From Minisyncoccota bacterium (GTDB lineage Bacteria > Patescibacteriota > Minisyncoccia > UBA6257 > GWB1-50-10), in assembly GCA_020059915.1 (NCBI GenBank), contig JAGVBB010000003.1, forward strand, positions 233,625 through 297,624: DNA of 64,000 nucleotides, written 5' to 3'. Within the stretch, counting starts at the first letter, position 1. Every line of letters starts with the position of its first letter. Made by a program: the position numbers and the translations under genes. The notes beneath the pieces are model-generated. The model was not told the DNA's origin, did no database searches, and saw nothing but the letters and a program-made list of their open reading frames with translations. Below, piece after piece: positions 1-64,000 of the stretch.

Positions 1-345
1 ATGAATTGCCAAAAGAATTTGCTCCATTGCCTGAGGTCCTTTTTCAAGTTCTCGAGGGACTCTAAGTTCAATAAGGGTATTCTTTTCTACCGCCATTTCT
101 TTTTCTTTAAACTGTTCCTGTTTGATAAAAAGATAGATTGGTTTTACTAATTCAAATAAAAAGAAGAATAACCAAATTGGCCAAGTAAGCTCAATGAATC
201 TAATAAAAATATTAGCGATTTCTCTTGGAGCAATAATCGGAACAGCAATAGAAACACCAACAAGTGTCAGAAATATCCAGATTTCTGCCTTTCCCAAAAG
301 TTCGGTAAAAGTGTCGCCAAAATGTCCTGAAACCTCGTTTAACAT
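1..345 (-). CDS. partial CDS (N-terminus in window, continues beyond position 1): membrane protein of unknown function
   Basis: ATG at 343-345 on the minus strand opens a frame that stays open to the window edge (MLNEVSGHFGDTFTELLGKAEIWIFLTLVGVSIAVPIIAP...), with one hydrophobic helix. Absent from the ORF track because no stop falls inside the window. Confidence 0.35.
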   Translation of the reverse strand, partial: MLNEVSGHFGDTFTELLGKAEIWIFLTLVGVSIAVPIIAPREIANIFIRFIELTWPIWLFFFLFELVKPIYLFIKQEQFKEKEMAVEKNTLIELRVPRELEKGPQAMEQILLAIH

Positions 346-454
346 CACCTATATTGTAGCACCAAAGCATCCGCTTTGGAATTGAAAAAATAATAATCAA
401 AAAATTAAAGCATTAATATAAATATCTCAATGTTAAATCTTAAATTTTTCAATA

Positions 455-489
455 AAAAACCCGCTAGTCTATGGACTAGCGGGGTTTTG
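455..489 (-). terminator. rho-independent terminator hairpin CCCGCTAGTCTATGGACTAGCGGG plus T-run
   Basis: Perfect 10-bp stem with 4-nt loop at 459-484, followed on the minus strand by a U-run, immediately 3' of the 490..1500 CDS stop. Confidence 0.7.
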
Positions 490-1500
490 TTATGCTTGTT
501 TTGTATGATATTTTCCACTCTCAAGGCGAGTAAAGTGCTTTCTATTTTGAAGACTAAGTAAAATAGTATTTTCTTTAAGAAAGCGTTGTTTATTCACCAG
601 TGTTACCACTTCATTTGAAGATAGTGGTCCATGTTTTTTCAATAATGTTGTAATTACCTCACGAACAGTTCCTGCTTCAAATCCATGTTCCTTTAAACCA
701 TAAATTCCTCTACCCACAAGAACAAAGCGCGTATCTTTAATGAGTTCATTGTGAACCGTCTGTATGTGTGCTTTTTTCTTATCGAGCCCAAAATCATTTA
801 TGCTTTTTGCAACTGATTCAAAGTGTAGTGGCTGACCATGTTTTTTTAAGACAAGATATGCCTTATCACGAATCGTTTTTGGTTCAATCTCTGGCCATTC
901 ACACAATCCAAGATCACCAAACACATTAATACCAAAATGTTTGGGAATCGCAAGTAAATGTTCACAACCCTTACATTCAGCAATATATGATTTTTCACGA
1001 AGGATCTGATTTCGATCTCCCCCCTTAAAAAATTGTGTCATCCTTTTCACAAAAGAAGTAAAACCATCCTTTGCTTCTTTTGAAGAATACCAATATGCAT
1101 GTGTAGAATCATCCTCTTTTGCATAATGTGGAACTCCTGCAGCGAGGAATAAAAAGCGAAGCTTTTCTGAAATATACTTTGCGTCAGACCCCTGAAGTTT
1201 TTCCTTCATTGCTGCAATAAACGTTTCATCAGATTCAACCCCCTGTAACGAATCAAGCCTCTTTGTCGCTAAATCAATTAACTCCTTTGCTTCCTTTCGA
1301 ACGCGATCTCTGAGTTTTGATAATAATTGCTCTTCAATTTGACGAACACGCTCTCGAGTAATGTTAAGCTCATCCCCAATTTCTTGGAGCGTAAGACGCT
1401 TTCCATTTTTTAAACCAAAACGACCAAAGGCAACCTTTTTTTGCTTTGGGTTGAAATCCTCGAATAAGGAATTGATAAATTGTTCTATATTTTGGACCAT
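490..1500 (-). CDS. sigma-70 region-4 (HTH) domain-containing protein
   Basis: N-terminal segment LTLQEIGDELNITRERVRQIEEQLLSKLR matches the sigma-70 region 4 helix-turn-helix. The remaining ~270 aa have no family I recognise. Confidence 0.5.
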   Translation of the reverse strand: MVQNIEQFINSLFEDFNPKQKKVAFGRFGLKNGKRLTLQEIGDELNITRERVRQIEEQLLSKLRDRVRKEAKELIDLATKRLDSLQGVESDETFIAAMKEKLQGSDAKYISEKLRFLFLAAGVPHYAKEDDSTHAYWYSSKEAKDGFTSFVKRMTQFFKGGDRNQILREKSYIAECKGCEHLLAIPKHFGINVFGDLGLCEWPEIEPKTIRDKAYLVLKKHGQPLHFESVAKSINDFGLDKKKAHIQTVHNELIKDTRFVLVGRGIYGLKEHGFEAGTVREVITTLLKKHGPLSSNEVVTLVNKQRFLKENTILLSLQNRKHFTRLESGKYHTKQA

Positions 1501-1652
1501 AATTCGTAAATGTTGTCTACTGTTACCATGTTAATATACACTATTCCTGGTGTCAAGTCAACCCCGTGTGAAATTGAACAATCCTTGGTAGTTCTCTATA
1601 TTGGCTACACGATTCTAACGAATAGATAGGCGTATACAATCCATGATATAGG

Positions 1653-2552
1653 TTATTTAATACCCCGTTTTGCCCAAGAATAAAGAAGTGGACTCGCAAG
1701 AAATATTGATGAATATGTACCAAATATCGTTCCTACAAGGATAGTGAGAATAAAGTAATACAGAGAAGAAGGACCAAATAAGAGCATTGCAACCAAGACA
1801 ATAATGAGCGTCACCGTTGTATTAATTGAACGAGCAAACGTCTCTCGTACACTCACATTGATTATTTCTGCAAATTCATCCTTTCCCCGACGAGTAATAA
1901 GATTTTCGCGAATGCGATCAAACACAACAATTGTGTCATGAACAGAAAATCCCATAACCACAAGGAGGGCAACAATAAAATTAGTATCAATCTCTATCCC
2001 CTTCCACCATCCCAAAAGAGCAAGAAGTCCTGTAGGAATAATAACATCATGAAACAAAGAAATGAGTGTAGCAAAACCATATTTCCAAGAAGATATCGGT
2101 TTTGAAACTTTTCTAAATGCATATGCAATATAAAATGATATACCAAACAACACTAAAATAATTGCAGTAATAGCACGTTTTCGTAGCTCATCTCCTATAG
2201 TTGGACCAATATTAGAAAAGCTCAATTCAGTATATGTTCCAACCGAAAGTAATACTTCCTTATATGCCTCGTATTCCTCTTGTGTAGCATTAGGAAGTCG
2301 TAGAATAAAAGAATCCTCTTCTGTTTTTCGGATTGATTGCTCACCTTTCTGTTCTACCAACCGAAGCGCCTGACGTACTACGTCTTCTGAAATGCTCTTG
2401 TTTTCAAACGAAACCTCCCAACGCACGCCACCACGAAGATCTATACCCTGCTTCAAACCTAATGTTCCAATAAGCACAATGGAAAGAATAACCATTAATC
2501 CAGAAAATCCGAGAAAATAATTTTTATATTTGATTAAATTAAAGTTCTTCAT
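1653..2552 (-). CDS. secF: protein translocase subunit SecF
   Basis: 299 aa, N-terminal TM then GIDLRGG motif, six-TM SecDF-type C-terminal half; lies directly downstream of secD. Confidence 0.9.
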   Translation of the reverse strand: MKNFNLIKYKNYFLGFSGLMVILSIVLIGTLGLKQGIDLRGGVRWEVSFENKSISEDVVRQALRLVEQKGEQSIRKTEEDSFILRLPNATQEEYEAYKEVLLSVGTYTELSFSNIGPTIGDELRKRAITAIILVLFGISFYIAYAFRKVSKPISSWKYGFATLISLFHDVIIPTGLLALLGWWKGIEIDTNFIVALLVVMGFSVHDTIVVFDRIRENLITRRGKDEFAEIINVSVRETFARSINTTVTLIIVLVAMLLFGPSSLYYFILTILVGTIFGTYSSIFLASPLLYSWAKRGIK

Positions 2553-2553
2553 G

Positions 2554-3843
2554 TTATTTAGTAAATAATTTAAGCATCATGCGCGTTGTTGTGATCGCGC
2601 TGAACATACTTATCACGACACCAACAAATAGGGTAAGGGCAAATCCCTGTACAAATCCAGAAGTAAAGAAATAAAGAACACCAGAGGTTATCATGGTAGA
2701 AATGTTTGAATCACGAATGGATGTCCACGCACGATGGAATCCTTCGTTAATAGCCACCGAATGAGCAAATCCCTTTTTGAATTCTTCTTGTGTTCTTTCA
2801 AATACAAGGATATTGGCATCTACCGCCATTCCAATAGAAAGAATAAAACCAGCGATTCCAGAAAGTGTCATAGTAACCCCCAAAAGCTTGAATAACCCAA
2901 GAACTAATGCGATATAAAATAGAAGTGCTACCGATGCAAAAACACCAAGTTTGCGATAATATGCAATCATGAAAAGCATAATAAGTACCGTTCCTATTGC
3001 TCCAGCGAAAATTGCCTTATCTAATGAATCCTGTCCGAAATCAGATCCAATCGTTTGTTGGTTGATGAGCTTTATTGGAGCAGGAAGTGCTCCAGCATTG
3101 AACCGTTCTACAATTTGTTTTGCGCGCTCTAAAGAAAACTGTCCGGTGATACGGGCACTCCCTCCAGATATTTTTGATTGAACGGTTGGGCAACTATCAT
3201 TGATATCCTCGGGAATAATCGGTTGTCCATCAAGAAATAAACATATTGGTTTTCCAATATTCTTTCCAGTAATTTCTTCAAAATGAGTTGCCCCTTCGTC
3301 ATTAAGTGAAAAATCTATCTCAATAACATTTGTCTGGGGGTCTCTCCCTAACGCCGCACGAGTCACATATCTTCCATTTAATGCGGTTGGCACAAAAGCA
3401 ACGGTGCTGGAACCATTTTCTAGTGTTGCCTCCTCCACCTCGCGGAACTCAAGAAATGGCGTTTCTCCAATCATGGTCACTGCCTTTTCCACGTCTTTAA
3501 TCCCCGCCAACTCAACGACAAGACGATTTGATTCTCCAACTTTTTCTCCGTATACCTTTGGCTCACTAACTCCAAACATATTCACTCGTTTCTCAATAAC
3601 ATCACGGAGTCCGCGCGCAACGATATCTTTATCTGCATCTTTAATCTGGGAAAGATCTATTTCATACGTAAGCGCTGTTCCTCCAGCAAGATCAAGACCC
3701 AAACTCCATGGTCTCCAACCATTTATCGTCTTCCATATGGGGTCATAAGAAAAAATTCCCGCAATGACGGATACGATAACAATAAACGACAAAAAAAGTT
3801 TTAAGCGATTTCGCTCATGTTTCATACACAAAATAGTGTACAC
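2554..3843 (-). CDS. secD: protein translocase subunit SecD
   Basis: 429 aa, LGLDLAGG motif, periplasmic domain plus C-terminal TM bundle; secD-secF arrangement. Confidence 0.9.
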   Translation of the reverse strand: MYTILCMKHERNRLKLFLSFIVIVSVIAGIFSYDPIWKTINGWRPWSLGLDLAGGTALTYEIDLSQIKDADKDIVARGLRDVIEKRVNMFGVSEPKVYGEKVGESNRLVVELAGIKDVEKAVTMIGETPFLEFREVEEATLENGSSTVAFVPTALNGRYVTRAALGRDPQTNVIEIDFSLNDEGATHFEEITGKNIGKPICLFLDGQPIIPEDINDSCPTVQSKISGGSARITGQFSLERAKQIVERFNAGALPAPIKLINQQTIGSDFGQDSLDKAIFAGAIGTVLIMLFMIAYYRKLGVFASVALLFYIALVLGLFKLLGVTMTLSGIAGFILSIGMAVDANILVFERTQEEFKKGFAHSVAINEGFHRAWTSIRDSNISTMITSGVLYFFTSGFVQGFALTLFVGVVISMFSAITTTRMMLKLFTK

Positions 3844-3893
3844 CGAGAATTAATAGATTGCAAAATCAATTTTCATCTCCATACAATTACTTT

Positions 3894-4739
3894 CTATTTT
3901 TTCATTACATCAATAAATCTCTCTGGGTCCACTGATATTCCATGTATCTTTAAAGAAAGGTGGAGATGTGGTCCAAATGAATATCCAGTATTTCCTACAA
4001 AACCAATCTTTTCACCCGCTCTCACCAACTCCCCATCTCCTTTTAATCGCTCATCAAGGTGCATATAAAGCGAAAAAACACCCCTACCATGGTCTATAAT
4101 AATGGTATTTCCATATACCTCATCAAAATAAGATTTTGATACAATTCCTCCAGAAATCGCATACACCTCACTTCCTTTTTTGGCCTTATAATCAATACCC
4201 CAATGCCTAATAATTGTTTTCCCCGTCTTTCTTATCTCCCCATATGGACTTGTAATTTCGTCTGCTGTAAGAAGTGGAGATTGAAATCGTTCATTAAAAT
4301 ATACAAACTCAGTTTTTTTTCCCACCACCTCGTCTATTGCAACCTTCTCTTTAGATAAATTTGAAACCAAAGTATCAGTAGTAAGTGTTGAGCCCTTCGG
4401 AATACCTAAAGAAACAGAGGGAAATTTTTTTGCTCTAATCCATATAGTACGCGTTGCGAGAGATCCATCAGAAAGTATTACATATAAAATATGTTTTTTT
4501 ATCGGTTCGTTCCCAGCGATAGGAATAAGTGCAACAAAATTGCCATTATATGGGAAAAAAGAAACAGATGCATTTTTAAAAAATGCATACGCTACTCCGG
4601 AATTTTCAAGCGTAACCCTAACTACGTCTCCTTGAAAGGGGCTATTTGTTGAAAGAGTGAGCCGTGGTTTTGATGCACCAAAAACAAATATAGGAGAGAA
4701 ACAAATAATACACACAATAAAGATGACTAACTTCTTCAC
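3894..4739 (-). CDS. M23 family metallopeptidase (LytM-like)
   Basis: C-terminal HxxxD ... GxTGxSxGPHLH motif (GNTGYSFGPHLHLSLKIHG), with N-terminal signal peptide. Confidence 0.85.
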   Translation of the reverse strand: MKKLVIFIVCIICFSPIFVFGASKPRLTLSTNSPFQGDVVRVTLENSGVAYAFFKNASVSFFPYNGNFVALIPIAGNEPIKKHILYVILSDGSLATRTIWIRAKKFPSVSLGIPKGSTLTTDTLVSNLSKEKVAIDEVVGKKTEFVYFNERFQSPLLTADEITSPYGEIRKTGKTIIRHWGIDYKAKKGSEVYAISGGIVSKSYFDEVYGNTIIIDHGRGVFSLYMHLDERLKGDGELVRAGEKIGFVGNTGYSFGPHLHLSLKIHGISVDPERFIDVMKK

Positions 4740-4771
4740 CTATGTATACTAACGCATTATTTGTTTTAAAA

Positions 4772-5788
4772 CTACAAAATTAACATAGCATCACCAAATG
4801 AATAAAATCTGAATTTTTCTTGTATTGCAATAGCATACAAATCAAGAATATTCCGTTTCGCCCCCTTGTGTGTCAAAAATGCATCAACGAGATACATTAA
4901 GGATGACTCTGAAACATGAAAATTAGTAATTAAACCGGTAGCAACAGTGAACGTAAAAGGTTTTTTAATAAATAAGTTTGTTATTCCCTCTTGGTTTTTC
5001 GTTGCTCCATATGACTCAAGCGCTCTCATTGCCGTGGTGCCAACGGGAATAATATTACTCTGAGAATTATGTATTACTTCTATCGTTTTATCAGAAATAG
5101 AATATTTTTCACTATGAAGGTGTCCCGCCTGTAATTGTTCATCACTCACTGGTGCGAATGTCCCCATACCAACGTGGAGAATAATTTCAGAAACAGCTAT
5201 CTGTTTCTTTTTTAATGAATGGAATACGTCCTCTGTAAAATGTAGTGATGCTGTAGGTGCAGCAATTGATGCTGGAATTTGTGCAAAAATACTTTGATAT
5301 GAATTCCTCAATATTGTCTCAGAAAGATGGTGTTCTTTTATATATTTAGGAATTGGTGTATTTCCAAATTTTTCCAAAATAGAAATAATTTCATGTTCAT
5401 CAAAAAGACATTGTAAAATAAAAAACTGATTCTTTTGGTCAACAACCCTACACGACCTTCGATCAGGAAAATAAAGAATCTGCCCAATGGTTAATTTTCT
5501 ATCAGCAATTGAACAAATTTCTCTTCCTCCGTTATATTCATTTATCAAGAATAGGACCTCAACCTTTCCCCCAGTTTCCTTTTCCATATATACACGGGCG
5601 GGAACCACCTTGGTTTTATTAATAATAAGCGTACTATGTTCCGGAATATATATGGAAAGATTGTTAAACGTATCAAAATATACAGCGTCTGTTTTTGTAT
5701 CATAGACAAATAAACGCGAGGCATCCCTTGGTTCTGCGGGTTTCTGAGCAATTAATTCTTTTGGTAATTGGTAAAAATAGTTATTCAT
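4772..5788 (-). CDS. queA: S-adenosylmethionine:tRNA ribosyltransferase-isomerase QueA
   Basis: 338 aa with N-terminal LPKELIAQKPAEPRDASRLFVY typical of QueA; adjacent to tgt. Confidence 0.85.
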   Translation of the reverse strand: MNNYFYQLPKELIAQKPAEPRDASRLFVYDTKTDAVYFDTFNNLSIYIPEHSTLIINKTKVVPARVYMEKETGGKVEVLFLINEYNGGREICSIADRKLTIGQILYFPDRRSCRVVDQKNQFFILQCLFDEHEIISILEKFGNTPIPKYIKEHHLSETILRNSYQSIFAQIPASIAAPTASLHFTEDVFHSLKKKQIAVSEIILHVGMGTFAPVSDEQLQAGHLHSEKYSISDKTIEVIHNSQSNIIPVGTTAMRALESYGATKNQEGITNLFIKKPFTFTVATGLITNFHVSESSLMYLVDAFLTHKGAKRNILDLYAIAIQEKFRFYSFGDAMLIL

Positions 5789-5969
5789 CCCGTTAGAGAC
5801 AGGAAATGGTTATAAAAAGAGAATCATAACCATGTCCTGTAGTGTGTGCAATGTATATACACGTTGTGTTGTCGTTTTTATTTTGTATAACCATTTCCGT
5901 CGTGATTATTATTTTTACATCCCAATGAACCAAGTATAAAACAATATATTTGATTGTCACCAAACGTCT

Positions 5970-7211
5970 CTAACGGGATTCATCCCGGTTATTACTATTG
6001 AGATCGCTAAGGGACTGCTTTTTAAATTCTGAAAAATTACCAACATGTATTGCATCTCGGAGATCTTTCATAAATGTATTGAAAAAAAATACATTGTGCA
6101 TGGTCGCATACCTACCCGCACTATCATCTTTTTCCTTGAATAATCGATAAAGCGCACCCCTTGTGATGCCACCTATACACGTTGGACACATACAACCATT
6201 AGCTAATGGCTCATTATTATCCAAATATTTTGTCTTCTTAATATCATATCTCCCAAAACGGGTCCAGATTCCTCCATGTCTCGCTTCGCGTGTTGGAATA
6301 ACACAATCAAATGTATCAATACCCCGTTCAACTCCATCCAATATATCTTCAATTCGTCCCACCCCAAGTAAATGCCTCGGCTTGTCATCAGGTAAATACG
6401 GAACGCTCCAATCAATAACATTCCTCATCTCCTCCTTTCCAAACGATCCACCAATAGCAAAACCATCAAATGGCATGCCACCGATGATCTTTGCACTTCT
6501 CTTCCTTAGATCTTCAAAATCGCCCCCTTGAACAATTCCATATAACAATTGCGAATTGTTTTTCTTTTTTTTAATACAACGTAATGCCCACCGATGAGTT
6601 CGATTCATAGCCCACGTTGTGTACCAATATCCATGTTTTGGAGAAGTACATTCATCAAATGCAAGAATAATATCCGCACCCAACTGCTCCTGAATCTCAA
6701 TAGACATTTCTGGAGTAAGTACTATAGGGTGTTTGTCACCGTATGATTCATCTATAAACCATGCTCCTGCGTTGGTAATTCTTACAGAATTCTTCTTATT
6801 TCGAATCCCAGCTTTTGCTCGCAATGCAAGAATAGCATCACCTATAAAACCATTTTTTTTATGAGAAAAGAAACCAACTTTGGAAACATTATGTTCCCGA
6901 GAAAACCCAAGCGAAAAAACTTGAAAACCTCCAGAGTCCGTCATAATAACTCCATCAAATTCCAATTTTTTATGCAATCCTTCAAAATGCTCGATCGACT
7001 CGCCTAATTCACGAAATAAATGATAGGTATTCGAAATGATCATTTGAGTTTTAGAATTTTTTATGTCATGAGAATTCAATGTTTTTACCGCACCCCGTGT
7101 TCCGACAACAACATATGAGGGGGTCTCAACAACCCCACCATCCTTCGTTTTAAGGATGCCCGTACGAGCACGTGTGTTCTTATCGCGTCCAGTTATAGAA
7201 AAAAAATCCAT
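5970..7211 (-). CDS. tgt: queuine tRNA-ribosyltransferase (tRNA-guanine transglycosylase)
   Basis: 413 aa with VIMTDSGGFQVFSLG and zinc-site CxCxxC...H near the C-terminus (CMCPTC); tgt-queA-secDF synteny as in many bacteria. Confidence 0.9.
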   Translation of the reverse strand: MDFFSITGRDKNTRARTGILKTKDGGVVETPSYVVVGTRGAVKTLNSHDIKNSKTQMIISNTYHLFRELGESIEHFEGLHKKLEFDGVIMTDSGGFQVFSLGFSREHNVSKVGFFSHKKNGFIGDAILALRAKAGIRNKKNSVRITNAGAWFIDESYGDKHPIVLTPEMSIEIQEQLGADIILAFDECTSPKHGYWYTTWAMNRTHRWALRCIKKKKNNSQLLYGIVQGGDFEDLRKRSAKIIGGMPFDGFAIGGSFGKEEMRNVIDWSVPYLPDDKPRHLLGVGRIEDILDGVERGIDTFDCVIPTREARHGGIWTRFGRYDIKKTKYLDNNEPLANGCMCPTCIGGITRGALYRLFKEKDDSAGRYATMHNVFFFNTFMKDLRDAIHVGNFSEFKKQSLSDLNSNNRDESR

Positions 7212-7262
7212 ATATACTCACTTAATCATCAACGTCACAAAATCTCAAGTAAAAATCCCCAC

Positions 7263-7655
7263 CTAAATAGTGGGGAAAATAACCGCGTGCCAACCATTAC
7301 AAAAATGGAGTCTATCAAATGGTACAGCAAAGCCTTTAGCAAAATGAAGAGCAACCTCAATTTTAAATGAATCAGCCGTAACTTTCCTGAATTGAATAAG
7401 TTCCTTAAGAGAATCCATTTCCTTGAGTAAATCTTTTTTTGAAATTTTTTCTTCAAGAAAACTCACGCGAAGTGCTCTCGCTTTCTTTTGGCACATATGT
7501 GAAACAAACATTTCCACATGACGTAAAACACGAATATCGTGGGGAATAATTCCAAGGGTTTTTGCACTGTTTGGAATTCCAGCTAAAAAATCATTTTTTT
7601 CGTCTGGAACAATTTTGTATTCATGCTTTCCAATGTTAAGAATTATTTCTGACAT
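7263..7655 (-). CDS. hypothetical protein
   Basis: 130-aa ORF with good coding periodicity and no recognisable motif. Confidence 0.5.
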   Translation of the reverse strand: MSEIILNIGKHEYKIVPDEKNDFLAGIPNSAKTLGIIPHDIRVLRHVEMFVSHMCQKKARALRVSFLEEKISKKDLLKEMDSLKELIQFRKVTADSFKIEVALHFAKGFAVPFDRLHFCNGWHAVIFPTI

Positions 7656-7664
7656 ATCGCCCTC

Positions 7665-8183
7665 CTAGGATAATTTGGTAAATGTAAGAATCTCTGGATA
7701 TGATTTAAATAATCGTGGACAATCATACACATCCAATACTTTTGAAAGTCTTACAATACTCCGTTCTGAACCCTCAATCTCAACAAATTTTTGTCCAGTC
7801 TCTAGCTCATCAAGTTCAACATGAGTATTTTTATTGACTTCCCAATGTTCCCTTCGTTTTTTATAAAAAAACTTTGGAACCAAATCCAAACAATTTAGGA
7901 GTCCTTCCACCTGTTTTTTGTCCGTAACAATAAACTGAAATTCGTCGCGGTTCTTTGCACGTGTGCTGTCTTTTAGATCACGCTTGCATGTTATTGAAAT
8001 TGAATGATTTCTCCAATCTCGTATTCTCAGTGAAACACCCCGAGCTCTCAGAGACTCATCACGAAAATCATAATATTGAGTTTCTTCCATTCCTTTCCAA
8101 ATGAGTTTCGCTCCGATTGCATCAAGTCTTTCCTTTACCTTAGTAAAGGTTTTTACTCCAAATTTCATTTCTTTCTCTTTCAT
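7665..8183 (-). CDS. CYTH-domain protein (class IV adenylate cyclase / triphosphatase fold)
   Basis: 172 aa with alternating charged beta-strand pattern typical of the CYTH triphosphate tunnel (KFGVKTF...EIEG). Confidence 0.6.
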   Translation of the reverse strand: MKEKEMKFGVKTFTKVKERLDAIGAKLIWKGMEETQYYDFRDESLRARGVSLRIRDWRNHSISITCKRDLKDSTRAKNRDEFQFIVTDKKQVEGLLNCLDLVPKFFYKKRREHWEVNKNTHVELDELETGQKFVEIEGSERSIVRLSKVLDVYDCPRLFKSYPEILTFTKLS

Positions 8184-8227
8184 AATCTTCTCCGTTTGTT
8201 ATTAATTTTCTAACGTCATCCTATCAA

Positions 8228-8265
8228 GAAACATAAATAAAAACAAACCCCCATAGGGGGATTTA
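8228..8265 (-). terminator. terminator hairpin CCCCC-ATAG-GGGGG plus T-run
   Basis: Lies 3' of the FKBP gene stop on the minus strand. Confidence 0.6.
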
Positions 8266-8268
8266 TTT

Positions 8269-8781
8269 TTATTTAACACTGAGAAGTTCTACTTCGAATA
8301 CCAGTGTAGCATTTGGTGGGATCACATTTCCTGCTCCTTGCGATCCATATCCAAGATCTGGCGGAATAGTAAGTCGTCTCTTTCCTCCAACCTTCATACC
8401 AGAAACTCCCTCATCCCATCCTCTGATAACCTGCCCGACGCCAAGAGAAAATGTAAATGGTGTTCCACGATCAAGAGAGCTGTCAAATTTAGTTCCATCG
8501 ATAAGTGTACCAGTATAGTGCACCGTGACCACGTTTCCCGCTTTTGCCTCATCTCCCGTTCCAACCGCTATATCTCCAATTTGGAGTCCGCTTGGTAGTG
8601 TCTGCATTATTATATTTGTTTGTTCTTGCATAGATGTTTGTATTTGTTGGTTTGACTCAGGTAATAGTGACTCTTGCGTCGCGCTCTCTCGTGGTGTTTG
8701 TGTCCAAAGGACTATACCAACCCCCACAATGACAAGTGCAACAATAATTAATGTTGTTTTTTTATTGTTCATCCGATACAT
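8269..8781 (-). CDS. FKBP-type peptidyl-prolyl cis-trans isomerase (secreted)
   Basis: C-terminal [18 protein letters not shown]...[13 protein letters not shown]...LVFEVELL is the FKBP signature; N-terminal TM/signal. Confidence 0.9.
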
Positions 8782-8790
8782 TGTAGCATA

Positions 8791-9126
8791 TCAATCATCA
8801 CAATGAATAAGGTCACCAAGTTCTGTTTGTGTCTGTTCGATCGTACCCGCAGGAAATTCAAAAACCTTCTTATATTTTGGATTCCAAAAAAAGAATCTTT
8901 TTGGTCCCATATTTTTTCGTATCGAGCGAACATATCCGCTATCATCACAAACTGCACAATCAATGGGAAAACGCATACCAAACGTGTGTATCCCCCACCG
9001 CGTATCAAATAACATTGCATCGGTTTCAATAGCATCCAATAGCCCCCTCATTTTTTCCTCGTTTGTTTTTGCAATCTTTATTTCGTTATACAAAACCTTG
9101 TTTTTTGTCTTATTGAATACTTTCAT
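8791..9126 (-). CDS. DUF192 (COG1430) family protein
   Basis: RGLLD...MLFDTRWGIHTFGMRFPIDCAV pattern of DUF192. Confidence 0.6.
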   Translation of the reverse strand: MKVFNKTKNKVLYNEIKIAKTNEEKMRGLLDAIETDAMLFDTRWGIHTFGMRFPIDCAVCDDSGYVRSIRKNMGPKRFFFWNPKYKKVFEFPAGTIEQTQTELGDLIHCDD

Positions 9127-9983
9127 TATTTCAACAACTTTTTCATTATTTCAACATTTTTGATGTCAGGACCAGAACCATCAAATCCAGGGACCTCCAA
9201 AATCCACGGAATTGAGTGTAGCCGTTTGTCAGAAAATAACGCACGGAATCCTTCTTTCCCTATCTTCCCCTCACCAATATTTGCGTGCCTGTCATGATGA
9301 GAGCCAGAATCAGTCATTGAATCATTGGCATGAATTGCACAAAGATTTTGAATACCAATTTCCTTGTCAAATTCATCAAACAGCCTTTTCACCGAATTTT
9401 TTGTATAAGAGGTAACCCACCCCGCCTCAAATGCATGTGCAGTATCAAAACAAACTCCAAGCCGATCGGACTCCGTTTTTTGATACAATTCACCCATCTC
9501 TTTTATGGAATCTCCAACCTTATCCCCACCCCCTGCGGTATTCTCCATAATAAGCTTTGCCTTCCCAGGAACCCTATTAATTATCTCTTTCATTGCCTCT
9601 ATTTCTTGAATAAGCGCTTCTTCTCTCGTGATCCCCTTTGACGATCCAATATGGAAAATAAGTCCATGTGCTCCTATTAGTTCTGCAATTGAAAGATGAT
9701 CAATTAAACTTTGTTTCGATTGTAAAAAAATATCACTATTCCCACTTGCAAGGTTCACTAAATATGCAGCGTGCAAGAATACATGTGAAATTGAGTATTT
9801 TTTTATCCCATGTTTGAATTTTTCACACTCCTCTTGTGTTGGCATCTTTGCACGCCAAGAACGTGGAGATGCTCCAAATATTTGAATTGATTGAACTCCA
9901 AGTTTTTCTCCACGATCAACAGCGGTGTGGAGTCCACCTGCGGTAGAAACGTGAGCACCTAAAACAAATTTTGACATAGACAT
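9126..9983 (-). CDS. nfo: deoxyribonuclease IV (endonuclease IV, AP endonuclease)
   Basis: 285-aa TIM-barrel AP endonuclease 2 family with LGAHVS...IENTAGGG...H..Y motifs. Confidence 0.85.
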   Translation of the reverse strand: MSMSKFVLGAHVSTAGGLHTAVDRGEKLGVQSIQIFGASPRSWRAKMPTQEECEKFKHGIKKYSISHVFLHAAYLVNLASGNSDIFLQSKQSLIDHLSIAELIGAHGLIFHIGSSKGITREEALIQEIEAMKEIINRVPGKAKLIMENTAGGGDKVGDSIKEMGELYQKTESDRLGVCFDTAHAFEAGWVTSYTKNSVKRLFDEFDKEIGIQNLCAIHANDSMTDSGSHHDRHANIGEGKIGKEGFRALFSDKRLHSIPWILEVPGFDGSGPDIKNVEIMKKLLK

Positions 9984-10565
9984 TTACGGATTTGTTGACC
10001 ACTCATCACTTCCATCAACTAACATTTTCACATCTTGTATTGATGGAAATTGTTTCGCTGTTGCTTTAATTTGGGATATTACACCAGCAAGAGCACAAGA
10101 TCCACCCATAAATGGGGGTCTATTGAACTCAATAGTTAATATTCCATTTTCTAAATTTACTGAATTAATATGCAACCCAATTTCCTTAGGAATGGCACTT
10201 ATATATCCATCTCCACGCTCGCTCTCGGTTGGACCAATAATAAGCTCTTGAAGTGCTTGATGTGCAACACCGGGGACACGTTCCACTTTTCGCAAGACAG
10301 GAAACACTCTCCCACATTCAATAAGGTTCGGATCATTCGCTAACTTTGGGTTCTGAAAAAAAACAGAAATCTGCATAACATCCCCAGATCCACCAATAAG
10401 ATCATCATTGGAAGTATTATTTCTATGAGAAATTTCTACAAGTGCATTTTTTTCTGCAGTAAGACGATTTTCGTATCGAGAAATAGCGATAAACCCGACG
10501 CACAAAATCAACAAGATAATTATGAACAGTGTAATACGTTTTTGTATATTAATTTTTTCTCTCAT
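9984..10565 (-). CDS. GerMN domain-containing protein
   Basis: N-terminal TM, then GerMN-like core (VFPVLRKVERVPGVAHQALQELIIGPTESERGDGYISAIP). Confidence 0.6.
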   Translation of the reverse strand: MREKINIQKRITLFIIILLILCVGFIAISRYENRLTAEKNALVEISHRNNTSNDDLIGGSGDVMQISVFFQNPKLANDPNLIECGRVFPVLRKVERVPGVAHQALQELIIGPTESERGDGYISAIPKEIGLHINSVNLENGILTIEFNRPPFMGGSCALAGVISQIKATAKQFPSIQDVKMLVDGSDEWSTNP

Positions 10566-10956
10566 ACTGTTTTTTTAATAGTTCCTTAATCTCGGTGATA
10601 TCACCCTCAACTTTTTCAACTTTTCTGCGTAAACGACCAAGATCGCTCTCCTCCCCCTTGAGTTCCTCCTCGGTTTTTTCTGCAATCTTTTTTTGCGATT
10701 TAAGTCCAGAAATTAATATCTCATTTCCAATGAATGAAGAGACAAAGACCCCCGTCATAAGAAGAATAATAACGCTTAACAATATTGATCCGGGACCAAA
10801 AAGCGATGGAAACAACTCAGCTGTTTCCCAAACACCCTTCCAGAAAAGAACAATACCAATTCCACCAACAAACGCATACAGTATAGGAAAATGGCTCAAT
10901 GCACCACGTACGTGGTCTTCAAGTTTGTCAAAAAAACGTATTACCTTATGAATCAT
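10549..10956 (-). CDS. membrane protein with C-terminal coiled coil
   Basis: Two predicted TM helices followed by a charged coiled-coil tail. Confidence 0.5.
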   Translation of the reverse strand: MIHKVIRFFDKLEDHVRGALSHFPILYAFVGGIGIVLFWKGVWETAELFPSLFGPGSILLSVIILLMTGVFVSSFIGNEILISGLKSQKKIAEKTEEELKGEESDLGRLRRKVEKVEGDITEIKELLKKQYERKN

Positions 10957-11025
10957 ATATACATTTATCCTATCATATTTTTATATATGAGTATTTCCTC
11001 TATGTTTTCTAAATAAAAAGAACCC

Positions 11026-11280
11026 TCACCTTGAGGGTTCAAATTCCTTCTTCATTTTTTTGTAGTCTTCCCAACAGGTGTAACCACCACAGGGAAATAA
11101 TGAACATCCAATAGAAAACGCTAGGGAGAATACTATTGATCTCCAATCAAGATTATGAAGAACAACTACATAAAATGAAAGAAAACTGATAATTGGCAAA
11201 GAAACAACAAACATTACGATAAAAAGAATTGCCATTTCCTTCTCCGACTTCATTCTTTTAAAGCTTTTATATTTTGTCAT
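11026..11280 (-). CDS. small membrane protein
   Basis: 84 aa with two hydrophobic helices, followed by a terminator hairpin. Confidence 0.4.
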   Translation of the reverse strand: MTKYKSFKRMKSEKEMAILFIVMFVVSLPIISFLSFYVVVLHNLDWRSIVFSLAFSIGCSLFPCGGYTCWEDYKKMKKEFEPSR

Positions 11281-11485
11281 TTCTGACCCCTTTTAAATTG
11301 TTAATGGTATTATTATACCACATTATTCAGAAAAGTGCAATAGTTAACATAAGACACCCATTTTGACCCATAAATACTATCCTTTTCACATTTCCTCAAA
11401 AAGATTCCTACTTTCGCAGGAATGACTAAATCTCTAAAGTTATTACCGTGAAAGTAGGAATCTATATATAAGCAATCAATGGAAT

Positions 11486-12721
11486 TTATCTCTCCATCAT
11501 TTTTTTAGCTCGCAATTCTTTGTGATATTTAATAGCAAATCGATGTGCCTCATCGCGAACAAAAATAAGTGTTTTTTCTGAAACTCCCTTCGGGATACTT
11601 CCGATAAACTCGTTTTTGTCTCTTTTTTCCCCTTTTGCAATTCCCACTATAGGAATTGTTATTCCCAATTCCCTTAATGTTTTTATTGTCTCGTTCACCT
11701 GCGGTTTACCCCCGTCAATCAAAATACATTGAGGAAATTCCCACTCAGTGTGCTTAAATCTTCGTAATAAGACTTCGCGTAACATTTTTACATCATTTGG
11801 CCCCTCAACTGTTTTTATTTGAAATTTTTTATACTGACTTTTTACTGGCAACCCATCCACAAATACCACCATACTCCCCACTGCAGAGGTCCCTGAAATA
11901 TTTGAAATATCATAGCCCTCGATTCGCTGTGCCCCAATTTTCAATTTCGAACCTTGCCTACCGGCAGGCAGGTTTTCAATTTTCAATTTATCTTCTGAGA
12001 TAAGAGCGGTGTCGCGAATGTGTGTAAGTGCAAAAATTTGTTTTTTTAATTTATTTGCTAACTCAAATTCCATCTTCTTGCTCGCCTGTCTCATTTCTCT
12101 CTCAAGTTCACCAAGAATAATATCTTTTTTTCCTTCAAAAAATAAGATAAGTTTTCTTATCATTTTTTTATATTCAATCGAATTAATTTCTCCAATACAG
12201 ATTCCTGGACACAGCCCAATCTCATATTCAAAACATGGTTTTTTATATGCACCAATTTTTGCTCCCTCGTGAATATTCCATGGAAAAATCTTTCGCAAAA
12301 TTCGCAATGCTTCCCGAATGCTTGATGCGGAAACATATGGACCAAATACTATTCCATTAATTTTTGAAAGATCCTTTCCGCGAACCAACAAAACACGTGG
12401 GAACAATTCCTTGGTTACTACAACAAACAAGAAACTTGTATCGTCTTTTTCCCGAATATTAAATGGCGATTGATGTTTTTTAATAAGCGCTGATTCTAAT
12501 ATAAGGGCTTCAAGTGCAGAACCTGTTTCTCTTGTTTCAATTAAATGAATTTGTGAAACCATTTTTTCTATACGCGCATCATGTGGACGCAAAAAGTAGC
12601 TTGAAACACGGCGTTTCAAGTTTCCTGCTTTTCCTATATATAAAATCTCCCCATTGGCATTTTTCATAATATAAACGCCGGGATTTTCTGATATATGCTT
12701 GTATAATTCACTCTTCACCAT
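11486..12721 (-). CDS. uvrC: excinuclease ABC subunit C (short form lacking C-terminal HhH)
   Basis: GIY-YIG N-terminus (YIMKNANGEILYIGKAGNLKRRVSSYF), UVR domain, and UvrC RNaseH-like endonuclease domain (IEGYDISNISGTSAVGSMVVF); 411 aa. Confidence 0.85.
   Translation of the reverse strand: MVKSELYKHISENPGVYIMKNANGEILYIGKAGNLKRRVSSYFLRPHDARIEKMVSQIHLIETRETGSALEALILESALIKKHQSPFNIREKDDTSFLFVVVTKELFPRVLLVRGKDLSKINGIVFGPYVSASSIREALRILRKIFPWNIHEGAKIGAYKKPCFEYEIGLCPGICIGEINSIEYKKMIRKLILFFEGKKDIILGELEREMRQASKKMEFELANKLKKQIFALTHIRDTALISEDKLKIENLPAGRQGSKLKIGAQRIEGYDISNISGTSAVGSMVVFVDGLPVKSQYKKFQIKTVEGPNDVKMLREVLLRRFKHTEWEFPQCILIDGGKPQVNETIKTLRELGITIPIVGIAKGEKRDKNEFIGSIPKGVSEKTLIFVRDEAHRFAIKYHKELRAKKMMER
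11932..11993. repeat. core fragment of the palindromic repeat family, in-frame inside uvrC and flanked by 13-nt direct repeats
   Basis: AACCTTGCCTACCGGCAGGCAGGTT (11950-11974) is flanked by caattttcaattt at 11935-11947 and 11977-11989; encodes KLKIE-NLPAGRQGS-KLKIG. Confidence 0.6.
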
Positions 12722-12729
12722 ACAGGAGC

Positions 12730-12748
12730 ATTGTACAACGAGTACAAT
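12730..12748. promoter_or_regulatory. perfect inverted repeat ATTGTAC-N5-GTACAAT overlapping the putative -10 (TACAAT) of uvrC; candidate repressor operator
   Basis: 7-bp arms with a 5-nt spacer. On the uvrC strand TACAAT lies 8 nt before the ATG, which would make the mRNA leaderless. Confidence 0.4.
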
Positions 12749-12817
12749 ATCCTTGCACGAATATGTATTTTTTGATTGTATAAGTAAAGAAACATTTACA
12801 AATTAAGAGAGGTATAT

Positions 12818-13432
12818 ATGAGAGGCAAGTTTACCCTTATTCTCGGCAACATGTTTGCGGGGAAAACAGAAGAATTAATAAAGAGATTACGACGCGCAGA
12901 AAAACACGGACAAAAAACAACGCTCGCATTCAAACCAACAAAAGACACCCGTAGTGGGACTGGATTATTAAAAACCGCAGAAGGAGATGTCTTTCCTGCA
13001 ATTGATATACCAAAAGGTGAAACTTTTGAAATTACTAAAAAACTCAAACTGAAAGAATGGGAAATTGGAAAGAAAATTGATGTTATTGCTTTCGAGGAAG
13101 TACAATTTTTTCCAGAATCAATTTACCAAACAATTGATTATCTTCTTAGTCTTGGCTATGAAGTTATCGCAGCAGGGCTAAAGCTTGATTTTAAAGGTGA
13201 ACCGTTTGTTTCAAGTACGTCGCTGTTGGGTCTTGTGGAAACAAATTATGATTTATTACTCCTTACATCCTGCTGTTCTGTGTGCGGGAAAGAGGCACAG
13301 CTTCCCCAAAGATTAGTTGATGGAAAGCCAGCAAAATATAATGATCCTGTTGAGTTTGTTGGTGGTGCAGAATCGTATCAACCACGTTGTCACGAACACC
13401 ATATAGTTCCAGAAAAACCTCCATATGCATAA
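12818..13432 (+). CDS. tdk: thymidine kinase
   Basis: P-loop GNMFAGKTEELI at the N-terminus and C-terminal zinc ribbon CxxC...CxxH; GAGAGG RBS upstream. Confidence 0.9.
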   Translation: MRGKFTLILGNMFAGKTEELIKRLRRAEKHGQKTTLAFKPTKDTRSGTGLLKTAEGDVFPAIDIPKGETFEITKKLKLKEWEIGKKIDVIAFEEVQFFPESIYQTIDYLLSLGYEVIAAGLKLDFKGEPFVSSTSLLGLVETNYDLLLLTSCCSVCGKEAQLPQRLVDGKPAKYNDPVEFVGGAESYQPRCHEHHIVPEKPPYA

Positions 13433-13435
13433 TTA

Positions 13436-13470
13436 ACCCCGCTAGTCTATGGATTAGCGGGGATTTTTAT
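13436..13470 (+). terminator. terminator hairpin CCCCGCTAGTCTATGGATTAGCGGGG plus T-run (bidirectional)
   Basis: Lies between convergent tdk and patatin genes. Confidence 0.7.
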
Positions 13471-14360
13471 TCATCATCAATTCCGTAAAATATAAGATCA
13501 AAGAACGATTCAATGGGTTTCTTTTGGGGAGGAGTAATACCGGTTTTTTTATATATTTCTTTGAGATGCTCTTTTATCTCTTTGGTTCCGCACTGTATAA
13601 TTTCTCTTCCAAATTCAAAATCATTCCACTTATATTGGAGTACCGGCGGGTTCAATACAACATCCGCATCCTTTAATATATTTCTTGCAAGTTGATACTC
13701 AACAATAGAAAGCGCATGGGGAAGCATTGAATATACCTTCATTGGATTTATTGATTCTTTTTCAAGATTTATCCACTTACTTGATACATCAATTGCAACG
13801 ACACACTCTGCCCCCATACTCCTTACCACATCTGCTGGCACTGGATTAACAAATCCCCCATCCATAAGCACCCTCCCATTGATACGCGTCGGGGGAAAAA
13901 CAAAAGGAAGTGCCGTAGATGCTTGAATTGCCTGAATAATATCTCCCTCACGCAAAATAATTTCATCACCCGTCTCTACATCTGTTGCAACTGCCGAGAA
14001 AGGAATTTTGGTGTCTTTAATGTCTATTCCCTTTATTTTGCTTTCAATTCTATCAAGTAAACTATGTTTAAATATTTCCCCATCCTTCTTTCGCATCATA
14101 TGGGTTGCGGGAAAAATATCATCTTTTTTAATTGAGGTAAAAAAATCTTCCAAAAACTGTATATCTCCCGTTATAGCATAAAACCCACCAATAAGAGCTC
14201 CCATACTTGTCCCAGAAATAAAAGAAATCTCAATTCCTAGTCGTTCGAGTTCTTTAATAACACCAATATGAGCGAGTCCCTTTGCTCCACCACCACCCAA
14301 TGCAAGACCAACCTTCTTTTTTTGCTTTACCTCTATCATTACTATTAGTGTAACAAACAA
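13467..14360 (-). CDS. patatin-like phospholipase
   Basis: GGGAKG oxyanion motif and GTSMG nucleophile elbow; DGG near the C-terminal half. Confidence 0.85.
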   Translation of the reverse strand: MFVTLIVMIEVKQKKKVGLALGGGGAKGLAHIGVIKELERLGIEISFISGTSMGALIGGFYAITGDIQFLEDFFTSIKKDDIFPATHMMRKKDGEIFKHSLLDRIESKIKGIDIKDTKIPFSAVATDVETGDEIILREGDIIQAIQASTALPFVFPPTRINGRVLMDGGFVNPVPADVVRSMGAECVVAIDVSSKWINLEKESINPMKVYSMLPHALSIVEYQLARNILKDADVVLNPPVLQYKWNDFEFGREIIQCGTKEIKEHLKEIYKKTGITPPQKKPIESFFDLIFYGIDDE

Positions 14361-14410
14361 AAAGAAAACTCTAAATACTAACGTTTAGAAATTAGAATTT
14401 TAATATTATA

Positions 14411-16924
14411 TTAGAGAACCTTCTTTAAATATTGTCCGGTAAAACTAAATCCTTTTCGTGCAACATCTTCTGGGGTCCCTGCAACAATAATTTCTCCTCC
14501 GCGTTCCCCTCCCTCTGGACCAAGATCAATAACCCAATCTGCTGACTTTATTACATCAAGATTGTGTTCAATGACAACTATGGTATTCCCCCTATTCACT
14601 AATCTCTGGAGAACTTCAAGAAGTTTTTGAACATCGGCAAAATGCAAACCAGTGGTTGGCTCGTCCAATAAATATATAGTCTTGTGTGTATCCCGTTTGC
14701 CAAGCTCTGCTCCAAGTTTTATACGTTGTGCTTCACCACCGGAAAGTGTGGTTGCCGATTGTCCCAACTCCAAATATCCCAACCCAACCTCATCAAGTAT
14801 TGCAAGTCGATCATGGAGCCATGGAATGTCCTCAAAAAACACTACCGCTTCTTCTATAGTCATTTTGAGGACCTCATAAATATTCTTTCCTTTATATTCA
14901 ACCTCAAGTGTCTCGCGATCAAATCGTTTTCCCTTACATACATCACACGTTACGTACACAGTCGGCAAAAAATGCATTTCTATCGCAATAACCCCATGTC
15001 CCTCACAGTTTTCACAGCGCCCCCCTTTTACATTAAAACTGAAACGCCCAGGTTTATACCCTCGTATACGAGCATCCTCTGTAGCGGTAAATAAATCACG
15101 AATGAATGTCCATGCACCCACATATGTTGCTGGGTTTGATCGTGGGGTCCTCCCAATCGGCGACTGATCAATATTAATAACACGATTTATATATTCAAAC
15201 CCATGCGCACTCTTATATCCCTGAACACGGTAGCTTGAACCATTATATTTGTTAGCGAGCAACTTATATAAAACATCATATAATAATGTTGATTTACCAG
15301 AACCAGAAACACCTGTTATCGTAGTAAAGCGACGTAATGGAATATCAACATTGATATTTTTTAAATTATTTTCAACAAGACCACGCAATTTTAAATAGTC
15401 ATGATCTTTTGTCACCCGCCGACGAGTTTCTGGAATTGCAATAAATTCCTTTCCACGAAGATAATCAAGTGTTAATGATGATTGTTTTTTATCCTTTAAA
15501 ATATCTGGTAGTGGACCGGATGCTGTTATTTCCCCACCATGCACACCAGCACCAGGACCAATATCTACAAGGTAGTCCCCCGCACGAATAGTGTCTTCAT
15601 CATGTTCAACAACAATAACAGTATTTCCAAGATCCCGAAGATTTTTTAATGTTTGAATAAGTTTTTCATTGTCTCTTTGGTGTAATCCAATAGTTGGCTC
15701 ATCAAGAACATATAATGCCCCCGTAAGACGCGAGCCAATTTGGGATGCAAGACGAATACGTTGTGCCTCACCGCCAGACAATGTTCCCGCCCGACGCTCA
15801 AGCGTGAGATAATTCAATCCCACATCTAAAAGGAACTGAAGGCGACTCCTGATTTCTCGGAGTGGGACTTCTGCAACCTCCCGAAATCGAGCGTTTTTTG
15901 TTTTTTCCACCTTCTCAAAAAATGCTATTGCCTCCTCCACGGAATACCCAACAACCGTTGCTATATTTTTTTCCTGTATCAATACAGAAAGTGCTTCCTT
16001 TTTTAATCTCTTGCCACGACACACTTCACAAGGTTTTTCAGACCAAATACTTTCTGTCCCCAAACCATTACATGCTTCACATGCTCCAAAGGGACTGTTA
16101 AAAGAAAACAATCTTGGTTCTATCTCTGGAAAAGAACATCCATCATTGGGACAGGTAAATTTTGCGGAAAGTGAAATCTCTGTATGAGTAATTACTGTCA
16201 CCACATCACCACCATATTTCAATGCTTGTTCGATTGCTTCTGCAAGACGTAATCGGTTATCTTTATTTTTAAAATCAAGTGTCCCAGGAATTCTATCAAT
16301 TACCAAATCAATGGTATGTTGTTTGTAACGAGAAAGTTCTATTTTATCTCTCAATGAATAAAATTTCCCATCGACACGGACCTCTGAGAATCCTGCGTTT
16401 AAATAATCGTAAAGCATCTGATAATATTCTCCCTTTCTCCCGCGCACCACGGGGGCAAGAAGAACAAGATTTTTACCAGTATTATTTTCTTTTGCAATTT
16501 GTATTACCAAATCAACAATTTCTTCGCTTGTTCGTTTTTCAATAAGATGCCCACATTCAGGACAATGTGGTTTCCCTGCACGGGCAAAAAGCACACGGAG
16601 ATAATCATAAATTTCCGTTATAGTTGCAACCGTTGATCGTGGATTTGCTGAATGACTTTTTTGATCAATTGAGATTGCTGGAGAAAGCCCCTCAATTTCA
16701 TCAACATCTGGCTTATCCAATTTTCCCAAAAATTGGCGTGCATATGCAGAAAGCGATTCTATATATCTCCTTTGTCCCTCTGCAAAAATAGTATCAAACG
16801 CGAGTGATGACTTTCCTGAGCCAGAAAGCCCAGTAAATATAGTCATCTTCCCTCGAGGAAGTTCTAAATCAATATTTTTTAAATTGTGCTCTCGTGCTCC
16901 TTTTATTTTTATTTTGTCGTTCAT
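14411..16924 (-). CDS. uvrA: excinuclease ABC subunit A
   Basis: Two ABC ATPase modules ([33 protein letters not shown] x2) and zinc-finger Cys clusters; 837 aa. Confidence 0.9.
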
Positions 16925-17045
16925 AATAATAAATAGATAAGTTAGTATATGTACACAGAAACTTCCCCAGTTCCAAAGATACTAGGGATGTACAAGACAA
17001 GAATACAGGCAAACAAATTCATTAGCAAGTTTGTATATAAATAGC

Positions 17046-17085
17046 ACCCCACCAGTCTATAGACTGGTGGGGTTACGGATTGCGC
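17046..17085 (-). terminator. terminator hairpin CCCCACCAGTCTATAGACTGGTGGGG
   Basis: Same AGTCTATRGACT-core hairpin family as at 459, 13437 and 63797; 3' of the 17097 gene region. Confidence 0.5.
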
Positions 17086-17096
17086 TCGCTCAACAT

Positions 17097-19445
17097 TTAT
17101 TTTTCCCTCTTTAATGGAAGTGGAAATACTAATTTTCTTTTCCCTGATCTATGTGAAGAAATAACATATGCAATATAACAAAGGAACAAGAAGATAAATG
17201 AACTTATAACTGCAATGGTATTGTCTTGAGTTGTGAGAGAAACAAGGTTTGCAAACATGAGACGTGCCTTTCCAATATTTTGAGAAACAGTTGCAACATG
17301 TGCACGAGTTTCATACAAACCTGTTTTATATTCCGAAAGTTCTCGAAGCCCACTAAATGAATTGGTATTAAATACACCAAAACCTGATTGTTTCACATTA
17401 AATATGAGTGTTGCAAAATGTATTGGGTCATCAAATCCAGCATGCGACGCAGTTTTAACAAGTCGTCCATCTTTTTGATTATCAAAATTGTATATTGGAT
17501 CAAATTCTGGAACCCATCCATCCCCGTATTCTATTTCATTAAGCTCCAATGTGTCGGTAGGATAATCTAATTCCAAATGTGCTCCGTATTTTATTGATTC
17601 ACCTGGATGCGCAGTAAGTACTACTATTACCTTTTCCTCACTAGGAAGATAGGTGGCATTTGGAGAAATAGAAATAATTGATGTGTATGGTCGCGCTGTA
17701 TTTATAACTTCATAACGTGGAACAATTATGATTTCTGGTGGAGGTATTACCCTATTAGGAATCTCTAAGATGATTGAATCAGAAACCGGGCCAGCAGTAC
17801 TTGATGAGTCATTTCTGAATTTTGCATATACTATTTTATTTCCGTTTCCAGAAATAAGAACCCATTGAGTACTTGATGCAAATGGCTCCCATCGTGCTCC
17901 ATTAAAATCATTGGAATTGGAAAGCATCATTTCATCTGCATTCACTGCAGTAAGTGAAAGAGTTACTAGTGTGCTTTCTGTCTTTTCTGCTCCATTATTA
18001 ATAAGAACTGATGGAGAACTAATACTTGTTGGGGACCCACCTCCGCCAGAAGCACTTCCTCCACCACCTCCTCCCCCGCCTCCGCCACCACCAGATGTCG
18101 GTGTTGCGGTAACAAATACAATTGATGAATATTCACCTATAGTGTTCTGAACACGAACGCCACACCAATATTTTGTTCCATTCAAAAGACCTGATATACG
18201 CGTTCCTTGGCGAGTCCCAGGAATTGGAAGCGAAACACCTTGTACCATTGATACACTAGTGAAATTTGACGCGTTTAGTTCAGTAGAAGAACATCGCACA
18301 TCAAACAAAGATGTATTGATTGATGTTGGGGTATTCCATGCAAGATCAATAATTGTTGATCCTGGATTTGCGGTAAGGTTGGATACTGGAAGGATGCCAT
18401 TTGCATCAGAAGTAACTTGCGTAACAGTAAGCGTTGAAACGCGCCCAACCACATTTACCGTGCGTACCGCAAAATAATTTATTGTTGAAGCAACATTAGA
18501 AACAGTCATTGATTGTCGTGTCCCAGGAATTGGCAATGGATAGTTTTGAATTTTTTCTAACGAAACTGCATTTGAATCAGTAATGGTATTTTGACTCGCA
18601 AATACATCAAATACGGAGAGTACAGAGTTTGTTGGTGTGTCCCAGGAGAGAGTCACCGTTGTTCCGTTTTTCACCGCGGTAAGATTTGTTACTGGTGTTG
18701 GATCAGCAATCGTTCCCCCGCCTCCGCCAGATCCTCCACCCGTTGTTTGTGTAGAAATATATGTAATAGAAGATGCTTCACCAACTACATTTACGGTACG
18801 AATTCCAAAATAATATGTGGTACCCGCTTGCAATCCATCAACGCGAACGCCTTGCTGTGTATTTGAGATTGGCAACGGAACGCCCGCAATAGACGGAGCA
18901 GATGAGAATGTGAGATTTGTCATTTGATTCGTACTGTAATGAATATCAAACTGGGAAAGCACGGTTGATGCCGGAGTATTCCAACTGAGATCTACATAGG
19001 TAGATGCTGGAGTTGCGGTAAAACTGGACACGGGAGTTGGTGGTGGTGTCACCGACCCACCTCCCCCGCCACCCGATCCACCACCAGAGGACTGGGTAGT
19101 CGCTGATGTATATGAAATATACGTCGCACCAATCGTATCAATAAACTTGTATGCAAAATAATATGTTGTTCCTTCATTCAATCCGGAAATTGATACAGAT
19201 TGAGATGTGTTAGGAACAGACATTGGCATTGAACTATATGATTGCGCAGAAGAAAGATTTGAATCATGTAATGCGCTTGTGGAATAGAATATTTCGTGTG
19301 AAGTAATATCTGTATCAGTAACCCAAGAAAGAGAAATTGAATTTTCTCCTGTTGTTGATGCAGAAAAAGACACAGGTGCGGCATATGTTACGGGCACAAG
19401 TGTAAGTAAACCAACAAAAAATGCTAGTACTGAATATTTTTTCAT
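17097..19445 (-). CDS. cell-surface protein with multiple fibronectin type III-like domains, poly-Gly/Ser linkers and C-terminal TM anchor
   Basis: Signal peptide. Repeated ~90-aa units begin ...LSW.TP... and end ...YYFGIRTVNVVGE..., separated by GGGSGGGGGGS linkers. C-terminal hydrophobic helix plus basic tail. Confidence 0.7.
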   Translation of the reverse strand: MKKYSVLAFFVGLLTLVPVTYAAPVSFSASTTGENSISLSWVTDTDITSHEIFYSTSALHDSNLSSAQSYSSMPMSVPNTSQSVSISGLNEGTTYYFAYKFIDTIGATYISYTSATTQSSGGGSGGGGGGSVTPPPTPVSSFTATPASTYVDLSWNTPASTVLSQFDIHYSTNQMTNLTFSSAPSIAGVPLPISNTQQGVRVDGLQAGTTYYFGIRTVNVVGEASSITYISTQTTGGGSGGGGGTIADPTPVTNLTAVKNGTTVTLSWDTPTNSVLSVFDVFASQNTITDSNAVSLEKIQNYPLPIPGTRQSMTVSNVASTINYFAVRTVNVVGRVSTLTVTQVTSDANGILPVSNLTANPGSTIIDLAWNTPTSINTSLFDVRCSSTELNASNFTSVSMVQGVSLPIPGTRQGTRISGLLNGTKYWCGVRVQNTIGEYSSIVFVTATPTSGGGGGGGGGGGGSASGGGGSPTSISSPSVLINNGAEKTESTLVTLSLTAVNADEMMLSNSNDFNGARWEPFASSTQWVLISGNGNKIVYAKFRNDSSSTAGPVSDSIILEIPNRVIPPPEIIIVPRYEVINTARPYTSIISISPNATYLPSEEKVIVVLTAHPGESIKYGAHLELDYPTDTLELNEIEYGDGWVPEFDPIYNFDNQKDGRLVKTASHAGFDDPIHFATLIFNVKQSGFGVFNTNSFSGLRELSEYKTGLYETRAHVATVSQNIGKARLMFANLVSLTTQDNTIAVISSFIFLFLCYIAYVISSHRSGKRKLVFPLPLKREK

Positions 19446-19492
19446 CTGTCAAATTCTACACTATATCAACAAAAAAGTCAAGCTTTCCTCAC

Positions 19493-19546
19493 ATACACAT
19501 CTTATTTGCAGACTTTAGAGATTTAGTCTGCAAATAAGATGTGTAT
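19493..19546. promoter_or_regulatory. perfect 22-bp-stem inverted repeat (10-nt loop) immediately upstream of the TTGACT-17-TAGAAT promoter of the 17097..19445 gene
   Basis: ATACACATCTTATTTGCAGACT / AGTCTGCAAATAAGATGTGTAT are exact reverse complements. Confidence 0.6.
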
Positions 19547-19590
19547 ATTCATTTTTAGTGTGCAATCATCAATCGTTAAGAATAATAAAA

Positions 19591-19617
19591 ATCCGCCCCA
19601 ATTGGGGCGGTTTCTAT
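19591..19617 (-). terminator. terminator hairpin GCCCCAATTGGGGC plus T-run
   Basis: 3' of the 19618..21294 CDS stop. Confidence 0.7.
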
Positions 19618-21294
19618 CTATTTTACCAAGTTCATCTTCCTTGAAAGCTGTCCGAATTTGGTCTGGATCATATAAATATATGTTCCAGATGAGATCCCTT
19701 CTCCATCAAAACGTATGGAGTGAACACCGCCGGAAAACTCTTGGTTTGTCAGCTGTTTTACTTCCCTACCAAGAATATCAAATATTGATATTCTTACCAA
19801 AGAATTTGCTGGTAAGGAGAACTGAATCAATGTACTTGGATTAAACGGATTTGGATAATTCTGCGCAAGTGAAAAATCACTTGGTACTTGATTATCCTCA
19901 ACTCCAGTAACTCCTACTGTCATAAAGTTTACAACCGAAGTATATTCAGAATAATTTGCTCCACTTTTACCACGCATTTTTAGATAATATGTGGTAGAAG
20001 GTGAAAGATTTGGAAGCGCATAAGGACTTGTTGAAATAATATATGTGTGTACATCGGCAGTAAATTCCGAGTTTTTTGCAATCATAATTTCATATTCCGA
20101 TGCGTTCCCAGTAAATGAGAGTACTGTTTGAATCGGATTGCCAGTACTATTATTCCCCGGTGTTCCTATAATTGGAACACTCAAAGTAACTTGTACTTTA
20201 ACTTTAAAGATATAAGTTTCACTCCAATCACTTTGAGGATTTTTAAATCTCCCGCGTAATTGGTAGTCCCCATCGGCTAATCCAGAAAATGTGTATGGTG
20301 ATATATTTGCAGATGGATTCTGCAGAACAGTTCCACTCATATTCATAAGCTGAAATTCAACCTCGCCACCAACCCAATTCAACGTAATTGAATTATCTGA
20401 TTCGCTCCTGCTATTAACAGTAAATATAGGAACTGATACAACCTGAGATGCGGTAGTAAAACTAAATGTTTCAGACCAATTATCACTCGACGTATCGTTG
20501 TTCCAACATCTTACTCTCCAGTCGTACTGCGTATTGTATGACAATGGCGCAGTAAGCGTTACAGAGGTGCTGGCGTTTTTTTGATCATAAATAATTGAAC
20601 CGTCCAATTTTTTCATAATCTGAAGCTGGTACAGAGTTGTGTTTGTAACACTCCCATAATCAAACCTCGGAGTAACACTCACATTTGTTGCACTATTTAT
20701 CGGTGCTGTAAGCGTTGAAACTCCTGGTTTCACTATTGTGCCACCACCATTACCATTACAGTTATCAATAAGCGTTTCTGTCACTCCATCAACAAGATAG
20801 ACCCCGTCAATGAATAAATTCCGTAACCCTGATTCATTTTGAACATATGAAAGATTTAGACGAATTTTATTAAAACTACCGTCTATTTCAGGAAATCTAA
20901 AACTCTTTCGATGAAATGCCAGACTTGAGCCGGTATTCTTTGATTCAACTTCAAGCGCAGAATTCATTACAACGTTATCACCATTCAATAATGTTACAGA
21001 AATTTGGACATCACCTAACGGATCGGGAATCATTATATTTGCAGATATCTTCGATCCTTTTGGAAACGTGACACTCTGTGATAATGCGACTTCCCATTTT
21101 GTATATCTATTTCCTGTCGCAACTGAGGTATTCATCCAAAACTTGAATGATTTTCCCTCCTGAGCGGTATCACTCAGTGCAACACCTTTGTCGGATAGAT
21201 TTTCATATCCGGTAAGCGTTGGTAGCGGTGACTGAGCAAAATTAAGAGTAGTGAATACTACAAAAAGTACTGCGAAAAGAACTATTCTTTTCAT
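19618..21294 (-). CDS. secreted Fn3-repeat protein with C-terminal T9SS-type (Por secretion tail-like) sorting domain
   Basis: Signal peptide and several Fn3-like repeats. The last ~80 aa, NYPNPFNPSTLIQFSLPANSLVRISIFDILGREVKQL...GTYIYMIQT, fit the Por_Secre_tail / T9SS CTD pattern. Confidence 0.6.
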   Translation of the reverse strand: MKRIVLFAVLFVVFTTLNFAQSPLPTLTGYENLSDKGVALSDTAQEGKSFKFWMNTSVATGNRYTKWEVALSQSVTFPKGSKISANIMIPDPLGDVQISVTLLNGDNVVMNSALEVESKNTGSSLAFHRKSFRFPEIDGSFNKIRLNLSYVQNESGLRNLFIDGVYLVDGVTETLIDNCNGNGGGTIVKPGVSTLTAPINSATNVSVTPRFDYGSVTNTTLYQLQIMKKLDGSIIYDQKNASTSVTLTAPLSYNTQYDWRVRCWNNDTSSDNWSETFSFTTASQVVSVPIFTVNSRSESDNSITLNWVGGEVEFQLMNMSGTVLQNPSANISPYTFSGLADGDYQLRGRFKNPQSDWSETYIFKVKVQVTLSVPIIGTPGNNSTGNPIQTVLSFTGNASEYEIMIAKNSEFTADVHTYIISTSPYALPNLSPSTTYYLKMRGKSGANYSEYTSVVNFMTVGVTGVEDNQVPSDFSLAQNYPNPFNPSTLIQFSLPANSLVRISIFDILGREVKQLTNQEFSGGVHSIRFDGEGISSGTYIYMIQTKFGQLSRKMNLVK

Positions 21295-21457
21295 GATTTT
21301 CTCCTTTTATTTAAGTTATTAAAGATAGTTAGATTGTACCGTAAAAACATAGAAAAGTCAATCCCTATGCCTTTTATTATAGAATAGCCGGGATTGACAA
21401 AACATTAAATATATAATACAATGTTTTTATCTTTAAATAATTTAATAGGAGAAAGAA

Positions 21458-21835
21458 ATGAATAGGATCGTCACCATTGTCATTGGAGTTCTTGTACTTT
21501 TAGGAATTTTTGCAGCCGCAATATATTTTCTTGATTCCCCCACTACTAAGGTTGAACCAAAAAATAAGGTTGAGACTGTTAAAAAAGTAAGCCCATCAAT
21601 TAGAAAACAGCTTGATAATCACGAAAAAGAAATACAAGCTGGCAAAAAAAAGGATAAAGAACAAGATTTTCGATTAAACAAACACGCAGAAGCAATAAGC
21701 GATCTCGAACAGCGCCTCAACGAACTAAAAACCGATTCATCTTCTACACGTTCTGATTCTTCTTCTGAAAAAAAGAGTAAAATTCGGAAATATACCAAGG
21801 GCTGGGACTTTAAAGACTTCCCAGAAAACTGGTAA
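21458..21835 (+). CDS. membrane-anchored coiled-coil protein
   Basis: N-terminal TM plus a charged, Ser-rich tail; terminator hairpin at 21842-21862. Confidence 0.5.
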   Translation: MNRIVTIVIGVLVLLGIFAAAIYFLDSPTTKVEPKNKVETVKKVSPSIRKQLDNHEKEIQAGKKKDKEQDFRLNKHAEAISDLEQRLNELKTDSSSTRSDSSSEKKSKIRKYTKGWDFKDFPENW

Positions 21836-21935
21836 AAATGTTATTCAGATTCCCCGCTCCGCGGGGAATTATTTTAACTTGACTTTTCTATATATTTGTG
21901 TATAATATTTACATCATTAACAAAGGAGAATACTA

Positions 21936-22598
21936 ATGAAAACTATAAAGGTTTTCGTACTTTTGCTTATATTTACCGCTCCCATTCTGGCACAGGTTGC
22001 CGTGATGGCAGATGTTTCTGGTACTCCATTTTCAAATACTCCTGAAAAGTTTTCTACGTGGAAACTTCAGGTTCGCGTGGGAGTCACAGAAGATTTATCA
22101 CTTACCGGGATGTTCCGCTCCTCACGGAGCAGAACAGTGAGCGTCCCAATCTCTAACGCAAGTCCGTCTGATGCGGGACTAGTCGGTATTTATTATCGGC
22201 TAAATCCGTTTTTCCGAGTTGGTGTTTCTGGGGGACTTCAGACAAGACAGGATGTTGATAAAAAAGATCTTGGTTGGATAATTGGAGGAGATTTATTTTT
22301 AGGTATGGTTTCTACCAAAAACTATTATTTAAAAAAACAAGTTTTTGGATACGTCCACATTGAAAAAGGTCAGTGGGATACAAAGCCCTATATTGATGCT
22401 CGCGCAATGTTTCCTATTATGGATCTTGTCGCCGTTGGTGGAAAATATGAATCAGACCTCGGGTCCGGCCCACATTTGGAGATTAAAATTCCTCTCGCAG
22501 ATCAAGAAGAAATGAAAGCTATATATGTATATGGCACATACTTCTTCAGTGGAGAAATAAAAACTCCCGTCATAGGAGTCCGAATTGCGGTTAATTAG
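21936..22598 (+). CDS. secreted beta-strand-rich protein (possible beta-barrel)
   Basis: Signal peptide ending ...ILAQVA, with an alternating hydrophobic pattern throughout. Confidence 0.45.
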   Translation: MKTIKVFVLLLIFTAPILAQVAVMADVSGTPFSNTPEKFSTWKLQVRVGVTEDLSLTGMFRSSRSRTVSVPISNASPSDAGLVGIYYRLNPFFRVGVSGGLQTRQDVDKKDLGWIIGGDLFLGMVSTKNYYLKKQVFGYVHIEKGQWDTKPYIDARAMFPIMDLVAVGGKYESDLGSGPHLEIKIPLADQEEMKAIYVYGTYFFSGEIKTPVIGVRIAVN

Positions 22599-22636
22599 AT
22601 ATTCTGCCCCCATATGGGGGCTTTTTATTACGTAAA
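22599..22636. terminator. bidirectional terminator hairpin GCCCCCATATGGGGGC
   Basis: Lies between convergent 21936..22598 (+) and uvrB (-). Confidence 0.7.
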
Positions 22637-24709
22637 TTATTTATCAGAAAAATGTTTTCGTGCTTTTTCTTTTTCCTCTTTATTCTTTTTTGTTGTTTGT
22701 TGTTTGTAGTTGGTGGTAAGTTGTTTTATCTCATCTCGCAGTAATGTTGCCAACTCAAAATTCAATTCTTCCGCTGCCTCTTTCATTTCGCGCTCTTTTT
22801 CTTTCAATAGCTGTTCTATCCCCTTCTTTGTCTTTGGAGCACCACGCAATTCAATCTCTGCAATTTTTTCTGTCGGCAAAATATCTTTTATCTCCTTAAT
22901 AATTGTCCTTGGAGTGACATTATTTTTTTTGTTATATGCTAACTGAATCTTTCTTCTTCTCTCAGTCTCACGAATTGCGCGCTCCAATGATCCAGTAACT
23001 TGATCTGCATACATAATAACCTCACCACGAATATTTCTTGCTGCACGCCCTATTGTTTGAATGAGTGAGGTCTCGCTTCTCAAAAACCCTTCTTTGTCTG
23101 CATCCAAAATTGCAACCAGTTCAACTTCAGGAAGATCAAGCCCTTCTCGAAGAAGGTTTACCCCAACCAAAACATCAATGGTACCTCGTCGTAAGTCAGT
23201 AAGAATCTTTATTCTATCAAGTGTTTTAACATCACTATGAAGGTATGAGACTTTCATCTGCTTTTCCTCCAAGAAATGTGAAAGATCTTCTGCCATACGT
23301 TTGGTAAGTGTTGTTATCAATACACGAGGTTTTATCCCATCGTCATTAGGTTGTCTTTTTTCTATATGACTGATGAGGTCCTGAACCTGCCCACGAGCAG
23401 AACGAATAGTGACCTTTGGGTCTACAAGCCCTGTTGGACGAATAATCTGTTCAACAATCTGCCCCTCTTTCCTAGATTTTTTTCTTTCAAATTCTGCAGG
23501 TGTTGCGGAAACATAAATTGTCTTATCTGTGCGCTGTTCAAATTCCTTAAAATTAAGTGGTCTGTTATCCGCCGCAGATGGGAGACGAAAACCAAACTCA
23601 ATTAATGTTTTTTTGCGAGCGGCATCTCCTGCGTACATCCCTGCTATTTGTGGTACGGTCACGTGCGATTCATCTATTATCGTGATAAAATCTGCCTTTC
23701 CTTTTTTGTCTTTAGGAAAATAATCAAGCAATGTGTCTGGTGGTTCCCCTGATGCACGACCGGAAAGGTGTCGGGAATAGTTTTCTATGCCGTTGCAATA
23801 CCCTATTTCATCAATCATCGCACAATCAAATTTTGTTCTTCGTTCCAATCGTTCTGCTTCCAGTAATTTTCCTTCACGCTCAAATTTTGCAAGTTGTTCC
23901 TTTAATTCTTTCTTTATTTCCTTGATTGCTTTTTTCCTTGTATCCGTTTTTGTAATAAAATGTTTTGCTGGAGGAATAAACACCGCCTTAAGTTCTGGAG
24001 TCTCGCCACGAACAAATCCCTGAACAGGATTTATCTCATAAATTTTCTGAATAATTCCATCATGTATTTCAAATGAATAAATAACCTCCCTATCAGTGGG
24101 CATAATTTCCCATTGATCTCCCCGTACACGGAATGTTCCACGTTTTAAATCGGACGTTGTCCGAGAAAACTGTAATTCCACTAATTGTTTTATCAGCTGA
24201 GTCCTATTTACCGCCCCCCCTTCTTCAAAATGAAAAATATGTTCCTTATATACTTCTGGGGTTCCCAATCCATAAATACAAGATACTGAGGCAACAACAA
24301 TGACATCACGCCGAGTAAGCAGTGCAGTTGTTGCCGCATGACGAAGTTTGTCAATTTCTTCGTTAATCATCGCTTCCTTATCAATATAGGTATCCGATGT
24401 TGGAATATATGCTTCTGGTTGGTAATAGTCATAATAAGAAACAAAATAATGAACCGCGTTATGGGGAAATAATTCTCGAAGCTCATTACATAGCTGTGCG
24501 GCAAGGGTTTTATTGTGTGCAATGACAAGTGCGGGAGTATCAAGCTCCGCAATAACATGCGCAACAGTAAATGTTTTTCCCGATCCGGTAACGCCAAGCA
24601 GTGTCTGTGATTTCATCCCTTTTTTGAAACCAGAAACAAGCGATGTAATCGCCTGTGGCTGGTCCCCCGCGGGCTTGTTATTACTAACTAATTGAAACAG
24701 TTTTGGCAT
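22637..24709 (-). CDS. uvrB: excinuclease ABC subunit B
   Basis: GVTGSGKTFT Walker A, YYDYYQPEAY beta-hairpin motif, helicase motifs and C-terminal UVR domain; 690 aa. Confidence 0.9.
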   Translation of the reverse strand: MPKLFQLVSNNKPAGDQPQAITSLVSGFKKGMKSQTLLGVTGSGKTFTVAHVIAELDTPALVIAHNKTLAAQLCNELRELFPHNAVHYFVSYYDYYQPEAYIPTSDTYIDKEAMINEEIDKLRHAATTALLTRRDVIVVASVSCIYGLGTPEVYKEHIFHFEEGGAVNRTQLIKQLVELQFSRTTSDLKRGTFRVRGDQWEIMPTDREVIYSFEIHDGIIQKIYEINPVQGFVRGETPELKAVFIPPAKHFITKTDTRKKAIKEIKKELKEQLAKFEREGKLLEAERLERRTKFDCAMIDEIGYCNGIENYSRHLSGRASGEPPDTLLDYFPKDKKGKADFITIIDESHVTVPQIAGMYAGDAARKKTLIEFGFRLPSAADNRPLNFKEFEQRTDKTIYVSATPAEFERKKSRKEGQIVEQIIRPTGLVDPKVTIRSARGQVQDLISHIEKRQPNDDGIKPRVLITTLTKRMAEDLSHFLEEKQMKVSYLHSDVKTLDRIKILTDLRRGTIDVLVGVNLLREGLDLPEVELVAILDADKEGFLRSETSLIQTIGRAARNIRGEVIMYADQVTGSLERAIRETERRRKIQLAYNKKNNVTPRTIIKEIKDILPTEKIAEIELRGAPKTKKGIEQLLKEKEREMKEAAEELNFELATLLRDEIKQLTTNYKQQTTKKNKEEKEKARKHFSDK

Positions 24710-24760
24710 GGATAATTAAGAACCATCAGTTACTACCTATACCCTAGATTGAATTTCAGA

Positions 24761-25192
24761 TCAGAAGGTAATTGGAATACTAACCGATGCATCATGTTCA
24801 GGCAAACCAGATGGATTATCTTTTTTGAAAATAAGTAACCCCCCTTCCCCACTCTTCTGTTTTGGAAATATAAGTTCAGAAGAAAACGGAACATATTGTT
24901 CGGTCATCCATTCCCCTCCCGCTTGTGCAATTCCCGATGCAATGATATCTCCGTGTTTATTTTCCAAAATAATTGGAAACGACGCCTCAAAAAACCAATA
25001 TCCTTTTGCTTTCCCACGGACCACCATCGGACTCTGAATGCGCGAATTCATTTGGGGAGATTCAACAATAACTTCCGAAAATTCTTCTTGGTAGGGCATA
25101 TTGGTTCTATATTCTATAAGTTTGAAGATACCAAAAACACAAATGCCAGCACATATACCATAAATTACATATAGTATTATTTTTTTCATCAA
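24761..25192 (-). CDS. Gmad2 (bacterial Ig-like, spore-germination-related) domain protein
   Basis: N-terminal TM, then VVRGKAKGYWFFEASFPIILENKHGDIIASGIAQAGGEWMT typical of the Gmad2 domain. Confidence 0.55.
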   Translation of the reverse strand: MMKKIILYVIYGICAGICVFGIFKLIEYRTNMPYQEEFSEVIVESPQMNSRIQSPMVVRGKAKGYWFFEASFPIILENKHGDIIASGIAQAGGEWMTEQYVPFSSELIFPKQKSGEGGLLIFKKDNPSGLPEHDASVSIPITF

Positions 25193-25410
25193 TTTGGAAT
25201 TTCAAAGATTTTCTCTTTTGATCTGTGTCCAGAAAGCAATTCAATTTCTGATTTGCTTATATGGAAATGGGAAGCAAGCAATGCTATTACATCATTATTT
25301 GCCTTTCCCTCTTTTGCTGGTTTTGTTGTTTTTATTCTAAAACAACGCTCACCGAGTACAACCACTTCACTCTTTTTTGCCTGAGCATCCACACGAACAA
25401 GTATTTTCAT
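25189..25410 (-). CDS. DUF167 / YggU family protein
   Basis: 73 aa with KILVRVDAQAKKSEVV...NNDVIALLASHFHISKSEIELLSGHRSKEK, matching the UPF0235 family. Confidence 0.6.
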   Translation of the reverse strand: MKILVRVDAQAKKSEVVVLGERCFRIKTTKPAKEGKANNDVIALLASHFHISKSEIELLSGHRSKEKIFEIPN

Positions 25411-26357
25411 TAGAAAACCGGCTTTATGCCAACGTTGTTCTGTTTGAAGAAATCTTTATCAATAGTTCTGTCAAAACAAACCTGCCCCCTGTCATGCTTC
25501 CACGAAGTGTTTCCACGAAATCCACCGAGATAATAGTCGTCTCGCCCCCCGTCGGACGTTGTTGCAAATATTGCACACAATACAAATGTTTCGTTTCCCT
25601 TTGTGCCATATCCATATTCTTTATTTGTTTCCGGATCTTTTGGAATCAAGATTCCACGAAGATTATCGTTCAACTGCGAAAGATTCTCTGGTAATTCTCC
25701 TTTGTTCTGCCAATATTCAATAACAGAACTCTGAATCATGGAAAGATCGCTAACGCGTTGATCATCAATTTTTCTTTTTCGTGCCTCAAATGGAGAACCT
25801 GTTACAAAAATTCCTCCAACAATTGCAATAAGAACAAATATGGAAACAATATATCCAACATATCGTGTTATTTCTTTGGTGGTTTCCTTTATTTCATTTC
25901 GATAATACCAGAACACTAACAGGGCAACTATTAATACAGAAAATATTTTAAGGGTGAATTTAAGGGTAAGATCGCCATTTAAGAAGTTGTAGATTAAAGT
26001 AATAAAATCAGTTGCTATAACCAAGGCGGCAATAAACAGAGTAAAATGTAATAACCACTTACGGATTGATAATCGTTTGCGTGATTCATCAATTTTATAC
26101 TCTACAGCAAGTGTGCGTACCGTCCATAAAAACATTGGGAAAAACACAATAAGTGCAGCAATCGCCCCCCGCGCCGTTCCATTATATCGATATGAATTGT
26201 AATAATTCGCAATTGCATCAGGAATCAGAATATTTATCATTTGGAACAATAGCGTAAGTAATGCAATAACACTCCCATATAACGCGATAATGGATATAAG
26301 TTGCAAAAAAATGTCTTTCGGAGACGCTTTTGCTTGGATACTAGTTGAGTCACTCAT
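25410..26357 (-). CDS. multi-pass membrane protein, unknown function
   Basis: About five TM helices, then a C-terminal soluble domain. Confidence 0.5.
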   Translation of the reverse strand: MSDSTSIQAKASPKDIFLQLISIIALYGSVIALLTLLFQMINILIPDAIANYYNSYRYNGTARGAIAALIVFFPMFLWTVRTLAVEYKIDESRKRLSIRKWLLHFTLFIAALVIATDFITLIYNFLNGDLTLKFTLKIFSVLIVALLVFWYYRNEIKETTKEITRYVGYIVSIFVLIAIVGGIFVTGSPFEARKRKIDDQRVSDLSMIQSSVIEYWQNKGELPENLSQLNDNLRGILIPKDPETNKEYGYGTKGNETFVLCAIFATTSDGGRDDYYLGGFRGNTSWKHDRGQVCFDRTIDKDFFKQNNVGIKPVF

Positions 26358-26379
26358 ATATATAGTATAGAGGATTCTC

Positions 26380-27081
26380 TTATACTTTCAAAACCACCAA
26401 ATTAAAAACATCTATGAAATAACTGCCAAATAGAAGCAGGAAAAGAACAGCCAAAAGAAACGGGGTGCCCAAAGTCGTGTACTGTTGTTTCAAAAAAATT
26501 AGGCGAACAAGAGAAACGATGATAACAGAAAGAAACACAAGGGGGACAAAAATAACAAACAACGGCCATCCGACAATAAGGGCAGACAAAAAACCCAACT
26601 CAACTTCACCCTCCTCAAAAAATCTTTCAGTCCTCTTTTTCAATAATTTGAGAAATATATAAAATATATATGCAACAAAAATGGAAATAATAACAGAAAG
26701 CCAAAATCTTCCCCAAGAATAAAAAAGGAAATATCCAAATTTATTAGTAAATAACCAACCAAAATATTTCATTCCATCAATGGGGAGATCTTTTGAAAGT
26801 GGCGCAGTAAGAAAATAACTCCCCATTCCTCCCTCATTCCATAAGGAATATTGTAAATACATTAATAATCCAGCATGCGCTATACGACCACCAATCGCAT
26901 ATATGATTAAGTTGCGAAACGATAACAATGATTCTCTTGCAATAAATTTTTTTCGCAAAAAATATCTAACACAAGCAAAAAGAAAAATAACCCAAAGTAC
27001 AATGGGTAATATGTATGCAGAAAGAAAAATTAAAAAGGAATGTAAAGATTCAAAATGTTCCATGGTGACCAGTGTCCACAC
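26380..27081 (-). CDS. multi-pass membrane protein, unknown function
   Basis: 233 aa, very hydrophobic with 6-7 predicted helices. Confidence 0.5.
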   Translation of the reverse strand: MWTLVTMEHFESLHSFLIFLSAYILPIVLWVIFLFACVRYFLRKKFIARESLLSFRNLIIYAIGGRIAHAGLLMYLQYSLWNEGGMGSYFLTAPLSKDLPIDGMKYFGWLFTNKFGYFLFYSWGRFWLSVIISIFVAYIFYIFLKLLKKRTERFFEEGEVELGFLSALIVGWPLFVIFVPLVFLSVIIVSLVRLIFLKQQYTTLGTPFLLAVLFLLLFGSYFIDVFNLVVLKV

Positions 27082-27084
27082 ATC

Positions 27085-28116
27085 CTAAACAGTGTTAATG
27101 GGAGATTTTGACAAGAATGCGGTAATATTACGTATTGTCGTTTGTAGTATCCTCCCCAAAGCTTCCTGTGTATTGAATGCCGTATGTGGAGTAATAAATA
27201 CATTTGGCATATTCATTAATCGATGATTCGCAAGTATTAATTTTAAATCTTCTGCTTTTGCTCCCTTTTTACTAAAGAACTGCATCTCGTCTTTTGTCTG
27301 CTCTTCGTCTTCCAAAACATCAAGTGCGGCCGCCGCAATTCTCCCATCAAGCAACGCCTCAATAAGGGCAAATGTTTCAATAATCCCCCCTCGTGCAGTA
27401 TTTATTAAGTACGCTCCCTTTTTCAGAAAACGCATCGATTCTTTGTTTAACAAGTGCTTGGTTGAATCATTGAGAGAACAATGAATTGTCACTATATCCG
27501 CAATTTTCAATCCTTCTTCAAGTGAAACATAGGAAAATCCAAGTTTTGTAGCAAGTTCCGGCTTTGGTTTTGGATCATACGCAATGACGTTCATATCAAA
27601 CCCCTTTGCAATTGTTATTGCATGGGTTCCTATCCTTCCCGTTCCGATAACTAATATCGTTTTTCCACCAATATCTATTCCTCGCAATCGTTTATATGAC
27701 AATGATTCTGTTTCTTTCACCTGATCAATCGCATCAAAAATCTTTCTTGTCATGGTGAGTAACAACCCAAAAGCAAACTCAGCAACAGTATTGTCTCCAT
27801 ATCCTGGAACATTAGAAACTACTATTCCCCGTTTTTTACATGCTTCTAGATCAATATGATCATATCCTGTTGAACGGGTTGCGATAAATTTTAAATTGGG
27901 AAAATAAGAAAGTGTTTTTTCGTTAATTACTGAATCAACAAAAATACAAATAGCATCAAAATCTGCTTGTGCAGGAATTTTTCCCTCCTCAATTTTATCA
28001 TTAGAAAATCTACACTCCGGACCAACAATTGTTTCTCGAATAACCTTCTCTTCCCATCCTTCGAGTTCAAAGAAACCAATTTTCATATATTCATTGTACC
28101 ATAAAAATACCCCCAC
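27085..28116 (-). CDS. D-isomer-specific 2-hydroxyacid dehydrogenase (NAD-binding)
   Basis: Rossmann GxGxxG (VIGTGRIGTHAITIAKGFDMNVIAYD) plus the catalytic R...E...H arrangement. The true start is probably M11 (near 28086). Confidence 0.85.
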   Translation of the reverse strand: MGVFLWYNEYMKIGFFELEGWEEKVIRETIVGPECRFSNDKIEEGKIPAQADFDAICIFVDSVINEKTLSYFPNLKFIATRSTGYDHIDLEACKKRGIVVSNVPGYGDNTVAEFAFGLLLTMTRKIFDAIDQVKETESLSYKRLRGIDIGGKTILVIGTGRIGTHAITIAKGFDMNVIAYDPKPKPELATKLGFSYVSLEEGLKIADIVTIHCSLNDSTKHLLNKESMRFLKKGAYLINTARGGIIETFALIEALLDGRIAAAALDVLEDEEQTKDEMQFFSKKGAKAEDLKLILANHRLMNMPNVFITPHTAFNTQEALGRILQTTIRNITAFLSKSPINTV

Positions 28117-28138
28117 TTATCAGCAGGGGTATTTTTAT

Positions 28139-30583
28139 TTATTTTGAAAGTTGTGTCTTTCTCTTCATGCTTGCAATCTCCTTTTCCTTTTTTTGTACCA
28201 CTCCAATCATCTTCATGATTGAGTCTGGATTTAGAGACATACTCTCAATTCCCTCCTCCACAAGAAATTCTGCAAATTCTGGATAGTCAGACGGTGCCTG
28301 TCCACAAATACCAATATATTTTTTTTGTGCCTTACATTTTTCAATAATCTGGGAAACAAGTTTTTTCACTGATGGATTATTTTCATTCGCAATGTGGGTC
28401 ACGATACCAGAATCTCTATCCAAGCCAAGAGTAAGCTGAGTAAGGTCGTTTGAACCAATAGACATACCGTCAAAAATATCTAAAAATTCATCAGCAAGGA
28501 TAATGTTTGATGGAATTTCGCACATCACATATACCTTGAGCTTCTTGTCTTTTGTTCTATCAAGTCCATATTCTTTCATTACTTCAATTACCTTTCTCCC
28601 TTCTTCCGGAGTCCTGCAAAAAGGAATCATAGGAATTACATTTTGCAATCCCATATCTTCACGAACACGGCGCATTGCTTCACATTCCAAACCAAATGCA
28701 TCAATAAATTTTGGATCATAGTACCTTGATGCACCACGCCATCCCAACATTGGATTCTCCTCTTGTGGTTCGTACAAGCTCCCACCAATGAGTTTTGAAT
28801 ACTCATTTGTTTTAAAATCGGAAAAACGAATAATTACCTCGTTTGGATAAAATGCGGCGCCAATTTTTGCGATACCCTCGGCAAGTTCACTGGTATAATA
28901 TTCTGCTTTATCATCATAACCAATAGTCATCTCTTCAATTGTTCTCAGAAGCTTCCGAAGATCACGCGTTTTCTTTCCTTTTTTGAGATTTTGATAATTT
29001 ATAAGTGCATTCGGGTGAATTTTTATATGTGATGCAATGATAAATTCAAGACGTCCTAGTCCCACCCCACGAGCAGGCAGAAAATGACTCTTAAACGCTT
29101 CATCAGGAGATCCGATATTTACCATCACCTTTGTTTTTGTTTTTGGTACTTCTTCTAACCTATGTTCAATAACTTCAAATGGCAATGCTCCCGCATAGAC
29201 AATTCCCTCATTTCCCGAAGAACAATCAACAGTTATTATTTCTTTATTTTTGAGTATCTTGGTAGCATTATTTGTTCCTACAATACAGGGAATACCAAGC
29301 TCACGGGACACAATAGCAGCATGTGATGTTCTCCCCCCCTTATTGGTAACAATTGCAGATGCAATTTTCATAATTGGCTCCCAATCGGGATCAGTAATCT
29401 CCGTGACCAAAACCTCCCCTTTTTGAAATTCTGAAAGTTGGCTTGCACCTTTCAATATACGCACACCACCACTCCCAATTTTTGAACCAACCGCAATTCC
29501 TTTCACACGAATATCACTTCTCTTTTCCAAACGATATTCTTTATATACTGATTTGTCTTGAGAAGAATGCACCGTCTCTGGCCTCGCTTGCACAATAAAT
29601 AACTCCCCCGTATTTCCGTCTTTTGCCCATTCGATATCCATAGGTTGATACCTTCCATGCGTTTCTGAAAAATATATTTCAATCTCTAGACACCATTTTG
29701 CAAGTTGGAGTACCTCATCATCAGTCAGTGAGAATTTTTGTTCATCTGCCCAAGAAACCGACTTCTGTTTTGTCCCTCTCGATCCATATACAAGCTTTAT
29801 ATGTTTTTTCCCCAAATCACGAGCAATAATTGCTCGATGCCCTTTTTCTAGAGTCGGTTTAAATACAATAAACTCATCAGGAATAACCTTCCCTTGCACA
29901 ATAAACTCGCCCAAACCATAAATACCATTAATAACAATCACTTTATCAAATCCTGTTTCGGTATCTAGTGTAAAAGCAACGCCAGAAGAAGATATATCAG
30001 AACGAACCATCCTTTGGACTCCAACAGAAAGTGCAGCTTCGGTATGTGAAAAACCCTTATCCACACGATATGAAATTGCACGATCAGTAAATAGTGAAGC
30101 AATACATTTACGCGCATAGTGGAGCACCTCCTGTTCGCCCCGAACATTTAAAAATGTTTCTTGTTGCCCAGCGAATGATGCACCAGGAAGATCTTCTGCT
30201 GTTGCAGAAGAACGTACTGCAACATCGGTTTCTTTTCCATATGTATCTTCCATCTTCTTATATGCCAATATAATTGATTGCCTCAAATCATCAGGGAATT
30301 CTGTAGCAACAACTAATTCGCGAATTGCTTTTCCTGTTGCTTGTAGTTGTTTGATATCACGTGTATCAAGCACGTTTAACATCTCGCCAATCTTCTCTTC
30401 AATACCCGTTTTTTTTACAAAATGACGATAGGCATCTGCGGTAATAGCAAAACCATCGGGAATGCGGACTCCCCGAGGAACGAGATGGGAATACATCTCT
30501 CCAAGTGCGGCGTTCTTTCCCCCAACAGTGGGTACATCTTTTATACCGACTTCCTCAAACCATAGAATAAATTGATTGGACAT
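28139..30583 (-). CDS. ppsA: phosphoenolpyruvate synthase (pyruvate, water dikinase)
   Basis: 814 aa with an N-terminal ATP-grasp PPDK_N domain, a central phosphohistidine domain (GGRTSHAAIVSRELGIPCIVG) and a C-terminal PEP-utilising TIM barrel. Confidence 0.9.
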   Translation of the reverse strand: MSNQFILWFEEVGIKDVPTVGGKNAALGEMYSHLVPRGVRIPDGFAITADAYRHFVKKTGIEEKIGEMLNVLDTRDIKQLQATGKAIRELVVATEFPDDLRQSIILAYKKMEDTYGKETDVAVRSSATAEDLPGASFAGQQETFLNVRGEQEVLHYARKCIASLFTDRAISYRVDKGFSHTEAALSVGVQRMVRSDISSSGVAFTLDTETGFDKVIVINGIYGLGEFIVQGKVIPDEFIVFKPTLEKGHRAIIARDLGKKHIKLVYGSRGTKQKSVSWADEQKFSLTDDEVLQLAKWCLEIEIYFSETHGRYQPMDIEWAKDGNTGELFIVQARPETVHSSQDKSVYKEYRLEKRSDIRVKGIAVGSKIGSGGVRILKGASQLSEFQKGEVLVTEITDPDWEPIMKIASAIVTNKGGRTSHAAIVSRELGIPCIVGTNNATKILKNKEIITVDCSSGNEGIVYAGALPFEVIEHRLEEVPKTKTKVMVNIGSPDEAFKSHFLPARGVGLGRLEFIIASHIKIHPNALINYQNLKKGKKTRDLRKLLRTIEEMTIGYDDKAEYYTSELAEGIAKIGAAFYPNEVIIRFSDFKTNEYSKLIGGSLYEPQEENPMLGWRGASRYYDPKFIDAFGLECEAMRRVREDMGLQNVIPMIPFCRTPEEGRKVIEVMKEYGLDRTKDKKLKVYVMCEIPSNIILADEFLDIFDGMSIGSNDLTQLTLGLDRDSGIVTHIANENNPSVKKLVSQIIEKCKAQKKYIGICGQAPSDYPEFAEFLVEEGIESMSLNPDSIMKMIGVVQKKEKEIASMKRKTQLSK

Positions 30584-30589
30584 ATTTGT

Positions 30590-31873
30590 TTATTGTTTTA
30601 ATGCAAAGATGAGGTCTGAAACATTTTCACCAGTTTCGCCAGTAAGAATAAAATCTCCCACAGTTTCAAAAAACTTGTAGGAGGTGTTTTCTTTCAAACT
30701 CTTTATTGGATCAATGTTTTTTGCCTGAGCATTCTTTAAGGTCATTATATCACAGATAGCACCAGCAAAATCTGAATTATCTCTCCCATCTGACGCCGCA
30801 CCAACAATGAGAACATGTTCGTCCACATGAGGAACAGCAGAAAGAACTAACTCCAACTCTCTCCCCCCTTTTCCTTTTTGTGTGATAGTAACAGTTGGCT
30901 CTCCACCCCAAAAATATGCAGTTTTTGAGGGAGCATTTTTTATTTTTTCTACAATTTCTTTACCAATTACCCGCGCTTCTCCAGAAAGTGTGTTGGTTAT
31001 AATACTACTTGAAAACCCAAGCGACTCCGCCGTTTTTTTCATTGTACGCAATGCATTGTCGTTTGAAACGGCAAGTATGTTTGTCACTCGTTCAAAAAAT
31101 TTTTCATCCTTCACTGTTTCAATAAGTGACCCGTCGGGAAAATAATGTTCAAGATTGTATTTCTTTATGATCACCATAGCGTCAGAAACAGTGGTTGGGT
31201 CAAGGATAGTGGGACCTGATGCAACCATATCCATTCCAGTATTACCAGGGACATCAGAAAATATAAGAGACACAATTCGCGCTGGATATGCGTGGTATGC
31301 AAGCATTCCTCCCCGCGCTCCAGATATATGCTTTCGAATTGTGTTTAATTCATTGATTGTAGCTCCTTTCTCAAACATCGCCTGAACAATATCGCGCTCT
31401 GCCTGACAGGTCATATTCTGAGGATTACAAAGTAATGTTGATCCCCCTCCAGAAACGAGGGCAATAACAAGATCACGCGGAGTAAGTCCATGAAGAATCT
31501 CAAGCAATTCTTTTGTTGCAGAAATATTTGCTTCAGAGGGATATGGATGCGTCCCCTCACGCATAGTAAGTGAACACAAGTCCCTTTTTTTTGTTCCTAA
31601 AACAATACCGCCCGTGATTCGTTCCCCCAATATTTTTTCAACTGCACACGCGGCTTTTGGGGAACACTTTCCTGCTCCAACAACAAAAATCCTATCCACA
31701 GAATCTAATGGAATTTTTGTCTCTCCAATAAGAAGGATGTTTCTTACTACCGAAATCATCTTTTTAACAACCTCCTCAGTATCTATTGAATTATATGCTG
31801 ACTCCAAAATAGTTAATGCAGCATTACGAATTTCACTCTTATTTAAATCTTCAAAGTTCTGAATGCGCCCCAT
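30590..31873 (-). CDS. glycerate 2-kinase (MOFRL family)
   Basis: 427 aa with the DUF4147/MOFRL architecture: glycine-rich loops VVGAGKCS, GGGSTLL and AGGEPTVT. Confidence 0.75.
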   Translation of the reverse strand: MGRIQNFEDLNKSEIRNAALTILESAYNSIDTEEVVKKMISVVRNILLIGETKIPLDSVDRIFVVGAGKCSPKAACAVEKILGERITGGIVLGTKKRDLCSLTMREGTHPYPSEANISATKELLEILHGLTPRDLVIALVSGGGSTLLCNPQNMTCQAERDIVQAMFEKGATINELNTIRKHISGARGGMLAYHAYPARIVSLIFSDVPGNTGMDMVASGPTILDPTTVSDAMVIIKKYNLEHYFPDGSLIETVKDEKFFERVTNILAVSNDNALRTMKKTAESLGFSSSIITNTLSGEARVIGKEIVEKIKNAPSKTAYFWGGEPTVTITQKGKGGRELELVLSAVPHVDEHVLIVGAASDGRDNSDFAGAICDIMTLKNAQAKNIDPIKSLKENTSYKFFETVGDFILTGETGENVSDLIFALKQ

Positions 31874-31946
31874 ACAACAATTATACTCCGTTTAGACAAC
31901 GGAGTATAATTAAATTCTCAATCTACCTACCGAAGGTAGGTTTAAA

Positions 31947-32318
31947 TTAAAAAGGACACCCAGCTTTCTTGGCAAGTACATACAATTCTTGTTGACCCGC
32001 GAGTTGCGTTCCATCAGGAAATGTCCATGTTGGATATCCCTGTACGCCGGCATCAATACATTCCTTTTCTCTCTCGGTGCATTCAACATATGTAATATTT
32101 TCAAATGCACTCCCGAATTCTTTTTTCTGATTTTGGCAATGTGGACACCAATATGTTCCATACATCACCACTCCTTTTTCTTTCAAGCAAAGTGATAGCG
32201 CTGTAACTTCAGCAGTCGGTGGTTCTGGTTGGGCGGAATACCACAACAACACAAAAAGACCGACTACAAATACTGTAAGTCCAATCGTAATAAATATATT
32301 TTTTTTCTTCTGATTCAT
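31947..32318 (-). CDS. membrane-anchored thioredoxin-like protein (CPHC active site)
   Basis: N-terminal TM, then the thioredoxin-fold motif YGTYWCPHCQNQKKEF. Confidence 0.75.
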   Translation of the reverse strand: MNQKKKNIFITIGLTVFVVGLFVLLWYSAQPEPPTAEVTALSLCLKEKGVVMYGTYWCPHCQNQKKEFGSAFENITYVECTEREKECIDAGVQGYPTWTFPDGTQLAGQQELYVLAKKAGCPF

Positions 32319-32328
32319 AAATTCAATG

Positions 32329-32450
32329 TAAAATTCTAATTTCTAAGCCCTAAATTCTAAATAATATCAAAACTCAAATATTCAAATGACTTTTGATAAT
32401 TCTTATTTTGGATTTGTTTAGGGTTTCTATATTAGTGCTTAGGGTTTTTA
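32329..32450. repeat. diverged copy of the palindromic repeat family (lacks the GC-rich core hairpin)
   Basis: ccctaaattctaaataatatcaaaactcaaatatt ... ggatttgtttagggttt ... attagtgcttagggttt aligns with elements at 51921, 52674 and 54303. The tail supplies the stop codon of 32432..32968. Confidence 0.55.
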
Positions 32451-32968
32451 TCTGACTCGTCACAACAGTCAACCATTTTTTCAACTATATCTTCAAATGA
32501 CCACGCGCCCTCTTTCGGTTTTGTATCATGTTTTGAAAGTTGTGAGTCATTAATCTTTTTAATTGAGCTGGTATCAATGAGCTTCAAGCGGATACCAAAG
32601 AACATCGCGTATGATTTATATGCCAAATCAAACATTCTTTTTGCCTCATCACGCCTTCCACTCCCTTCTAATTTTGTCCCCACTTCCATAAGGCGCATTG
32701 ATGTTGCAAGAAGATGCTTTGATATGCACCAAGTCTCTCCCTCGTTTTGAACCATCATCTTCCCCAACAATTCTCTGCGCATTTCCCTCACCTCTTTCAA
32801 TAAATCGAAGTAATCATCCTTTTTTGTCTTCTCTGCGGTAAAAAAGAAATGTTCTTCCAAACTCACCAAGTTCATAATCGCAATAGAAAGATCTTCATCA
32901 AGAGAAAGATCGACATCTCCCTTTTTCTTCATTTCTTCAATTTTTTGTTTAATTTTTTCGAAGTCCAT
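32432..32968 (-). CDS. hypothetical protein (acidic, helical)
   Basis: 178-aa ORF whose last five codons and stop lie inside the repeat element tail. Confidence 0.5.
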   Translation of the reverse strand: MDFEKIKQKIEEMKKKGDVDLSLDEDLSIAIMNLVSLEEHFFFTAEKTKKDDYFDLLKEVREMRRELLGKMMVQNEGETWCISKHLLATSMRLMEVGTKLEGSGRRDEAKRMFDLAYKSYAMFFGIRLKLIDTSSIKKINDSQLSKHDTKPKEGAWSFEDIVEKMVDCCDESDKNPKH

Positions 32969-33087
32969 ATGTGTTAGTGTAAAATGAAAAGTGTAAAAGT
33001 CAAAAATGAAACGTAAAAGTTACAAATTAGACAGTTTTTAGCTTCAACTTTGCATTTTGAGATTTAAGTTTTGATTTATTCATTTTC

Positions 33088-33918
33088 TTATGACAATAAG
33101 AAAATGAGTATTCCCATTCCAATCATAATTGCGCCATCAATAAAACGCAATCTACCTGATACACTCTTTCTCCATGTATCAAACTTATCTATCAGTGCCT
33201 TCTTTGAGGCAATACCAAGAATGATTATTAACGGCATAACAAATAACACATTATATAAGAAAAGATATCCAAACCCGCTCATAAATGTGCGTGAATCATG
33301 GAGAAGTCCAAGAATCATAAGATACGGCCCACCAGTACAAGGAAACTCACACAAACCAACAAATGCACCAAGTATGAATGCCCCAGGAATTGACGTCTTT
33401 TCCATGAGTCGAGCCATTGTCTTGTGTGACCCTTTAGGAATCTTTAACTTTATTGGAAAAGAAGGAATATAGGTATGTATGATATCCAACATACCTAGAA
33501 CAATAATGAGTATTGCTCCGATCTTCCCAACAAAATTTGGAATACTAAAGAATGACAAAACCCGTAAAATTCCTAATCCAATTCCTAGATAAACCAGGAA
33601 AACCCCGGAAATATATGCCCCACCTATGCCCAATATTTTTTTTCTATCTGCACCAAGACTAAACAAGAATGTGATAGTGAGTAATAAAATAGAAAATGCA
33701 CAAGGATTGATACTATCAACAATTGCCGAAACAACAACCAACGGAAGGAAAAATGAATGTGACGACCGAAATAGAGAAAACATTTCTTCCCCTACCGGCG
33801 TTGTCTTAACAACAATGACAGATATCAAAAATATAATAATAAGACCGATAAATATCCAAGAAAATAATTTTTTCATATATATAACTAACAATAGCGAACA
33901 GAAAATTTTATAGAACAA
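33088..33918 (-). CDS. ccdA: cytochrome c-type biogenesis / disulfide transfer membrane protein CcdA (DsbD_2 family)
   Basis: Paired TM cysteines (SINPCAFSILL and GLCEFPCTGGPYL) in a six-TM protein. The true start is probably MKKLF at about 33876. Confidence 0.75.
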   Translation of the reverse strand: MFYKIFCSLLLVIYMKKLFSWIFIGLIIIFLISVIVVKTTPVGEEMFSLFRSSHSFFLPLVVVSAIVDSINPCAFSILLLTITFLFSLGADRKKILGIGGAYISGVFLVYLGIGLGILRVLSFFSIPNFVGKIGAILIIVLGMLDIIHTYIPSFPIKLKIPKGSHKTMARLMEKTSIPGAFILGAFVGLCEFPCTGGPYLMILGLLHDSRTFMSGFGYLFLYNVLFVMPLIIILGIASKKALIDKFDTWRKSVSGRLRFIDGAIMIGMGILIFLLS

Positions 33919-33927
33919 ACACCTAAA

Positions 33928-34290
33928 TTAAATATATGAAGGACTCAATTCATTAAGAGAAAGCCATCTCCTATATTTTTGAAGAGAAGAACAAAAAAGA
34001 TTTTTCTGAGAAATAAAAAAAGTGACGGAGCTTGAATGAAAAACAGCTGTTTGTTCAACAAATAGCACTGTAATAAAAAGAAGGAAGAACAAGGAAATCG
34101 CCAATGAAAGTTGGCTAAATGCGTTTATGTGAAAATTTAGAAACAAGATACTCCCCACATTTGCCGGGCACCCTCCCCCTTGGAGTGTCTGCACCAAACA
34201 TCCTGCATGAGACACAAATGCAATAAGCGTTATTGCGCTAATCCCGACAAGCGCAAATATGATAATAAATGATAAAAATTTTCGAAACAT
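33928..34290 (-). CDS. small membrane protein with a CxxxxxxxxxC loop (possible thiol-redox partner)
   Basis: 120 aa, 3-4 TM helices, loop cysteines HAGCLVQTLQGGGCPAN. Confidence 0.4.
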   Translation of the reverse strand: MFRKFLSFIIIFALVGISAITLIAFVSHAGCLVQTLQGGGCPANVGSILFLNFHINAFSQLSLAISLFFLLFITVLFVEQTAVFHSSSVTFFISQKNLFCSSLQKYRRWLSLNELSPSYI

Positions 34291-34300
34291 ATTTTAATAA

Positions 34301-34410
34301 ATTCTAATTTCTAAATCCCAAATTCTAAATAATATCAAAACTCAAATATTTAAATTAACTTCTTCAATTCGTGTTTTTTAGGATTTCGATATTAGTGCTT
34401 AGAGTTTATT
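34301..34410. repeat. diverged copy of the palindromic repeat family (lacks the GC-rich core hairpin)
   Basis: Very similar to the copy at 32329-32450. The tail gtttatttaa supplies the stop of the CsaA-like gene. Confidence 0.55.
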
Positions 34411-34750
34411 TAATTTTCCATCCTCCTCCAATTGATTTATCCGGTTGTAAAATTGAGATGGTACCTTCATTATCAGTTGCGGCAACAATCATTCCATTGC
34501 TTATCTCTCCCATGAGTGAACGTGGTTCAAGATTTGCAACGATAACAATATCTTTCCCAATGAGTGTTTCTGGTTCGTATTGTTTTCCAATCCCCGCAAG
34601 AACAATCCGCGAGACCGGTTCTCCTGCTTCATTTTTGTCTCCCACATCCAATGTTAAGCGAAGTAGTTTTTCTGAATCCAAAACACGTTCAGCCTGCAAT
34701 ACGTGAGCCGTTTTTAATTCAACTTTGGAAAAATCATCATACCCGATCAT
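34406..34750 (-). CDS. tRNA-binding domain protein (CsaA / Trbp111 / MetRS C-terminal domain-like)
   Basis: VELKTAHVLQAERV...KLLRLTLDVGDKNE...RIVLAGI...EPETLIGKDIVIVANLEPRSLMGEISNGMIV is the OB-fold tRNA-binding signature. The ORF track start at 34870 is probably too long; start M41 is likely. Confidence 0.75.
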   Translation of the reverse strand: MIGYDDFSKVELKTAHVLQAERVLDSEKLLRLTLDVGDKNEAGEPVSRIVLAGIGKQYEPETLIGKDIVIVANLEPRSLMGEISNGMIVAATDNEGTISILQPDKSIGGGWKIK

Positions 34751-34805
34751 AAAACAATTATATGGTATTCCATAGTAAAAATAAAACCCCTTTCGGGGTT
34801 TTATT

Positions 34806-35657
34806 TTAATTTTCTGGAGATAAAAGTAATGTTGCTCGTTCTGCGTGTATACCTTGTATTTCATCCCCAATACCTTGAACCTCTACAGCGTCTCCCACTT
34901 GAAAGTTTGAAATATCTGATGGTTCGTCAATAAATGGAACTGGAATCGTCACCAATGTTCCATTTTTATATGCCTCTGTCTCCTCTTTAAATTGAGTGTC
35001 ACTTTTTTTGCCTTGCTTTGAAAAAATGGTGTTTGAACTTATCTTTATTTGCACCCTTGTTCCATCACCTTTATCCACCGCAAATCTTGTATTATCATCT
35101 GCCTTCCAACCAACAACACCAACTACCTTTTTTGGTGCACCAATATTCGGAATATCAGAAAATTTTGGAGCAGAAGATGGATTATTAATAATGATCGAGG
35201 TCGCTAAGAATTCATTGTATTCCTCAACATTTTTATTAGCACGAATGGTCACAAAATCTCCAATAGTAATAGTATTACCCTCAACCCGTTCTTCTATAAA
35301 CGGTAATGGCGGTTCAGTTTTTGTATTATTAGTTTTTTGTGATTCCAAAAAGATCGCCTGTTCTTTTTCAAACAAAGAAATATCTTTTTGAATTTGTTTC
35401 TTAACAAGTGTTGTTGAATCAAATGTAACAGTTTTGAGTATTTTTTGGTCTTGTGAATTTCCCGCAACACCACGGAGTGTGATCGCATCAACAACAAGAA
35501 CATTTCCATTTTTTTGTTCAACTATTCCTGATATCACCACATTTCCAATATTACGAGGAGTATTCCCGGCAATATATGAAATGGCTATTGCAACCACAAT
35601 AAGAACAACTAAAGCAAGTATGGTGTATAATATTTTTTTCTTTTTTTCTTGTTCCAT
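34806..35657 (-). CDS. membrane-anchored extracellular protein, unknown function; last gene of the giant-protein operon
   Basis: N-terminal TM, 283 aa; starts 21 nt downstream of the 35679 giant gene stop. Confidence 0.5.
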   Translation of the reverse strand: MEQEKKKKILYTILALVVLIVVAIAISYIAGNTPRNIGNVVISGIVEQKNGNVLVVDAITLRGVAGNSQDQKILKTVTFDSTTLVKKQIQKDISLFEKEQAIFLESQKTNNTKTEPPLPFIEERVEGNTITIGDFVTIRANKNVEEYNEFLATSIIINNPSSAPKFSDIPNIGAPKKVVGVVGWKADDNTRFAVDKGDGTRVQIKISSNTIFSKQGKKSDTQFKEETEAYKNGTLVTIPVPFIDEPSDISNFQVGDAVEVQGIGDEIQGIHAERATLLLSPEN

Positions 35658-35678
35658 AGTTTTAATTATATCAGTTCT

Positions 35679-38600
35679 TTAATATGTTATTTTGACCATT
35701 CCATGACCAGAACGAACCCCTGCGGTATTTGTTTGGTTTGTTCCGGAATTATAACTTCCACCTCCACCGCCATATGTTGAGCTTCCGCTCCATGATGCCG
35801 AAGTTCCACCTCCAGAATAACCTCCCCCTGCTCCTGGTCCACCGAGCTGTCCACCACCACCGCCACCATATCCACCATAATTTTCTGTTGTGTAACAACT
35901 ATTTCCTGTTCCTCCTGCCCCACCATTTAAATAACTCTGTCCTCCATATGCGGTTGCGCAATGAGTTCCTCCATCCATTCCATTTGTACTAAATCCTCCT
36001 CCCGCTCCTCCTGCATAACTTTGGTTTGAACTACCACCTGATCCCGCAGACCCTCCAGTTCCAGTACCTGCACAACTAATCGTTACTCCAGAGGTTCCCG
36101 ACTGACCATTTCCCTCAGACGCTGTGCGCGTACATGATGTCCCATAACTTGTTGCTGGACCACCACCACCGCCACCTGCGATAATGAGTGGTACATTTCC
36201 TGTTTGTTTCACAACAAACGTTCCACCGCCACCACCATTTTCATTTCCGTGTGCTCCACCATTGCTACCTCCTTGTTGACCAACGAGAATTTTAATAACA
36301 TCTCCAGCAGTAAGAGATACTGTTCCCTTAACATATGCACCAAGTCCACCTGTTAAACTATTACTACCTGTACCACTTCCACCCTGTGCCCCCCACGCTT
36401 CAATAATATATGATCCCGTTGTCGAAGCAGTAAATGTTTGCAAACTTCCCGTTCTTCCCGTGGTAATATTATTAAATGTTACCGTTATTGGATTTGTTGG
36501 GGTTGCTGTTACCTCAGAACTCAATCCACTTTCCCCTGCTGGATTTACTGAAGAAACCTTATAGTAGTAAGCCATTACACTCAATCCAGAATCTACATAC
36601 GAAGTTGAGGTCACATTAGAGGTTAATAAAGAATATCCACTTCCCGATGTTGTGCTTCGATATACATTATATGAATATGCAAGCGCACAAGAATTTCCTG
36701 TTGGTGCAGTCCATGAAATAGTATTTGAAAGAGCACCAGGCGTTGCTGTTGCACCCGTTGGCGCACTAGGAGCAGAAAGTCCATTTGGACAAGATGCTGC
36801 GTAACAAACCAATTCTGTATTTGATCCAATATTTTGTGTCGATGTCGCCATACCCCACCCCGCAGGACAGGAAAGTGATTGATTTGCTCCTTTAGCACGC
36901 AATGTAAATGATTGAAACGGAGCATCGGTGCGATAACAAATCTGCTCGTTTACATCAACCCCATCTATAGTCACCGTACTTGTTGGTGCAGAACTCCATC
37001 CTGATGGGCAAGAAGGGGCGGGAGAAGAAATTATTTTATAGCAGGCACTATCATAGGTCGTTTGCGAGCTATATCTCTTTCGCGTGTAATTTTGGTTTGT
37101 ATATTTTGTATATCCTGTTGGACAGGTAATACTATTTGAAGCAGCATTTGCATTGTATACAAAAGTATCAGATACCCCAGAATTTGTATTATTTATACAT
37201 GCACCTGTATATGCCTGATATCCAGAAATTGGAGCATTATAATATACCGCAGAGGTATTACTCCAATTGGTAAATCCACTCGGACAACTCACTACTGAGG
37301 TTGGATTTCCCAATCCCGTATATGATTCCCAAATAAATGATGGAGGATTTCCTTTATAACACGCACCTGAATAAACCTGATCAATGCCTGCTGGGCTATA
37401 AACATACTGTCCTACCCATCGTGTATATCCTGTTGGGCAGGTCACGCTCGTTGCTCCCGAATATGATTTCCATGTAAATACATCATTTGTTGCACTTGCG
37501 TTATAACACGCTCCCGAATATGACCAATAATCATATGTATAGTCATATTGCGAACACGTAGGCTCATCAACACAATATTCATACCATGCTGGTCTCCATC
37601 GCGCATAACTGTTATCGTACCAGTTAGTAAGTCCTGTTGGGCAGGTTTGCGTACTAGCGGTATATGCACTCCAAGAAAATGACGGTAATGTCGTTCCCTT
37701 ATAACACACACCGTCATATTTGCTAGTACTATTGTCCGGATCTACATCCCACCATGTGTTAACCCATCGTGTATATCCTGTTGGGCAGGTCACACTTGAT
37801 GGTGATGGTGATCGCCACTTAAATAAATCGTTTGATGCTGATGTTGGATAACACGCACCTGTATATGCAACATATCCACTCTCACTTGAACTATAATATG
37901 CATTAGAACTCCACCACTTGGTATATCCCTCTGGACAAGTTATGTAGGTATCAGGACTATAATTGTTTACTAATTGCCAAGTAAATGATCTTGGGTCCGA
38001 GCTCCCCGATCGCAAATACATAACATTGTCACTTGCACCTAACGCCACCACCTGTGCGTTATATATCTGCCATGTTCCATTACCACTCGCATCCACTGTG
38101 AGAACATACCCCGGCGTTGCCGATGTCCCCAACTGGAATCCATTCATTTTTATTGTCCCATACACATCAAGTTTTGCTGTTGGGGTTGAGGTTCCAATAC
38201 CAACATTCCCCGTATTAATGGAATATAAATTTGAACCTGATGCATTCCAGAGTGAATATGCAGAAGAATCTGCATATGATTTTGTTGCAACATGTCCCAC
38301 CGCTGTTGGTGATCCAACAATGACAGCCCCATCAAACTGTCCCGCGCCAACAACATCAAGAGTATATGCGGGCGTTGTTGTTCCAATACCAATGTTCCCC
38401 GCATTGGTCATAGTCAATCGATATGCCGAAGTGTTGTTATTATAAAAATGCAAAGCACTTCCTGCAGAAACCAATTCCCATGATGATCCCGTTGAAAGCA
38501 AGCGAATGGAACCACTACTCCCCCCTGTTTCAAATGTCGCTAATACTCCCGATGGTGGTGCAAGATTATATAAATGAAATGGATATGTTGGATTGGTTGT

Positions 38601-39047
38601 ACCAATACCAACGTTTGTCCCGTTATTAAACAAAAGAGAGGTTGCAACCCAACTCGAACCACTATGACGAAGTGTTTGCCCCGATGTACCACTCGCTATT
38701 CCCCCACCAACCATTGAATCAACATAACTTTTTGTCACTGCGTGCGTTACTCCTGTTGGGGACCCAACAAACACCGGAGAAGAAAAATATCCCTTCCCTG
38801 TTACTTGCAATTTATACGACGGATTGGATGTATATATTCCAATATTTCCCGTGGAATTAATTACAAATAAATCATTTGATCCAAAGATAATATCATTTCC
38901 ACTTCGTTCATTTAATTTCAAAACCGCACCAGTGTTTTCAATTGAAGAAGTATTTTGATCAATAGTGATATATTGTGCGGACACAAACTCCCCCACAAAG
39001 AATGTGAGAATAATTATTATGAAGATGATAAATGATTTATATTTCAT
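35679..39047 (-). CDS. giant secreted modular surface protein 1 (tail-fibre-like repeats, two-Cys tandem repeats, Fn3, ALK/LTK-type glycine-rich domain)
   Basis: Signal peptide, N-terminal NIGIGTTTPAYTLDV / ATKSYADS repeats, about 9 repeats of V.CPTGYT.W...Y.GACY, an Fn3 (YNVYRSTTSGSGYSL), and a C-terminal WGAQGGSGTG...ILVGQQGG...GGGGGTFVV...IIAGGGGGG glycine-rich domain. Confidence 0.8.
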   Translation of the reverse strand: MKYKSFIIFIIIILTFFVGEFVSAQYITIDQNTSSIENTGAVLKLNERSGNDIIFGSNDLFVINSTGNIGIYTSNPSYKLQVTGKGYFSSPVFVGSPTGVTHAVTKSYVDSMVGGGIASGTSGQTLRHSGSSWVATSLLFNNGTNVGIGTTNPTYPFHLYNLAPPSGVLATFETGGSSGSIRLLSTGSSWELVSAGSALHFYNNNTSAYRLTMTNAGNIGIGTTTPAYTLDVVGAGQFDGAVIVGSPTAVGHVATKSYADSSAYSLWNASGSNLYSINTGNVGIGTSTPTAKLDVYGTIKMNGFQLGTSATPGYVLTVDASGNGTWQIYNAQVVALGASDNVMYLRSGSSDPRSFTWQLVNNYSPDTYITCPEGYTKWWSSNAYYSSSESGYVAYTGACYPTSASNDLFKWRSPSPSSVTCPTGYTRWVNTWWDVDPDNSTSKYDGVCYKGTTLPSFSWSAYTASTQTCPTGLTNWYDNSYARWRPAWYEYCVDEPTCSQYDYTYDYWSYSGACYNASATNDVFTWKSYSGATSVTCPTGYTRWVGQYVYSPAGIDQVYSGACYKGNPPSFIWESYTGLGNPTSVVSCPSGFTNWSNTSAVYYNAPISGYQAYTGACINNTNSGVSDTFVYNANAASNSITCPTGYTKYTNQNYTRKRYSSQTTYDSACYKIISSPAPSCPSGWSSAPTSTVTIDGVDVNEQICYRTDAPFQSFTLRAKGANQSLSCPAGWGMATSTQNIGSNTELVCYAASCPNGLSAPSAPTGATATPGALSNTISWTAPTGNSCALAYSYNVYRSTTSGSGYSLLTSNVTSTSYVDSGLSVMAYYYKVSSVNPAGESGLSSEVTATPTNPITVTFNNITTGRTGSLQTFTASTTGSYIIEAWGAQGGSGTGSNSLTGGLGAYVKGTVSLTAGDVIKILVGQQGGSNGGAHGNENGGGGGTFVVKQTGNVPLIIAGGGGGGPATSYGTSCTRTASEGNGQSGTSGVTISCAGTGTGGSAGSGGSSNQSYAGGAGGGFSTNGMDGGTHCATAYGGQSYLNGGAGGTGNSCYTTENYGGYGGGGGGQLGGPGAGGGYSGGGTSASWSGSSTYGGGGGSYNSGTNQTNTAGVRSGHGMVKITY
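36830..38000 (-). repeat. intragenic tandem array of ~135-nt units encoding the two-Cys repeat (CPTGYTxW...GACY)
   Basis: Recurring near-identical DNA words such as ggtatatcctgttgggcaggt at 37425, 37780 and others. Confidence 0.7.
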
Positions 39048-39050
39048 AGT

Positions 39051-42000
39051 TTATTTTATCCACAGCCGTCCATATCCTCTTGACGATGCTGAACCACATC
39101 CATTTACTGGATACGAATCATATCCTGTATATGCCTGATATGGATATTGATAGTGTGGACCATTACATATACCACTTGGATTTCTTCCTCCAACTGCTGG
39201 ACTGTTCCCTGTATACCCCGTACCAACTCCAGAACAGTAATTATCTCCACAAGCAGCTAAACAATCTGGATTTGTTGGATAACTTGCATAGTTGGTCCAA
39301 CTTACCCACCATCCACGTTGCGTTGTATCTCTATCGTATGAGTTCCAAGTCCAGTTTGTACGATCATGGAATGTGGTTGCGTTATATGGCGAACAATAAA
39401 ATCTAAATATTCCCAAACTTCCCGAGGCGGTTCGAATTTGATTTATAACAGTATCAGAAAACTTCCCCTTATCATCTTGCGTCCATGTTGATTTTGTACT
39501 CCACCCACTCTGTTCTGTTGTTTGTCTATGATTTGCATTTGCTGAATCAATTCCTGCAACAAGTGTCCAACCCCCTCCATCGGTGGTCATATCACAATAT
39601 GCTCGAAATGCATCACTTGTTGAACCACCATTTGGATCTATCCAATAAGTACCATCAGTCTTTGATGGGAATGCAGTCTTAATCACCTTGCAAGAAATTC
39701 CAGCAAAAGTCTGTGAGGATCCATCTGGGTCTGAAAGCGGAACAGCACTCACCTCACTACTTTGTGCACTTTCACCACCACTGTTTACTGAAGAAATTTT
39801 GTAATAATATGTCGGATAAGTTCCACTCCCTAAAATCTTAAATTCTATTTCTGCAATTCCACCATTGTTATATCCAGTACCAGAGACCGCCACAAGTTTG
39901 TAATAACGATATGCAGTAGTGTTTGCACTTAAGTCACCAAAATAACTTGGTTGTGCAACTCCACCCGGCGCAGTATATACCGCAGAAATATCAGTCCACG
40001 TTGAATTATTTGTTGATCCTCGCCACTGATAATTTCCCGTTTGTGCACCACCGCCACCCCACGTATATCGAGCCTCTGTAATAGTAATTGCAGAACCAAA
40101 ATCAAATGTTATTGATTGTCCAGAAAATGAAGTTGTTTGGAGATATGCGATAGTCCCCGTATTTCCATCAATCATGTTTGTATTTGGATACCCAGAATAA
40201 CTCCATAAATTATCTGAGAGAAGTGTAATAAGTGATGTTCTATTTCCAATGCTTTGTGTTTGAGTATATGTTGATGTTGCGCTTGTGGTGATTGAAGTAT
40301 CTGAATACGTTGTACCTGCAATACCACTCGTAACAAGTGAGAATCCAGATCCAGAGGTTAAACTTCTATATATATTATATGTTTCTGGTTGCGAGCATAC
40401 TCCTCCACCACTTGGTGCTGTCCAAGAAAGATTTATACTTTGACTGGCTCCGGTAGCGGATGGACTAGTTGGAACATCCGGTGCAGTCATCCCCTCCGAG
40501 CAAGCAAAATAGCAGGCAAGTTCCGTGTTCCCTGCAACGTTGGTTGCGGACATTGCTGGAGCCCACGCAGCACTTGGACAAGAAATAGATTGCGAAGATC
40601 CTTTCTTTGTTATCTGCATTGTTGTCACCGCCGAATCAGTTTTGTAACAAATTTTCTCTTTTACATCATATCCATTGGTAAGTACTGTCTGACAAGTTGT
40701 TTCACTCCATCCAGATGGGCAGGATGGACACACTGTTGCATCAAACGTCTTGTAACAGGTTGCGTCCCATGCTTGGACACTAGATCCTCGTTTGTATGCA
40801 AATTGTCCGCTTTTATATTTTGTATATCCTGTTGGGCAAGTTACCGTGTCCGACGCCACCATCGTCTCAATATTAAATGCATCAGCACCAGTTGCAGTGT
40901 TACTTATACATGCTGCAGTATATGCATCATAACTATTTCCAGTTCTCCATTTTGCATTTGCATCATACCACTTGGTATATCCTGTTGGGCAGGTATTATT
41001 TGCCATATTCCCACCAGTGTATGCATCCCAAATAAATGATGTCGGATTCCCTTTATAACAAACTCCAGAATAATACTGGTTATTTCCTGGACCATATACA
41101 ATGTCACTTGGATACCACTTAGTGTATCCTGTTGGGCAGGTAAGAGAGGTTGGAGAGGTTGATTTCCATGGAAAATAGTCATTTGTTGCACTTGTGTTGT
41201 AACACGCTCCAACATAGCTATAGTATCCAGATCCAGAAGAATACCATTGTGCATTTGAATCAAACCATTTTGTATATCCCGTTGGGCAGGTAAGAGAGGT
41301 TGGCGTTCCAAGTCCTGTGTATGATTCCCAATTAAACGCTGTTGTTGGAGATCCTTTGTAACAAACGCCACTATAGTATGCCTGCGAAGAATAAATACCA
41401 TAACCATAATACGAGGTATTAACCCACCTCGTATATCCTGTTGGACATACTACCGAATTTGGAGATGTCATTGTCTTCCATGAAAAAATATCAGTTGTTG
41501 TATCCGCGTTATAACACGCCCCCTCATACGACACATTTCCCGAAAGGTCCGCATACCAATATGCATAACTCTGATCAAACCATTTTGTATATCCCGTTGG
41601 GCAGGTTACTGACGTGGGACTATTTGTTTCCCATGTAAATGAATTCATAATAAGTGTTATTGGGTTTCTTAATTTCATAACACTCGTTCCATATGCATTC
41701 CCAACATTTGCAATTGACTGCCATGTACCAACACCACTTGCATTTGCAATTAAAATATTTCCTGCAGTTGCGGAGGTACCCAACTGAAATGAGGACATTT
41801 TCACCGTTCCCATAACATCAAGTTTTGCCCCTGGTGAATTTGTTCCAATGCCAATGTTTCCTGATGGAACGGTATATGTGTTAGTACTTGATGACACCCA
41901 CATTGAAACTGCAAGTGCATCAACATATGCCTTGCTCGCCGCATGCCCCGCCGCGGTTGTGGTACTTATAAGAACAGGAGAAGAAAAATTTCCCGTTCCC

Positions 42001-42713
42001 GCAACATGGAGTAAAGACGCAGGAGATTGTGTTCCAATACCAACATTTCCTGCATTTGTTATTGTCGTACGATATTGTGATGTATTGTCATTATAAAATT
42101 GCAGACCGGATCCCGTCGCACCAATTTGCCACGATGATCCTGTTGATCCAATTTTTATAAATGAAGCGGATGTTCCTGTTTGAAAACGAGAAAGCACGGC
42201 AGATGTTCCGCTATATACATGCAGTGGGGCTGTTGGGTTTGTTGTTCCAACACCAATATTTGTTCCATTGTTGTAAAGTGTTGAATCACCAAACCATCCA
42301 GATCCAGTATTTCTTAATGTCTGCCCAGATGTTCCTGAACCAACTCCTCCTGCAATAGTAAAGTCTGCATAGGATTTTGTTGAAATATCAGAAGCGATTT
42401 GCGGTTCTCCAATGGTGAGTGGATTTACAAAATATCCAGCACCCTGCACATGCAATGGGTATTGAGGATTTGTTGTGTTTATACCAATCTTATCCCCTGA
42501 AGTATTTATATATATGATTCCGTCTCCTACTGAAATATCATATGCACTCCGTGCATTCAAATACAATGGTGCATACCACGATTCAACAGAATTACTATCA
42601 ATGGTAACGCTTTGTGCATACACTGATGAAAACGAAAACACAAAACACAACATAAATATGCTCAAAAATAAAATTCTATATGTACTTATATGCGTTTGTA
42701 TGTTCATTTTCAT
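39051..42713 (-). CDS. giant secreted modular surface protein 2 (tail-fibre-like repeats, two-Cys tandem repeats, Fn3, discoidin-like domain, C-terminal fibrinogen-related domain)
   Basis: Likely start MKMNIQTH... (signal peptide); the ORF track start at 42752 overlaps the upstream gene. The C-terminus DGTYWIDPNGGSTSDAFRAYCDMTTDGGGWTLV is a strong FReD signature. The mid-region ITFDFGSAITITEARY...YQWRGSTNNSTWTDIS is discoidin/F5-8C-like. Confidence 0.8.
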   Translation of the reverse strand: MKMNIQTHISTYRILFLSIFMLCFVFSFSSVYAQSVTIDSNSVESWYAPLYLNARSAYDISVGDGIIYINTSGDKIGINTTNPQYPLHVQGAGYFVNPLTIGEPQIASDISTKSYADFTIAGGVGSGTSGQTLRNTGSGWFGDSTLYNNGTNIGVGTTNPTAPLHVYSGTSAVLSRFQTGTSASFIKIGSTGSSWQIGATGSGLQFYNDNTSQYRTTITNAGNVGIGTQSPASLLHVAGTGNFSSPVLISTTTAAGHAASKAYVDALAVSMWVSSSTNTYTVPSGNIGIGTNSPGAKLDVMGTVKMSSFQLGTSATAGNILIANASGVGTWQSIANVGNAYGTSVMKLRNPITLIMNSFTWETNSPTSVTCPTGYTKWFDQSYAYWYADLSGNVSYEGACYNADTTTDIFSWKTMTSPNSVVCPTGYTRWVNTSYYGYGIYSSQAYYSGVCYKGSPTTAFNWESYTGLGTPTSLTCPTGYTKWFDSNAQWYSSGSGYYSYVGACYNTSATNDYFPWKSTSPTSLTCPTGYTKWYPSDIVYGPGNNQYYSGVCYKGNPTSFIWDAYTGGNMANNTCPTGYTKWYDANAKWRTGNSYDAYTAACISNTATGADAFNIETMVASDTVTCPTGYTKYKSGQFAYKRGSSVQAWDATCYKTFDATVCPSCPSGWSETTCQTVLTNGYDVKEKICYKTDSAVTTMQITKKGSSQSISCPSAAWAPAMSATNVAGNTELACYFACSEGMTAPDVPTSPSATGASQSINLSWTAPSGGGVCSQPETYNIYRSLTSGSGFSLVTSGIAGTTYSDTSITTSATSTYTQTQSIGNRTSLITLLSDNLWSYSGYPNTNMIDGNTGTIAYLQTTSFSGQSITFDFGSAITITEARYTWGGGGAQTGNYQWRGSTNNSTWTDISAVYTAPGGVAQPSYFGDLSANTTAYRYYKLVAVSGTGYNNGGIAEIEFKILGSGTYPTYYYKISSVNSGGESAQSSEVSAVPLSDPDGSSQTFAGISCKVIKTAFPSKTDGTYWIDPNGGSTSDAFRAYCDMTTDGGGWTLVAGIDSANANHRQTTEQSGWSTKSTWTQDDKGKFSDTVINQIRTASGSLGIFRFYCSPYNATTFHDRTNWTWNSYDRDTTQRGWWVSWTNYASYPTNPDCLAACGDNYCSGVGTGYTGNSPAVGGRNPSGICNGPHYQYPYQAYTGYDSYPVNGCGSASSRGYGRLWIK
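40500..41630 (-). repeat. intragenic tandem array encoding two-Cys repeats (paralogous to 36830-38000 and 44820-45900)
   Basis: ggtatatcctgttgggcaggt / ggtatatcccgttgggcaggt words at about 40975, 41125, 41275, 41440 and 41590. Confidence 0.7.
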
Positions 42714-42723
42714 AGTTTTTATA

Positions 42724-45700
42724 TTATCTTGTACATGTAATGTTGACCGCATAGTCAGTTGAGTTCTGATTATTACACTCGCTCAAATATCCAGAAGGAG
42801 GTGTTGGTGCAGCAGCACATTGTGTTGGCTGGGAACCAAAACTCCAATTTCCTGATTGTCCATCATACAATGTTACATTTGAAGAGGTACTCCAAGCACA
42901 ATCAATTGCTGTTCCAGAACCAATCGCATATCCATTTGGTTGTGAACCCCAAACACCATTTCCAATACTATGATATGCGGCATAAGAGACGCCGGAATTT
43001 GCTACTGTACATGAAGAATACCCAAGCTGTTGTCTGATCTGCGTCAATACATTGGAATCCCACTCACTATTCATCATACGAGCAATAAGTTTGTGTTGTG
43101 GATTTGACCAACTCGCAAGACGCGTGAATTGTGCATCCACACAAATTTCCTGGTCTCCATTATCAGTGACGCTACTACAATATATTCCATACTCACAAGG
43201 ATTTGATCCATATAAGAGTGGTGGAATTGAATTATATCCTTGCTTGAACAAAGTCAACGCAGGCGCTGCGGGTATTGCACCAAATTCTGCCGTCTGTGTA
43301 CTTTCTCCAAATCCGTTAATCGCAGAAATTTTATAATAGTATGTTGTACCATTGGTGACTCCTGTATCTAAATAATAATTTCCTGTTGATGTTGCATAAA
43401 GTGAAAAACCACTTCCCGACGTTAAGCTTCTAAAAATTTTGAAATAGCTTGGAATTGCTGTACAACTAATACCTCTACTCCATGAAAGAGCAACACTATT
43501 ATTTCCTGCGGTTGATGTTGCGGAAGATGGTACAGCTGGAGCCTGAGAAACTGCACTCGTACATTTTGTAACAACAACCTGTCCCGCACCCGATCTATTC
43601 CCCGCAATATTTGATTGATTTATTCCATCATTATATGATCCACCGCCACCTCCACCATATGTACTTCCCCAACTTCCACCTGCTCCACCACCAGAATATC
43701 CTCCTCCTCCACCGGCAGTAAGTCCACCTGCTCCACCACCGCCAAATCCACCAACATTGCCACCCCATCCGGACCATACGCTTGCTCCATTATCTCCACC
43801 ATATCCTCCATTTAAGAATTTTGAACCACCATAGTCATACCACGCAGAACTTCCACCTCCATCAACATTAGTAGTTCCATCTGTTCTCCATCCCGCTCCT
43901 CCTCCAGAATAATTTGCACGACCGCCACCCATTCCATTTGTTCCTCCAGCACCCCCACCAGATGATTGCCCAGCAGTTCCATTAATAGTTGTCTGTCCAC
44001 CACTTGCTGACCCACCCCCATTTGTACCAGGCGCGCCCCCACCACCACCGGCAACAATAATCGGCAAATTATTTGAATCAACTACAAAGGTTCCCCCTCC
44101 CCCTCCATTTCCTCCATTATATTGGACACCATTGTTTGCCGGGCTACCTTGTTGTCCAACAAGTATTGAAATTACCTCACCCATTCTTAAATACACATCG
44201 CCCTGCATTTTTGCTCCAAAACCACCCGTGTAACTCATTGAACCCCCCTGTGCTCCATACGCAGCTATTGTATAAACCCCAGTTTCAGGAACAGTCCATT
44301 TCTGTGTTCCTGTTGCAACATCAAAAAATGATGAGTTCTCATCCCAGGAAGTTGAGTATGCAGAACGACATGCAGATATCGTTGGACCAGTTCTTCCAGT
44401 TTGTGAACAATTAGTAAATGTATGTGTAGTAAATGAATATAAAACATTCGGTGTCGTGACACTAAATTCATTTGAGGTAGATCCTTCTCCGGCTATATTC
44501 GTACCGGAAACCTTATAATAGTAAGTGGTATTTTGTGTTGTTGTCGCGTCGGTAAAAGTAGTCGCTTCAACTCCTGAGGCAATAAGGGAATACCCACTCC
44601 CTGAGGTAAGGCTTCTATATATATTATAAGTATCTGTTGCAGTACATTCAGTTGCACTTGGTGCTGTCCACGAAAGAGCAACTGAAATACCAGAAAGGCT
44701 TCCCGTAAGTGAGGTTGGTGTTAGTGGTAAAGAAAAACTTGAGCAGGCAACATAACAGGCACGCTCTGTATTTCCATTCACATTTGCTGTTGTACCCGCA
44801 CTTGAAAGTCCTGCGGGACAAGAAATTGATTGGTTTGATCCCTTCTTTTGCACTGTAATTGTTTGGATTGGTCCGCCTTGCTTATAACAAACACGTTCTC
44901 CATAATCGCCAAGTGATCCAGAAACAGTGTTACATGATCCAGCCGTCCATCCAGTTGGACACGACTGACAAGTTGCGGCAGGAATTTTATAACACGCACT
45001 ACTGTACGCTGCTTGACCTGAACCGCGGTAGGTGTAATACGAAGAATTCCCCTGCCATTTTGTATATCCGGATGGACAAGCAACAGCATCGGATCCCGAT
45101 GTGGAAAAATATGGAAATGCATCTGCTGCTGTTGCTGAAGAGTTTACGCAGTATCCATTATATGATTGATATGAACTACTATAGGTATAATATTTTGCAT
45201 ATGTTGTGTCATACCAATTTGTGTATCCAGATGGACAGGTCACAGTAGTTGGTGCGTATCCAGTATAAATCTCCCATGGAAGAGAGGATGGTGATCCCTT
45301 GTAGCAAACTCCAGTGTAATAAGTGACCGACCCTGGACCATATGCATAATTTGTTGGGTACCATTTTGTATATCCAGATGGACAGGTCACTGATGCTGGC
45401 GAGGTAGATTTCCATTTGAATACATCCGTGCTTGCAGATGCGTTATAGCACGACCCCGTATAGTTATAATAACCACCCGTTGATGAATACCATTGTGCAT
45501 TTGCATGATACCAAGCGGTATATCCACTTGGACAAGAAATAAAGGTGGTTGGATCTCCACTTCCCGTGTATGTCTCCCACGTAAACGATGATGGTGACCC
45601 CTTGTAGCAAGCACCATTATACCCATTATAAGTAGAATATATTCCCTTTCCTGGATATGATGCATTTGTCCAAGTAGTGTATCCAGATGGACAGGTCACT

Positions 45701-46923
45701 GATGCCGGAGATGAGTATGCTTTCCAAGTGAAGACATCGTCTATTAAGGAGTTTTGATAACAAGTACCAAAATAAGAAGGGTTTCCACTTTCGTCTCCAT
45801 ACCAGTAGGCGTTACCGTGTGACCACAATGAGTACCCCGTAGGACAGGTAAAATAAGTTGAGATAGCACTTGTACGACTTTCAAAAGCAAATGTTTTGGG
45901 ATCTCCGATTGACGAATGTAAAGTTAAAATGGCACTTCCTGGTTTTGAACCACTGGTACCTGGAAGAACTTGCCACGTTCCGACGCCACTTGCATCCGTA
46001 GTAAGAGCATAACCCGCCGTTGTTGAAGTTCCAATTTGAATTCCTGTTGCGCGAACTTTTCCAACTACCTCAAGTTTTGTTGTTGGGTTAGTAATACCAA
46101 TTCCGACGTTCCCAGAGTTCCCAGAGTATAAAGATGTTGATGTTGCGGTCCACACAGAACCGACCAACGAATCAACATATCCTTTTGTCGCAGCGTTATT
46201 TGCAGCAGTTGGTGTTCCTACAGAAAGTGTAGAAAAACTTCCCGTGCCGGCCACATCAAGCAACGACGATGGCGTTGTTGTACCAATCCCAATATTTCCA
46301 GAGTTTGCCATCGTCATCCGATACTGTAGATTGTTCCTATTATAAAATTGGAGCCCACTTGCTGTCGTCCCAAAATTCCAAGAAGCATCAGACCCAATTA
46401 AGTTTAATGTTCCCGCCGTACTTCCACTTTGGAAATAGGTAACAATATTGCCAGATGGTGCAGAATTATATACATCAAATTTTATTGTTGGACTTATCCC
46501 TATACCAACCGCACCACCATTATTGATAATTAAAGAAGATGCAACCCATCCAGATCCATTATTATGCAATGTCTGGTTTGCACTTCCCGATCCAACACCT
46601 CCACCGAGAATGGAATCAACATATCCTTTTGTGGCAGCATTGCTCGCAGCAGTTGGAGATCCCGCACCAGTGCTTGTGGAAAAAACAGCACTCCCAACCA
46701 CGTGTAACGGATATGTTGGTACAAGGGTTCCAATCCCTATATATCCATTTCCACGAGAAATAAACAAATCACCGTTTCCGATGTTTATGTTATATCCACT
46801 CGTCTTATTGAATCCAAGTCCCGATGCATCACTTTGAATATCGGTGTCGCCAAAAAAAATACTTGCACTTACTACCAATGGAAGTAGACATAAACCTATG
46901 GTTAGTATGAGAAAGCGTTTCAT
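42724..46923 (-). CDS. giant secreted modular surface protein 3 (tail-fibre-like repeats, two-Cys tandem repeats, Fn3, ALK/LTK-type glycine-rich domain, second Fn3, Cys-rich C-terminal domain)
   Basis: Signal peptide MKRFLILTIGLCLLPLVVSAS. Same module order as protein 1, plus an extra C-terminal ~190-aa domain with 8 Cys. First gene of a four-gene minus-strand operon. Confidence 0.8.
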   Translation of the reverse strand: MKRFLILTIGLCLLPLVVSASIFFGDTDIQSDASGLGFNKTSGYNINIGNGDLFISRGNGYIGIGTLVPTYPLHVVGSAVFSTSTGAGSPTAASNAATKGYVDSILGGGVGSGSANQTLHNNGSGWVASSLIINNGGAVGIGISPTIKFDVYNSAPSGNIVTYFQSGSTAGTLNLIGSDASWNFGTTASGLQFYNRNNLQYRMTMANSGNIGIGTTTPSSLLDVAGTGSFSTLSVGTPTAANNAATKGYVDSLVGSVWTATSTSLYSGNSGNVGIGITNPTTKLEVVGKVRATGIQIGTSTTAGYALTTDASGVGTWQVLPGTSGSKPGSAILTLHSSIGDPKTFAFESRTSAISTYFTCPTGYSLWSHGNAYWYGDESGNPSYFGTCYQNSLIDDVFTWKAYSSPASVTCPSGYTTWTNASYPGKGIYSTYNGYNGACYKGSPSSFTWETYTGSGDPTTFISCPSGYTAWYHANAQWYSSTGGYYNYTGSCYNASASTDVFKWKSTSPASVTCPSGYTKWYPTNYAYGPGSVTYYTGVCYKGSPSSLPWEIYTGYAPTTVTCPSGYTNWYDTTYAKYYTYSSSYQSYNGYCVNSSATAADAFPYFSTSGSDAVACPSGYTKWQGNSSYYTYRGSGQAAYSSACYKIPAATCQSCPTGWTAGSCNTVSGSLGDYGERVCYKQGGPIQTITVQKKGSNQSISCPAGLSSAGTTANVNGNTERACYVACSSFSLPLTPTSLTGSLSGISVALSWTAPSATECTATDTYNIYRSLTSGSGYSLIASGVEATTFTDATTTQNTTYYYKVSGTNIAGEGSTSNEFSVTTPNVLYSFTTHTFTNCSQTGRTGPTISACRSAYSTSWDENSSFFDVATGTQKWTVPETGVYTIAAYGAQGGSMSYTGGFGAKMQGDVYLRMGEVISILVGQQGSPANNGVQYNGGNGGGGGTFVVDSNNLPIIVAGGGGGAPGTNGGGSASGGQTTINGTAGQSSGGGAGGTNGMGGGRANYSGGGAGWRTDGTTNVDGGGSSAWYDYGGSKFLNGGYGGDNGASVWSGWGGNVGGFGGGGAGGLTAGGGGGYSGGGAGGSWGSTYGGGGGGSYNDGINQSNIAGNRSGAGQVVVTKCTSAVSQAPAVPSSATSTAGNNSVALSWSRGISCTAIPSYFKIFRSLTSGSGFSLYATSTGNYYLDTGVTNGTTYYYKISAINGFGESTQTAEFGAIPAAPALTLFKQGYNSIPPLLYGSNPCEYGIYCSSVTDNGDQEICVDAQFTRLASWSNPQHKLIARMMNSEWDSNVLTQIRQQLGYSSCTVANSGVSYAAYHSIGNGVWGSQPNGYAIGSGTAIDCAWSTSSNVTLYDGQSGNWSFGSQPTQCAAAPTPPSGYLSECNNQNSTDYAVNITCTR
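44820..45900 (-). repeat. intragenic tandem array encoding two-Cys repeats
   Basis: Repeated tgtatatccagatggacaggtcac-type words. Confidence 0.7.
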
Positions 46924-46983
46924 GTATCCTCTTATATTATTATACTATATCAATTTCCTCCGTGATATAATAAATATAAGAAT

Positions 46984-47475
46984 ATGAACGAGCAGACAAA
47001 AAAAATAAGTATATTCGGTGCTGTAGCTATAATACTTCTTATAGTTCTTGTATATACACTCCCCGAAAATGCCAATGAGCAGAAAAAAACTGCAGAAACA
47101 CAAAAAATGCCAGAGACAATTGTCAGGGATTTTTACAATTGGTATAAAGAACAAACAATCGGTGTTTTGGATGATGGGGAAACAATAGTAAACCTCGCAA
47201 AAGAAAAGGGATTTGTAACACAAGAATTTGCCATATCAGCAATGTTCCATCCCCTTGTTGTGTCAAAAAAAGCAGATGTAATTATTTGTGCATCAAAAAA
47301 AGATAACACAGCTTTTCCTAATATATTTATACCATTCCCAACAGCGAGTTCAACGGAGATAGTAAGAGTTGAGGCGGCATCCCCAATACAAAATCACAAA
47401 ATAAATATTTTATTTAATACAAAAGAGAAAAAAATAATATCAATAACCTGTCCAGTAATTCCAAATCTTGAATAA
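46984..47475 (+). CDS. membrane-anchored hypothetical protein
   Basis: N-terminal TM, 163 aa; divergent from the giant-protein operon. Confidence 0.5.
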   Translation: MNEQTKKISIFGAVAIILLIVLVYTLPENANEQKKTAETQKMPETIVRDFYNWYKEQTIGVLDDGETIVNLAKEKGFVTQEFAISAMFHPLVVSKKADVIICASKKDNTAFPNIFIPFPTASSTEIVRVEAASPIQNHKINILFNTKEKKIISITCPVIPNLE

Positions 47476-47480
47476 AAAAA

Positions 47481-48188
47481 TCAGCTACTAAGCTGATTTT
47501 TTTTAATTAATTCCTCAAATTTATCCCTATATAATTTAGACTCTTTTATGTCTATATCTTTGTAAACCTCTGAAAGCATAAGATAAAAATCTGGGTATGT
47601 TGGGACCTGTGAAATTCCATATTTAAAAACAGAAATTGCTTTTATATTATCCCCTTTTTGGACATGAATTCTACCAAGAAAAGTATATGGCGCAGGACTT
47701 TTAGAATCACTCAATCTAGCTATATCAATCGCTTTATTATAAGACTTAATTGCCTCATCTAGATTGTTCTGATCCTCAGCAAGGCGCCCTTTTTGTATAT
47801 AAAAGTCGAGATCATCAGAAGACACTAAAGAAATATTTTCTAAAGCTTTCTGAGCATTTGCATAGTCTTTTTCTGCCAATGATTTTATAAATTCTTGTTT
47901 ATTGATATCTATTTTTTCCTGAATAGCTATCAACTGTTTTCCTTCTTCAATATCCAAAACAACAGTATTAGTTGTTGAAAGTTTTAATGGAACAGAATTT
48001 TTTTGTAATATCACTTCATTAGCTTTTTGCTTTATTTCTTCATAAGCACGCGCCTCCTCGGAATTAATGATGATTCTCTTTTCAACCGAAAAATTTTCTT
48101 TATTTCGCATAAAAAAGAGAACGGTAAAACTAGCTACAAAGAAAAGAAAAATTATAATTATTAAAATTTTATTTTTATCATTAATCAT
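47481..48188 (-). CDS. membrane-anchored TPR-repeat protein
   Basis: N-terminal TM, then 3-4 TPR-like 34-aa helical repeats (AEKDYANAQKALENI, LDEAIKSYNKAIDIA). Confidence 0.6.
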   Translation of the reverse strand: MINDKNKILIIIIFLFFVASFTVLFFMRNKENFSVEKRIIINSEEARAYEEIKQKANEVILQKNSVPLKLSTTNTVVLDIEEGKQLIAIQEKIDINKQEFIKSLAEKDYANAQKALENISLVSSDDLDFYIQKGRLAEDQNNLDEAIKSYNKAIDIARLSDSKSPAPYTFLGRIHVQKGDNIKAISVFKYGISQVPTYPDFYLMLSEVYKDIDIKESKLYRDKFEELIKKNQLSS

Positions 48189-48190
48189 AA

Positions 48191-50641
48191 TTATTTACAT
48201 AAATAGGTGCCACCAATACTTCCAGAGATATTTCCACTATAGTTCACAAAAGCAGTACATTCTACTGCGGAAGTGAAAACACGAAAGTCTGTTCCAATTT
48301 GACAAACTGTTGTCTGCCCCACATCACCACATGGAAAAATTTGAGAACCGGCCGTACAACCAACATTGGAACCAGAGTAACAAGTTGATCCACCTGGCAT
48401 TCGATACCAAGCATAAAAAAGACTTCCAGGAGCATATTGTGTTCCAGCAGACGAAGTTATAGCTCCATCACAATTATAATCAAAACTTCCATCACCACGG
48501 TTTGTAGAGAATGAAGAAGCTTGTCCAGGTCGCGCGTTTGCATTTGAATCATAACAGTCAGAATTATTTACAACATATCCAGCTGGTGGTGTTGGACTTG
48601 CTGAAGTAGTCGAAACTGAAGGATTTCCATATCCATCGCCATCTACATCACGATAGTAGGTATATGAGGGGGTGACGGTAAGCGTTGTGTTATATGTTTG
48701 TGATTCTGAACTTCCAGTAAACCCAATATTACTCACAGACATAGTAACAGAAAGATTGTATGTTCCCGGTGTTGCGCCCGCAGGAATAATAAAATCAACT
48801 GGGTGTGAGGCAGTGCCCCCCGCGGCTACATAATAACTACTCGGTCCACAATTCGGAAAGTTGTAACACGTCGTTCCCGAAGGAAGTCCACTAATTGAAG
48901 AGACAGTAAGTGGATATGAAACTGGATCACCACTCAAATCAGAACGTGTATGTGTAAACCCACCACTAACAGTTCCACCAACCGGAGCACTTCCCCCTGA
49001 AAATGAACCGGAAATACAATTTCCATAATTCGCACCCGCGTTCCCATCATTACAGTCTCTTGAATCGGTTGTGTATCCAGATGGAGCGGAATTTCCATAA
49101 CAAACACTTGTTGCCGCATCGGAATACGGATAACTTAATGTTGCCTTTCCACCATATCCATCACCATCAGCGTCCGGATAAAATGTTCCATTTCTCCACT
49201 TAGAAGCATCGGACGACGCACAATCTGAATTGTTATTTGAACACCAACCAGTTGTTATACAATCCCATGCTCCTCCATCATACCCAATACAAAATGGTTG
49301 AAGACTTCCAGCTCCATATCCATCATGATCCGAATCTAAATATTTTTGAACAATTCGCCAAACACCAGCGGACGTATCATCACAATCTGTCCCTAAAGAT
49401 GGATAGGTTGTGTGATATGGGCACGAAGTTGCGCAATATGACGAACCACTCCCAACAGTATATCCATCGGTATCATTATCTGTATAGCAGGTTCTATATG
49501 AAGAAACTGAATAATTATAATCATCGCAATCACTTCCCGGAGAAGCAGAAACACCAGGATTTGAAGAGCCTCCACAAAGATATCCATAATTACTCCCATA
49601 CACTCCATCTCCATCATTATCTAAATACCCTCCCCAATCTTGATAAGTCCAATAATCACTATCATTACAATCGCTTCCTGGACTGGTATTGCCAGCTGGG
49701 AGTGACGTACCAGAACAAATTGAACTTTGACTCGGACTATTATACCCATCCCCATCATTATCTGCATATCCACTCAAATATTGCCATACAGTTGCCGACC
49801 CATCATTACAATCAATATTAAACGAAGTAAGTGCTGACTTTCTTACTCTTCCTCCAGCACTACTCGTATATTGAGTGCTATTTGATGGGTATCCATCACT
49901 GTCTGCATCGCTCATATATAAATCACCCTGTTGGATACTTCCTCCAGATCCCAACACAATTTTTCCTCCGTTGCTCAACGTGATTGACTTCCCCGCATTC
50001 CAAACAAACGTACCATTTACTGTGAGTGTCGCATTTGCATCAATAGCAACATTTCCGTTATCAACCCCATCAACACCACTGATGGTACACGACGCACCAG
50101 CATTGTTCGTCGTCATACTCCAATTTCCTGAAAGGGCTATACCGCACGCATCTGACCATGCAATATCAAAAAAATCTGAATTACCCGCATTGTCTTCTGC
50201 AACAAAACGAGTGGTATATCGCGTGTCATGTGTATCTTCAACAATCCAACTTCCCCTCCAAATATTTGATCCCTCATTATTAAGCGCTACCTCTTGTGTT
50301 TTTGTATCAGTAGTAATAACTGCTTTTACAGACTTAATACCAGACTCTGCAGAAACTTCAATCATAAACGTCTGCATGTCCCCCAAATGAACATCCGGAG
50401 GATCTATCTCCCCTTTTATAAATTTGATAGCATTCTCATCTGCAGATGCAACACTAAATTCATATATACCCTGTGGCAATGTCCACTCTTTTCCATCTTT
50501 ATTCACCAAAATGCGATCTTTTTGTTCAATAGCACGCTTTCCAAAAAAAGAAGGGAGAGAAAGAAATGCAATCACAAAAACCGCGAAAAAGAACACGATG
50601 AGTCCTGCAATATGCGGTTTTTCCTGCACGAATTTTTTCAT
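48191..50641 (-). CDS. membrane-anchored surface protein with MopE-like Cys/Asp repeats (DxDxDGYG calcium-binding-type motifs)
   Basis: 816 aa with an N-terminal TM and about 8 repeats of C.D.D....PG..E.CDG.DNDGDGY (DADSDGYPS, DNDGDGYNS, DVDGDGYGNPS). Confidence 0.65.
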   Translation of the reverse strand: MKKFVQEKPHIAGLIVFFFAVFVIAFLSLPSFFGKRAIEQKDRILVNKDGKEWTLPQGIYEFSVASADENAIKFIKGEIDPPDVHLGDMQTFMIEVSAESGIKSVKAVITTDTKTQEVALNNEGSNIWRGSWIVEDTHDTRYTTRFVAEDNAGNSDFFDIAWSDACGIALSGNWSMTTNNAGASCTISGVDGVDNGNVAIDANATLTVNGTFVWNAGKSITLSNGGKIVLGSGGSIQQGDLYMSDADSDGYPSNSTQYTSSAGGRVRKSALTSFNIDCNDGSATVWQYLSGYADNDGDGYNSPSQSSICSGTSLPAGNTSPGSDCNDSDYWTYQDWGGYLDNDGDGVYGSNYGYLCGGSSNPGVSASPGSDCDDYNYSVSSYRTCYTDNDTDGYTVGSGSSYCATSCPYHTTYPSLGTDCDDTSAGVWRIVQKYLDSDHDGYGAGSLQPFCIGYDGGAWDCITTGWCSNNNSDCASSDASKWRNGTFYPDADGDGYGGKATLSYPYSDAATSVCYGNSAPSGYTTDSRDCNDGNAGANYGNCISGSFSGGSAPVGGTVSGGFTHTRSDLSGDPVSYPLTVSSISGLPSGTTCYNFPNCGPSSYYVAAGGTASHPVDFIIPAGATPGTYNLSVTMSVSNIGFTGSSESQTYNTTLTVTPSYTYYRDVDGDGYGNPSVSTTSASPTPPAGYVVNNSDCYDSNANARPGQASSFSTNRGDGSFDYNCDGAITSSAGTQYAPGSLFYAWYRMPGGSTCYSGSNVGCTAGSQIFPCGDVGQTTVCQIGTDFRVFTSAVECTAFVNYSGNISGSIGGTYLCK

Positions 50642-50647
50642 GCGTGT

Positions 50648-51889
50648 TTATTTATTATTTTTGTAATATGTATCCAGATTCAAACCCTCCCAATCGCTAC
50701 TTGAATAATTAGTCCAATCTTTTGCATCAAATCGTGGAGCAGTTAGACGATAACTTATTTCTAATTTTGAATTTTGAATTTCTAATTTTGAATTAGGAAT
50801 ACCGAATATCACAATCTTTTTGTTTTGTTCGTCTTTTTGATACCATACTTTGCCATCAAAGTTTGGAGTAAGAAGCACAGACACATGCTTCAATCCATTT
50901 TTTTCTACATCAATAGTATGTGCAAATAACCACACATCACTTCCTTTTTCTTTATTGTTTAAATCAATAGTATATGAATATAAATTCCCATTCAAAGTTG
51001 CAACAAGTGTAGCAACGTCACTGAGCTCTTCTTTCACACCACCAACCATTCCAGGGTTGTATGTTGCATATCGCTTCCCTTCTATGGTGTAAACTGGATC
51101 AAATGTCACCCCATCAATCTTGTTTGCAATAATATCTGCCGCCGCTGTTCCCTCATCTGCATAGATTTGTCCAGCAACTTGAAGTTTATATGTTGGATTC
51201 GTTATACCAATACCTACCCTTCCAGAACTATCTACATTTAAACGCCATGCACCAGTATGCCAAAAGCCAAATGCAGAGGTCCCAGTGTTATCTAAGGATC
51301 CTATAAACCTGTCTCCACTCCCGGAAGAGTCTGTAATCCAAATTCCAGCACTTCCATTAGAACCCTGTCTTATTCTAATTCTATCTGCAATATCTAATTT
51401 ATATCCAGGAGTTACTCCAATACCAACACTTCCATCTCCCGCAAAAACAACTGGATATGATGTATTCCCAAACATTCTAACTCCATTCCCTCCAGCAAAT
51501 TGCATTTCAATAAAACCATCGGTTCTGTTTATTTGGCTGGCATTCATGGTAAAGGCGCCACCGGCACCAACCTGAAGAACACCCGCAATAGTCGTGGTTC
51601 CTACAACATATAATGGTGAAGTTGGATTTGTTGTTCCAATACCAACATAGGTTGCCGCTTGTGGATAAATCTTTGTACTTGTTGCAGTCCATCCCCCACC
51701 CCCAATCGCTGATGCGCTATCAAGCGTTGAGCTGTCTGGAAATCGAATAACTTTTCCTGGCGAAAGAATAATATCTTTATCAATAGTAAGTGAGTTCTGT
51801 GCATATACAACGGCAACACCACTCAAGATCACGACACCCAAAAATAAGAGCGCTCCCGAAAACAATTTTTTGCGCAAAAAATGTTTCAT
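50648..51889 (-). CDS. secreted tail-fibre-like repeat protein with a C-terminal domain shared with 55488..59504
   Basis: Likely start MKHFLRKKLF (signal peptide); the ORF track start 51913 uses GTG. Contains VGIGTTNPTSPLYVVG, VGIGVTPGYKLDI and VGIGITNPTYKLQVAG repeats. C-terminal DPVYTIEGKRYATYNPGMVGGVKEE...EKGSDVWLF matches the C-terminus of the 1338-aa protein. Confidence 0.7.
   Translation of the reverse strand: MKHFLRKKLFSGALLFLGVVILSGVAVVYAQNSLTIDKDIILSPGKVIRFPDSSTLDSASAIGGGGWTATSTKIYPQAATYVGIGTTNPTSPLYVVGTTTIAGVLQVGAGGAFTMNASQINRTDGFIEMQFAGGNGVRMFGNTSYPVVFAGDGSVGIGVTPGYKLDIADRIRIRQGSNGSAGIWITDSSGSGDRFIGSLDNTGTSAFGFWHTGAWRLNVDSSGRVGIGITNPTYKLQVAGQIYADEGTAAADIIANKIDGVTFDPVYTIEGKRYATYNPGMVGGVKEELSDVATLVATLNGNLYSYTIDLNNKEKGSDVWLFAHTIDVEKNGLKHVSVLLTPNFDGKVWYQKDEQNKKIVIFGIPNSKLEIQNSKLEISYRLTAPRFDAKDWTNYSSSDWEGLNLDTYYKNNK
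50758..50799. repeat. 21-nt tandem duplication inside the CDS (encodes NSKLEIQ NSKLEIS) with similarity to repeat-element flanks
   Basis: tttctaattttgaatt ttgaa tttctaattttgaatt. Confidence 0.5.
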
Positions 51890-51920
51890 ATCTATAGAAT
51901 TAGTATAACACACTGCAATA

Positions 51921-52080
51921 AACTCTAATATCTAAAAACTAAATCCTAAACAAACCTGTCTGCCGATAGGTAGATTCAAATGACCAAAACTCAAAATATT
52001 TAGAACATTTGGATTTTGATATTGTTTAGAGCTTAGCCTGCCTGTCCGGTAGGCAGGAATTAGTGCTTAGAGTTTAATAA
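51921..52080. repeat. palindromic IVS-like repeat element, copy 1 (upstream of 50648..51889)
   Basis: aaactctaatatctaaa...caaaactcaaaatatttagaacatttggattttgatattgtttagagcttag CCTGCCTGTCCGGTAGGCAGG aattagtgcttagagtttaataaaa; the core hairpin is at 52037-52057. Confidence 0.8.
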
Positions 52081-52081
52081 A

Positions 52082-52100
52082 AAAGCCCTTTTGGGCTTTT
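52082..52100 (-). terminator. terminator GCCC-AAAA-GGGC plus U-run for the 52101..52658 gene
   Basis: Hairpin at 52085-52096 abuts the stop codon. Confidence 0.7.
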
Positions 52101-52658
52101 TTATTCTACTATCATCTTCCCCACCTCTCCCCTTCCTGGATGTCCAGGAACATCACAATGATATGCATACGTTCCTTTTTTCGTCGGTGCGTTGAACGTA
52201 ATGAGTCTCGCAGGATCACCAGGACCAACACCAACCGCTACTGCAGAAAGTGATGGATCATCAAACATAAATAAGTGAGTTCCACTATCTCCCGCAGAAA
52301 CAAGTAAGTGCGTCACTGCTCCCGCCTTTACTGTAAATTGTGAGGGGGTGATTCCTGTTGCTGAAATTTTTATATCTATCGCTTCTGAAGGAACAGATGC
52401 CTTGTCTGTTATAGGAAGTGATTCTTGTGGTGCCTCTGGTGACATTGGCGCAACATCGTTTCGTGCTGCCTTTCCTTCTGGTGTTACCACAACACCCTCA
52501 ACACTCACCGCACTCGCACCAGGTGCTGCAACATTACTCGGTTTGTATGTCTGCTCTTGTTGCGTTGGCTCGCTGAAACTTCCCGTGATCGCAAGCGCTA
52601 CCACAATGGCAATAACAACAACCGCAAATATAATCCAAATAATTGTTTTCTTTTCCAT
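52101..52658 (-). CDS. membrane-anchored cupredoxin-like (type-1 copper) protein
   Basis: N-terminal TM, Pro/Ser/Glu-rich linker, then a C-terminal beta-sandwich with His (GTHLFMF), YHCDVPGH and GKM, i.e. an H-C-H-M ligand set. Confidence 0.7.
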   Translation of the reverse strand: MEKKTIIWIIFAVVVIAIVVALAITGSFSEPTQQEQTYKPSNVAAPGASAVSVEGVVVTPEGKAARNDVAPMSPEAPQESLPITDKASVPSEAIDIKISATGITPSQFTVKAGAVTHLLVSAGDSGTHLFMFDDPSLSAVAVGVGPGDPARLITFNAPTKKGTYAYHCDVPGHPGRGEVGKMIVE

Positions 52659-52673
52659 AAGTTAATTATAACA

Positions 52674-52818
52674 AAAACTCTAATATCTAAACCCTAAATT
52701 CTAAACAAATTTAAATGACCAAAACTCAAAATATTTAGAACATTTGGATTTTGATATTGTTTAGAGCTTAGACCTGCCTGTCCGGTAGGTAGGAATTCGT
52801 GCTTAGAGTTTAATAAAA
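52674..52818. repeat. palindromic IVS-like repeat element, copy 2 (upstream of 52101..52658)
   Basis: Nearly identical to copy 1. The core at 52773-52793 has one substitution that keeps pairing only as G-U on the plus-strand transcript. Confidence 0.8.
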
Positions 52819-52839
52819 CAAGCCATTAGGCTTGTTTTA
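52819..52839 (-). terminator. terminator CAAGCC-UAAU-GGCUUG plus U-run for 52840..54273
   Basis: Hairpin directly after the stop codon. Confidence 0.7.
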
Positions 52840-54273
52840 TTATCGTTTCATTTTAAAGTCCAATCTCATTGATTTAAGGAACAATGAATACATCGGATTG
52901 GAATCTGGAGTATATTCCATCTTCCAGAATATTCGATTTGCTTCTTGATTCTTGAATGTTATTTCTTCCCCCACATTCACGCGTTGCCAATTGGTGCCAT
53001 CATTAGAAAGGAAAATAGATATATTTCCCGATTTTGTATAATCCGCAAATGTAACTGTTCCTTTTTGAACGGGAAGAATATTGTTGCTGATGTTTGCAGA
53101 GGCAACGGTGTACGATTTTGAATTATCAAATCCATAGTCATAAAAATTCCACGCCTCAACCCCAGTGTCGGCATCTGCATTGCAACGAAGCGCTCTATTT
53201 TCCACAACCCCGTCGCAAACCAATCTGCGAACGTTGCCCAACGAATTCAACGAGCTCATCAAGTTGACTGCCCCCTCAATTGAATTTGTCCCATTCTGAA
53301 ACAATTTTATGAACTTTATTTTCCCCGCTCCCTTGTTCCACACATACCACATTGCATCGTTCCCAAATCCAACTTTTGATATACCGGGGACAAACCCGCC
53401 ATCCATGAACCGCGTATTGAATATATTGGGAATTTCTACGGCACTCCCATCATTCAAAAACTGAAAAGCACGACCCTCATATCCCCCATACACCAACAAC
53501 CACCCACCATCATTTCCCCCAATACCAATCGTCCCAATATATTTTGAATCAAATAATTCTCCACTTCCTTTTATGTTTTTAAAATTGGAACCATCAAATG
53601 CATATACATAGGACTTAAAGATTCCATCTTCCTTGATAACCACCCCAACACGCCACCCTGAATCCAATGCAGAAACGGAAACGGTCATCAATGTTTTTGA
53701 TCTCACCTCTTCAGGGAGTTGTACCTCACTTGATCCTCGATATAGTCCCAACCCTTTTGCTACATAGCATTCTTTTTGTATGCACGCCTCTTCCGCAGAT
53801 ATTTGTTTGAATGCATCTGCTCGTCGCCACTCGTATTTTGGAGGGAGTGTGAACACACTCACTTCTCGATCGTGCCACAAGGTTGTCTGCACCTGATCTA
53901 CCCAGCCAAGCCCAGAAAAGAAGTCATGGAATGTTTGGTAGCTATATTCATCAGAAACTGCTTGCGGACCAAGTCCTGGAATATCAAGTTGGATCAGTGA
54001 TTTGGAAAGTTCTTTCTGTCTCATTTTCGACAATGTCTCTGTGGAGGACGCAATAATTGTCTTTTGTCCCGCAGTTGTCTGATCACCTTTCTGCACACTT
54101 ATAATTGCATTATCAACAATCTTTCTTTCAAGGAAGTTACGAACCGCTGTTGCTGCCAAAAAAAGAAATGTAAAAAAACCGATTGCAGCAATCATCACGC
54201 TGAAAGCGATTCCCAATCCTTCAAATACCTTCTTCCCCTCTTTTGTTATTTTCTTGAACGGCTCATGCTTCAT
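52840..54273 (-). CDS. membrane-anchored extracellular protein, unknown function
   Basis: 477 aa with an N-terminal TM; no family I recognise. Confidence 0.55.
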   Translation of the reverse strand: MKHEPFKKITKEGKKVFEGLGIAFSVMIAAIGFFTFLFLAATAVRNFLERKIVDNAIISVQKGDQTTAGQKTIIASSTETLSKMRQKELSKSLIQLDIPGLGPQAVSDEYSYQTFHDFFSGLGWVDQVQTTLWHDREVSVFTLPPKYEWRRADAFKQISAEEACIQKECYVAKGLGLYRGSSEVQLPEEVRSKTLMTVSVSALDSGWRVGVVIKEDGIFKSYVYAFDGSNFKNIKGSGELFDSKYIGTIGIGGNDGGWLLVYGGYEGRAFQFLNDGSAVEIPNIFNTRFMDGGFVPGISKVGFGNDAMWYVWNKGAGKIKFIKLFQNGTNSIEGAVNLMSSLNSLGNVRRLVCDGVVENRALRCNADADTGVEAWNFYDYGFDNSKSYTVASANISNNILPVQKGTVTFADYTKSGNISIFLSNDGTNWQRVNVGEEITFKNQEANRIFWKMEYTPDSNPMYSLFLKSMRLDFKMKR

Positions 54274-54302
54274 TTCTTTAATTGTAACAAAAACAATTAA
54301 AG

Positions 54303-54448
54303 AAACTCTAATATCTAAACTTTAAATTCTAAACAAATTCAAATAACCAAAACTCAAAATATTTGAAACATTTGGATTTTGATATTGTTTAGGATTTAGA
54401 CCTGCCTGTCCGGTAGGCAGGAATTAGTGCTTAGAGTTTAATAAAAAA
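54303..54448. repeat. palindromic IVS-like repeat element, copy 3 (upstream of 52840..54273)
   Basis: Same architecture as copies 1 and 2; core hairpin at 54401-54421. Confidence 0.8.
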
Positions 54449-54469
54449 TCCGCCTTTCGGCGGTATTTT
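54449..54469 (-). terminator. terminator CCGCC-GAAA-GGCGG plus U-run for the 54470 gene
   Basis: Hairpin abuts the stop codon. Confidence 0.7.
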
Positions 54470-54976
54470 TTATTTGACTATCATCTTCCCCACCTCTCCG
54501 TTATCTTCATGTCCTGGCAAATCACATCTGAATATATATTCTCCAGCTTTGTCTGGTGCTATGAAATTCACCGCACTTGTCTGTCCCGGCCCCGCGTTCA
54601 ATGCTACCGAACCAAGTGATGGATCTTTAAATGCAAATGTGTGTGATTTGTCTGTTGAGGTTATTGCAAGCGTTACCGTCTGTCCCCTGCTTACAGTAAA
54701 TTCACTCGGAGAAAATCCAGATGGGGAAATAGAAAGTTCAATGGTCCCTTCAGGAAGTTTTTCCCGAGCAACAGTGCTTGCCTGCGGAACCTCTGCATTG
54801 TTTGGAACGGGCGCACTCACCACGCCAGGGAGTGACTCCTCCGTATTTGTCACCGTCTCAACAATTTTCTTTGCAGAATCCGCCCCTCCGTTTGAAAACG
54901 CAAGAATAATGATTCCTAGTGCGACCACCACCCCCACAATAATCCAAATATATAATCTCTTTTTATGCTCTTCCAT
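54470..54976 (-). CDS. membrane-anchored cupredoxin-like (type-1 copper) protein, paralog of 52101..52658
   Basis: C-terminal HTFAFKD ... YIFRCDLPGHEDNGEVGKMIVK (H-C-H-M). The likely start MEEHKK is at 54976; the ORF track start 55066 overlaps the upstream gene. Confidence 0.7.
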   Translation of the reverse strand: MEEHKKRLYIWIIVGVVVALGIIILAFSNGGADSAKKIVETVTNTEESLPGVVSAPVPNNAEVPQASTVAREKLPEGTIELSISPSGFSPSEFTVSRGQTVTLAITSTDKSHTFAFKDPSLGSVALNAGPGQTSAVNFIAPDKAGEYIFRCDLPGHEDNGEVGKMIVK

Positions 54977-54991
54977 AATATCATTATACAC

Positions 54992-55480
54992 AAACTCTAA
55001 ATTCGAAAACCTAAACCCTAAACAAATTCTAATATCAAAAAAGATAAAACTATTTTGACTTCTCAATAATAGAACCGAATATCTTCATTAACTCTGTCGC
55101 CTCTTGTTTTAGTTCTTTTTGTTTCTCTTCGTCGTTTTGATTCACAAGAATAAGTGATAACCAATAAACACTTTCTTTTGCTTCTTTTCTACAAATTTTA
55201 ACTCTCATAACAAAATCTTTTTTACTTAGAGATTCGTTGGCTTCAATATAGTTAGCACCAACAGAACCCGCCGAACGAGCAAGCTGTTTTCCATATTCAA
55301 TAGTGGTGACCGATTTTGGAGCTTTATTTATTAAATCACGCACGTTTCGTGCAAAGATAAGCGTTCTCTCTTCAAGATCATATCCACCTTTTCTATTTTG
55401 AAATTCAACCATTTGAATTTTGAGATTGTTTAGAGTTTAGGCCTGCCTGTCCGGTAGGCAGGAATTAGTGCTTAGGGTTT
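54992..55480. mobile_element. copy 4 of the palindromic element, split into left (54992-55043) and right (55413-55480) halves by the embedded four-helix-bundle ORF
   Basis: The left half aaactctaaattcgaaaacctaaaccctaaacaaattctaatatcaaaa and right half ttgaattttgagattgtttagagtttagg CCTGCCTGTCCGGTAGGCAGG aattagtgcttagggttt together reconstitute copies 1-3, with the 363-nt ORF in place of the central loop. Confidence 0.7.
55050..55412 (-). CDS. four-helix-bundle protein (23S rRNA intervening-sequence protein family; same fold family as DGR Avd)
   Basis: 120 aa containing GSVGANYIEANESLSKKDFVMRVKICRKEAKESVYWLSL, characteristic of TIGR02436/PF05635. Confidence 0.75.
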   Translation of the reverse strand: MVEFQNRKGGYDLEERTLIFARNVRDLINKAPKSVTTIEYGKQLARSAGSVGANYIEANESLSKKDFVMRVKICRKEAKESVYWLSLILVNQNDEEKQKELKQEATELMKIFGSIIEKSK

Positions 55481-55487
55481 ACAGTTT

Positions 55488-58400
55488 TTATTTCTCCTTG
55501 AGAATAAACGATGGAGTTTCCTTTTGATCTTTGCTATATGTTGGCCACTCCTTCCAGTCATGGCGGTTACCAATAAGGCGATACGAAAATTCTGTCGGTT
55601 CATCTGCAAAGAATTTAATTGTTTTTCCGCTAATTATGTATCCCACACCAACCGTCGTCCCATACGGAGTTGTAATCGCTTGTACATTATCTTTTCCAAA
55701 ATCAACCGCCTGATACCAAAGCCACAAGTCGGAACCTCGTTCAATATTTGAGAAATCAATGACATATTGATACTCAGTTCCTCCAAATCCTAATTTCGAA
55801 CCTTGCCTACCGCCTGCCTGTCCGGTAGGCAGGGCAGACAGGTTTTGAATTTCTAAACAATTTTCTAAATCAGAATTCTCTAAACTATTTTGAGTTTTGA
55901 TATTTGAATTTTGGCATTGTTTAGAGTTTAGGGTTTCAGATTTAGAGTTTTGAAGAGTGAGTTGGCCTCGTCCAACGAACTCTTCTTTCACTCCTCCCGC
56001 AATTGAGGATGTATATGTTGCATATTTCTTTCCATCAATTTCATACAACGGGTCGATGGTCTGCACGGTAATTTTTCCAATAGAACCAATGTTTCCTCCA
56101 CTCAAAGTTATACTACTTGACGCATTCATCGTAAGATTTCCATTGATCGTCACCTGATTGTTAAACCATGATGTTCCTGATACATACAATCGATGAGTTC
56201 CTGGGTTTGTTGTGCCGACTGCAAGCTGTCCATTCATATAATTGATTCCCGTTCCATCAGATTGCACAGCACCAGCAAATTTTAATGATGTTCCCGTATT
56301 TGCAGGATCAATATAATAGGTGGGGTCGTTGTAGTCATAGTACTTGGTTGCACTGAGTGTATCAGTGAGTTGTCCCTGTCCAATAACATCAAGTTTGAGT
56401 GACGGACCTGCTCCACCAATGATTACTTTTCCTGTAGTGGCTGCAAGGGTTGAAGTACCCGATACATACATGGTGGCAAAGGATGCGGTTGAGGTTCCAC
56501 TTCCACCACTACCGAGAACAGAATCTACATATCCTTTTGTAGCAGCATGACCAGAATCACCTGGTGAACCAACAAAGATTGGATTTTCAAATTTAGCCGT
56601 TCCATTCACGTGAAGTAGATATGCGGGAGTGGTGGTACCGATACCGACATAACCACTTTCTCTAATGGACATTCTTTCTACTAAAGCTCCATCAACTATA
56701 GGATTTCTAACAAAAAACCCTAATCTTTGTTTATTGGTTATAGCATTGTTGTCTTCAATATTTATCCTTTTTATACCAACTGCATCAAAAAGATTAGTTG
56801 TAGCATTATAATAACCCCTAAATATAAGACCGCCATTTTCTCCACCAGTTGCATTTCGTTCTGAAAGATATATCTTTGCGGCATCGGCAGTTGCAGACGA
56901 AATTTCAAGTAACGATCCTGGATTTGTTGTTCCAATACCAACATTGCCATCCCCACTTATACTCATCGCATTCACCCAACTAAATGTCGATCCAGCAGTA
57001 CCGGTTGGTGCAACTTTGAAATCCATTGATCCAGCCGCATCTGAGTTCCAACCAATTCTCCCCGCACCACTAGCCAGAATGCGCTGCCACGCACCACCAC
57101 TATTAAAGAACGCATTGTTAACAATATAAGAATCTGCGGCAGAATCTCTTTGCATAATGTTAACAGGACCAAACATATTAAATTGATATCCTGCGTTTAC
57201 CGTTGAATAACCAGTTGAACCAACATGAAAACGTCCTTGTGGAGAAGCGTTCCCAATACCAGCGCGACCACTTGGAGTAACAGTAAATACCTCTCCACCG
57301 CCCGTTGAAGAATATGCGCGGATTAACAATGCTCCCGCATCACTTGAATAATTTTCTATATTTACAAGTTTTTGAGTTCCCACAGCTGTATTTTTTACTC
57401 TTAATAATTCATTTGTTGATGTGTCATATACTTCAAGTTTTGCGGCGGGGCTGGTTGCCCCAATACCAACCCTTCCATTGCCACCAGATGCGGAGAGAAA
57501 TGCAAAATTATTATTTGAATAAAAATTAGTAATAGCACTTGTTTGATCAATAGCAAATTGTCCAGTTCCATCTCCTATTGTAAAATCATTACCAGCATAG
57601 TTTGCTAGTGCTCCTATTTGTAATTTATTTGCGGGTGCCGTTGTCCCAATACCTACCCTCTCATTCGTCGCGTCAACTTTCAACACATTATTCGTACTTG
57701 CCGCTGCTTCAAATGTATAATTTCCTTTTCCTGCAGTGTATCCAAAGGTTCCTGCAGAGACATTACTTGCCCCCACATTTGTTGTCATTGTTCCCCCCGT
57801 TGTTATATTTCCCGAAACATACGCATTCCCCTGCACATGTAACGCCTGTGTCGGCGTTGATGTTCCAATCGCAACCCAATCGGTTGTGGTGGTGAGTGTC
57901 ACATAGGTCCCCGTTCGCGACCACCCCACAGAATTTCCCCCACCCCCCGCAGTTAACTGGATTGATCCATCAGGAAACTTGAACCCTCCTGTTGTTGACT
58001 CAACCACCCCCGCAACAGAAAGTTTTTGCGCTGGATTTGTAATACCTATCCCAACACTTCCATTAAAATATGATTTTGCAGAGCCAGTTGAATATACCGA
58101 ATAAAAATTATTTCCTCCATTATTTACATTAAGTTCAATACCAGAATTTGCTCCCGTTCCCGTTGATGTATTGGAAACCTTAATGCCAGATGTCTGCCAT
58201 GTTGGAGCACCACTTATATTGATATCAATTCCATAATTAATAACATCAGTTTGTGCATTTGTGGTAATTGCCAATTTTTGATTTGGATTTGTTATTCCAA
58301 TACCAACATTGCCCGTTGGGCTTATTGTCATTCTTTCTACTGGAATATCGTTTCCACTACCCGTTATACCAGTTCCTGATTTTGTAGCAAAAACAAGATA

Positions 58401-59504
58401 ATCCCGTTCGCTTCCAGCAGTATCATTTAATCTTGTACCAATCCATGCTTGTGGTGATCCATTGAATGTCGTTCCACCTTGATAATTTAATAAATGGTTG
58501 AATGCAATGCCTGAATAATAAGATCCGACTGTTGTGGACCTATCATGTAACGGGCCTAATTGTATGTTATATACATTTGAATTTATTGATATGTTTCCAG
58601 TACTCGGTCCCTCAATATGTGCACTTCCATTATATAAATGTAACTTTGCGCTTGGACTAGTTGTCCCAATGCCAACCTTTCCACCAGCCGGGTTTAATAA
58701 AAGTCCGTATTGAGTAGCGGATTGTAAGGTTGTATAACCAGTAGAACCATTATAAAGTTCAAGTGTTGCGTTGTAAGAATTTCCATTTGTCCCCCAACCA
58801 TTCCCTTGTCCAATTTTTCCACCATTCGATAACGCGATATCTCCAAAAACCTCCAATTTTTTACTTGGACTCATCACCCCAATTCCAACATTTCCCGCAA
58901 CATACAATCCGTTTGTTGGTAGCCTCGCAATTGAGGAGGTTCCCACACCAAGTGCGCTTGGAAATGCATAGTTCGTTGATTGGAACGCTCCCCCTGTGAT
59001 ACTCGACGGAGAGAGTTGCCCAACAAACGCCGCCTCGGTTTGTATACTTCCCCCAACATGCAAAGTTGAACTTGCTATCCCCACAGGACCAATACCAATG
59101 TTTCCATTTGGTTCAACAAAAAAACGTAATGCACCAGCAGAAAGTGCTGTTTCATCCCATAACGCCAACCGTCCATTTGGACGAGAATACCACACATATG
59201 TGTGTCCCCCCGTGGTAAGGTTCTTAAGTGCAATACCAGGATCAGATGTTGAAGCAACAGTAAATATTTTTCCAAAGCGCGCATTTGTCGGATCTCCCGT
59301 TGGTGTTGCCAAACTAGTTCCAAAACCAATGTTTCCACTCGCATCAAGCTGTAACACACCACCCCCCTGTCCCGCAGGAAGTGCCGGACCAGTGAACGCA
59401 AAAACAAAACCACCAGCAAACAAACTTGAAGCAAGTGTAAAAACTGTTATTCCAATAATTATGCGTGAGTACTTCAAAATAGTAGTGTAAAGTTCAAACT
59501 TCAA
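55488..59504 (-). CDS. giant secreted tail-fibre-like repeat protein (1338 aa) with an in-frame repeat-element insertion in its C-terminal domain
   Basis: Signal peptide and at least 20 repeats of the G.VGIGTT.P..KL.V type (NVGIGVMSPSKKLEVFG, KVGIGTTSPSAKLHLYNG, RVGIGATSPAAKLEVYD ...). The C-terminal domain is homologous to that of 50648..51889 but interrupted by 55 aa encoded by the repeat element. Confidence 0.75.
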   Translation of the reverse strand: MKFELYTTILKYSRIIIGITVFTLASSLFAGGFVFAFTGPALPAGQGGGVLQLDASGNIGFGTSLATPTGDPTNARFGKIFTVASTSDPGIALKNLTTGGHTYVWYSRPNGRLALWDETALSAGALRFFVEPNGNIGIGPVGIASSTLHVGGSIQTEAAFVGQLSPSSITGGAFQSTNYAFPSALGVGTSSIARLPTNGLYVAGNVGIGVMSPSKKLEVFGDIALSNGGKIGQGNGWGTNGNSYNATLELYNGSTGYTTLQSATQYGLLLNPAGGKVGIGTTSPSAKLHLYNGSAHIEGPSTGNISINSNVYNIQLGPLHDRSTTVGSYYSGIAFNHLLNYQGGTTFNGSPQAWIGTRLNDTAGSERDYLVFATKSGTGITGSGNDIPVERMTISPTGNVGIGITNPNQKLAITTNAQTDVINYGIDINISGAPTWQTSGIKVSNTSTGTGANSGIELNVNNGGNNFYSVYSTGSAKSYFNGSVGIGITNPAQKLSVAGVVESTTGGFKFPDGSIQLTAGGGGNSVGWSRTGTYVTLTTTTDWVAIGTSTPTQALHVQGNAYVSGNITTGGTMTTNVGASNVSAGTFGYTAGKGNYTFEAAASTNNVLKVDATNERVGIGTTAPANKLQIGALANYAGNDFTIGDGTGQFAIDQTSAITNFYSNNNFAFLSASGGNGRVGIGATSPAAKLEVYDTSTNELLRVKNTAVGTQKLVNIENYSSDAGALLIRAYSSTGGGEVFTVTPSGRAGIGNASPQGRFHVGSTGYSTVNAGYQFNMFGPVNIMQRDSAADSYIVNNAFFNSGGAWQRILASGAGRIGWNSDAAGSMDFKVAPTGTAGSTFSWVNAMSISGDGNVGIGTTNPGSLLEISSATADAAKIYLSERNATGGENGGLIFRGYYNATTNLFDAVGIKRINIEDNNAITNKQRLGFFVRNPIVDGALVERMSIRESGYVGIGTTTPAYLLHVNGTAKFENPIFVGSPGDSGHAATKGYVDSVLGSGGSGTSTASFATMYVSGTSTLAATTGKVIIGGAGPSLKLDVIGQGQLTDTLSATKYYDYNDPTYYIDPANTGTSLKFAGAVQSDGTGINYMNGQLAVGTTNPGTHRLYVSGTSWFNNQVTINGNLTMNASSSITLSGGNIGSIGKITVQTIDPLYEIDGKKYATYTSSIAGGVKEEFVGRGQLTLQNSKSETLNSKQCQNSNIKTQNSLENSDLENCLEIQNLSALPTGQAGGRQGSKLGFGGTEYQYVIDFSNIERGSDLWLWYQAVDFGKDNVQAITTPYGTTVGVGYIISGKTIKFFADEPTEFSYRLIGNRHDWKEWPTYSKDQKETPSFILKEK
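55788..55952. repeat. palindromic IVS-like repeat element, copy 5, inserted in-frame within the 55488..59504 CDS
   Basis: Core CCTGCCTGTCCGGTAGGCAGG at 55812-55832 plus the long palindrome. The 165-nt insertion encodes QNSKSETLNSKQCQNSNIKTQNSLENSDLENCLEIQNLSALPTGQAGGRQGSKLGF between conserved domain residues. Confidence 0.75.
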
Positions 59505-59606
59505 AGTGCAAAATTGTATCTAAAAACCTTTAAACCTTTTAATTTCAGCTTTGCGTTTTGAGATTTGCTCTTTGATTTTTTTTACTAGACTCCTCCTTAT
59601 TTCATT

Positions 59607-59640
59607 ATACCAAAAAACCGCCCACAGGCGGTTTTCAATT
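59607..59640 (-). terminator. terminator CCGCC-CACA-GGCGG plus U-run
   Basis: 3' of the 59706..60299 gene. Confidence 0.6.
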
Positions 59641-59705
59641 TTAATTTATAAATTTCAAATCTCTATTACTCCGACATCTAGCCCCTAACCCCCAATCACT
59701 ATCCC

Positions 59706-60299
59706 CTATTTTTGATTCACAATAAGCGTTCCCGTCACCTCTTTCCCACAAATATCTTTACAATAGAATCCATATTTTCCAAACGGATATCCTTGGAATT
59801 GAATCTTCATTGATGTCCCCTTCTCAATGGTTCGGTACACCCCAAAATCAGGGAAGAACACATTGTATTTGGCATCCACTGCAGTGAAGTTGATGTCAAT
59901 CACATCTCCCTCATTCACCACCAAGGTTGATGGAACATATTTCCCTCCCTCACCCTTCATTTCAAATTGTCTGAATGCACTTGGTCCAGTTTCCAAAACA
60001 TTTGTTGGTACTGCAACATCTGTTGGTGTTGATGACGCGCCAACCTCAGGTGTCTTTATGGTTTCATCAACAACAATACGAGTCCCCCCCTCAACGGTGG
60101 GAAGTGCATTCTCCTGTTCTGGACGAAACGTGTCGGTCCCTGGAGTATTCACTCCTGATGTGGTTGTCGTACTGATTGAAACCTCTGGCATCGTGCTCTT
60201 CTTTCCAAACCATCCCTGACTCGAACCTATTGAAAGAATAGCGACAAGCACCACAACAACCGCGACCCCGATGATAACTTTTGTTTGTTTTTGATCCAT
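59706..60299 (-). CDS. membrane-anchored cupredoxin-fold paralog with degenerate metal site (CKDICG, no His/Met ligands)
   Basis: Same architecture as 52101 and 54470 (TM, Pro/Thr-rich linker, beta-sandwich), but the site reads ...YNVFF...FYCKDICGKEVTGTLIV. Confidence 0.6.
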   Translation of the reverse strand: MDQKQTKVIIGVAVVVVLVAILSIGSSQGWFGKKSTMPEVSISTTTTSGVNTPGTDTFRPEQENALPTVEGGTRIVVDETIKTPEVGASSTPTDVAVPTNVLETGPSAFRQFEMKGEGGKYVPSTLVVNEGDVIDINFTAVDAKYNVFFPDFGVYRTIEKGTSMKIQFQGYPFGKYGFYCKDICGKEVTGTLIVNQK

Positions 60300-60406
60300 G
60301 GCTCTTATATATAGTATAACACGTTAGAATTACAAAATTTCGAATTTCAAGTTTCAAATTAAGGACCCAATTCTCCCATTTGAAATTTGTAAATTATAAA
60401 TTGAAA

Positions 60407-60931
60407 TTACCTTGGTAGTACAATAAACTTCCCGCTTATCTTTTCCCCATTGGGACATTTGTCACGACATTCAAACAAGAACGTTCCCACAGTATCAGGA
60501 ATGAACGTTATCTGTTTTGTTTCTCCTTGTCCGACAAGCGCATAGGTTCCGTATTGCGGAATTGAAAAATCATACTCTCCATCAACTCCCGTTACTTTTA
60601 CTTTCACAAAATCATCTTTTTTTACCGTAAGATTGGTTTCCGAAAATCCATTTTTTGAGATTTGTATCTCATAGACTCCAAATGAACTATTTGATCCGCC
60701 AACAGCATATGTTACTTCTGGTTTTGTTGGTGTGGCATTTTCCGGAACGTCTGGAACAAATTCAACGCGTTGTGTTCCTGTTGCAGAAACATCGTTTGGA
60801 ACTTTTTCATTTTGTATCGGTTCATTGGTTACTTCCTTTTGTTGTGTCACCCCAAAAATTACCACCACAATCACAAATACAACTAATGCTCCAAGAATCA
60901 ACCATTGTTTTTTTGTCATCTGCATTTCCAT
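60407..60931 (-). CDS. membrane-anchored cupredoxin-fold paralog with degenerate metal site (CRDKCPNG)
   Basis: TM, linker, beta-sandwich ending FLFECRDKCPNGEKISGKFIVLPR. Confidence 0.6.
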   Translation of the reverse strand: MEMQMTKKQWLILGALVVFVIVVVIFGVTQQKEVTNEPIQNEKVPNDVSATGTQRVEFVPDVPENATPTKPEVTYAVGGSNSSFGVYEIQISKNGFSETNLTVKKDDFVKVKVTGVDGEYDFSIPQYGTYALVGQGETKQITFIPDTVGTFLFECRDKCPNGEKISGKFIVLPR

Positions 60932-60965
60932 ATATTCATTATATCAATATTATAAAAATCGAGCG

Positions 60966-61154
60966 TTATAAAACGCTCGATAATATAAACCAGATCACTG
61001 ACGCAAAAAATCCGAAAGTTCCAATAATGGTGAGGACCAACCATATTGCAGTGTTTCTTTTTGGGTTTTCAGAAAACAACATAAGAAGTAGAAAAGAGAC
61101 ACCAGCAAGGACAATTGAAACTATGATGAAAATTATTGGTAATGAAATGTACAT
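60966..61154 (-). CDS. small two-helix membrane protein
   Basis: 62 aa, hydrophobic. Confidence 0.35.
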   Translation of the reverse strand: MYISLPIIFIIVSIVLAGVSFLLLMLFSENPKRNTAIWLVLTIIGTFGFFASVIWFILSSVL

Positions 61155-61162
61155 GCACCCCC

Positions 61163-61375
61163 CTATCTTTCAAATGTTGAAGAAAAAAAATAAAGAAGCA
61201 TCCACAAAAACGAGAGGGCAACAGCACACCCACCAAGAAACACATAATGACAACCGCGCCGTGATTTTTTTTCTGATGAGAAAAAAGTTACTCTAGTTAT
61301 GATTACAATTTCTATAACAAGTGTAACAAGAAATACAAAAACACATAACGGCATTGAAGAGCCAAATAGTTCCAT
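61163..61375 (-). CDS. small membrane protein
   Basis: 70 aa, hydrophobic with a CHYVFLGGC motif. Confidence 0.35.
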   Translation of the reverse strand: MELFGSSMPLCVFVFLVTLVIEIVIITRVTFFSSEKKSRRGCHYVFLGGCAVALSFLWMLLYFFSSTFER

Positions 61376-61492
61376 AAAACCTCCTATTACATAGTAAATA
61401 TTCTACCCATATTAAACCACATACAAAAAGATTTTACAAGAATAAAATTTAGTGATAGGATACCATTAATTTGAACATTAACAGGAGTATAT

Positions 61493-61804
61493 ATGGATTT
61501 AGGAGTATATTTGCTCATACTAAATTTCGTTGGAATTATTAGTGCAATATCATTCTCCCAAAAAACGAAATTAATTGGATTCCACTATTTTTTTATGTCA
61601 CTACTTAGGGGTCTCTTTGCGGGCGCGGTTGGTATATGGACCGCAATCATCCTCTATTGGTATTTTGGGCTCCCAAAACAAGATGGATTTTTTTATGGAT
61701 TACTTTTTATCCAACTTGGAATACTTCATACCGGTTTTTGTCTTTTGAATCGTCTTATACATTTTCCACATAATTCTCCACCAAATAACAGATTAAAATT
61801 TTAA
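61493..61804 (+). CDS. small multi-pass membrane protein
   Basis: 103 aa with three hydrophobic helices, followed by the bidirectional terminator CCCGCC-GAT-GGCGGG at 61805-61825. Confidence 0.45.
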   Translation: MDLGVYLLILNFVGIISAISFSQKTKLIGFHYFFMSLLRGLFAGAVGIWTAIILYWYFGLPKQDGFFYGLLFIQLGILHTGFCLLNRLIHFPHNSPPNNRLKF

Positions 61805-61829
61805 TCCCGCCGATGGCGGGATTTTTCTA

Positions 61830-62141
61830 CTATACTTTTTTAACTTTTACTTCAGTGAATGGTTGTCGGTGTCCTTTTAATTTTCGGTACCGTGTTTTTG
61901 AATGGTATCGGAAAACAATTTTTTTATCTGCCTTCCCCGCATCAACAACCTCTGCCTCTATTGCAGCGTCTTTGATATATGGGGTTCCAATTTCTACTGT
62001 ATCTCCATCAGCAATAAGTAGCACCTTATCAAGTGAGAGCTTTTCACCTTTTTGTGTATCAAGCTTCTCCACTTTTACCTTGGTTCCAAGTTCTACTTTG
62101 TATTGTTTTCCACCTGTTTCTATAATTGCAAACTTTGACAT
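61830..62141 (-). CDS. rplU: 50S ribosomal protein L21 (bL21)
   Basis: MSKFAIIETGGKQYKVELGTKVKVEKL...KVLLIADG...KIVFRYHSKTRYRKLKGHRQPFTEVKV is a clear bL21 signature; the ORF track start 62171 is an upstream in-frame extension. Confidence 0.85.
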   Translation of the reverse strand: MSKFAIIETGGKQYKVELGTKVKVEKLDTQKGEKLSLDKVLLIADGDTVEIGTPYIKDAAIEAEVVDAGKADKKIVFRYHSKTRYRKLKGHRQPFTEVKVKKV

Positions 62142-62337
62142 AACACATATGATGGTACCGAAAGTCTTCATCTATGTCAAATATAATTTTCAAACCTCCA
62201 ATTACCAATTTTCATTGAATTTTCAAGAACCAATGATTTAAACTGTTTGATTATTGAGTCATTGAATATTGGTTGGAAATTGTAAAATTGAATATTGTAA
62301 ATTAAAAAACCGCCCCGAAGGGCAGTTTTTTTGTTTG

Positions 62338-63015
62338 TTATTCTACGTGCTCGCGCAACTTTGAAATAAGTGACGCAGCATACTCCTTCCCACCCAATCC
62401 AAATGCGATACCACCAGCAATTGCAATCATTGCAACAAACCCTGTTACTAATGACTGAATAATCGCTACTGCGATACCGAGTTGAGTGAGCGCGGTCAAA
62501 AGACCAAATATAATCACTGCCCACCAAGTAAGTGATGAAAGGAAATTCGATGCATGTAACTTTGCTCCCTTTACTGACGCTGTTACGAGTTTCTTCAAAA
62601 CGTTTGCAATCACTACGGTTGCAAGCATGATGAGAACCGCGACAATGACGTTAGGAACGTATAAAAGCGTCTCACGAAGGAAGTTCGAAAGCGAGTAAAA
62701 TCCGAGAATATCGGTTGCTGCGAGGAGGAAAACCACCACGAGGAACCAATACACCAGCTTACCAAAGAACTTTCCACTGTTAATGTGCAAACCTGCACGG
62801 CCGAAGTATTCCTCCAAGCCCAAACTCTTCAACGCTTTGTCGAGTTTTACTAGGTTCACCACACGCTCAACGAGCGCACCAAGTCCGCCAGCAACAATAA
62901 GACCAATCAAGAGAACGATTAACGCCCCCAAGATGTTTGCAAGCACGGAGATTGATCCACTCCAAAGGTTCTGCAACGAATTCACCACCACTGCTGTCCA
63001 ATCTTGAACTACCAT
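62338..63015 (-). CDS. membrane protein of the conserved TM-helix repeat family (MscS-associated type)
   Basis: Repeated amphipathic TM units, with IVAGGLGALVERVVNLVKLDKALKSLGLEEYF resembling PF05552. Confidence 0.5.
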   Translation of the reverse strand: MVVQDWTAVVVNSLQNLWSGSISVLANILGALIVLLIGLIVAGGLGALVERVVNLVKLDKALKSLGLEEYFGRAGLHINSGKFFGKLVYWFLVVVFLLAATDILGFYSLSNFLRETLLYVPNVIVAVLIMLATVVIANVLKKLVTASVKGAKLHASNFLSSLTWWAVIIFGLLTALTQLGIAVAIIQSLVTGFVAMIAIAGGIAFGLGGKEYAASLISKLREHVE

Positions 63016-63087
63016 AAATATAATGTGTTGAATGCGTATATCTTTCTTTCGACCTTTCTTGGTATTATTATATCAGTTTTATACTAT

Positions 63088-63789
63088 ATGACCATACGCG
63101 CACTTCTCCATCTTCACGCATCAGATGACCAAAAAGATTTTATACCCTTTTCCTTTGAACGGGCACTTCAAGAAGCGCAAAATCAGCATATTAATGCTAT
63201 AGCACTTACCTGCCATGATTTATTTACCGAAAAAGAAAAATACTCTGAACTTGCACAAACATATGGAATATTATTTATATCCGGTATTGAAAAAATAATA
63301 GAAGGAAAAGATGTAGTTATTCTTAATGGTGACGCACTAGTGATGGATATAAAAACATTTGAGGATTTACGTACATATAAAAGAACGCACCCTAACTGCT
63401 TCATTGTCGCACCACACCCGTACTTCCCTGGTGGTTATTCACTCAAACACAAACTAGAAGAATACAAAGATTGTTTTGACGCTATTGAACTCTCTTGGTT
63501 CTATTCAAAATCGATTGATTTCAATAAAAAAGCAAAACTATTTGCCGAACAACATAGTATCCCCTATATTGCAACACCGGATGCACACCGCATACAACAA
63601 TTATGCGCCGGATATATTATTGCAGAAGCATTTGAGTTTTCGGAACTTGGATTATTTGACGCAATAAAAAAACAAAAATATAAAAATGTAACTGAACCTA
63701 AAAAACTGTATCAACTTATTTCTTATTGGATTATCTTTTTATTTTCACAAATCGGAAAACATAAGAAAACAAGAAAAACACTTTCTTAA
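63088..63789 (+). CDS. PHP (polymerase/histidinol-phosphatase) domain metallophosphoesterase
   Basis: LHLHASDD, ALTCHD and TPDAHR motifs form the PHP metal-site signature; the probable start is MTIRALLHLH at about 63088. Confidence 0.6.
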   Translation: MTIRALLHLHASDDQKDFIPFSFERALQEAQNQHINAIALTCHDLFTEKEKYSELAQTYGILFISGIEKIIEGKDVVILNGDALVMDIKTFEDLRTYKRTHPNCFIVAPHPYFPGGYSLKHKLEEYKDCFDAIELSWFYSKSIDFNKKAKLFAEQHSIPYIATPDAHRIQQLCAGYIIAEAFEFSELGLFDAIKKQKYKNVTEPKKLYQLISYWIIFLFSQIGKHKKTRKTLS

Positions 63790-63790
63790 T

Positions 63791-63830
63791 AAAAAATCCG
63801 CCAGTTCATAGACTGGCGGATTTTTTATTT
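63791..63830. terminator. bidirectional terminator hairpin TCCGCCAG-TTCATAGA-CTGGCGGA with flanking A/T runs
   Basis: Lies between convergent PHP (+) and TrkA-like (-) genes; same hairpin family as at 459, 13437 and 17050. Confidence 0.7.
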
Positions 63831-63839
63831 TCCAGAAAT

Positions 63840-64000
63840 TCCCCTTACCAATTCCAGATCCCTTGCTTTTAGCTGTGACAAAACTTTCATCTCTGGATCT
63901 ATCGCTATTGTTTTTCCAAAATACTGCCCCGCAGTGAAATGAGGGACAAGCACATAGTCGGCCCCCGCATGATAGAGGTGGAGCATCTCATGGTCGGTTT
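63840..64000 (-). CDS. partial CDS (C-terminal end only): TrkA-N / NAD-binding potassium-transport-type domain protein
   Basis: Minus-strand frame reads ...TDHEMLHLYHAGADYVLVPHFTAGQYFGKTIAIDPEMKVLSQLKARDLELVRGISGK-stop, with stop at 63840. Confidence 0.45.

Follow-up and report, generated by a model that had tools for sequence, protein, structure and literature searches.

To our knowledge, little beyond type IV pili is understood of how cells of the CPR/Patescibacteria recognise their partners and attach to them. Several surface proteins of other organisms invite comparison with the locus described here. The streptococcal alpha C/Rib proteins and the Vlp/Vsa proteins of Mycoplasma carry repeats that are nearly identical in DNA and whose number varies between strains. 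Ficolins, intelectins and tenascin-type oligomeric lectins use an oligomerising stalk, built of collagen-like segments or of EGF/FN3 arrays, to present fibrinogen-like or intelectin-like heads. Among the closest described systems is that of the MAT (mosaic adhesive trimer) fibres of Bdellovibrio bacteriovorus, for instance Bd2133 (8OND) and Bd3182 (8OJN) (Caulton et al. 2024, PMC10769870); that paper describes no cysteine or disulfide repeat, the words "cysteine" and "disulfide" having no occurrence in it (PMC10769870).

The locus lies in a window (the whole stretch of DNA that was analysed) of 64,000 nucleotides and consists of three neighbouring genes, all on the minus strand: A (35679-39047), B (39051-42752) and C (42724-46923). 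In this Parcubacteria lineage the three genes form a conserved set and encode tail-fibre-like surface proteins that swap their tips; these resemble the chimeric fibres for prey recognition in Bdellovibrio.

The cysteine repeat of proteins A, B and C

A first-pass annotation had described a tandem two-cysteine repeat common to all three proteins, and this is borne out at nearly the positions then given: an HMM made from the six units of B alone picks out six units each in proteins A and C (27-59 bits, i-E 5e-8 to 5e-18), and finds nothing beyond proteins A, B and C in 320 six-frame segments of the window. The anatomy of the repeat, however, needs some adjustment. Instead of about nine repeats of about 45 residues, each protein has eight units with a period of about 50 aa, namely six clear units of 48-66 aa and two degenerate units of 35-45 aa. 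The canonical units follow the pattern F.W...TCPTGYT.W...Y.GxCY and are 48-54 aa long, except A3, which reaches 66 aa through an insertion with two extra cysteines; units 7-8 keep the pattern C...CY and score at most 8 bits against the unit HMM. The spacing of about 28 residues proposed for the two cysteines (C1 and C2) fits the canonical units (26-29 residues) but neither A3 (45) nor units 7-8 (21-24). All units share a set of conserved aromatic positions (F, W, Y, W, Y, Y). Aromatic residues make up 17-19% of the arrays and aliphatic ones 7-11%, compared with 9-12% and about 17% in the rest of the same proteins. The N-termini of the proteins are signal-peptide-like. The arrays span 36801-38003 in A, 40509-41669 in B and 44752-45912 in C, and are divided as follows:

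37038-38003, minus strand: protein A (1122 aa), canonical units 1-6, aa 349-670, 27-51 bits with the B-only HMM (A1 37848-38003, A2 37701-37847, A3 37503-37700, A4 37356-37502, A5 37194-37355, A6 37038-37193)
36801-37037, minus strand: protein A, degenerate short units 7-8, aa 671-749, at most 6 bits
40752-41669, minus strand: protein B (1233 aa), canonical units 1-6, aa 362-667 (B1 41511-41669, B2 41358-41510, B3 41199-41357, B4 41055-41198, B5 40905-41054, B6 40752-40904)
40509-40751, minus strand: protein B, degenerate short units 7-8, aa 668-748, unit 7 with four cysteines (CxxCPSGW...C...CY)
44989-45912, minus strand: protein C (1399 aa), canonical units 1-6, aa 338-645, 34-59 bits with the B-only HMM (C1 45757-45912, C2 45604-45756, C3 45445-45603, C4 45301-45444, C5 45145-45300, C6 44989-45144)
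44752-44988, minus strand: protein C, degenerate short units 7-8, aa 646-724

A super-repeat of two units (about 100 aa), at which the alternating linkers CYKGxP... and CYNxSATND... hint, was not established (same-parity identity 47.7% versus 41.6%, p = 0.07).

The units had also been taken to be nearly identical in DNA, and this does not hold: compared pairwise they are 48-73% identical (mean about 60%), and TRF detects no tandem array in the DNA of this region. The DNA words that they have in common are short and encode TCPTGYT. The 21-mer GGTATATCCTGTTGGGCAGGT occurs nine times at up to 3 mismatches, where 0 occurrences are expected; it has a single exact copy, and all nine near-matches lie in genes A and B, gene C encoding the motif with other codons, CCAGATGGACAGGT. 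Of the long identical words once counted at more than ten positions there remain these nine near-copies and two longer exact words, each pair inside one gene:

37414-37445 and again 37762-37793, plus strand: 32 nt, longest exact word of gene A, units A4/A2, 348 nt apart and in frame, encoding ..VTCPTGYTRWV
41259-41291 and again 41574-41606, plus strand: 33 nt, longest exact word of gene B, units B3/B1, 315 nt apart and in frame

Distribution, cysteines and predicted shape of the unit

The repeat, of about 50 residues, is an extracellular domain that had no name before and has a very narrow distribution. The earlier view that it belongs to no named domain family is confirmed by searches of Pfam and NCBIfam and by profile searches of PDB sequences with the array and with the units, none of which matched a family, and by Foldseek comparison of the models with PDB and BFVD, which gave no significant structural match. 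Pfam on 17 single units, with E up to 10, returned spurious matches only, and the PDB sequence search with both kinds of profile only a 9-residue motif in the toxin RhTx and in FmlH (E about 0.5). Searched exhaustively with HMMER, 1.84 billion representatives yielded only 5 relatives; the family comprises about 11 proteins, so that alignments are shallow. A word-indexed protein search found no match with the B array alone and only P0005 with a profile of the three paralogues, missing close relatives that the exhaustive search recovered. Scans of viral contigs brought no relative, and a JGI metagenome scan brought only one contig, which was known before. An Omnitrophota protein of 4230 aa, considered as a homologue at 28% identity, was rejected, since hhalign aligns only 11 columns, at the motif SVTCPTGYT; this protein is also absent from the matches of the exhaustive search.

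Neither C1 nor C2 varies in any of the 60 canonical units (10 proteins, four genomes), and the unit alignment indicates that extra cysteines are gained or lost pairwise: two of the four cysteines of its orthologues have gone together from unit A7 of the window's protein A, and the insertion in A-type unit 3 brings two at once. Apparently exported, with cysteines that are even in number, conserved and co-varying, the unit has the features that would be expected of a disulfide-bonded extracellular domain. The idea of one disulfide per unit, within the domain and between C1 and C2, is plausible in the light of the signal peptides, the invariant C1 and C2 and the paired changes; the bond itself we infer from these patterns. 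Two genes near the cluster are of interest in this respect:

31947-32318, minus strand: membrane-anchored thioredoxin-like protein with a WCPHC motif, recognised from its sequence and kept downstream of the cluster
33088-33918, minus strand: DsbD_TM/CcdA-like membrane protein (Pfam DsbD_TM 4.2e-7; synteny)

The second is kept downstream of the three fibre genes in 3/3 genomes. The first could possibly be an extracytoplasmic thiol-disulfide oxidoreductase; the L007 gene syntenic to it bears a faint Thioredoxin mark in Pfam.

AlphaFold2 gives all-beta models both for four units, B1-B4 (pLDDT 82.2, pTM 0.79), and for the full eight-unit array of B (pLDDT 77, pTM 0.70), with a strand pattern that is alike across canonical units 1-6. 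The high single-chain pTM suggests that the unit array would have a defined shape and fold on its own. The PCSK9 C-terminal Cys/His-rich domain and collagen IV NC1, which top both Foldseek lists, are likewise tandem, disulfide-containing, all-beta and extracellular; these best matches nevertheless fall short of significance (E 0.026-0.3, probability at most 0.13, TM at most 0.22, rmsd 13-24 A), and the models give no ground for claiming a fold relationship to either.

A fixed array between a shaft and exchanged tips

In each fibre protein the array comes after an N-terminal beta-helix shaft and before FN3 and a C-terminal tip. The flanking domains recognised are:

41721-42281, minus strand: N-terminal beta-helix shaft of protein B, aa 158-344 (phmmer against PDB: 8OND Bd2133, E 3.5e-6 over B aa 158-296; 8OJN Bd3182, E 1e-3)
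39054-39740, minus strand: fibrinogen/intelectin-like tip of protein B, aa 1005-1233 (NCBIfam GGGWT_bact 6.6e-20; Pfam COLFI; PDB intelectin-1 6e-7)
43564-44442, minus strand: ALK/LTK-like glycine-rich domain of protein C, aa 828-1120 (PDB ALK extracellular domain, E 5e-12 and 2.5e-4; PHROG 22713)
35682-36485: equivalent of the ALK/LTK-like glycine-rich domain in protein A

Protein C also matches 8OJN, over aa 191-235 (E 4e-5, PDB sequence search). The tips are of several kinds: ALK-like glycine-rich, F5/8 with intelectin/fibrinogen-like, and Cys-rich. Pfam found no Peptidase_S74 in A, B or C, which would then fall in the non-S74 subgroup of MAT fibres, and no cell-anchoring motif was identified in the fibre proteins. 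As judged from sequence, the flanking domains would mark a modular, phage-tail-fibre-like surface protein, probably an adhesin.

The first-pass annotation had proposed that the repeats serve as substrates for recombination or gene conversion, and so for repeat-number or antigenic variation. Some observations agree with this: the identical words of 32-33 nt link units two apart, in frame, the TCPTGYT-coding word recurs within genes A and B, and P0004 (a Logan ERR contig of 5 kb) combines, as assembled, two paralogues in one mosaic, its ends being A-like and its block of units 1-6 C-like. The low DNA identity of the units and the silence of TRF speak against it, and so does almost everything that the comparison between genomes tells us. 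Repeat number does not vary, being 6+2 in 10/10 full-length proteins from four genomes. Orthologous units are 51-100% identical and paralogous units 33-72%; in the three genomes with complete clusters each unit is nearest its orthologue, not a paralogue or an adjacent unit, and since this is so at every position, concerted evolution is absent. The array has the lowest dN and the lowest dN/dS (0.045-0.13) of the protein in 5/6 orthologue comparisons, which denotes purifying selection and is the opposite of what antigenic variation would leave. Compared between genomes, the DNA of the array is 61-85% identical, evenly over its length, and shows no conversion tracts. Units 2-3 of B are 94-100% identical in protein at about 84% identity in DNA; recent intergenomic recombination was considered as the cause and rejected, because the DNA is only about 84% identical and evenly so along the gene, a pattern which is again that of purifying selection.

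The variation that we do see sits at the C-terminal tips, which have been swapped between genomes or paralogue positions while the array stays: the tip of the window's protein C is 78.5% identical to that of B in L007, and C of L007 and B of L004 bear other tips. The junctions lie at the end of FN3, outside the Cys repeats. Chimeric genes, in line with the earlier proposal, exist in the form of P0004 and of the exchanged tips, but they are rare and ancient events. None of the marks of a contingency repeat (near-identical DNA units, differing copy number, concerted evolution or diversifying selection) is found here, and we consider the proposal largely refuted at the between-genome scale and, taken as a whole, very improbable indeed. 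This corrects a tempting inference: tandem repeats in a protein do not imply recombination or antigenic variation where the DNA units have diverged and the array is fixed.

The role of the array and the comparison with known systems

We are inclined, if only by a little, to think that the array is a fixed-length, disulfide-stapled stalk or spacer in a secreted fibre, holding exchangeable binding tips, where the disulfides, the stalk role, the folding as a monomer and the adhesin function are all putative. Each domain of about 50 residues would be all-beta, with about four strands, rich in aromatic residues and closed by a disulfide from C1 (in TCPTGYT) to C2 (in GxCY). Six such domains and two shortened, more Cys-rich derivatives would make up an array of fixed length, placed between a phage-tail-fibre-like (Bdellovibrio MAT-like) shaft and FN3 with interchangeable tips. 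The stalk would project and orient the tips of the surface fibre, and it is by means of this fibre that the Parcubacteria cell may touch another cell or a surface.

One could also imagine that the array is itself part of a trimeric fibre shaft, with three chains intertwined through the Cys units and cysteines that are perhaps bonded between chains. In favour of this, the N-terminal region shares homology with the beta-helix of MAT fibres, which is an intertwined trimer, and the array comes directly after that region; this shaft is probably trimeric, and a prediction made on a monomer would be compatible with an array in a trimer. A confident single-chain model would however be unusual for an obligate intertwined trimer, the FN3 and intelectin-like domains downstream are autonomous folds, and paired loss and gain of cysteines within a unit fits intrachain pairs, so that we find this reading quite improbable.

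Another view, to which we give limited credence, is that the array is a multivalent binding module, lectin-like or protein-binding, with the aromatic, Tyr/Ser/Gly/Asn-rich C1-C2 loops as paralogue-specific recognition surfaces. These loops are the most divergent part among A, B and C and yet highly conserved among orthologues. Conservation this strong, combined with Tyr/Ser/Gly-rich loops that differ by paralogue, would be expected of a specific binding surface at least as much as of a passive spacer. The aromatic content of the array, the near-identity of B units 2-3 in protein, and a dN/dS that is below that of most tip domains as well, go in the same direction. On the other hand, neither sequence nor Foldseek searches revealed any likeness to carbohydrate-binding modules or lectins already described, and the proteins are already equipped with tips of recognisable binding types (intelectin-like, F5/8, ALK-GlyR-like). 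The conserved aromatic residues are common to all units, and where a domain of 50 residues has hardly any aliphatics, a role in the core is the simpler explanation for them. More speculative still, and in our opinion unlikely, is a combined scenario: a new fold and family restricted to a few Parcubacteria genomes and a single archaeon of the Altiarchaeota, forming the conserved, fixed-length part of a MAT-like host-recognition fibre, whose paralogue-specific Tyr/Ser/Gly-rich loops would directly recognise the partner cell, and which would have reached Altiarchaeota by gene exchange between a CPR episymbiont and its archaeal neighbour or host. If this were true, the repeat family would be common to both sides of the boundary between bacteria and archaea.

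The stalk that we favour can be set beside several known systems. Sushi/CCP/SCR domains (PF00084) and an Omnitrophota repeat of 56 aa with four cysteines (L003) are also beta-rich, extracellular tandem units of 50-60 aa with a C-P-x-G-Y motif at one cysteine, and serve as beads-on-a-string stalks; Sushi domains, however, have about 60 aa and four invariant cysteines (1-3, 2-4 pairing), whereas the canonical units here have two, and the Sushi profile matches neither the whole proteins nor the 17 single units, even at E 10. Alpha C/Rib and Vlp/Vsa resemble A, B and C as secreted surface proteins with tandem repeats in mid-protein, and differ from them in all that makes repeats variable, the units here being 48-73% identical in DNA, fixed in number and under purifying selection. 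With the ficolin, intelectin and tenascin-type lectins the analogy is functional only: protein B ends in such a head, and their stalks have no homology to the Cys repeat.

The relationship to MAT fibres goes further, since the shafts of B and C are detectably homologous to their beta-helix (E 3.5e-6 and 4e-5) and both are long secreted fibres with a conserved shaft and exchangeable C-terminal tips. What sets A, B and C apart from MAT fibres is that the 6+2 Cys array, FN3 and tips of eukaryote-like type (ALK GlyR-like, intelectin-like) come after the shaft, and that they belong to a CPR bacterium and not to a predator; homotrimeric assembly of A, B and C is putative. The most conserved segment of these fibre proteins is a domain for which neither a database name nor a similar solved structure exists, and its definition provides a handle for structural work and for the annotation of such fibres. 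That tips are exchanged while the array stays fixed matches the chimeric-tip logic of the MAT fibres (PMC10769870).

The two-Cys repeat in protein and in DNA

Genes A, B and C, which code for three secreted fibre proteins, are adjacent to one another, each with one array of a two-Cys repeat:

35679-39047, minus strand: gene A, 1122 aa
36801-38003, minus strand: array of A
39051-42752, minus strand: gene B, 1233 aa
40509-41669, minus strand: array of B
42724-46923, minus strand: gene C, 1399 aa
44752-45912, minus strand: array of C

The pattern F.W...(S/T)(V/L)TCP(T/S)GYT.W...Y.GxCY delimits eight units per protein, six canonical and two short (6+2). Canonical units are 48-54 aa long, except A3 (unit 3 of A), which reaches 66 aa because of an insertion carrying two extra Cys; the two conserved cysteines, C1 and C2, are 26-29 residues apart in them. 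The short units 7-8 (35-45 aa) retain only a CP(S/A)G(W/L)...CY skeleton. An HMM trained on B's six canonical units alone, scanned over 320 six-frame segments of the window, recovers six units each in A and C (27-59 bits) and no further units beyond those arrays; units 7-8 score at most 5.5 bits. The tandem repeat noticed by the first-pass annotation in all three proteins is thus real and was essentially correctly placed, its estimate of about nine units of about 45 aa being corrected to 6+2 units with a period of about 50 aa.

The description of these units as near-identical DNA, on the other hand, was incorrect. Pairwise DNA identity between units is 48-73% (mean about 60%), TRF detects no tandem array across the repeat region (its sole match falls in gene C, in a Gly-rich stretch), and the longest exact matches between units span 32 nt in A (A2/A4, at a distance of 348 nt) and 33 nt in B (B1/B3, 315 nt apart). 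A 21-mer singled out earlier occurs once exactly and eight times with 1-3 mismatches, always within genes A and B; CPSGYT in gene C is encoded by different codons.

The three proteins are recorded as hypothetical (RJQ26060, RJQ26061, RJQ26062; Candidatus Parcubacteria MAG GCA_003599675.1, contig QZJB01000066), and nearby genes (SecDF, Tgt/QueA, UvrABC, DUF5671, PEP-utilising enzymes) are consistent with a CPR bacterium. Unannotated putative surface proteins are dense in the window, with FN3/Por_Secre_tail proteins at 17097-21294 and four large ORFs lacking any Pfam match: 48191-50641 (816 aa, with repeated D.DGDGY and Cys-rich segments), 50648-51913 (421 aa), 52840-54273 (477 aa) and 55488-59504 (1338 aa).

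Evolution of the arrays

The three-gene cluster is found with the same order and the same neighbours in two other assemblies (L004 and L007). In the ten full-length proteins compared (3 x 3 plus P0004, a relative from a database search), the 6+2 units are at the same positions in 10/10. Identity per unit position is 51-100% between orthologues and 33-72% between paralogues, and the nearest relative of each unit is always its own orthologue; among the window paralogues, position-matched units average 49% identity versus 35% for other pairs. This indicates that the array is older than the triplication of the genes and that its units have not become homogenised. Between genomes, DNA identity stays even along the arrays (61-85%). 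In 5/6 orthologue comparisons (Nei-Gojobori) the canonical array, with dN of 0.10-0.22 and dN/dS of 0.045-0.13, ranks below every other region on both measures, these ratios being approximate because dS is saturated. We therefore find no support for the recombination and antigenic variation initially proposed; compared between genomes, the array is fixed and under purifying selection, and not a site of repeat-number or antigenic variation.

Cysteines, fold and family status

The N-termini of A, B and C are signal-peptide-like. As annotated, the start of B and the end of C share 29 nt (42724-42752), and a long extension precedes B's signal peptide. Starting instead from an internal Met (MKMNIQTH..., roughly 42707-42713) removes the overlap and yields an ordinary signal peptide; the start called by JGI lies 43 aa further in and truncates the signal peptide.

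C1 and C2 are kept in 60/60 canonical units of the ten relatives. Unit 7 of the orthologues has four Cys (Ca-xx-Cb...Cc...Cd), of which Ca and Cc are both lost in window protein A; this joint loss implies the pairs Ca-Cc and Cb-Cd, Cb and Cd corresponding to C1 and C2. The two Cys of the A-type unit 3 insertion were likewise gained together. Three genes downstream of the fibre genes (the first two within a few kb), syntenic in two related genomes, could form an extracytoplasmic thiol-disulfide system:

31947-32318: membrane-anchored thioredoxin-like protein with WCPHC
33088-33918: DsbD_TM/CcdA-like protein
33928-34290: small Cys-containing membrane protein

Signal-peptide-like N-termini, invariant or co-varying cysteines and redox genes, taken together, make one intradomain disulfide per unit, as first supposed, well supported by inference. 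Directly downstream of gene A lies a 283-aa protein (34806-35657) that matches no family and has a TM segment at its N-terminus. Its position is kept in both related genomes (284-285 aa there), and it might serve the fibres as an accessory protein or as an anchor.

AlphaFold2 models of B1-B4 (15-row alignment of orthologues and register-shifted copies; mean pLDDT 82.2, pTM 0.79) and of the full 387-aa B array (pLDDT 77, pTM 0.70) are all-beta, with the same predicted strand pattern in each canonical unit: F.W forms the first strand, C1 is preceded by a short turn or 3-10 element, one to two strands come after CPTGY(T)xW, and the last strand ends in GxCY. Foldseek gave no significant match against PDB (best E 0.26 and 0.026 for the models, TM at most 0.22) or BFVD (best E 1.0); PCSK9 C-terminal domain and collagen IV NC1 recur among the insignificant top matches.

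The repeat, which the first-pass annotation did not recognise as a named domain family, indeed belongs to none. Pfam and NCBIfam searches of the whole proteins match flanking domains only, 17 single units against Pfam at E up to 10 gave spurious matches only, and array and unit profiles against all PDB sequences found nothing past a 9-residue motif. An exhaustive HMMER search (three-paralogue profile, 1.84 billion cluster representatives) found only five proteins, all with E below 1e-30: four full-length relatives (P0001-P0004) and P0005 (585 aa, from a Candidatus Altiarchaeota MAG), which carries two units of each kind, canonical and short. The latter's contig also encodes a T2SSE ATPase and archaeal DUF2226 and thus looks genuinely archaeal, so that the module occurs in both domains of life. 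P0005 (L002 6780-8537; JAWAEV010000006) also has GNVGIGTTxP motifs in common with the fibre proteins.

GTDB species genomes, IMG/VR and JGI metagenomes yielded P0005's contig, one already known contig and an unrelated Omnitrophota protein (L003 1530-14222; Candidatus Omnitrophota MAG JBAXRK010000002), and nothing else. We rejected the last as a relative because its hhalign overlap is the SVTCPTGYT motif only. The protein is 4230 aa long and holds 61 copies of a 56-aa unit with four Cys; the fibre units have two Cys in about 50 aa. Its perfectly periodic repeat (C..CPTGYTGTL..C..G.F..L.G.C), Sushi-like in look yet without a Pfam Sushi match, precedes a glycoside-hydrolase-like C-terminal part.

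Exchangeable tips and fibre architecture

Downstream of the array come FN3 (PDB 3MPC match) and then the tips: in A a glycine-rich domain, in B an F5/8-type C domain plus a GGGWT domain. In C, FN3 is followed by a glycine-rich domain (E 5e-12), another FN3 and, at the terminus, a Cys-rich domain.

35682-36485: ALK/LTK-like glycine-rich domain of A (aa 855-1122)
43564-44442: ALK/LTK-like glycine-rich domain of C (aa 828-1120)
39054-39740: fibrinogen/intelectin-like GGGWT domain at the end of B (aa 1005-1233; NCBIfam 6.6e-20, intelectin-1 6e-7)
39960-40178: F5/8-type-C-like galactose-binding domain of B (aa 859-931), inserted after the first FN3

The glycine-rich domains match the human ALK/LTK extracellular TNF-like/glycine-rich domain (PDB 7NX3, 7N00 and others; E down to 5e-12) and phage family PHROG 22713 (E 1e-38 to 1e-40); a domain familiar chiefly from metazoan receptors has relatives here in bacteria and phages.

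Variation is concentrated at these C-termini. The Cys-rich tip of C (205 aa, aa 1195-1399, 42727-43341; no match in a family search) is 78.5% identical to the tip of the L007 B-type protein (L007 9329-9944), and the L007 C-type protein has a different Cys-rich tip. In L004, the B protein has no F5/8 insert, and what it shares of the FReD region is confined to the first ~100 residues. Tip cassettes are exchanged between paralogue positions, and the junctions lie directly behind YYYK.S.VN..GES, the conserved end of FN3. P0004 (1105 aa, 5-kb Logan contig) resembles A at aa 1-120 and 690-1105 but C (up to 78%) over units 1-6; it is either a chimera of paralogues formed long ago or a product of misassembly.

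Upstream of the array, B (aa 158-296 and 216-344) matches the trimeric beta-helix of the mosaic adhesive trimer (MAT) fibres of Bdellovibrio (8OND, E 3.5e-6; 8OJN, E 1e-3), as does C (aa 191-235; 8OJN, E 4e-5). With a beta-helix before it and FN3 and tips after it, the array lies in the middle of what would be a modular secreted fibre or adhesin. The best-supported reading, we think, is that tandem copies of a new, very rare extracellular beta-rich domain, probably with one disulfide, form a fixed-length stalk on which a tail-fibre-like surface protein would display binding tips that can be exchanged. Its chief rival takes the array itself to be a recognition surface; the loops of the array are Tyr/Ser/Gly-rich, paralogue-specific and very conserved.

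These findings are of interest mainly for CPR cell-cell recognition and structural genomics. MAT fibres are chimeric, with conserved shafts and diverse binding tips (PMC10769870), and B and C resemble them in their N-terminal beta-helix match; what is new here is the domain family, the protein architecture being of a known kind.

What the first reader, a model, noticed from the sequence alone, without database searches (positions are those of the whole stretch)
39054..39750. Fibrinogen-related domain (FReD) at the C-terminus of a bacterial surface protein
The segment GTYWIDPNGGSTSDAFRAYCDMTTDGGGWTLV matches the most diagnostic FReD motif (ficolin/tenascin/angiopoietin: GVYTIyP.....F.VYCDM.TDGGGWTV). 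A later GWW segment also fits the P-domain. FReDs are overwhelmingly eukaryotic, mostly metazoan; bacterial examples are rare and usually interpreted as horizontal acquisitions used for host-glycan binding.
Basis: partly seen in the sequence, partly recalled or inferred. Interest (0 to 1): 0.75.

Follow-up and report, generated by a model that had tools for sequence, protein, structure and literature searches.

The report
Fibrinogen-like tip on a Parcubacteria fibre
The motif is real: the last ~228 residues of a secreted, tail-fibre-like protein of a Parcubacteria (CPR) bacterium form a fibrinogen-superfamily domain, but it belongs to a large, already catalogued prokaryotic and phage family and is one of several interchangeable heads on a conserved three-gene fibre cluster, not a rare import from animals.

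Summary
Observation confirmed. ORF 39051..42752 (-), 1233 aa, ends in a domain carrying GTYWIDP...YCDMTTDGGGWTLV. It scores 70.9 bits with NCBIfam NF040941 (GGGWT_bact, cutoff 30), 52-56 bits with Pfam COLFI, and 25.9 bits with PF00147 (cutoff 22). The PF00147 hit covers profile positions 14-49 of 221 only.

- The domain is not rare. There are 72 viral contigs and 5160 protein clusters.
- The nearest relatives are prokaryotic or viral.
- The canonical P (ligand-binding) subdomain is not recognisable.
- The "GWW" lies in an insertion that the nearest relatives lack.

The organism is a Candidatus Parcubacteria MAG. The gene is the middle of three tandem paralogues that share a signal peptide, a tail-fibre-like stalk, Cys repeats and Fn3. 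Syntenic genomes carry a different head on the orthologous gene.

Best reading: a swappable binding tip of a surface fibre. This function is inferred, not shown. Verdict: a new member of a known kind, of moderate interest.

The parts
39051..42752 (-). Gene B: 1233-aa secreted fibre protein (NCBI RJQ26061.1, annotated 'hypothetical protein'), the middle gene of a three-gene paralogous cluster.
   Evidence: It is 47-48% identical to paralogues A and C over its first ~800-825 residues.
42615..42713 (-). Probable true start (M14 or M16) and Sec-type signal peptide: MKMNIQTHISTYRILFLSIFMLCFVFSFSSVYA|QS.
   Evidence: Read directly from the sequence. Orthologues P0329 and P0132 begin here and conserve the hydrophobic core and the V-x-A-Q site. 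The annotated ATG at 42752 would overlap gene A by 29 nt.
41718..42614 (-). Tail-fibre-like stalk with repeated 'GN(I/V)GIGTxxPxxxL(H/D)V' units (about residues 47-345).
   Evidence: The DNA repeat families D2, D4 and D6 are shared with other fibre genes in the window. It is 26-28% identical to repeats of protein 55488..59504, which hits the tail-fibre families phrog_9942 and phrog_18345. Distant relatives of this region end in PF13884 Peptidase_S74 or are named 'tail fiber domain-containing protein'.
40503..41645 (-). Six to seven tandem ~50-aa two-cysteine repeats (CPTGYTKW...GACY), about residues 370-750.
   Evidence: Regex positions 384, 436, 489, 539, 588, 639 and 678. DNA repeat families D1, D3, D5, D8 and D12. 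No Pfam or NCBIfam family matches.
40293..40487 (-). Fn3 domain, N-terminal part (about residues 756-820).
   Evidence: It aligns with the uninterrupted Fn3 of paralogue C and of orthologue P0132. The Fn3 part of paralogue C matches PDB 3mpc 'Fn3-like protein'.
39825..40292 (-). Discoidin / CBM32-like (F5/8 type C) domain nested inside the Fn3 (about residues 821-976).
   Evidence: Pfam PF22633 F5_F8_type_C_2 scores 28.7 bits against a cutoff of 27.8. The CBM32 modules of AlyQ (7d29) and NagH (2w1q) match at E ~1e-3. The insertion is present in orthologue P0329 and absent from P0132.
39738..39824 (-). Fn3 domain, C-terminal part (TYPTYYYKISSVNSGGESAQSSEVSAVPL). It is the conserved junction before the head.
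   Evidence: Conserved in all paralogues and orthologues, immediately before the point where identity collapses.
39381..39737 (-). FReD-like head, conserved half (residues 1006-1124). It contains the A-subdomain disulphide pair C1021/C1053, the YCDMTTDGGGWT motif, the helix KFSDTVINQIR and the strand IFRFYC.
   Evidence: NF040941, COLFI and PF00147 all hit here. pLDDT is 80-97. Mean identity to 49 relatives is 51% for domain residues 12-74 and 24% for 75-130.
39078..39380 (-). FReD-like head, variable Cys/Gly/Tyr-rich half (residues 1125-1225, five Cys). It occupies the place of the canonical B-sheet strands and P subdomain, and includes the GWW strand (39306-39314).
   Evidence: phmmer finds no relative in 229 homologues. 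Identity is 15% and occupancy 0.62 in alignment A4. pLDDT is below 50 for domain residues 172-218. It is unrelated to the same region of the 72%-identical orthologue P0132.
39054..39077 (-). Terminal beta-strand (GYGRLWIK), which returns to the core sheet. This is the family-wide 'h-W/Y/F-V/I-R/K' ending.
   Evidence: pLDDT is 91 and the model has a strand at residues 232-238. The same ending is found in most of the GTDB and viral ORFs.
42724..46923 (-). Paralogue A (1399 aa): the same stalk, Cys repeats and Fn3, then an ALK-type glycine-rich domain, a second Fn3 and a Cys-rich head of unknown family.
   Evidence: Its last 205 aa are 78.5% identical to the head carried by the orthologue of gene B in locus L154.
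35679..39047 (-). Paralogue C (1122 aa): the same stalk, Cys repeats and Fn3, with an ALK/LTK-type glycine-rich domain as its head.
   Evidence: ALK 7lrz scores 29.7 bits at E 3.9e-6 and LTK 7nx0 at E 4.5e-5. phrog_22713 matches at E 3.4e-40.

Best explanation
Residues ~1006-1233 form a fibrinogen-related-superfamily domain of the prokaryotic/phage 'YCDxxxxGGGW' type (NCBIfam NF040941).

**Anatomy of the head.**
- The core is conserved: the disulphide-bridged A subdomain, the first strands and helix of the B sheet, and the last strand.
- The part that in animal FReDs forms the rest of the B sheet and the ligand-binding P subdomain is replaced by a lineage-specific, cysteine-rich and poorly conserved segment.

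**Where the head sits.** It is the distal, C-terminal head of a Sec-exported ~1200-residue protein. That protein consists of a signal peptide, a phage-tail-fibre-like repeat stalk, two-Cys repeats, and an Fn3 carrying a nested CBM32-like module.

**The cluster.** The gene is the middle of three tandem paralogues. The cluster is conserved in related Parcubacteria, and its C-terminal heads are exchanged as cassettes just after the conserved Fn3.

**Most likely function (inferred, not shown).** The proteins are cell-surface fibres, held in or near the membrane by their N-termini. Their heads bind surface structures, probably glycans or other envelope polymers, of partner or host microbes or of the matrix.
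- The conserved half of the fibrinogen-like head would act as scaffold, and the variable half would set specificity.
- The closest functional analogues are phage receptor-binding proteins and the mosaic adhesive trimer fibres of Bdellovibrio.
For: **Shown: domain identity.**
- HMM hits support the family assignment.
- The PDB sequence hits are all fibrinogen-superfamily proteins.
- Foldseek agrees.

**Shown: export.** A signal peptide is visible in the sequence and conserved in the orthologues.

**Shown: modularity.**
- Paralogues A, B and C are 47-48% identical over ~800 residues and then diverge.
- The three-gene cluster is syntenic in L154 and L156.
- Gene B compared with its L154 orthologue is 58-94% identical per 100 aa up to residue 1000, then 19-25%. 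The L154 head is 78.5% identical to the head of paralogue A in the window.
- The L156 orthologue keeps a fibrinogen-like head whose first ~80 residues are 72% identical and whose remainder is unrelated.
- Conservation falls across the family along the domain: 51%, then 24%, then 15%.

**Context that favours binding.**
- The same domain is fused to type IV pilin N-termini: P0006 from Paceibacterota, P0314, three of the 50 members of alignment A4, and loci L017 and L022.
- In most of the GTDB ORFs in which I found the motif it is C-terminal, on signal-peptide, lipoprotein or tail-fibre-repeat proteins.
- It is C-terminal in 72 viral contigs. It matches phrog_10681 and phrog_1325 and cyanophage proteins.
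- The same protein carries a CBM32-like sugar-binding module.
- The stalk is homologous to proteins that end in the Peptidase_S74, C1q and YadA domains typical of adhesive fibres.
- Bdellovibrio MAT fibres show the same logic: conserved N-termini with exchanged TNF-like or C-type-lectin tips that bind prey glycans (PMC10769870).
Against: - No ligand, localisation or oligomeric state has been tested.
- The part that would carry specificity is modelled with pLDDT below 50, so no pocket can be described.
- The canonical calcium and acetyl-binding P-domain motifs are not detectable.
- The matching PHROG families are labelled 'unknown function'.
- No membrane anchor other than the signal peptide was identified, so the protein could be released rather than displayed on the surface.
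- The lifestyle of this particular MAG (episymbiont or not) is assumed from what is generally known of CPR bacteria.
Confidence: 0.6

Rival explanations
1. It is a canonical animal-type FReD lectin (ficolin/tenascin/angiopoietin-like, with a functional P-domain pocket), acquired by recent horizontal transfer from a metazoan and used to bind animal host glycans.
Against: - PF00147 covers only profile positions 14-49 of 221, and COLFI and NF040941 both score much higher.
- The relatives above rank 44 that carry a taxon name are MAG bacteria.
- The family is very large and taxonomically broad in prokaryotes and phages.
- No P-domain motif is found, and GWW lies in a lineage-specific insertion.
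- The organism is a Parcubacteria MAG.
- Some prokaryotic members do keep P-domain-like sequence (P0008, P0030 and P0036), but this protein does not.
Confidence: 0.04
2. The domain is mainly an assembly module. In this reading it is a C-terminal trimerisation and registration nucleus for the fibre, as the fibrillar-collagen C-propeptide (COLFI) is for procollagen, rather than a ligand-binding tip.
For: COLFI is the best Pfam hit (52-56 bits). The procollagen I and III C-propeptides are among the top structural matches. The domain sits at the C-terminal end of a long, repeat-rich protein.
Against: - The COLFI match is confined to profile positions 19-95 of 233, which is the block shared with all fibrinogen-like domains.
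- No collagen Gly-X-Y repeats precede it.
- Orthologous stalks carry unrelated heads, so the stalk does not depend on this head.
- The domain also occurs on pilins and in arrays of up to 15 copies per protein. That does not fit an obligate C-terminal nucleation role.
- Its distal half is hypervariable.
Confidence: 0.12
3. The three proteins are structural envelope or matrix components, such as an S-layer-like coat or biofilm scaffold. The variable heads would reflect antigenic or phage-evasion variation rather than recognition of a partner cell.
For: They are large, secreted, repeat-rich, cysteine-rich proteins encoded in tandem. Head variability is also what is expected of surface structures under phage or predator pressure.
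Against: - The stalk is homologous to tail-fibre and adhesin families.
- The heads are lectin or receptor-type folds: fibrinogen-like, CBM32-like and ALK glycine-rich/TNF-like.
- The same head is used by phages and pilins.
- This rival does not exclude the best explanation.
Confidence: 0.15
4. It is a chance motif match in a low-complexity surface protein.
For: The protein is rich in G, S, T, Y and C.
Against: E-values range from 6.6e-20 to 5.9e-15 with curated HMMs. A fold match is restricted to one superfamily. There are thousands of homologues.
Confidence: 0.01

Closest known systems
NCBIfam NF040941 'fibrinogen-like YCDxxxxGGGW domain-containing protein' (GGGWT_bact), a prokaryotic family
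   Same: The score is 70.9 bits against a cutoff of 30, over all 46 model positions. Like most members, the domain is C-terminal, lies ~145-220 residues from the CDM motif to the end, and finishes with h-W/Y/F-V/I-R/K. Relatives named by NCBI come from Paceibacterota, Gracilibacteria, Aureabacteria and Diapherotrites.
   Different: NCBI's record for this protein still says 'hypothetical protein'. This copy sits on a 1233-aa tail-fibre-like protein with a nested CBM32-like module. It also has a ~25-residue insertion and a distal half with no detectable sequence relative.
Animal fibrinogen-related domains (Pfam PF00147: fibrinogen beta/gamma, FGL1, angiopoietins, ficolins, tenascins)
   Different: Only profile positions 14-49 of 221 align. 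There is no recognisable P subdomain, calcium site or 'NCA...GGWW..C' motif. Sequence identity in the structural alignments is 12-18%.
Intelectins / X-type lectins (human intelectin-1, XEEL)
   Different: The intelectin calcium/diol-binding part cannot be aligned with this protein. The domain here is ~228 residues, against ~280 for intelectin. Membership was not established.
Fibrillar collagen C-propeptide (Pfam COLFI PF01410)
   Different: The match is limited to profile positions 19-95 of 233. No collagen triple-helix repeats lie upstream, because the preceding domain is Fn3.
Bdellovibrio bacteriovorus mosaic adhesive trimer (MAT) fibres (Caulton et al. 2024, PMC10769870) and phage receptor-binding tail fibres
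   Same: Both are ~1000-aa proteins with conserved N-terminal parts and exchanged C-terminal tip domains of lectin or receptor folds (compared). The stalk here is homologous to proteins that end in Peptidase_S74. The same head occurs in phage proteins.
   Different: No fibrinogen-like tip is mentioned in that paper's main text. A trimeric beta-helix architecture was not tested here. The organism is a CPR bacterium, not a predator. The resemblance is functional and architectural, and family membership has not been demonstrated.

Membership tests
NCBIfam NF040941 GGGWT_bact | HMM score at or above the curated cutoff (30 bits) over the YCDxxxxGGGW block | tested here: met
   70.9 bits, E 6.6e-20, model positions 1-46 of 46, residues 1020-1065.
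NCBIfam NF040941 GGGWT_bact | Prokaryotic origin and family-typical layout: C-terminal domain ending in h-W/Y/F-V/I-R/K | tested here: met
   The source is a Parcubacteria MAG. The CDM motif lies 181 residues from the end and the protein ends in LWIK. Most of the GTDB ORFs in which the motif was found (from the 80 loci) show the same layout.
Canonical FReD (Pfam PF00147 Fibrinogen_C) | HMM score at or above the gathering threshold (22 bits) | tested here: met
   25.9 bits, E 1e-5, when the 239-aa domain is scanned alone. It was not listed in the full-length scan at E<=1. This is a marginal pass.
Canonical FReD (Pfam PF00147 Fibrinogen_C) | Match along the whole ~220-residue domain (A, B and P subdomains) | tested here: not met
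   Only profile positions 14-49 of 221 align. By contrast, the prokaryotic relative P0008 also matches positions 118-196.
Canonical FReD (Pfam PF00147 Fibrinogen_C) | A/B-subdomain fold with the conserved N-terminal disulphide | tested here: met
Canonical FReD (Pfam PF00147 Fibrinogen_C) | P subdomain with calcium site and ligand pocket ('D.D...NCA...GGWW..C' region) | tested here: not met
   Residues 96-239 have no sequence relative in 229 homologues. GWW lies in a lineage-specific insertion and a predicted strand. pLDDT is below 50 for domain residues 172-218.
Canonical FReD (Pfam PF00147 Fibrinogen_C) | Binding of acetylated sugars, peptides or receptors | not testable with these tools
   Requires biochemistry.
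COLFI (Pfam PF01410, fibrillar collagen C-propeptide) | HMM score at or above the gathering threshold (26.2 bits) | tested here: met
   52.3 bits in the full-length scan and 55.6 bits for the domain alone, but over profile positions 19-95 of 233 only.
COLFI (Pfam PF01410, fibrillar collagen C-propeptide) | Follows a collagen Gly-X-Y triple-helical region and directs its trimerisation | tested here: not met
   The upstream sequence is Fn3 with a nested CBM32-like domain. No collagen repeats or Pfam Collagen hit were found. Trimerisation is not testable here.
Intelectin / X-type lectin | Fibrinogen-like N-terminal segment plus the intelectin-specific calcium-dependent exocyclic-diol binding region | tested here: inconclusive
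Mosaic adhesive (MAT-like) / tail-fibre-like surface fibres | Conserved N-terminal fibre region with C-terminal tip domains exchanged between paralogues and orthologues | tested here: met
   Identity collapses right after the conserved Fn3, and the head of window paralogue A is found on the orthologue of gene B in L154 (78.5% identity).
Mosaic adhesive (MAT-like) / tail-fibre-like surface fibres | Sequence relationship of the stalk to tail-fibre or S74-terminated proteins | tested here: met
   Relatives of residues 44-830 include many proteins with PF13884 Peptidase_S74 and one named 'tail fiber domain-containing protein'. The related window protein 55488..59504 hits the tail-fibre families phrog_9942 and phrog_18345.
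Mosaic adhesive (MAT-like) / tail-fibre-like surface fibres | Trimeric fibre displayed on the cell surface that binds another cell | not testable with these tools
   No multimer prediction or experiment was available.

The most novel reading that the evidence does not exclude
The conserved three-gene cluster encodes the partner-recognition fibres of a Parcubacteria episymbiont. Its heads (fibrinogen-like, ALK-type glycine-rich, CBM32-like, and an unknown Cys-rich fold) would be shuffled by recombination at the conserved Fn3 junction to retarget the cell. Within the fibrinogen-like head, a second exchange point just after GGGWT would swap the specificity-determining half. More broadly, the animal FReD, intelectin and collagen C-propeptide superfamily would then be an offshoot of a much larger and older pool of prokaryotic and phage receptor-binding tips, rather than the other way round.
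Probability: 0.25. Interest if true: 0.65.

Novelty: new member of a known kind. Interest (0 to 1): 0.38.

Why it matters
How CPR/Patescibacteria recognise and attach to partner cells is largely unknown. A conserved cluster of secreted, tail-fibre-like proteins with cassette-like heads is a concrete, testable candidate for that function.

The result also corrects a common assumption. Fibrinogen-like domains are abundant in bacteria, archaea and phages, almost always as C-terminal heads. That bears on where the animal fibrinogen, ficolin, intelectin and collagen C-propeptide fold came from.

For annotation, RJQ26061.1 can be renamed from 'hypothetical protein' to 'fibrinogen-like YCDxxxxGGGW domain-containing protein'.

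Tried and rejected
1. **Sequence relatives of the distal half.** I looked for relatives of domain residues 96-239 among 229 fetched homologues with phmmer and found none. The P-domain question therefore could not be settled by sequence.
2. **Two AlphaFold2 runs.**
   - The 82-sequence alignment gave pLDDT 63.9.
   - The 50-sequence subfamily alignment gave 72.9 and resolved the GWW strand and the C-terminal strand.
   - Residues 172-218 stayed below 50.
3. **A degenerate fibrinogen-like head on paralogue A?** BLAST gave E 1e-7 between the two C-termini, but the similarity is mostly the shared Fn3 tail (TYYYKIS...) and fades inside the head. Rejected.
4. **Diversity-generating retroelement.** I considered one as the source of variability in the distal half. 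No direct repeat in the 64-kb window involves 39054-39750. No reverse transcriptase turned up among the ORFs I scanned, which were not all of them. Rejected for this window.
5. **tRNA and Rfam scans** of the window found nothing.
6. **The afdb50 fold library** was unavailable.
7. **Literature.**
   - Searches for prokaryotic or CPR fibrinogen-like domains found no dedicated study.
   - Only passing mentions turned up, in phage host-recognition modules.
8. **Phylogeny.** I did not attempt a tree against metazoan FReDs. Only ~60-110 residues are alignable, so a tree would be weakly resolved.
Full report
**1. What is at the coordinates.**
The finding lies in the 3' end of ORF 39051..42752 on the minus strand, which encodes 1233 aa.
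- The quoted segment GTYWIDPNGGSTSDAFRAYCDMTTDGGGWTLV is residues 1034-1065, window 39558-39653.
- The domain starts right after an Fn3 domain, at about residue 1006, and runs to the stop codon (window 39054-39737).
- The same protein is on record as RJQ26061.1, 'hypothetical protein', from a 'Candidatus Parcubacteria bacterium' MAG (GCA_003599675.1, contig QZJB01000066.1).
- The rest of the window is ordinary bacterial gene content: SecDF, TGT, UvrABC and PPDK. No tRNA or Rfam hit was found.

**2. Is the motif more than chance?**
Yes.
- NCBIfam NF040941 'fibrinogen-like YCDxxxxGGGW domain-containing protein' scores 70.9 bits against a cutoff of 30, E 6.6e-20.
- Pfam COLFI scores 52-56 bits against a cutoff of 26.2.
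- PF00147 Fibrinogen_C scores 25.9 bits against a cutoff of 22. This hit appears only when the domain is scanned alone and covers only profile positions 14-49 of 221. The COLFI match is likewise limited, to positions 19-95 of 233.
- Against PDB sequences the best hits are intelectin-1 (36 bits, E 4.7e-8), collagen III C-propeptide, tenascin, fibrinogen beta, tachylectin-5A, FIBCD1 and angiopoietin-2. All cover only domain residues ~12-95.

**3. Fold.**
- The first AlphaFold2 run, on an 82-sequence alignment, gave a mean pLDDT of 63.9.
- A second run, on a 50-sequence subfamily alignment, gave 72.9 and pTM 0.73. In 10-residue blocks, residues 11-130 score 80-97. A strand at 151-157 (QRGWWVS) lies in a block scoring 79. 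Residues 172-218 are below 50. The last two blocks (221-239) score 77 and 91.
- Foldseek gave the same families.

The fold is fibrinogen-superfamily, but the data cannot separate canonical FReD, COLFI and intelectin types. The confidently modelled elements map onto these fibrinogen features:
- the A subdomain: helix, two strands and the Cys1021-Cys1053 pair;
- the GGGWT strand;
- the helix KFSDTVINQIR;
- the strand IFRFYC;
- a C-terminal strand (RLWIK) that returns to the sheet.

**4. The distal half is not a recognisable P domain.**
- Residues 96-239 of the domain have no phmmer hit in any of 229 fetched homologues.
- In an alignment with the eleven nearest relatives, the 'GWW' lies in a ~25-residue insertion that they lack.
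- Identity to 49 relatives falls along the domain: 51% for residues 12-74, 24% for 75-130, and 15% for 131-231 at 62% occupancy.
- Some prokaryotic members do retain P-domain-like sequence. P0008 matches PF00147 positions 118-196, and P0030 and P0036 match in two stretches. This protein and its closest relatives do not.
- The distal half here is rich in Cys, Gly, Tyr and Pro, with five cysteines.

**5. The family is common, not rare.**
- A phmmer search of 1.84 billion cluster representatives found 5160 proteins at E<=1e-3 and 735 at E<=1e-10. Some carry up to 15 copies.
They include:
  - many Myxococcota;
  - Auribacterota, Marinamargulisbacteria and Planctomycetota;
  - the cultured Bacteroidota Marinilabilia salmonicolor, Winogradskyella luteola and Pedobacter alpinus;
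  - Geomonas anaerohicana;
  - Saccharibacteria, Peregrinibacteria and Peribacteria;
  - Nanoarchaeota, Woesearchaeota and Thermoplasmatota archaea.
- In most of the GTDB ORFs in which I found the motif, the domain is C-terminal, 145-220 residues from the CDM motif to the end, and finishes in h-W/Y/F-V/I-R/K. The N-termini of these ORFs include signal peptides, lipoprotein signals, type IV pilin leaders and the same 'GIGTxxP' repeats as here.
- Seventy-two IMG/VR viral contigs carry it, again mostly C-terminal.
- The domain matches phrog_10681 (E 1.6e-12) and phrog_1325 (E 1.6e-9, over residues 12-229).
- BFVD returns proteins of cultured cyanophages (S-CAM8, P-HM2, S-ShM2, P-SSM4) at E<=1e-4 and of Pseudomonas phage PaBG weakly (E 0.059). 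Some are already labelled as fibrinogen or collagen NC1 domain proteins.
- Of 50 subfamily members, 47 pass PF00147 at E<=1e-3, 33 pass COLFI, and three carry the pilin N_methyl motif.
- NCBI already names relatives from Paceibacterota, Gracilibacteria, Aureabacteria and Diapherotrites with this family name.

**6. The protein and its neighbours.**
Gene B has these parts:
- a Sec-type signal peptide; the true start is probably M14 or M16, as in the orthologues;
- a stalk of 'GNIGIGTxxP' repeats;
- six to seven ~50-aa two-Cys repeats (CPTGYTKW...GACY);
- an Fn3 domain interrupted by a CBM32/discoidin-like module (PF22633 at 28.7 bits; AlyQ and NagH CBM32 at E ~1e-3);
- the fibrinogen-like head.

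The flanking genes A (42724..46923) and C (35679..39047) are 47-48% identical to B over ~800 residues and then diverge.
- C ends in an ALK/LTK-type glycine-rich domain (ALK 7lrz at E 3.9e-6; phrog_22713 at E 3.4e-40).
- A has the glycine-rich domain, a second Fn3 and a Cys-rich head of unknown family.

A search with the stalk (residues 44-830) found two close orthologues. It also found many distant relatives that share only the N-terminal third and end in Peptidase_S74, C1q, collagen or YadA-type domains. One of them is named 'tail fiber domain-containing protein'.

**7. Heads are exchanged cassettes.**
- The cluster is syntenic in two related metagenomic genomes, L154 and L156. The order is TPR, A, B, C, a 283-aa protein, a tRNA-binding protein, a DsbD-like protein, a MOFRL-domain protein, then PPDK.
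- The L154 orthologue of B is 58-94% identical per 100 residues up to residue 1000, including the nested CBM32-like module. It then drops to 19-25%.
- The L154 head is 78.5% identical to the head of paralogue A in the window.
- The L156 orthologue lacks the CBM32-like insertion. It keeps a fibrinogen-like head whose first ~80 residues are 72% identical and whose remainder is unrelated.
- No repeat in the window involves the head, so a diversity-generating retroelement is not indicated here.

**8. Interpretation.**
Shown:
- the domain's identity and fold class;
- the presence of an export signal;
- the modular architecture;
- head exchange at an orthologous locus;
- wide prokaryotic and phage distribution.

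Inferred: the proteins are surface fibres whose heads bind ligands on other cells or on the matrix, with the conserved half of the fibrinogen-like domain as scaffold and the variable half as specificity determinant. The inference rests on four observations:
- The family is used as a C-terminal head on pilins, tail-fibre-like proteins and phage proteins.
- A CBM32-like module occurs in the same protein.
- Animal members of the superfamily are known to act as lectins or receptor ligands.
- Bdellovibrio MAT fibres have conserved N-termini and exchanged lectin-type tips that bind prey glycans (PMC10769870).

Marine-phage literature lists fibrinogen-like proteins among host-recognition or tail genes (PMC3909814 and PMC12629253). 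This is weak support.

The main rival is a COLFI-like assembly or trimerisation role. It is disfavoured because orthologous stalks tolerate unrelated heads, and because the domain occurs in pilins and in multi-copy arrays.

**9. Verdict.**
The domain is a member of a known, curated, but experimentally uncharacterised prokaryotic family, in a protein still annotated as hypothetical. The more interesting result is the context: a conserved Parcubacteria fibre cluster with shuffled heads, several of which have counterparts in animal extracellular proteins.

Noticed in passing
window 35682-36500 (-) (C-terminus of paralogue C) and about 43480-44320 (-) within paralogue A: There is an ALK/LTK-type glycine-rich domain in a CPR bacterium. 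ALK 7lrz scores 29.7 bits at E 3.9e-6 and LTK 7nx0 at E 4.5e-5. It matches phage family phrog_22713 strongly, at E 3.4e-40 and 1.9e-38. One viral ORF (L083, 542 aa) combines this glycine-rich domain with the fibrinogen-like head.
   Followed up: partly
window 42727-43341 (-) (last ~205 aa of paralogue A): This is a cysteine-rich C-terminal head with no Pfam, NCBIfam or PHROG match. The same head (78.5% identity) sits on the orthologue of gene B in locus L154, and on gene A in L156 (77.5% over a 400-aa alignment that spans it). This shows head shuffling between paralogous fibre genes.
   Followed up: partly
window 40503-41645 (-); also in paralogues A (about 44950-45850) and C (about 37000-37950): There are six to seven tandem ~50-residue repeats with two cysteines each (CPTGYTKW ... 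GACY). No known family matches. They are visible as DNA repeat families D1, D3, D5, D8 and D12.
   Followed up: no
window 39825-40292 (-): A CBM32/discoidin-like module is inserted into a loop of the Fn3 domain of gene B. It is present in the L154 orthologue and absent from the L156 orthologue and from paralogue C.
   Followed up: partly
window 42724-42752: The longest-ORF ATG of gene B overlaps the 3' end of gene A by 29 nt. The orthologues start about 13-26 residues further in, so the real start is probably M14 (42713) or M16 (42707).
   Followed up: partly
window 51933-52083, 52668-52818, 54296-54446, 55404-55481; also 32326-32409 and 34294-34377: These are conserved intergenic repeat elements of ~80-150 nt (families D7, D9-D11). 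Four of these copies (family D10, near 52040, 52775, 54400 and 55445) contain the hairpin-like sequence CCTGCCTGTCCGGTAGGCAGG or a one-base variant of it. Function unknown.
   Followed up: no
window 55488-59504 (-), 50648-51913 (-), 48191-50641 (-): Two further large secreted proteins carry the same 'GIGTxxP' tail-fibre-like repeats: 55488..59504, which hits the tail-fibre families phrog_9942 (E 1.3e-20) and phrog_18345 (E 8e-15), and 50648..51913. The third large ORF, 48191..50641, has no repeat copy listed and only a weak SpaA_4 hit. The region is dense in fibre genes.
   Followed up: no
proteins P0044, P0308, P0327: Cnidarian proteins score ~80 bits with the profile built from the prokaryotic subfamily: Stylophora 'Veficolin-1', an uncharacterised Montipora protein and an uncharacterised Nematostella protein. 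P0044 matches PF00147 only over profile positions 10-47. The direction of any transfer is unknown.
   Followed up: no
proteins P0006 and P0314; loci L017 and L022: These are fusions of a type IV pilin N-terminal methylation motif with the fibrinogen-like domain, in Paceibacterota, in Saccharibacteria and in a bacterium not classified further. This suggests pilus-displayed versions of the same head.
   Followed up: partly

Follow-up and report, generated by a model that had tools for sequence, protein, structure and literature searches.

Gene-less ~150-bp palindromic repeats as probable MITE-like copies of an rRNA-IVS-type hairpin cassette with a nested 21-nt mini-element

The ~150-bp palindromic repeats found beside cupredoxin and other surface-protein genes in the window (the whole 64,000-nt stretch of DNA analysed here) are probably gene-less, MITE-like copies of a selfish rRNA-IVS-type hairpin cassette, carrying a nested, SDR-like mini-element of 21 nt; we put the probability of this reading at about 0.7. 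An earlier note had proposed a MITE, a shared cis-regulatory module or a structured RNA. The MITE comes nearest, as the repeats are ORF-less, non-autonomous units of a larger cassette, but the parent is a 23S-rRNA-IVS-type hairpin cassette with a four-helix-bundle (IVP) gene and not a transposase-bearing IS. The cassette consists of two inverted arms of degenerate 7-nt units with a ~120-aa IVP/S23p (PF05635) gene at the apex. In the gene-less copies c1–c3, and in two further copies at 32 and 34 kb, the arms are closed by a short loop.

Copies c1–c3 are 92–96% identical over aligned columns (c1 to c2 and c3, 93–96%) and lie in a single orientation, which bears out the >85% identity and shared orientation reported earlier. 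Their features are:
51921..52080, + strand: c1, ORF-less hairpin element (arms, core and tail; nhmmer E 7e-39), with the cupredoxin-185 terminator on one side and the promoter of the 413-aa gene on the other
51955..51974, + strand: degenerate second mini-hairpin CCTGTCTGCCGATAGGTAGA in the left arm of c1
52037..52057, + strand: core, exact, in c1
52084-52100 and 52811-52842: terminators analogous to the one beside c3
52665..52673, − strand: −10 box TGTTATAAT, read directly, 6 nt from ATG 52658; abuts the end of c2 and lies outside it
52674..52818, + strand: c2, ORF-less hairpin element 5′ of the cupredoxin-185 gene (nhmmer E 1e-40)
52773..52793, + strand: core with one substitution (C18 to T), in c2
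54281..54289, − strand: −10 box TGTTACAAT, read directly, 7 nt from ATG 54273
54303..54448, + strand: c3, ORF-less hairpin element 5′ of the 477-aa gene
54401..54421, + strand: core, exact, in c3
54450..54463, bidirectional: intrinsic terminator of the cupredoxin-168 gene, directly preceding c3

The nested palindromes and 7-bp GC hairpin described in the note were recovered as the MFE fold, with AAACUCUAA/UUAGAGUUU as outer stem plus a long AT hairpin and the GC hairpin (for c3, minus-strand folding z = −6.0 and plus-strand z = −7.2). The 20-nt indel of c1 relative to c2 and c3 is due to the degenerate mini-hairpin inserted in its left arm. Each of c1–c3 has the intrinsic terminator of the upstream minus-strand gene on one side and the next start codon on the other; the note had placed all four of its copies in such a setting, which fails for the fourth, as no terminator precedes c4. 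The two −10 boxes 6 and 7 nt from their ATGs were correctly identified, while the third motif, TGTTATACT, is 12 nt from ATG 51889, not 14. Across the window and the sister genome L121, intergenic copies end 0–3 nt from a −10 box that is itself 6–12 nt from the ATG.

The full cassette in the window is c4, a 494-bp element (54988-55481) whose apex is split by an ORF. What the note took for a short fourth copy at 55413-55480, upstream of the gene starting at 55050, is the right arm, core and tail of this element, which encloses that ORF:
54988..55049, + strand: left arm of c4, the downstream arm in gene orientation, directly 5′ of the cupredoxin-168 TATAAT and ATG
55050..55412, − strand: IVP/four-helix-bundle gene at the apex, 120 aa (PF05635, E 3e-14)
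55404..55481, + strand: right arm, core (55442-55462) and GCAC tail, the upstream arm in gene orientation

The 120-aa protein matches TIGR02436 (73 bits; 23S-rRNA-IVS protein, “S23p”) and PDB 2RLD (E 4e-12), and is 95% identical to a Parcubacteria LiPW_41 ‘S23 ribosomal protein’. In the predicted RNA fold the right arm pairs with 54988-55049, forming a 17-bp stem around the ORF.

Comparison with the sister genome links the two forms. Positions 9934-10419 of L121 match window positions 55480-54992 at 92%, the flanking genes being 68–77% identical, but in L121 they stand where the window has c3. Two Parcubacteria genomes hold allelic forms of the element at this one orthologous site, IVP-bearing in L121 and ORF-less (c3) in the window. 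The core and the ORF vary in presence at orthologous sites while the downstream gene is retained; the L121 orthologue of c2 has no core. Among identical amino acids, 82.5% of codons are identical in the IVP gene, against 52–63% in three neighbouring genes. The surrounding host genes are older than the cassette, which must therefore move or be exchanged. The allelism could instead stem from recombination between resident hairpins rather than transposition. No transposase, recombinase, target-site duplication or terminal-repeat-binding enzyme was found for these elements, so we infer mobility from comparative patterns only.

In the AT-rich arms, 7-nt units are arrayed as inverted repeats, (CTAAAYN)n/(NRTTTAG)n, and a 7-nt period shows up by TRF and in lag-7 autocorrelation. 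In gene orientation the upstream arm runs through CTAAGCA, CTAATAT, CTAAATC and CTAAACA to AAT, and the downstream arm is the complement (TTTGTTTAGGATTTAGAG). Arms of the c4 type also surround IVP genes in Azambacteria, Falkowbacteria and WOR-3; in other phyla the neighbours of arm-flanked IVP genes include LeuRS, invasin-like genes and others likewise unrelated. Relatives are encoded in 593 of 600 metagenome candidate stretches, yielding 71 non-redundant loci with flanks; these were picked by similarity to the window protein (59–69% identity), so the arm rule holds for one PF05635 subfamily only. An upstream CTAAA arm is paired with a downstream TTTAG arm at 35 loci and CGAAA with TTTCG at 17, with three mixed (Fisher p = 4e-11). 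The median number of cross-arm base pairs is 36, compared with 20.5 when the downstream arm is shuffled. Within this subfamily the arms are conserved around IVP genes of different phyla and covary so as to stay complementary. Full-length ORF-less copies are also present in unrelated metagenome contigs, and ORF-less copies occur in six other stretches. We found no published description of 7-nt-periodic IVS arms with sequence conserved across phyla.

The earlier note saw the GC hairpin as the element's core, but it is a separate insert of 21 nt (3 × 7), nested in the 7-nt register of the arm; neither the copies at 32 and 34 kb nor any of the 71 IVP loci contain it. Its sequence, CCTGCCTGTCCGGTAGGCAGG, occurs five times in the window at ≤3 mismatches and in none of 100 shuffles. 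The C18-to-T change in c2 leaves a G-T pair on the plus strand only, as the note had observed. Exact copies were found in at least 119 GTDB genome stretches from at least seven phyla and in 15 viral stretches. The matches listed comprise Bacteroidota (74), Patescibacteria (23), Proteobacteria s.l. (7), Nitrospirota (6), Ignavibacteriota (3), Chloroflexota (2), Elusimicrobiota (1) and unclassified genomes (3), and include six isolates. The core sits in heptamer arrays, at hairpin apices and within copies of itself, the last in the window and six other stretches. Among the matches listed, 11% of copies have in-register heptamer neighbours (controls, 1%) and 31% have flanks with a hairpin energy ≤ −10 kcal/mol (controls, 11%; MWU p = 7e-6). 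About half of the listed copies are in frame in ORFs; the top strand is the template strand in 59 of 70 such copies (tested against 60:40, p = 1.4e-5), and LPTGQAG is the reading in 40 of the 70. The core is often translated within essential genes: host ORFs include ArgRS, GatB, Mur ligase and UvrC, as well as a phage glucosaminidase and, in the isolate Terrimonas sp. R1, a Mo-oxidoreductase. Stem pair 4/18 has no variants in viral contigs, hence there is no covariation support for the core acting via its hairpin. In its presence or absence at orthologous sites, its insertion into itself, its preference for heptamer arrays and hairpin apices and its unchanged sequence in many phyla and phages, the core behaves like a very small element that is mobile or copy-pasted, and proteins tolerate it in frame.

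Further copies and remnants are scattered through the window:
11937..11989, − strand: variant 21-nt mini-hairpin (11951-11971) with direct heptamer flanks, in frame in the uvrC linker KLKIENLPAGRQGSKLKIG
32325..32452, + strand: diverged core-less, ORF-less element upstream of a thioredoxin-like gene (nhmmer E 9e-22)
34295..34405, + strand: diverged core-less, ORF-less element between a tRNA-binding-domain gene and a 120-aa ORF (nhmmer E 7e-17)
50757..50800, − strand: heptamer/21-nt array (IQNSKLE x2), in frame in the 413-aa ORF, an arm-like remnant
55801..55842, + strand: nested mini-hairpins in the 1338-aa ORF, translated as LPTGQAGGRQGSKL
55843..55951, + strand: arm-derived heptamer palindrome with rearranged arms, in frame in the 1338-aa ORF

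The nested pair consists of an inverted variant copy into whose loop the exact core (55813-55833) has been inserted (CCTTGCCTACCG, core, GCAGACAGG). At the adjacent palindrome the 1338-aa ORF has an insertion of 54 aa when compared with the 413-aa paralogue, and exceeds the L121 orthologue by 39 aa. The uvrC variant, which reads CCTGCCTGCCGGTAGGCAAGG on the coding strand (reverse complement), is absent from the closest UvrC homologues (88% and 77% identical). The tail of the 32-kb element contains the stop codon of the upstream ORF. The first reading of the window had overlooked the fifth, exact core, the two core-less copies, the degenerate core in c1, the uvrC variant and the 7-nt period.

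Duplication of one intergenic region together with a cupredoxin gene would explain why two cupredoxin paralogues, with 3′ ends ~70% identical, each have a copy before and after them. As the sole explanation, the outcome the note had named as telling against its proposal, it is highly improbable and already contradicted: the elements are 92–96% identical against ~70% for the duplicated genes, and copies occur 18–20 kb from the cluster beside unrelated genes, inside ORFs and in unrelated metagenome contigs. A role for the repeats as upstream promoter DNA (UP-element, −35 surrogate or operator arrays for a heptamer-binding regulator) co-ordinating the cupredoxin and surface-protein genes is better served by position. 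Every intergenic copy in the window and L121 all but touches a −10 box, all are oriented alike relative to the downstream gene, and terminal heptamers give TTTAGA motifs near −35. Support for this proposal is positional only. In other phyla, arms of this kind enclose IVP genes whose neighbours are unrelated, some copies lie inside ORFs, the diverged copies precede unrelated genes (a thioredoxin-like gene and an uncharacterised 120-aa ORF), a consensus promoter scan gave no −35/−10 pair using the element, and core and ORF come and go at orthologous sites without loss of the downstream gene; we consider such a module improbable.

A transcribed intercistronic or 5′-UTR element under RNA-level selection (RNase III processing site, insulator or sRNA) seems slightly less probable again. 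Strong folds are predicted on both strands, the arms covary, rRNA IVSs offer the analogy of RNase III cleavage (PMC4990558), and c4, with no terminator ahead of it, must be co-transcribed or need its own promoter. Against this, c1–c3 follow intrinsic terminators and precede the −10 box, which leaves them mostly outside predicted transcripts; sense-strand G:U-compatible arm mismatches are not in excess (91 vs 98); the repeats match no Rfam family; and the same covariation would be equally expected of inverted repeats recognised as DNA. The remaining proposal concerns the core alone, as a REP-like unit moved as single-stranded DNA by a Y1 (HUH) RAYT-type transposase. This is unlikely, if less so than the others. 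The core is a short GC-rich palindrome with GTAG, has nested and empty sites lacking target duplication and a strong strand bias relative to genes, and its variant in uvrC recalls the REPs known in genes, notably repair genes (PMC3733652); a Y1_Tnp gene also lies ~8 kb from the cluster in the sister genome. Yet GTAG is internal rather than at the hairpin foot, and REP families are lineage-specific and high-copy whereas the core is low-copy and has one sequence across phyla. A Y1_Tnp homologue was found neither in the window nor in the 119 loci listed, and the L121 Y1 protein scores 33 bits against a REP_Tyr_transpos cutoff of 80, with no flanking core.

For the IVS-type cassette, spread may occur by insertion into hairpin loops or by recombination between loops, comparable with IVSs replacing tetraloops of rRNA helices. 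Once transcribed, the arms could form a long duplex open to RNase III, by analogy with rRNA IVSs, and cutting would make the element tolerable in transcribed DNA. Since the arm mismatches lack a G:U excess, RNA pairing and RNase III processing are unsupported by that test and analogy-based; efficient cleavage is impossible where an in-ORF copy keeps the reading frame. Most window copies would occupy a neutral gap, from the terminator to a −10 box 6–7 nt from the ATG, probably as passengers that at most supply A/T-rich upstream DNA. A purely selfish model would not lead one to expect that all six window copies point the same way and abut promoters; however, the genes here all run in the same direction.

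IVSs are selfish elements with inverted-repeat borders, cut by RNase III, replacing tetraloops and optionally encoding S23p (PMC4990558); IVP ORFs are also found in CPR rRNA inserts (PMC11270868). Versions with the S23p/IVP ORF occur in Leptospira, Coxiella, Brucella and CPR rRNA inserts, and versions lacking it in Salmonella and Yersinia. The window elements share the extended stem-loop from terminal inverted repeats, the optional ~120-aa PF05635 ORF at the apex, ORF-less forms of ~100–150 nt, the sporadic, horizontally transferred distribution (PMC4990558, PMC11270868) and the replacement of a small hairpin loop. Unlike rRNA IVSs, they lie between protein-coding genes and inside ORFs, where they are translated, and their arms are 7-nt-periodic arrays conserved in sequence across phyla. 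Neisseria Correia elements and Rickettsia palindromic elements (RPE) are MITE or palindromic intergenic repeats, non-autonomous, ~100–160 bp long and multi-copy. The window repeats resemble them in these respects and in lying near promoters and terminators, and their in-frame ORF insertions recall RPE, which insert inside genes (PMC3733652). They differ in that neither a parent with a transposase nor a target duplication, TA or otherwise, was seen, the parental cargo being a four-helix-bundle protein to which no function is assigned.

The core has the ~20–40-nt palindrome with GTAG, occasional intragenic copies and doublets or nesting of REP/REPIN sequences (PMC3733652, PMC3116915). It departs from them in tag position, copy number, lineage specificity and RAYT linkage. 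Nostocaceae reportedly carry small dispersed repeats (SDR, 21–27 nt) alongside STRR heptamer arrays; the SDR are said to have hairpin potential, to be embedded in heptamer repeats and mini-transposons, to insert into themselves and to be mobile by inference. The 21-nt core matches this description in size, hairpin potential, heptamer-array embedding, self-insertion and presumed mobility, but differs in being identical in Bacteroidota, Patescibacteria, Nitrospirota, Chloroflexota, Proteobacteria and phages, and in its strong reading-frame and strand preference in ORFs.

The repeat family described in the earlier note is real. Three copies that carry no ORF, here c1 (51921-52080), c2 (52674-52818) and c3 (54303-54448), are 92-96% identical over aligned columns, and prediction upheld the fold as first drawn, with an outer 9-bp stem around a long AT-rich hairpin and a 7-bp GC hairpin. 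c1-c3 fold with z scores between -3 and -7 (c3, -6.0 on the minus strand and -7.2 on the plus strand), and the GC hairpin, a 21-nt sequence (CCTGCCTGTCCGGTAGGCAGG, hereafter the core), is present five times in the window vs 0 in 100 shuffles. The supposed fourth short copy at 55413-55480 had been misread: 55404-55481 comprises the right arm, core and tail of a larger element, c4 (54988-55481), with its left arm at 54988-55049 and an ORF (55050..55412) between the arms. When a 501-nt region was folded as RNA, the c4 arms were predicted to pair as a 17-bp stem enclosing the ORF. Terminal inverted repeats capable of forming a long enclosing stem, a hallmark of rRNA intervening sequences (IVSs), are found in c1-c4. 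Searching the entire window with a profile recovered c1-c3, returned c4 as its two halves, and detected further copies that the earlier count had missed. All genes surrounding the element cluster are on the minus strand.

Genes around the element cluster, in 5' to 3' order, and further repeat copies found by profile search of the whole window.
59504..55488, minus strand, 1338-aa repeat protein (first)
55412..55050, minus strand, 120-aa ORF between the c4 arms, a 23S-rRNA-IVS protein (IVP) by Pfam (second)
54976..54470, minus strand, cupredoxin-168, by Pfam (third)
54273..52840, minus strand, 477-aa protein (fourth)
52658..52101, minus strand, cupredoxin-185, by Pfam (fifth)
51889..50648, minus strand, 413-aa protein (sixth)
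55843-55951, repeat copy within the 1338-aa ORF
32325-32452 and 34295-34405, diverged repeat copies without the core

Other heptamer-based repeats are present in the window. A second palindrome family (AGTGTAA AGTTCAA ... / ... TTTGCGTTTTGAGATTTG), with neither core nor ORF, lies at 59484-59575 and 32976-33070, directly 5' of the 1338-aa gene and of ORF 32432..32968, respectively. A third palindrome (AAATTTCGAATTTCAAGTTTCAAATT ... TTTGAAATTTGTAAATT; 60335-60400) separates the cupredoxin-like genes 59706..60299 and 60407..60931, and a tandem array of TTTGTTG (5.4 units; 22689-22726) is located near the 3' end of ORF 22637..24709 (minus strand).

Profile searches identified the 120-aa apex protein of c4 as a PF05635 23S_rRNA_IVP / TIGR02436 four-helix-bundle protein, resembling a chain of the five-chain PDB entry 2RLD; c4 thus carries the optional S23p/PF05635 ORF seen at the apex of IVSs. 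The PF05635 family is very large, with at least 8000 scored homologues. The arms have a period of 7 nt (TRF; autocorrelation peaks at lag 7 and lag 14), and the same flanks surround IVP genes of Azambacteria, Falkowbacteria and WOR-3 that share 64-68% identity with the window protein; there, ...AAACTCTAAAYNCTAAACAAAT.. precedes the ATG and ..TTTGAATTTGTTTAGGATTTAGAGTTT.. lies downstream. A metagenome scan anchored on the IVP protein confirmed 593 of 600 candidate stretches, among the matches listed; 80 loci were kept, from which 71 non-redundant loci with flanks, all of one IVP subfamily, were analysed. A CTAAA-type upstream arm was joined to a TTTAG-type downstream arm at 35 of the 71 loci and CGAAA to TTTCG at 17, with three mixed cases (71 loci, Fisher p = 4e-11), a matching of flavours which means that the two arms covary to stay complementary. 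Cross-arm pairs numbered 36 (median; 70 loci folded) vs 20.5 with the downstream arm shuffled. Arm pairing was judged by this covariation and these counts in place of duplex energy, for which the comparison of arms with distal segments (-33 vs -29 kcal/mol) was uninformative. In the metagenome IVP arms the "GCAC" heptamer seen in the window tail (CTAAGCACTAA) turns up again, and full-length ORF-less hairpins occur in unrelated contigs (L157, L179, L183, L205, L226, L228). Given that the arms are shared with IVP genes elsewhere and that ORF-less hairpins exist in other contigs, we infer that the 150-bp window elements correspond to the arms alone of an IVP cassette (arms plus apex gene) that is widespread.

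Comparison with Parcubacteria LiPW_41 (GCA_007375535.1; stretch L121), the nearest relative among the sequences compared, places the two forms at a single site. There, an IVP-bearing element lies between cupredoxin-168 and a 480-aa gene, the position of the ORF-less c3 in the window, so that ORF-less and ORF-bearing forms are allelic; the window's own IVP element is one intergenic region upstream of the c3 site. Between the two genomes the cassette shares 92% identity vs 68-77% for neighbouring genes, and codons are identical at 82.5% of identical amino acids in the IVP gene vs 52-63% in three flanking genes. On this comparative evidence the cassette is younger than the genes around it. It was either exchanged after divergence or homogenised among resident hairpins, both of which amount to interconversion of ORF-bearing and ORF-less forms at a fixed hairpin. 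A free-standing GIY-YIG (T5orf172-like) gene is found in L121 (8899-9213), in the intergenic region that holds the IVP cassette in the window.

The core is a separate element nested in the hairpin. The 32-kb and 34-kb copies lack it, as do the L121 orthologue of c2 (sequence cactaattcc, then directly caaactctaaac) and all 71 analysed IVP loci; c1 has a second, degenerate core in its other arm. A general link between core and IVP was considered and rejected, an IVP gene being present in two of the at least 119 core loci listed and adjacent to the core in neither. Other GC-rich mini-hairpins, unrelated to the core (e.g. GTCCCTCGGCTTCGCTCGGGATGGTGAGCGCGTCGAACCA, CCCGATTTCATCGAGGATCCTCGACAAAGTCGGGA), are nested in IVP arms, in the downstream arm of locus L151 and the upstream arm of L160. 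Several mini-hairpin families seem to use the arms as general landing sites.

Scanned for by exact match in one genome per GTDB species, the core was present in at least 119 stretches, with taxonomy of metagenome-assembled genomes (MAGs) as given in the record titles.

Stretches with an exact core, by phylum.
Bacteroidota, at least 74
Patescibacteria, at least 23
Proteobacteria s.l., at least 7
Nitrospirota, at least 6
Ignavibacteriota, at least 3
Chloroflexota, at least 2
Elusimicrobiota, at least 1
unclassified, at least 3

The identical 21-mer is therefore present in at least seven phyla, with six cultured isolates and one complete chromosome among the matches listed; IMG/VR added 15 further stretches, including a 29-kb viral contig with at least six copies. 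On that contig (L127, IMGVR_UViG_3300038551_000082), core copies and variants (CCTGTCTGCCGACAGGCAGG) cluster at 2744-3800. The N-terminal part of its glucosaminidase gene (339 aa, 2955..3974) contains three exact cores, one of them nested, plus variants, and a fourth exact core, also nested (2768-2788), lies just outside that gene in the neighbouring ORF 2371..2958. In a Cyclobacteriaceae MAG (L082 4790-5150 and L107 4195-4545), the core sits inside a repeat of ~60 nt, between ..ATGTGTGCATARRCAAGGGGCTTAAG and CCCRTGSCAATTGA.., which forms inverted pairs ~330 nt apart at several loci. Neither the core sequence nor its peptides gave a match in the literature searched.

The flanks of the core are unrelated between genomes and fall into three recurrent contexts. 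One is in-register tandem heptamer arrays, such as (gattgcg), (tcgtgag), (ttggtcg) and (ttctggg), which surround 11% of listed core copies vs 1% of control positions. Another is the apex of a local hairpin or terminator, with a flank energy of -10 kcal/mol or below for 31% of copies vs 11% of controls (p = 7e-6); register-exact Watson-Crick pairing across flank positions 1-6 was not enriched, only the looser hairpin propensity. The third is the loop of another core copy (L010, L011, L068, L094, L096, L127; window 55801-55842). The base just 5' of the core is mostly G (71% of listed copies) or A (24%), and A is rare at the base just 3' of it. A search of viral contigs for covariation at core stem pair 4/18 recovered canonical copies only, with no covariation.

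Core copies also lie within genes. With ORFs in the compared loci taken as stop-to-stop approximations, 48% of listed copies fell in ORFs of at least 200 aa vs 75% of random positions. The top strand of the core was on the template strand in 59 of the 70 in-ORF copies (p = 1.4e-5 vs the 60:40 ratio that stop codons by themselves would give), and 40 of the 70 were read in one frame, as LPTGQAG. Host genes confirmed by Pfam include ArgRS and GatB (both from a single Paceibacterota MAG), a Mur ligase (Saccharibacteria MAG), a ~1100-aa Mo-oxidoreductase/4Fe-4S protein (the isolate Terrimonas sp. R1) and the phage glucosaminidase. In the window, the linker of uvrC (PF01541, PF02151, PF08459) has a variant core between direct heptamers, giving KLKIENLPAGRQGSKLKIG, and exactly these seven variant-core residues are missing from UvrC homologues 88% and 77% identical. 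Since other mini-inserts occupy the same position in other lineages, this linker looks like a recurrent indel hot spot in the sequences aligned. Homologues from Parcubacteria lineages (P0123, P0130, P0160, P0193) have SPRLTRLGRE, PACAGR, LPAGRRG and LPAGRQG there, GC-hairpin-like peptides set within heptamer-coded FEIRNSKLEIS / FQFSIFNFQ stretches. In the 1338-aa protein, arms plus two nested cores make up a 54-aa in-frame insertion relative to the 413-aa paralogue; a different and shorter insert, also heptamer-coded, occupies this site in the L121 orthologue.

A sequencing-adapter or assembly artefact as the origin of the core was rejected on the grounds of the six isolates and the complete chromosome, the preserved reading frames, the frame preference and the nesting in heptamer arrays. 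The proposal that the elements are a shared regulator of surface-protein genes draws on their position: an intrinsic terminator precedes each of c1-c3 (terminator prediction and direct reading), and a -10 box adjoins the end of each, 6, 7 or 12 nt from the ATG. No promoter call in a consensus sigma-70 scan uses the elements, and we conclude that they are not a dedicated regulator, the support for that role being positional. The idea of a MITE fared better in part, in that c1-c3 share their termini with the longer, cargo-bearing c4 and lack its cargo. That cargo is a 120-aa four-helix bundle rather than a transposase, no transposase was found for the cassette, and filled and empty sites show no target-site duplication. 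A phmmer search with the Y1_Tnp protein of L121 found no homologue in the window or in the at least 119 core loci; the one RAYT-like gene of L121 (RAYT, a Y1 (HUH) transposase linked to REP elements) is sub-threshold and not flanked by the core. This 232-aa Y1_Tnp/RAYT-like gene (L121 1131-1829) is followed by a GC hairpin and lies ~8 kb upstream of the GIY-YIG gene. As for a structured RNA, G:U-compatible mismatches in the arms showed no sense-strand bias (91 vs 98), a test of RNA-level selection, and Rfam searches of the whole window at the gathering threshold and of 51800-56000 by E-value returned chance matches only, the best being NrrF (26.9 bits vs a cutoff of 60), with no family fitting the elements. 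The window contains no tRNA or tmRNA.

A -10 box (often TGnTAnAAT) lies 6-7 nt 5' of the ATG, without a Shine-Dalgarno sequence, at 52659-52673, 54274-54289, 54977-54988 and 32319-32335, and the same layout is kept in L121 (10425-10449 and 12020-12036), which suggests that leaderless mRNAs are the local norm. At many loci IVP ORFs begin exactly where the arm ends, with no leader. The proteins encoded at 55488-59504, 50648-51889 and L121 3824-8863 have repeated "(G)xVGIGTTNPxxKLxV" units and a conserved C-terminal domain; the large repeat proteins adjoining the elements had no Pfam match. In L121 a Peptidase_S74 gene lies near the large repeat-protein genes, a neighbour that hints at tail-fibre-like surface proteins.

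The repeat family is, in our reading, the ORF-less form of an IVS-type IVP hairpin cassette with a nested 21-nt mini-hairpin, and an apparent surface-protein regulatory motif is thereby re-filed as selfish DNA. Going beyond these comparative patterns, we infer a mechanism in which the hairpin would be selfish and survive at sites that tolerate a long stem-loop, namely downstream of terminators, ahead of promoters and within protein linkers. The hairpin apex would be where the IVP gene enters or leaves, RNase III could process transcribed arms in the manner of rRNA IVSs, and the core would be copied into single-stranded or hairpin DNA, strand-specifically and without duplication. A broader reading, to which we give a probability of roughly 0.4, has two parts held jointly: that the core CCTGCCTGTCCGGTAGGCAGG is an active, pan-bacterial, phage-borne mobile unit, and that S23p/IVP genes are the cargo of a general cassette that invades hairpin apices. 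The core would then be among the smallest known mobile units, written by horizontally transferred machinery into hairpin loops and heptamer arrays, strand-specifically and without target duplication, with essential genes, which read it as LPTGQAG, among the targets. The cassette, with its conserved, 7-nt-periodic arms, would have rRNA IVSs as only its best-known special case, and the IVP protein, which is homologous to Avd, an accessory protein of DGRs, might help to make or move heptamer-phased DNA.

For the PF05635 family this provides a testable genomic unit outside rRNA, namely a gene with conserved heptamer arms, together with ORF-less derivatives. To explain a 21-mer that is the same to the letter in distant phyla and phages, and that lies in frame in genes for an aminoacyl-tRNA synthetase, GatB, a Mur ligase and UvrC, one needs either a novel way of mobilisation or a sequence-specific function so far overlooked. 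In practice, these inserts matter for gene calling, for the alignment of proteins and for quality checks of MAGs, and they mark recent horizontal exchange; the core machinery, if found, could provide a highly compact tool for DNA insertion. What is likely to surprise specialists is that the mini-hairpin spans so many phyla and that IVP genes have conserved heptamer arms.

Among known systems, REP elements are defined by a GTAG (or CGTC) tag at one end of a stem-loop (PMC3733652). The core mostly departs from REP/RAYT features (PMC3733652): its GTAG is at positions 13-16, in the loop and 3' arm, and in place of a lineage-specific, high-copy and mainly extragenic distribution it spans at least seven phyla, with 48% of copies in ORFs. 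MITEs, Correia elements and RPEs behave similarly to the window elements, which differ in having neither a transposase parent nor target duplication. Small dispersed repeat (SDR) elements of Nostocaceae reportedly sit in heptamer arrays (Elhai 2008, cited in PMC5861425). Compared by description, they are the closest match for the core, which shares with them a 21-27-nt repeat in heptamer arrays or mini-transposons (the window arms being the "mini-transposon" context), self-nesting, and presence or absence between related genomes; the cyanobacterial SDR/heptamer-repeat phenomenon would extend to much of the bacterial domain. Related heptamer elements occur within and between genes in Geobacter (PMC2700814). 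IVP genes are interspersed in cas operons (PMC3936711), which is compatible with a selfish cassette. PF05635 proteins are encoded in 23S rRNA IVSs of Leptospira, Coxiella and Brucella and in CPR rRNA inserts, and rRNA IVSs are described as selfish stem-loops with inverted-repeat borders that replace helix tetraloops and are excised by RNase III (PMC4990558, PMC11270868). Unlike these, the window copies lie outside 23S or 16S rRNA helices, in intergenic regions or protein ORFs of a window that contains no rRNA. With a stem-loop, PF05635 cargo, ORF-less forms and a sporadic distribution in common, rRNA IVSs are nonetheless the closest system to the cassette.
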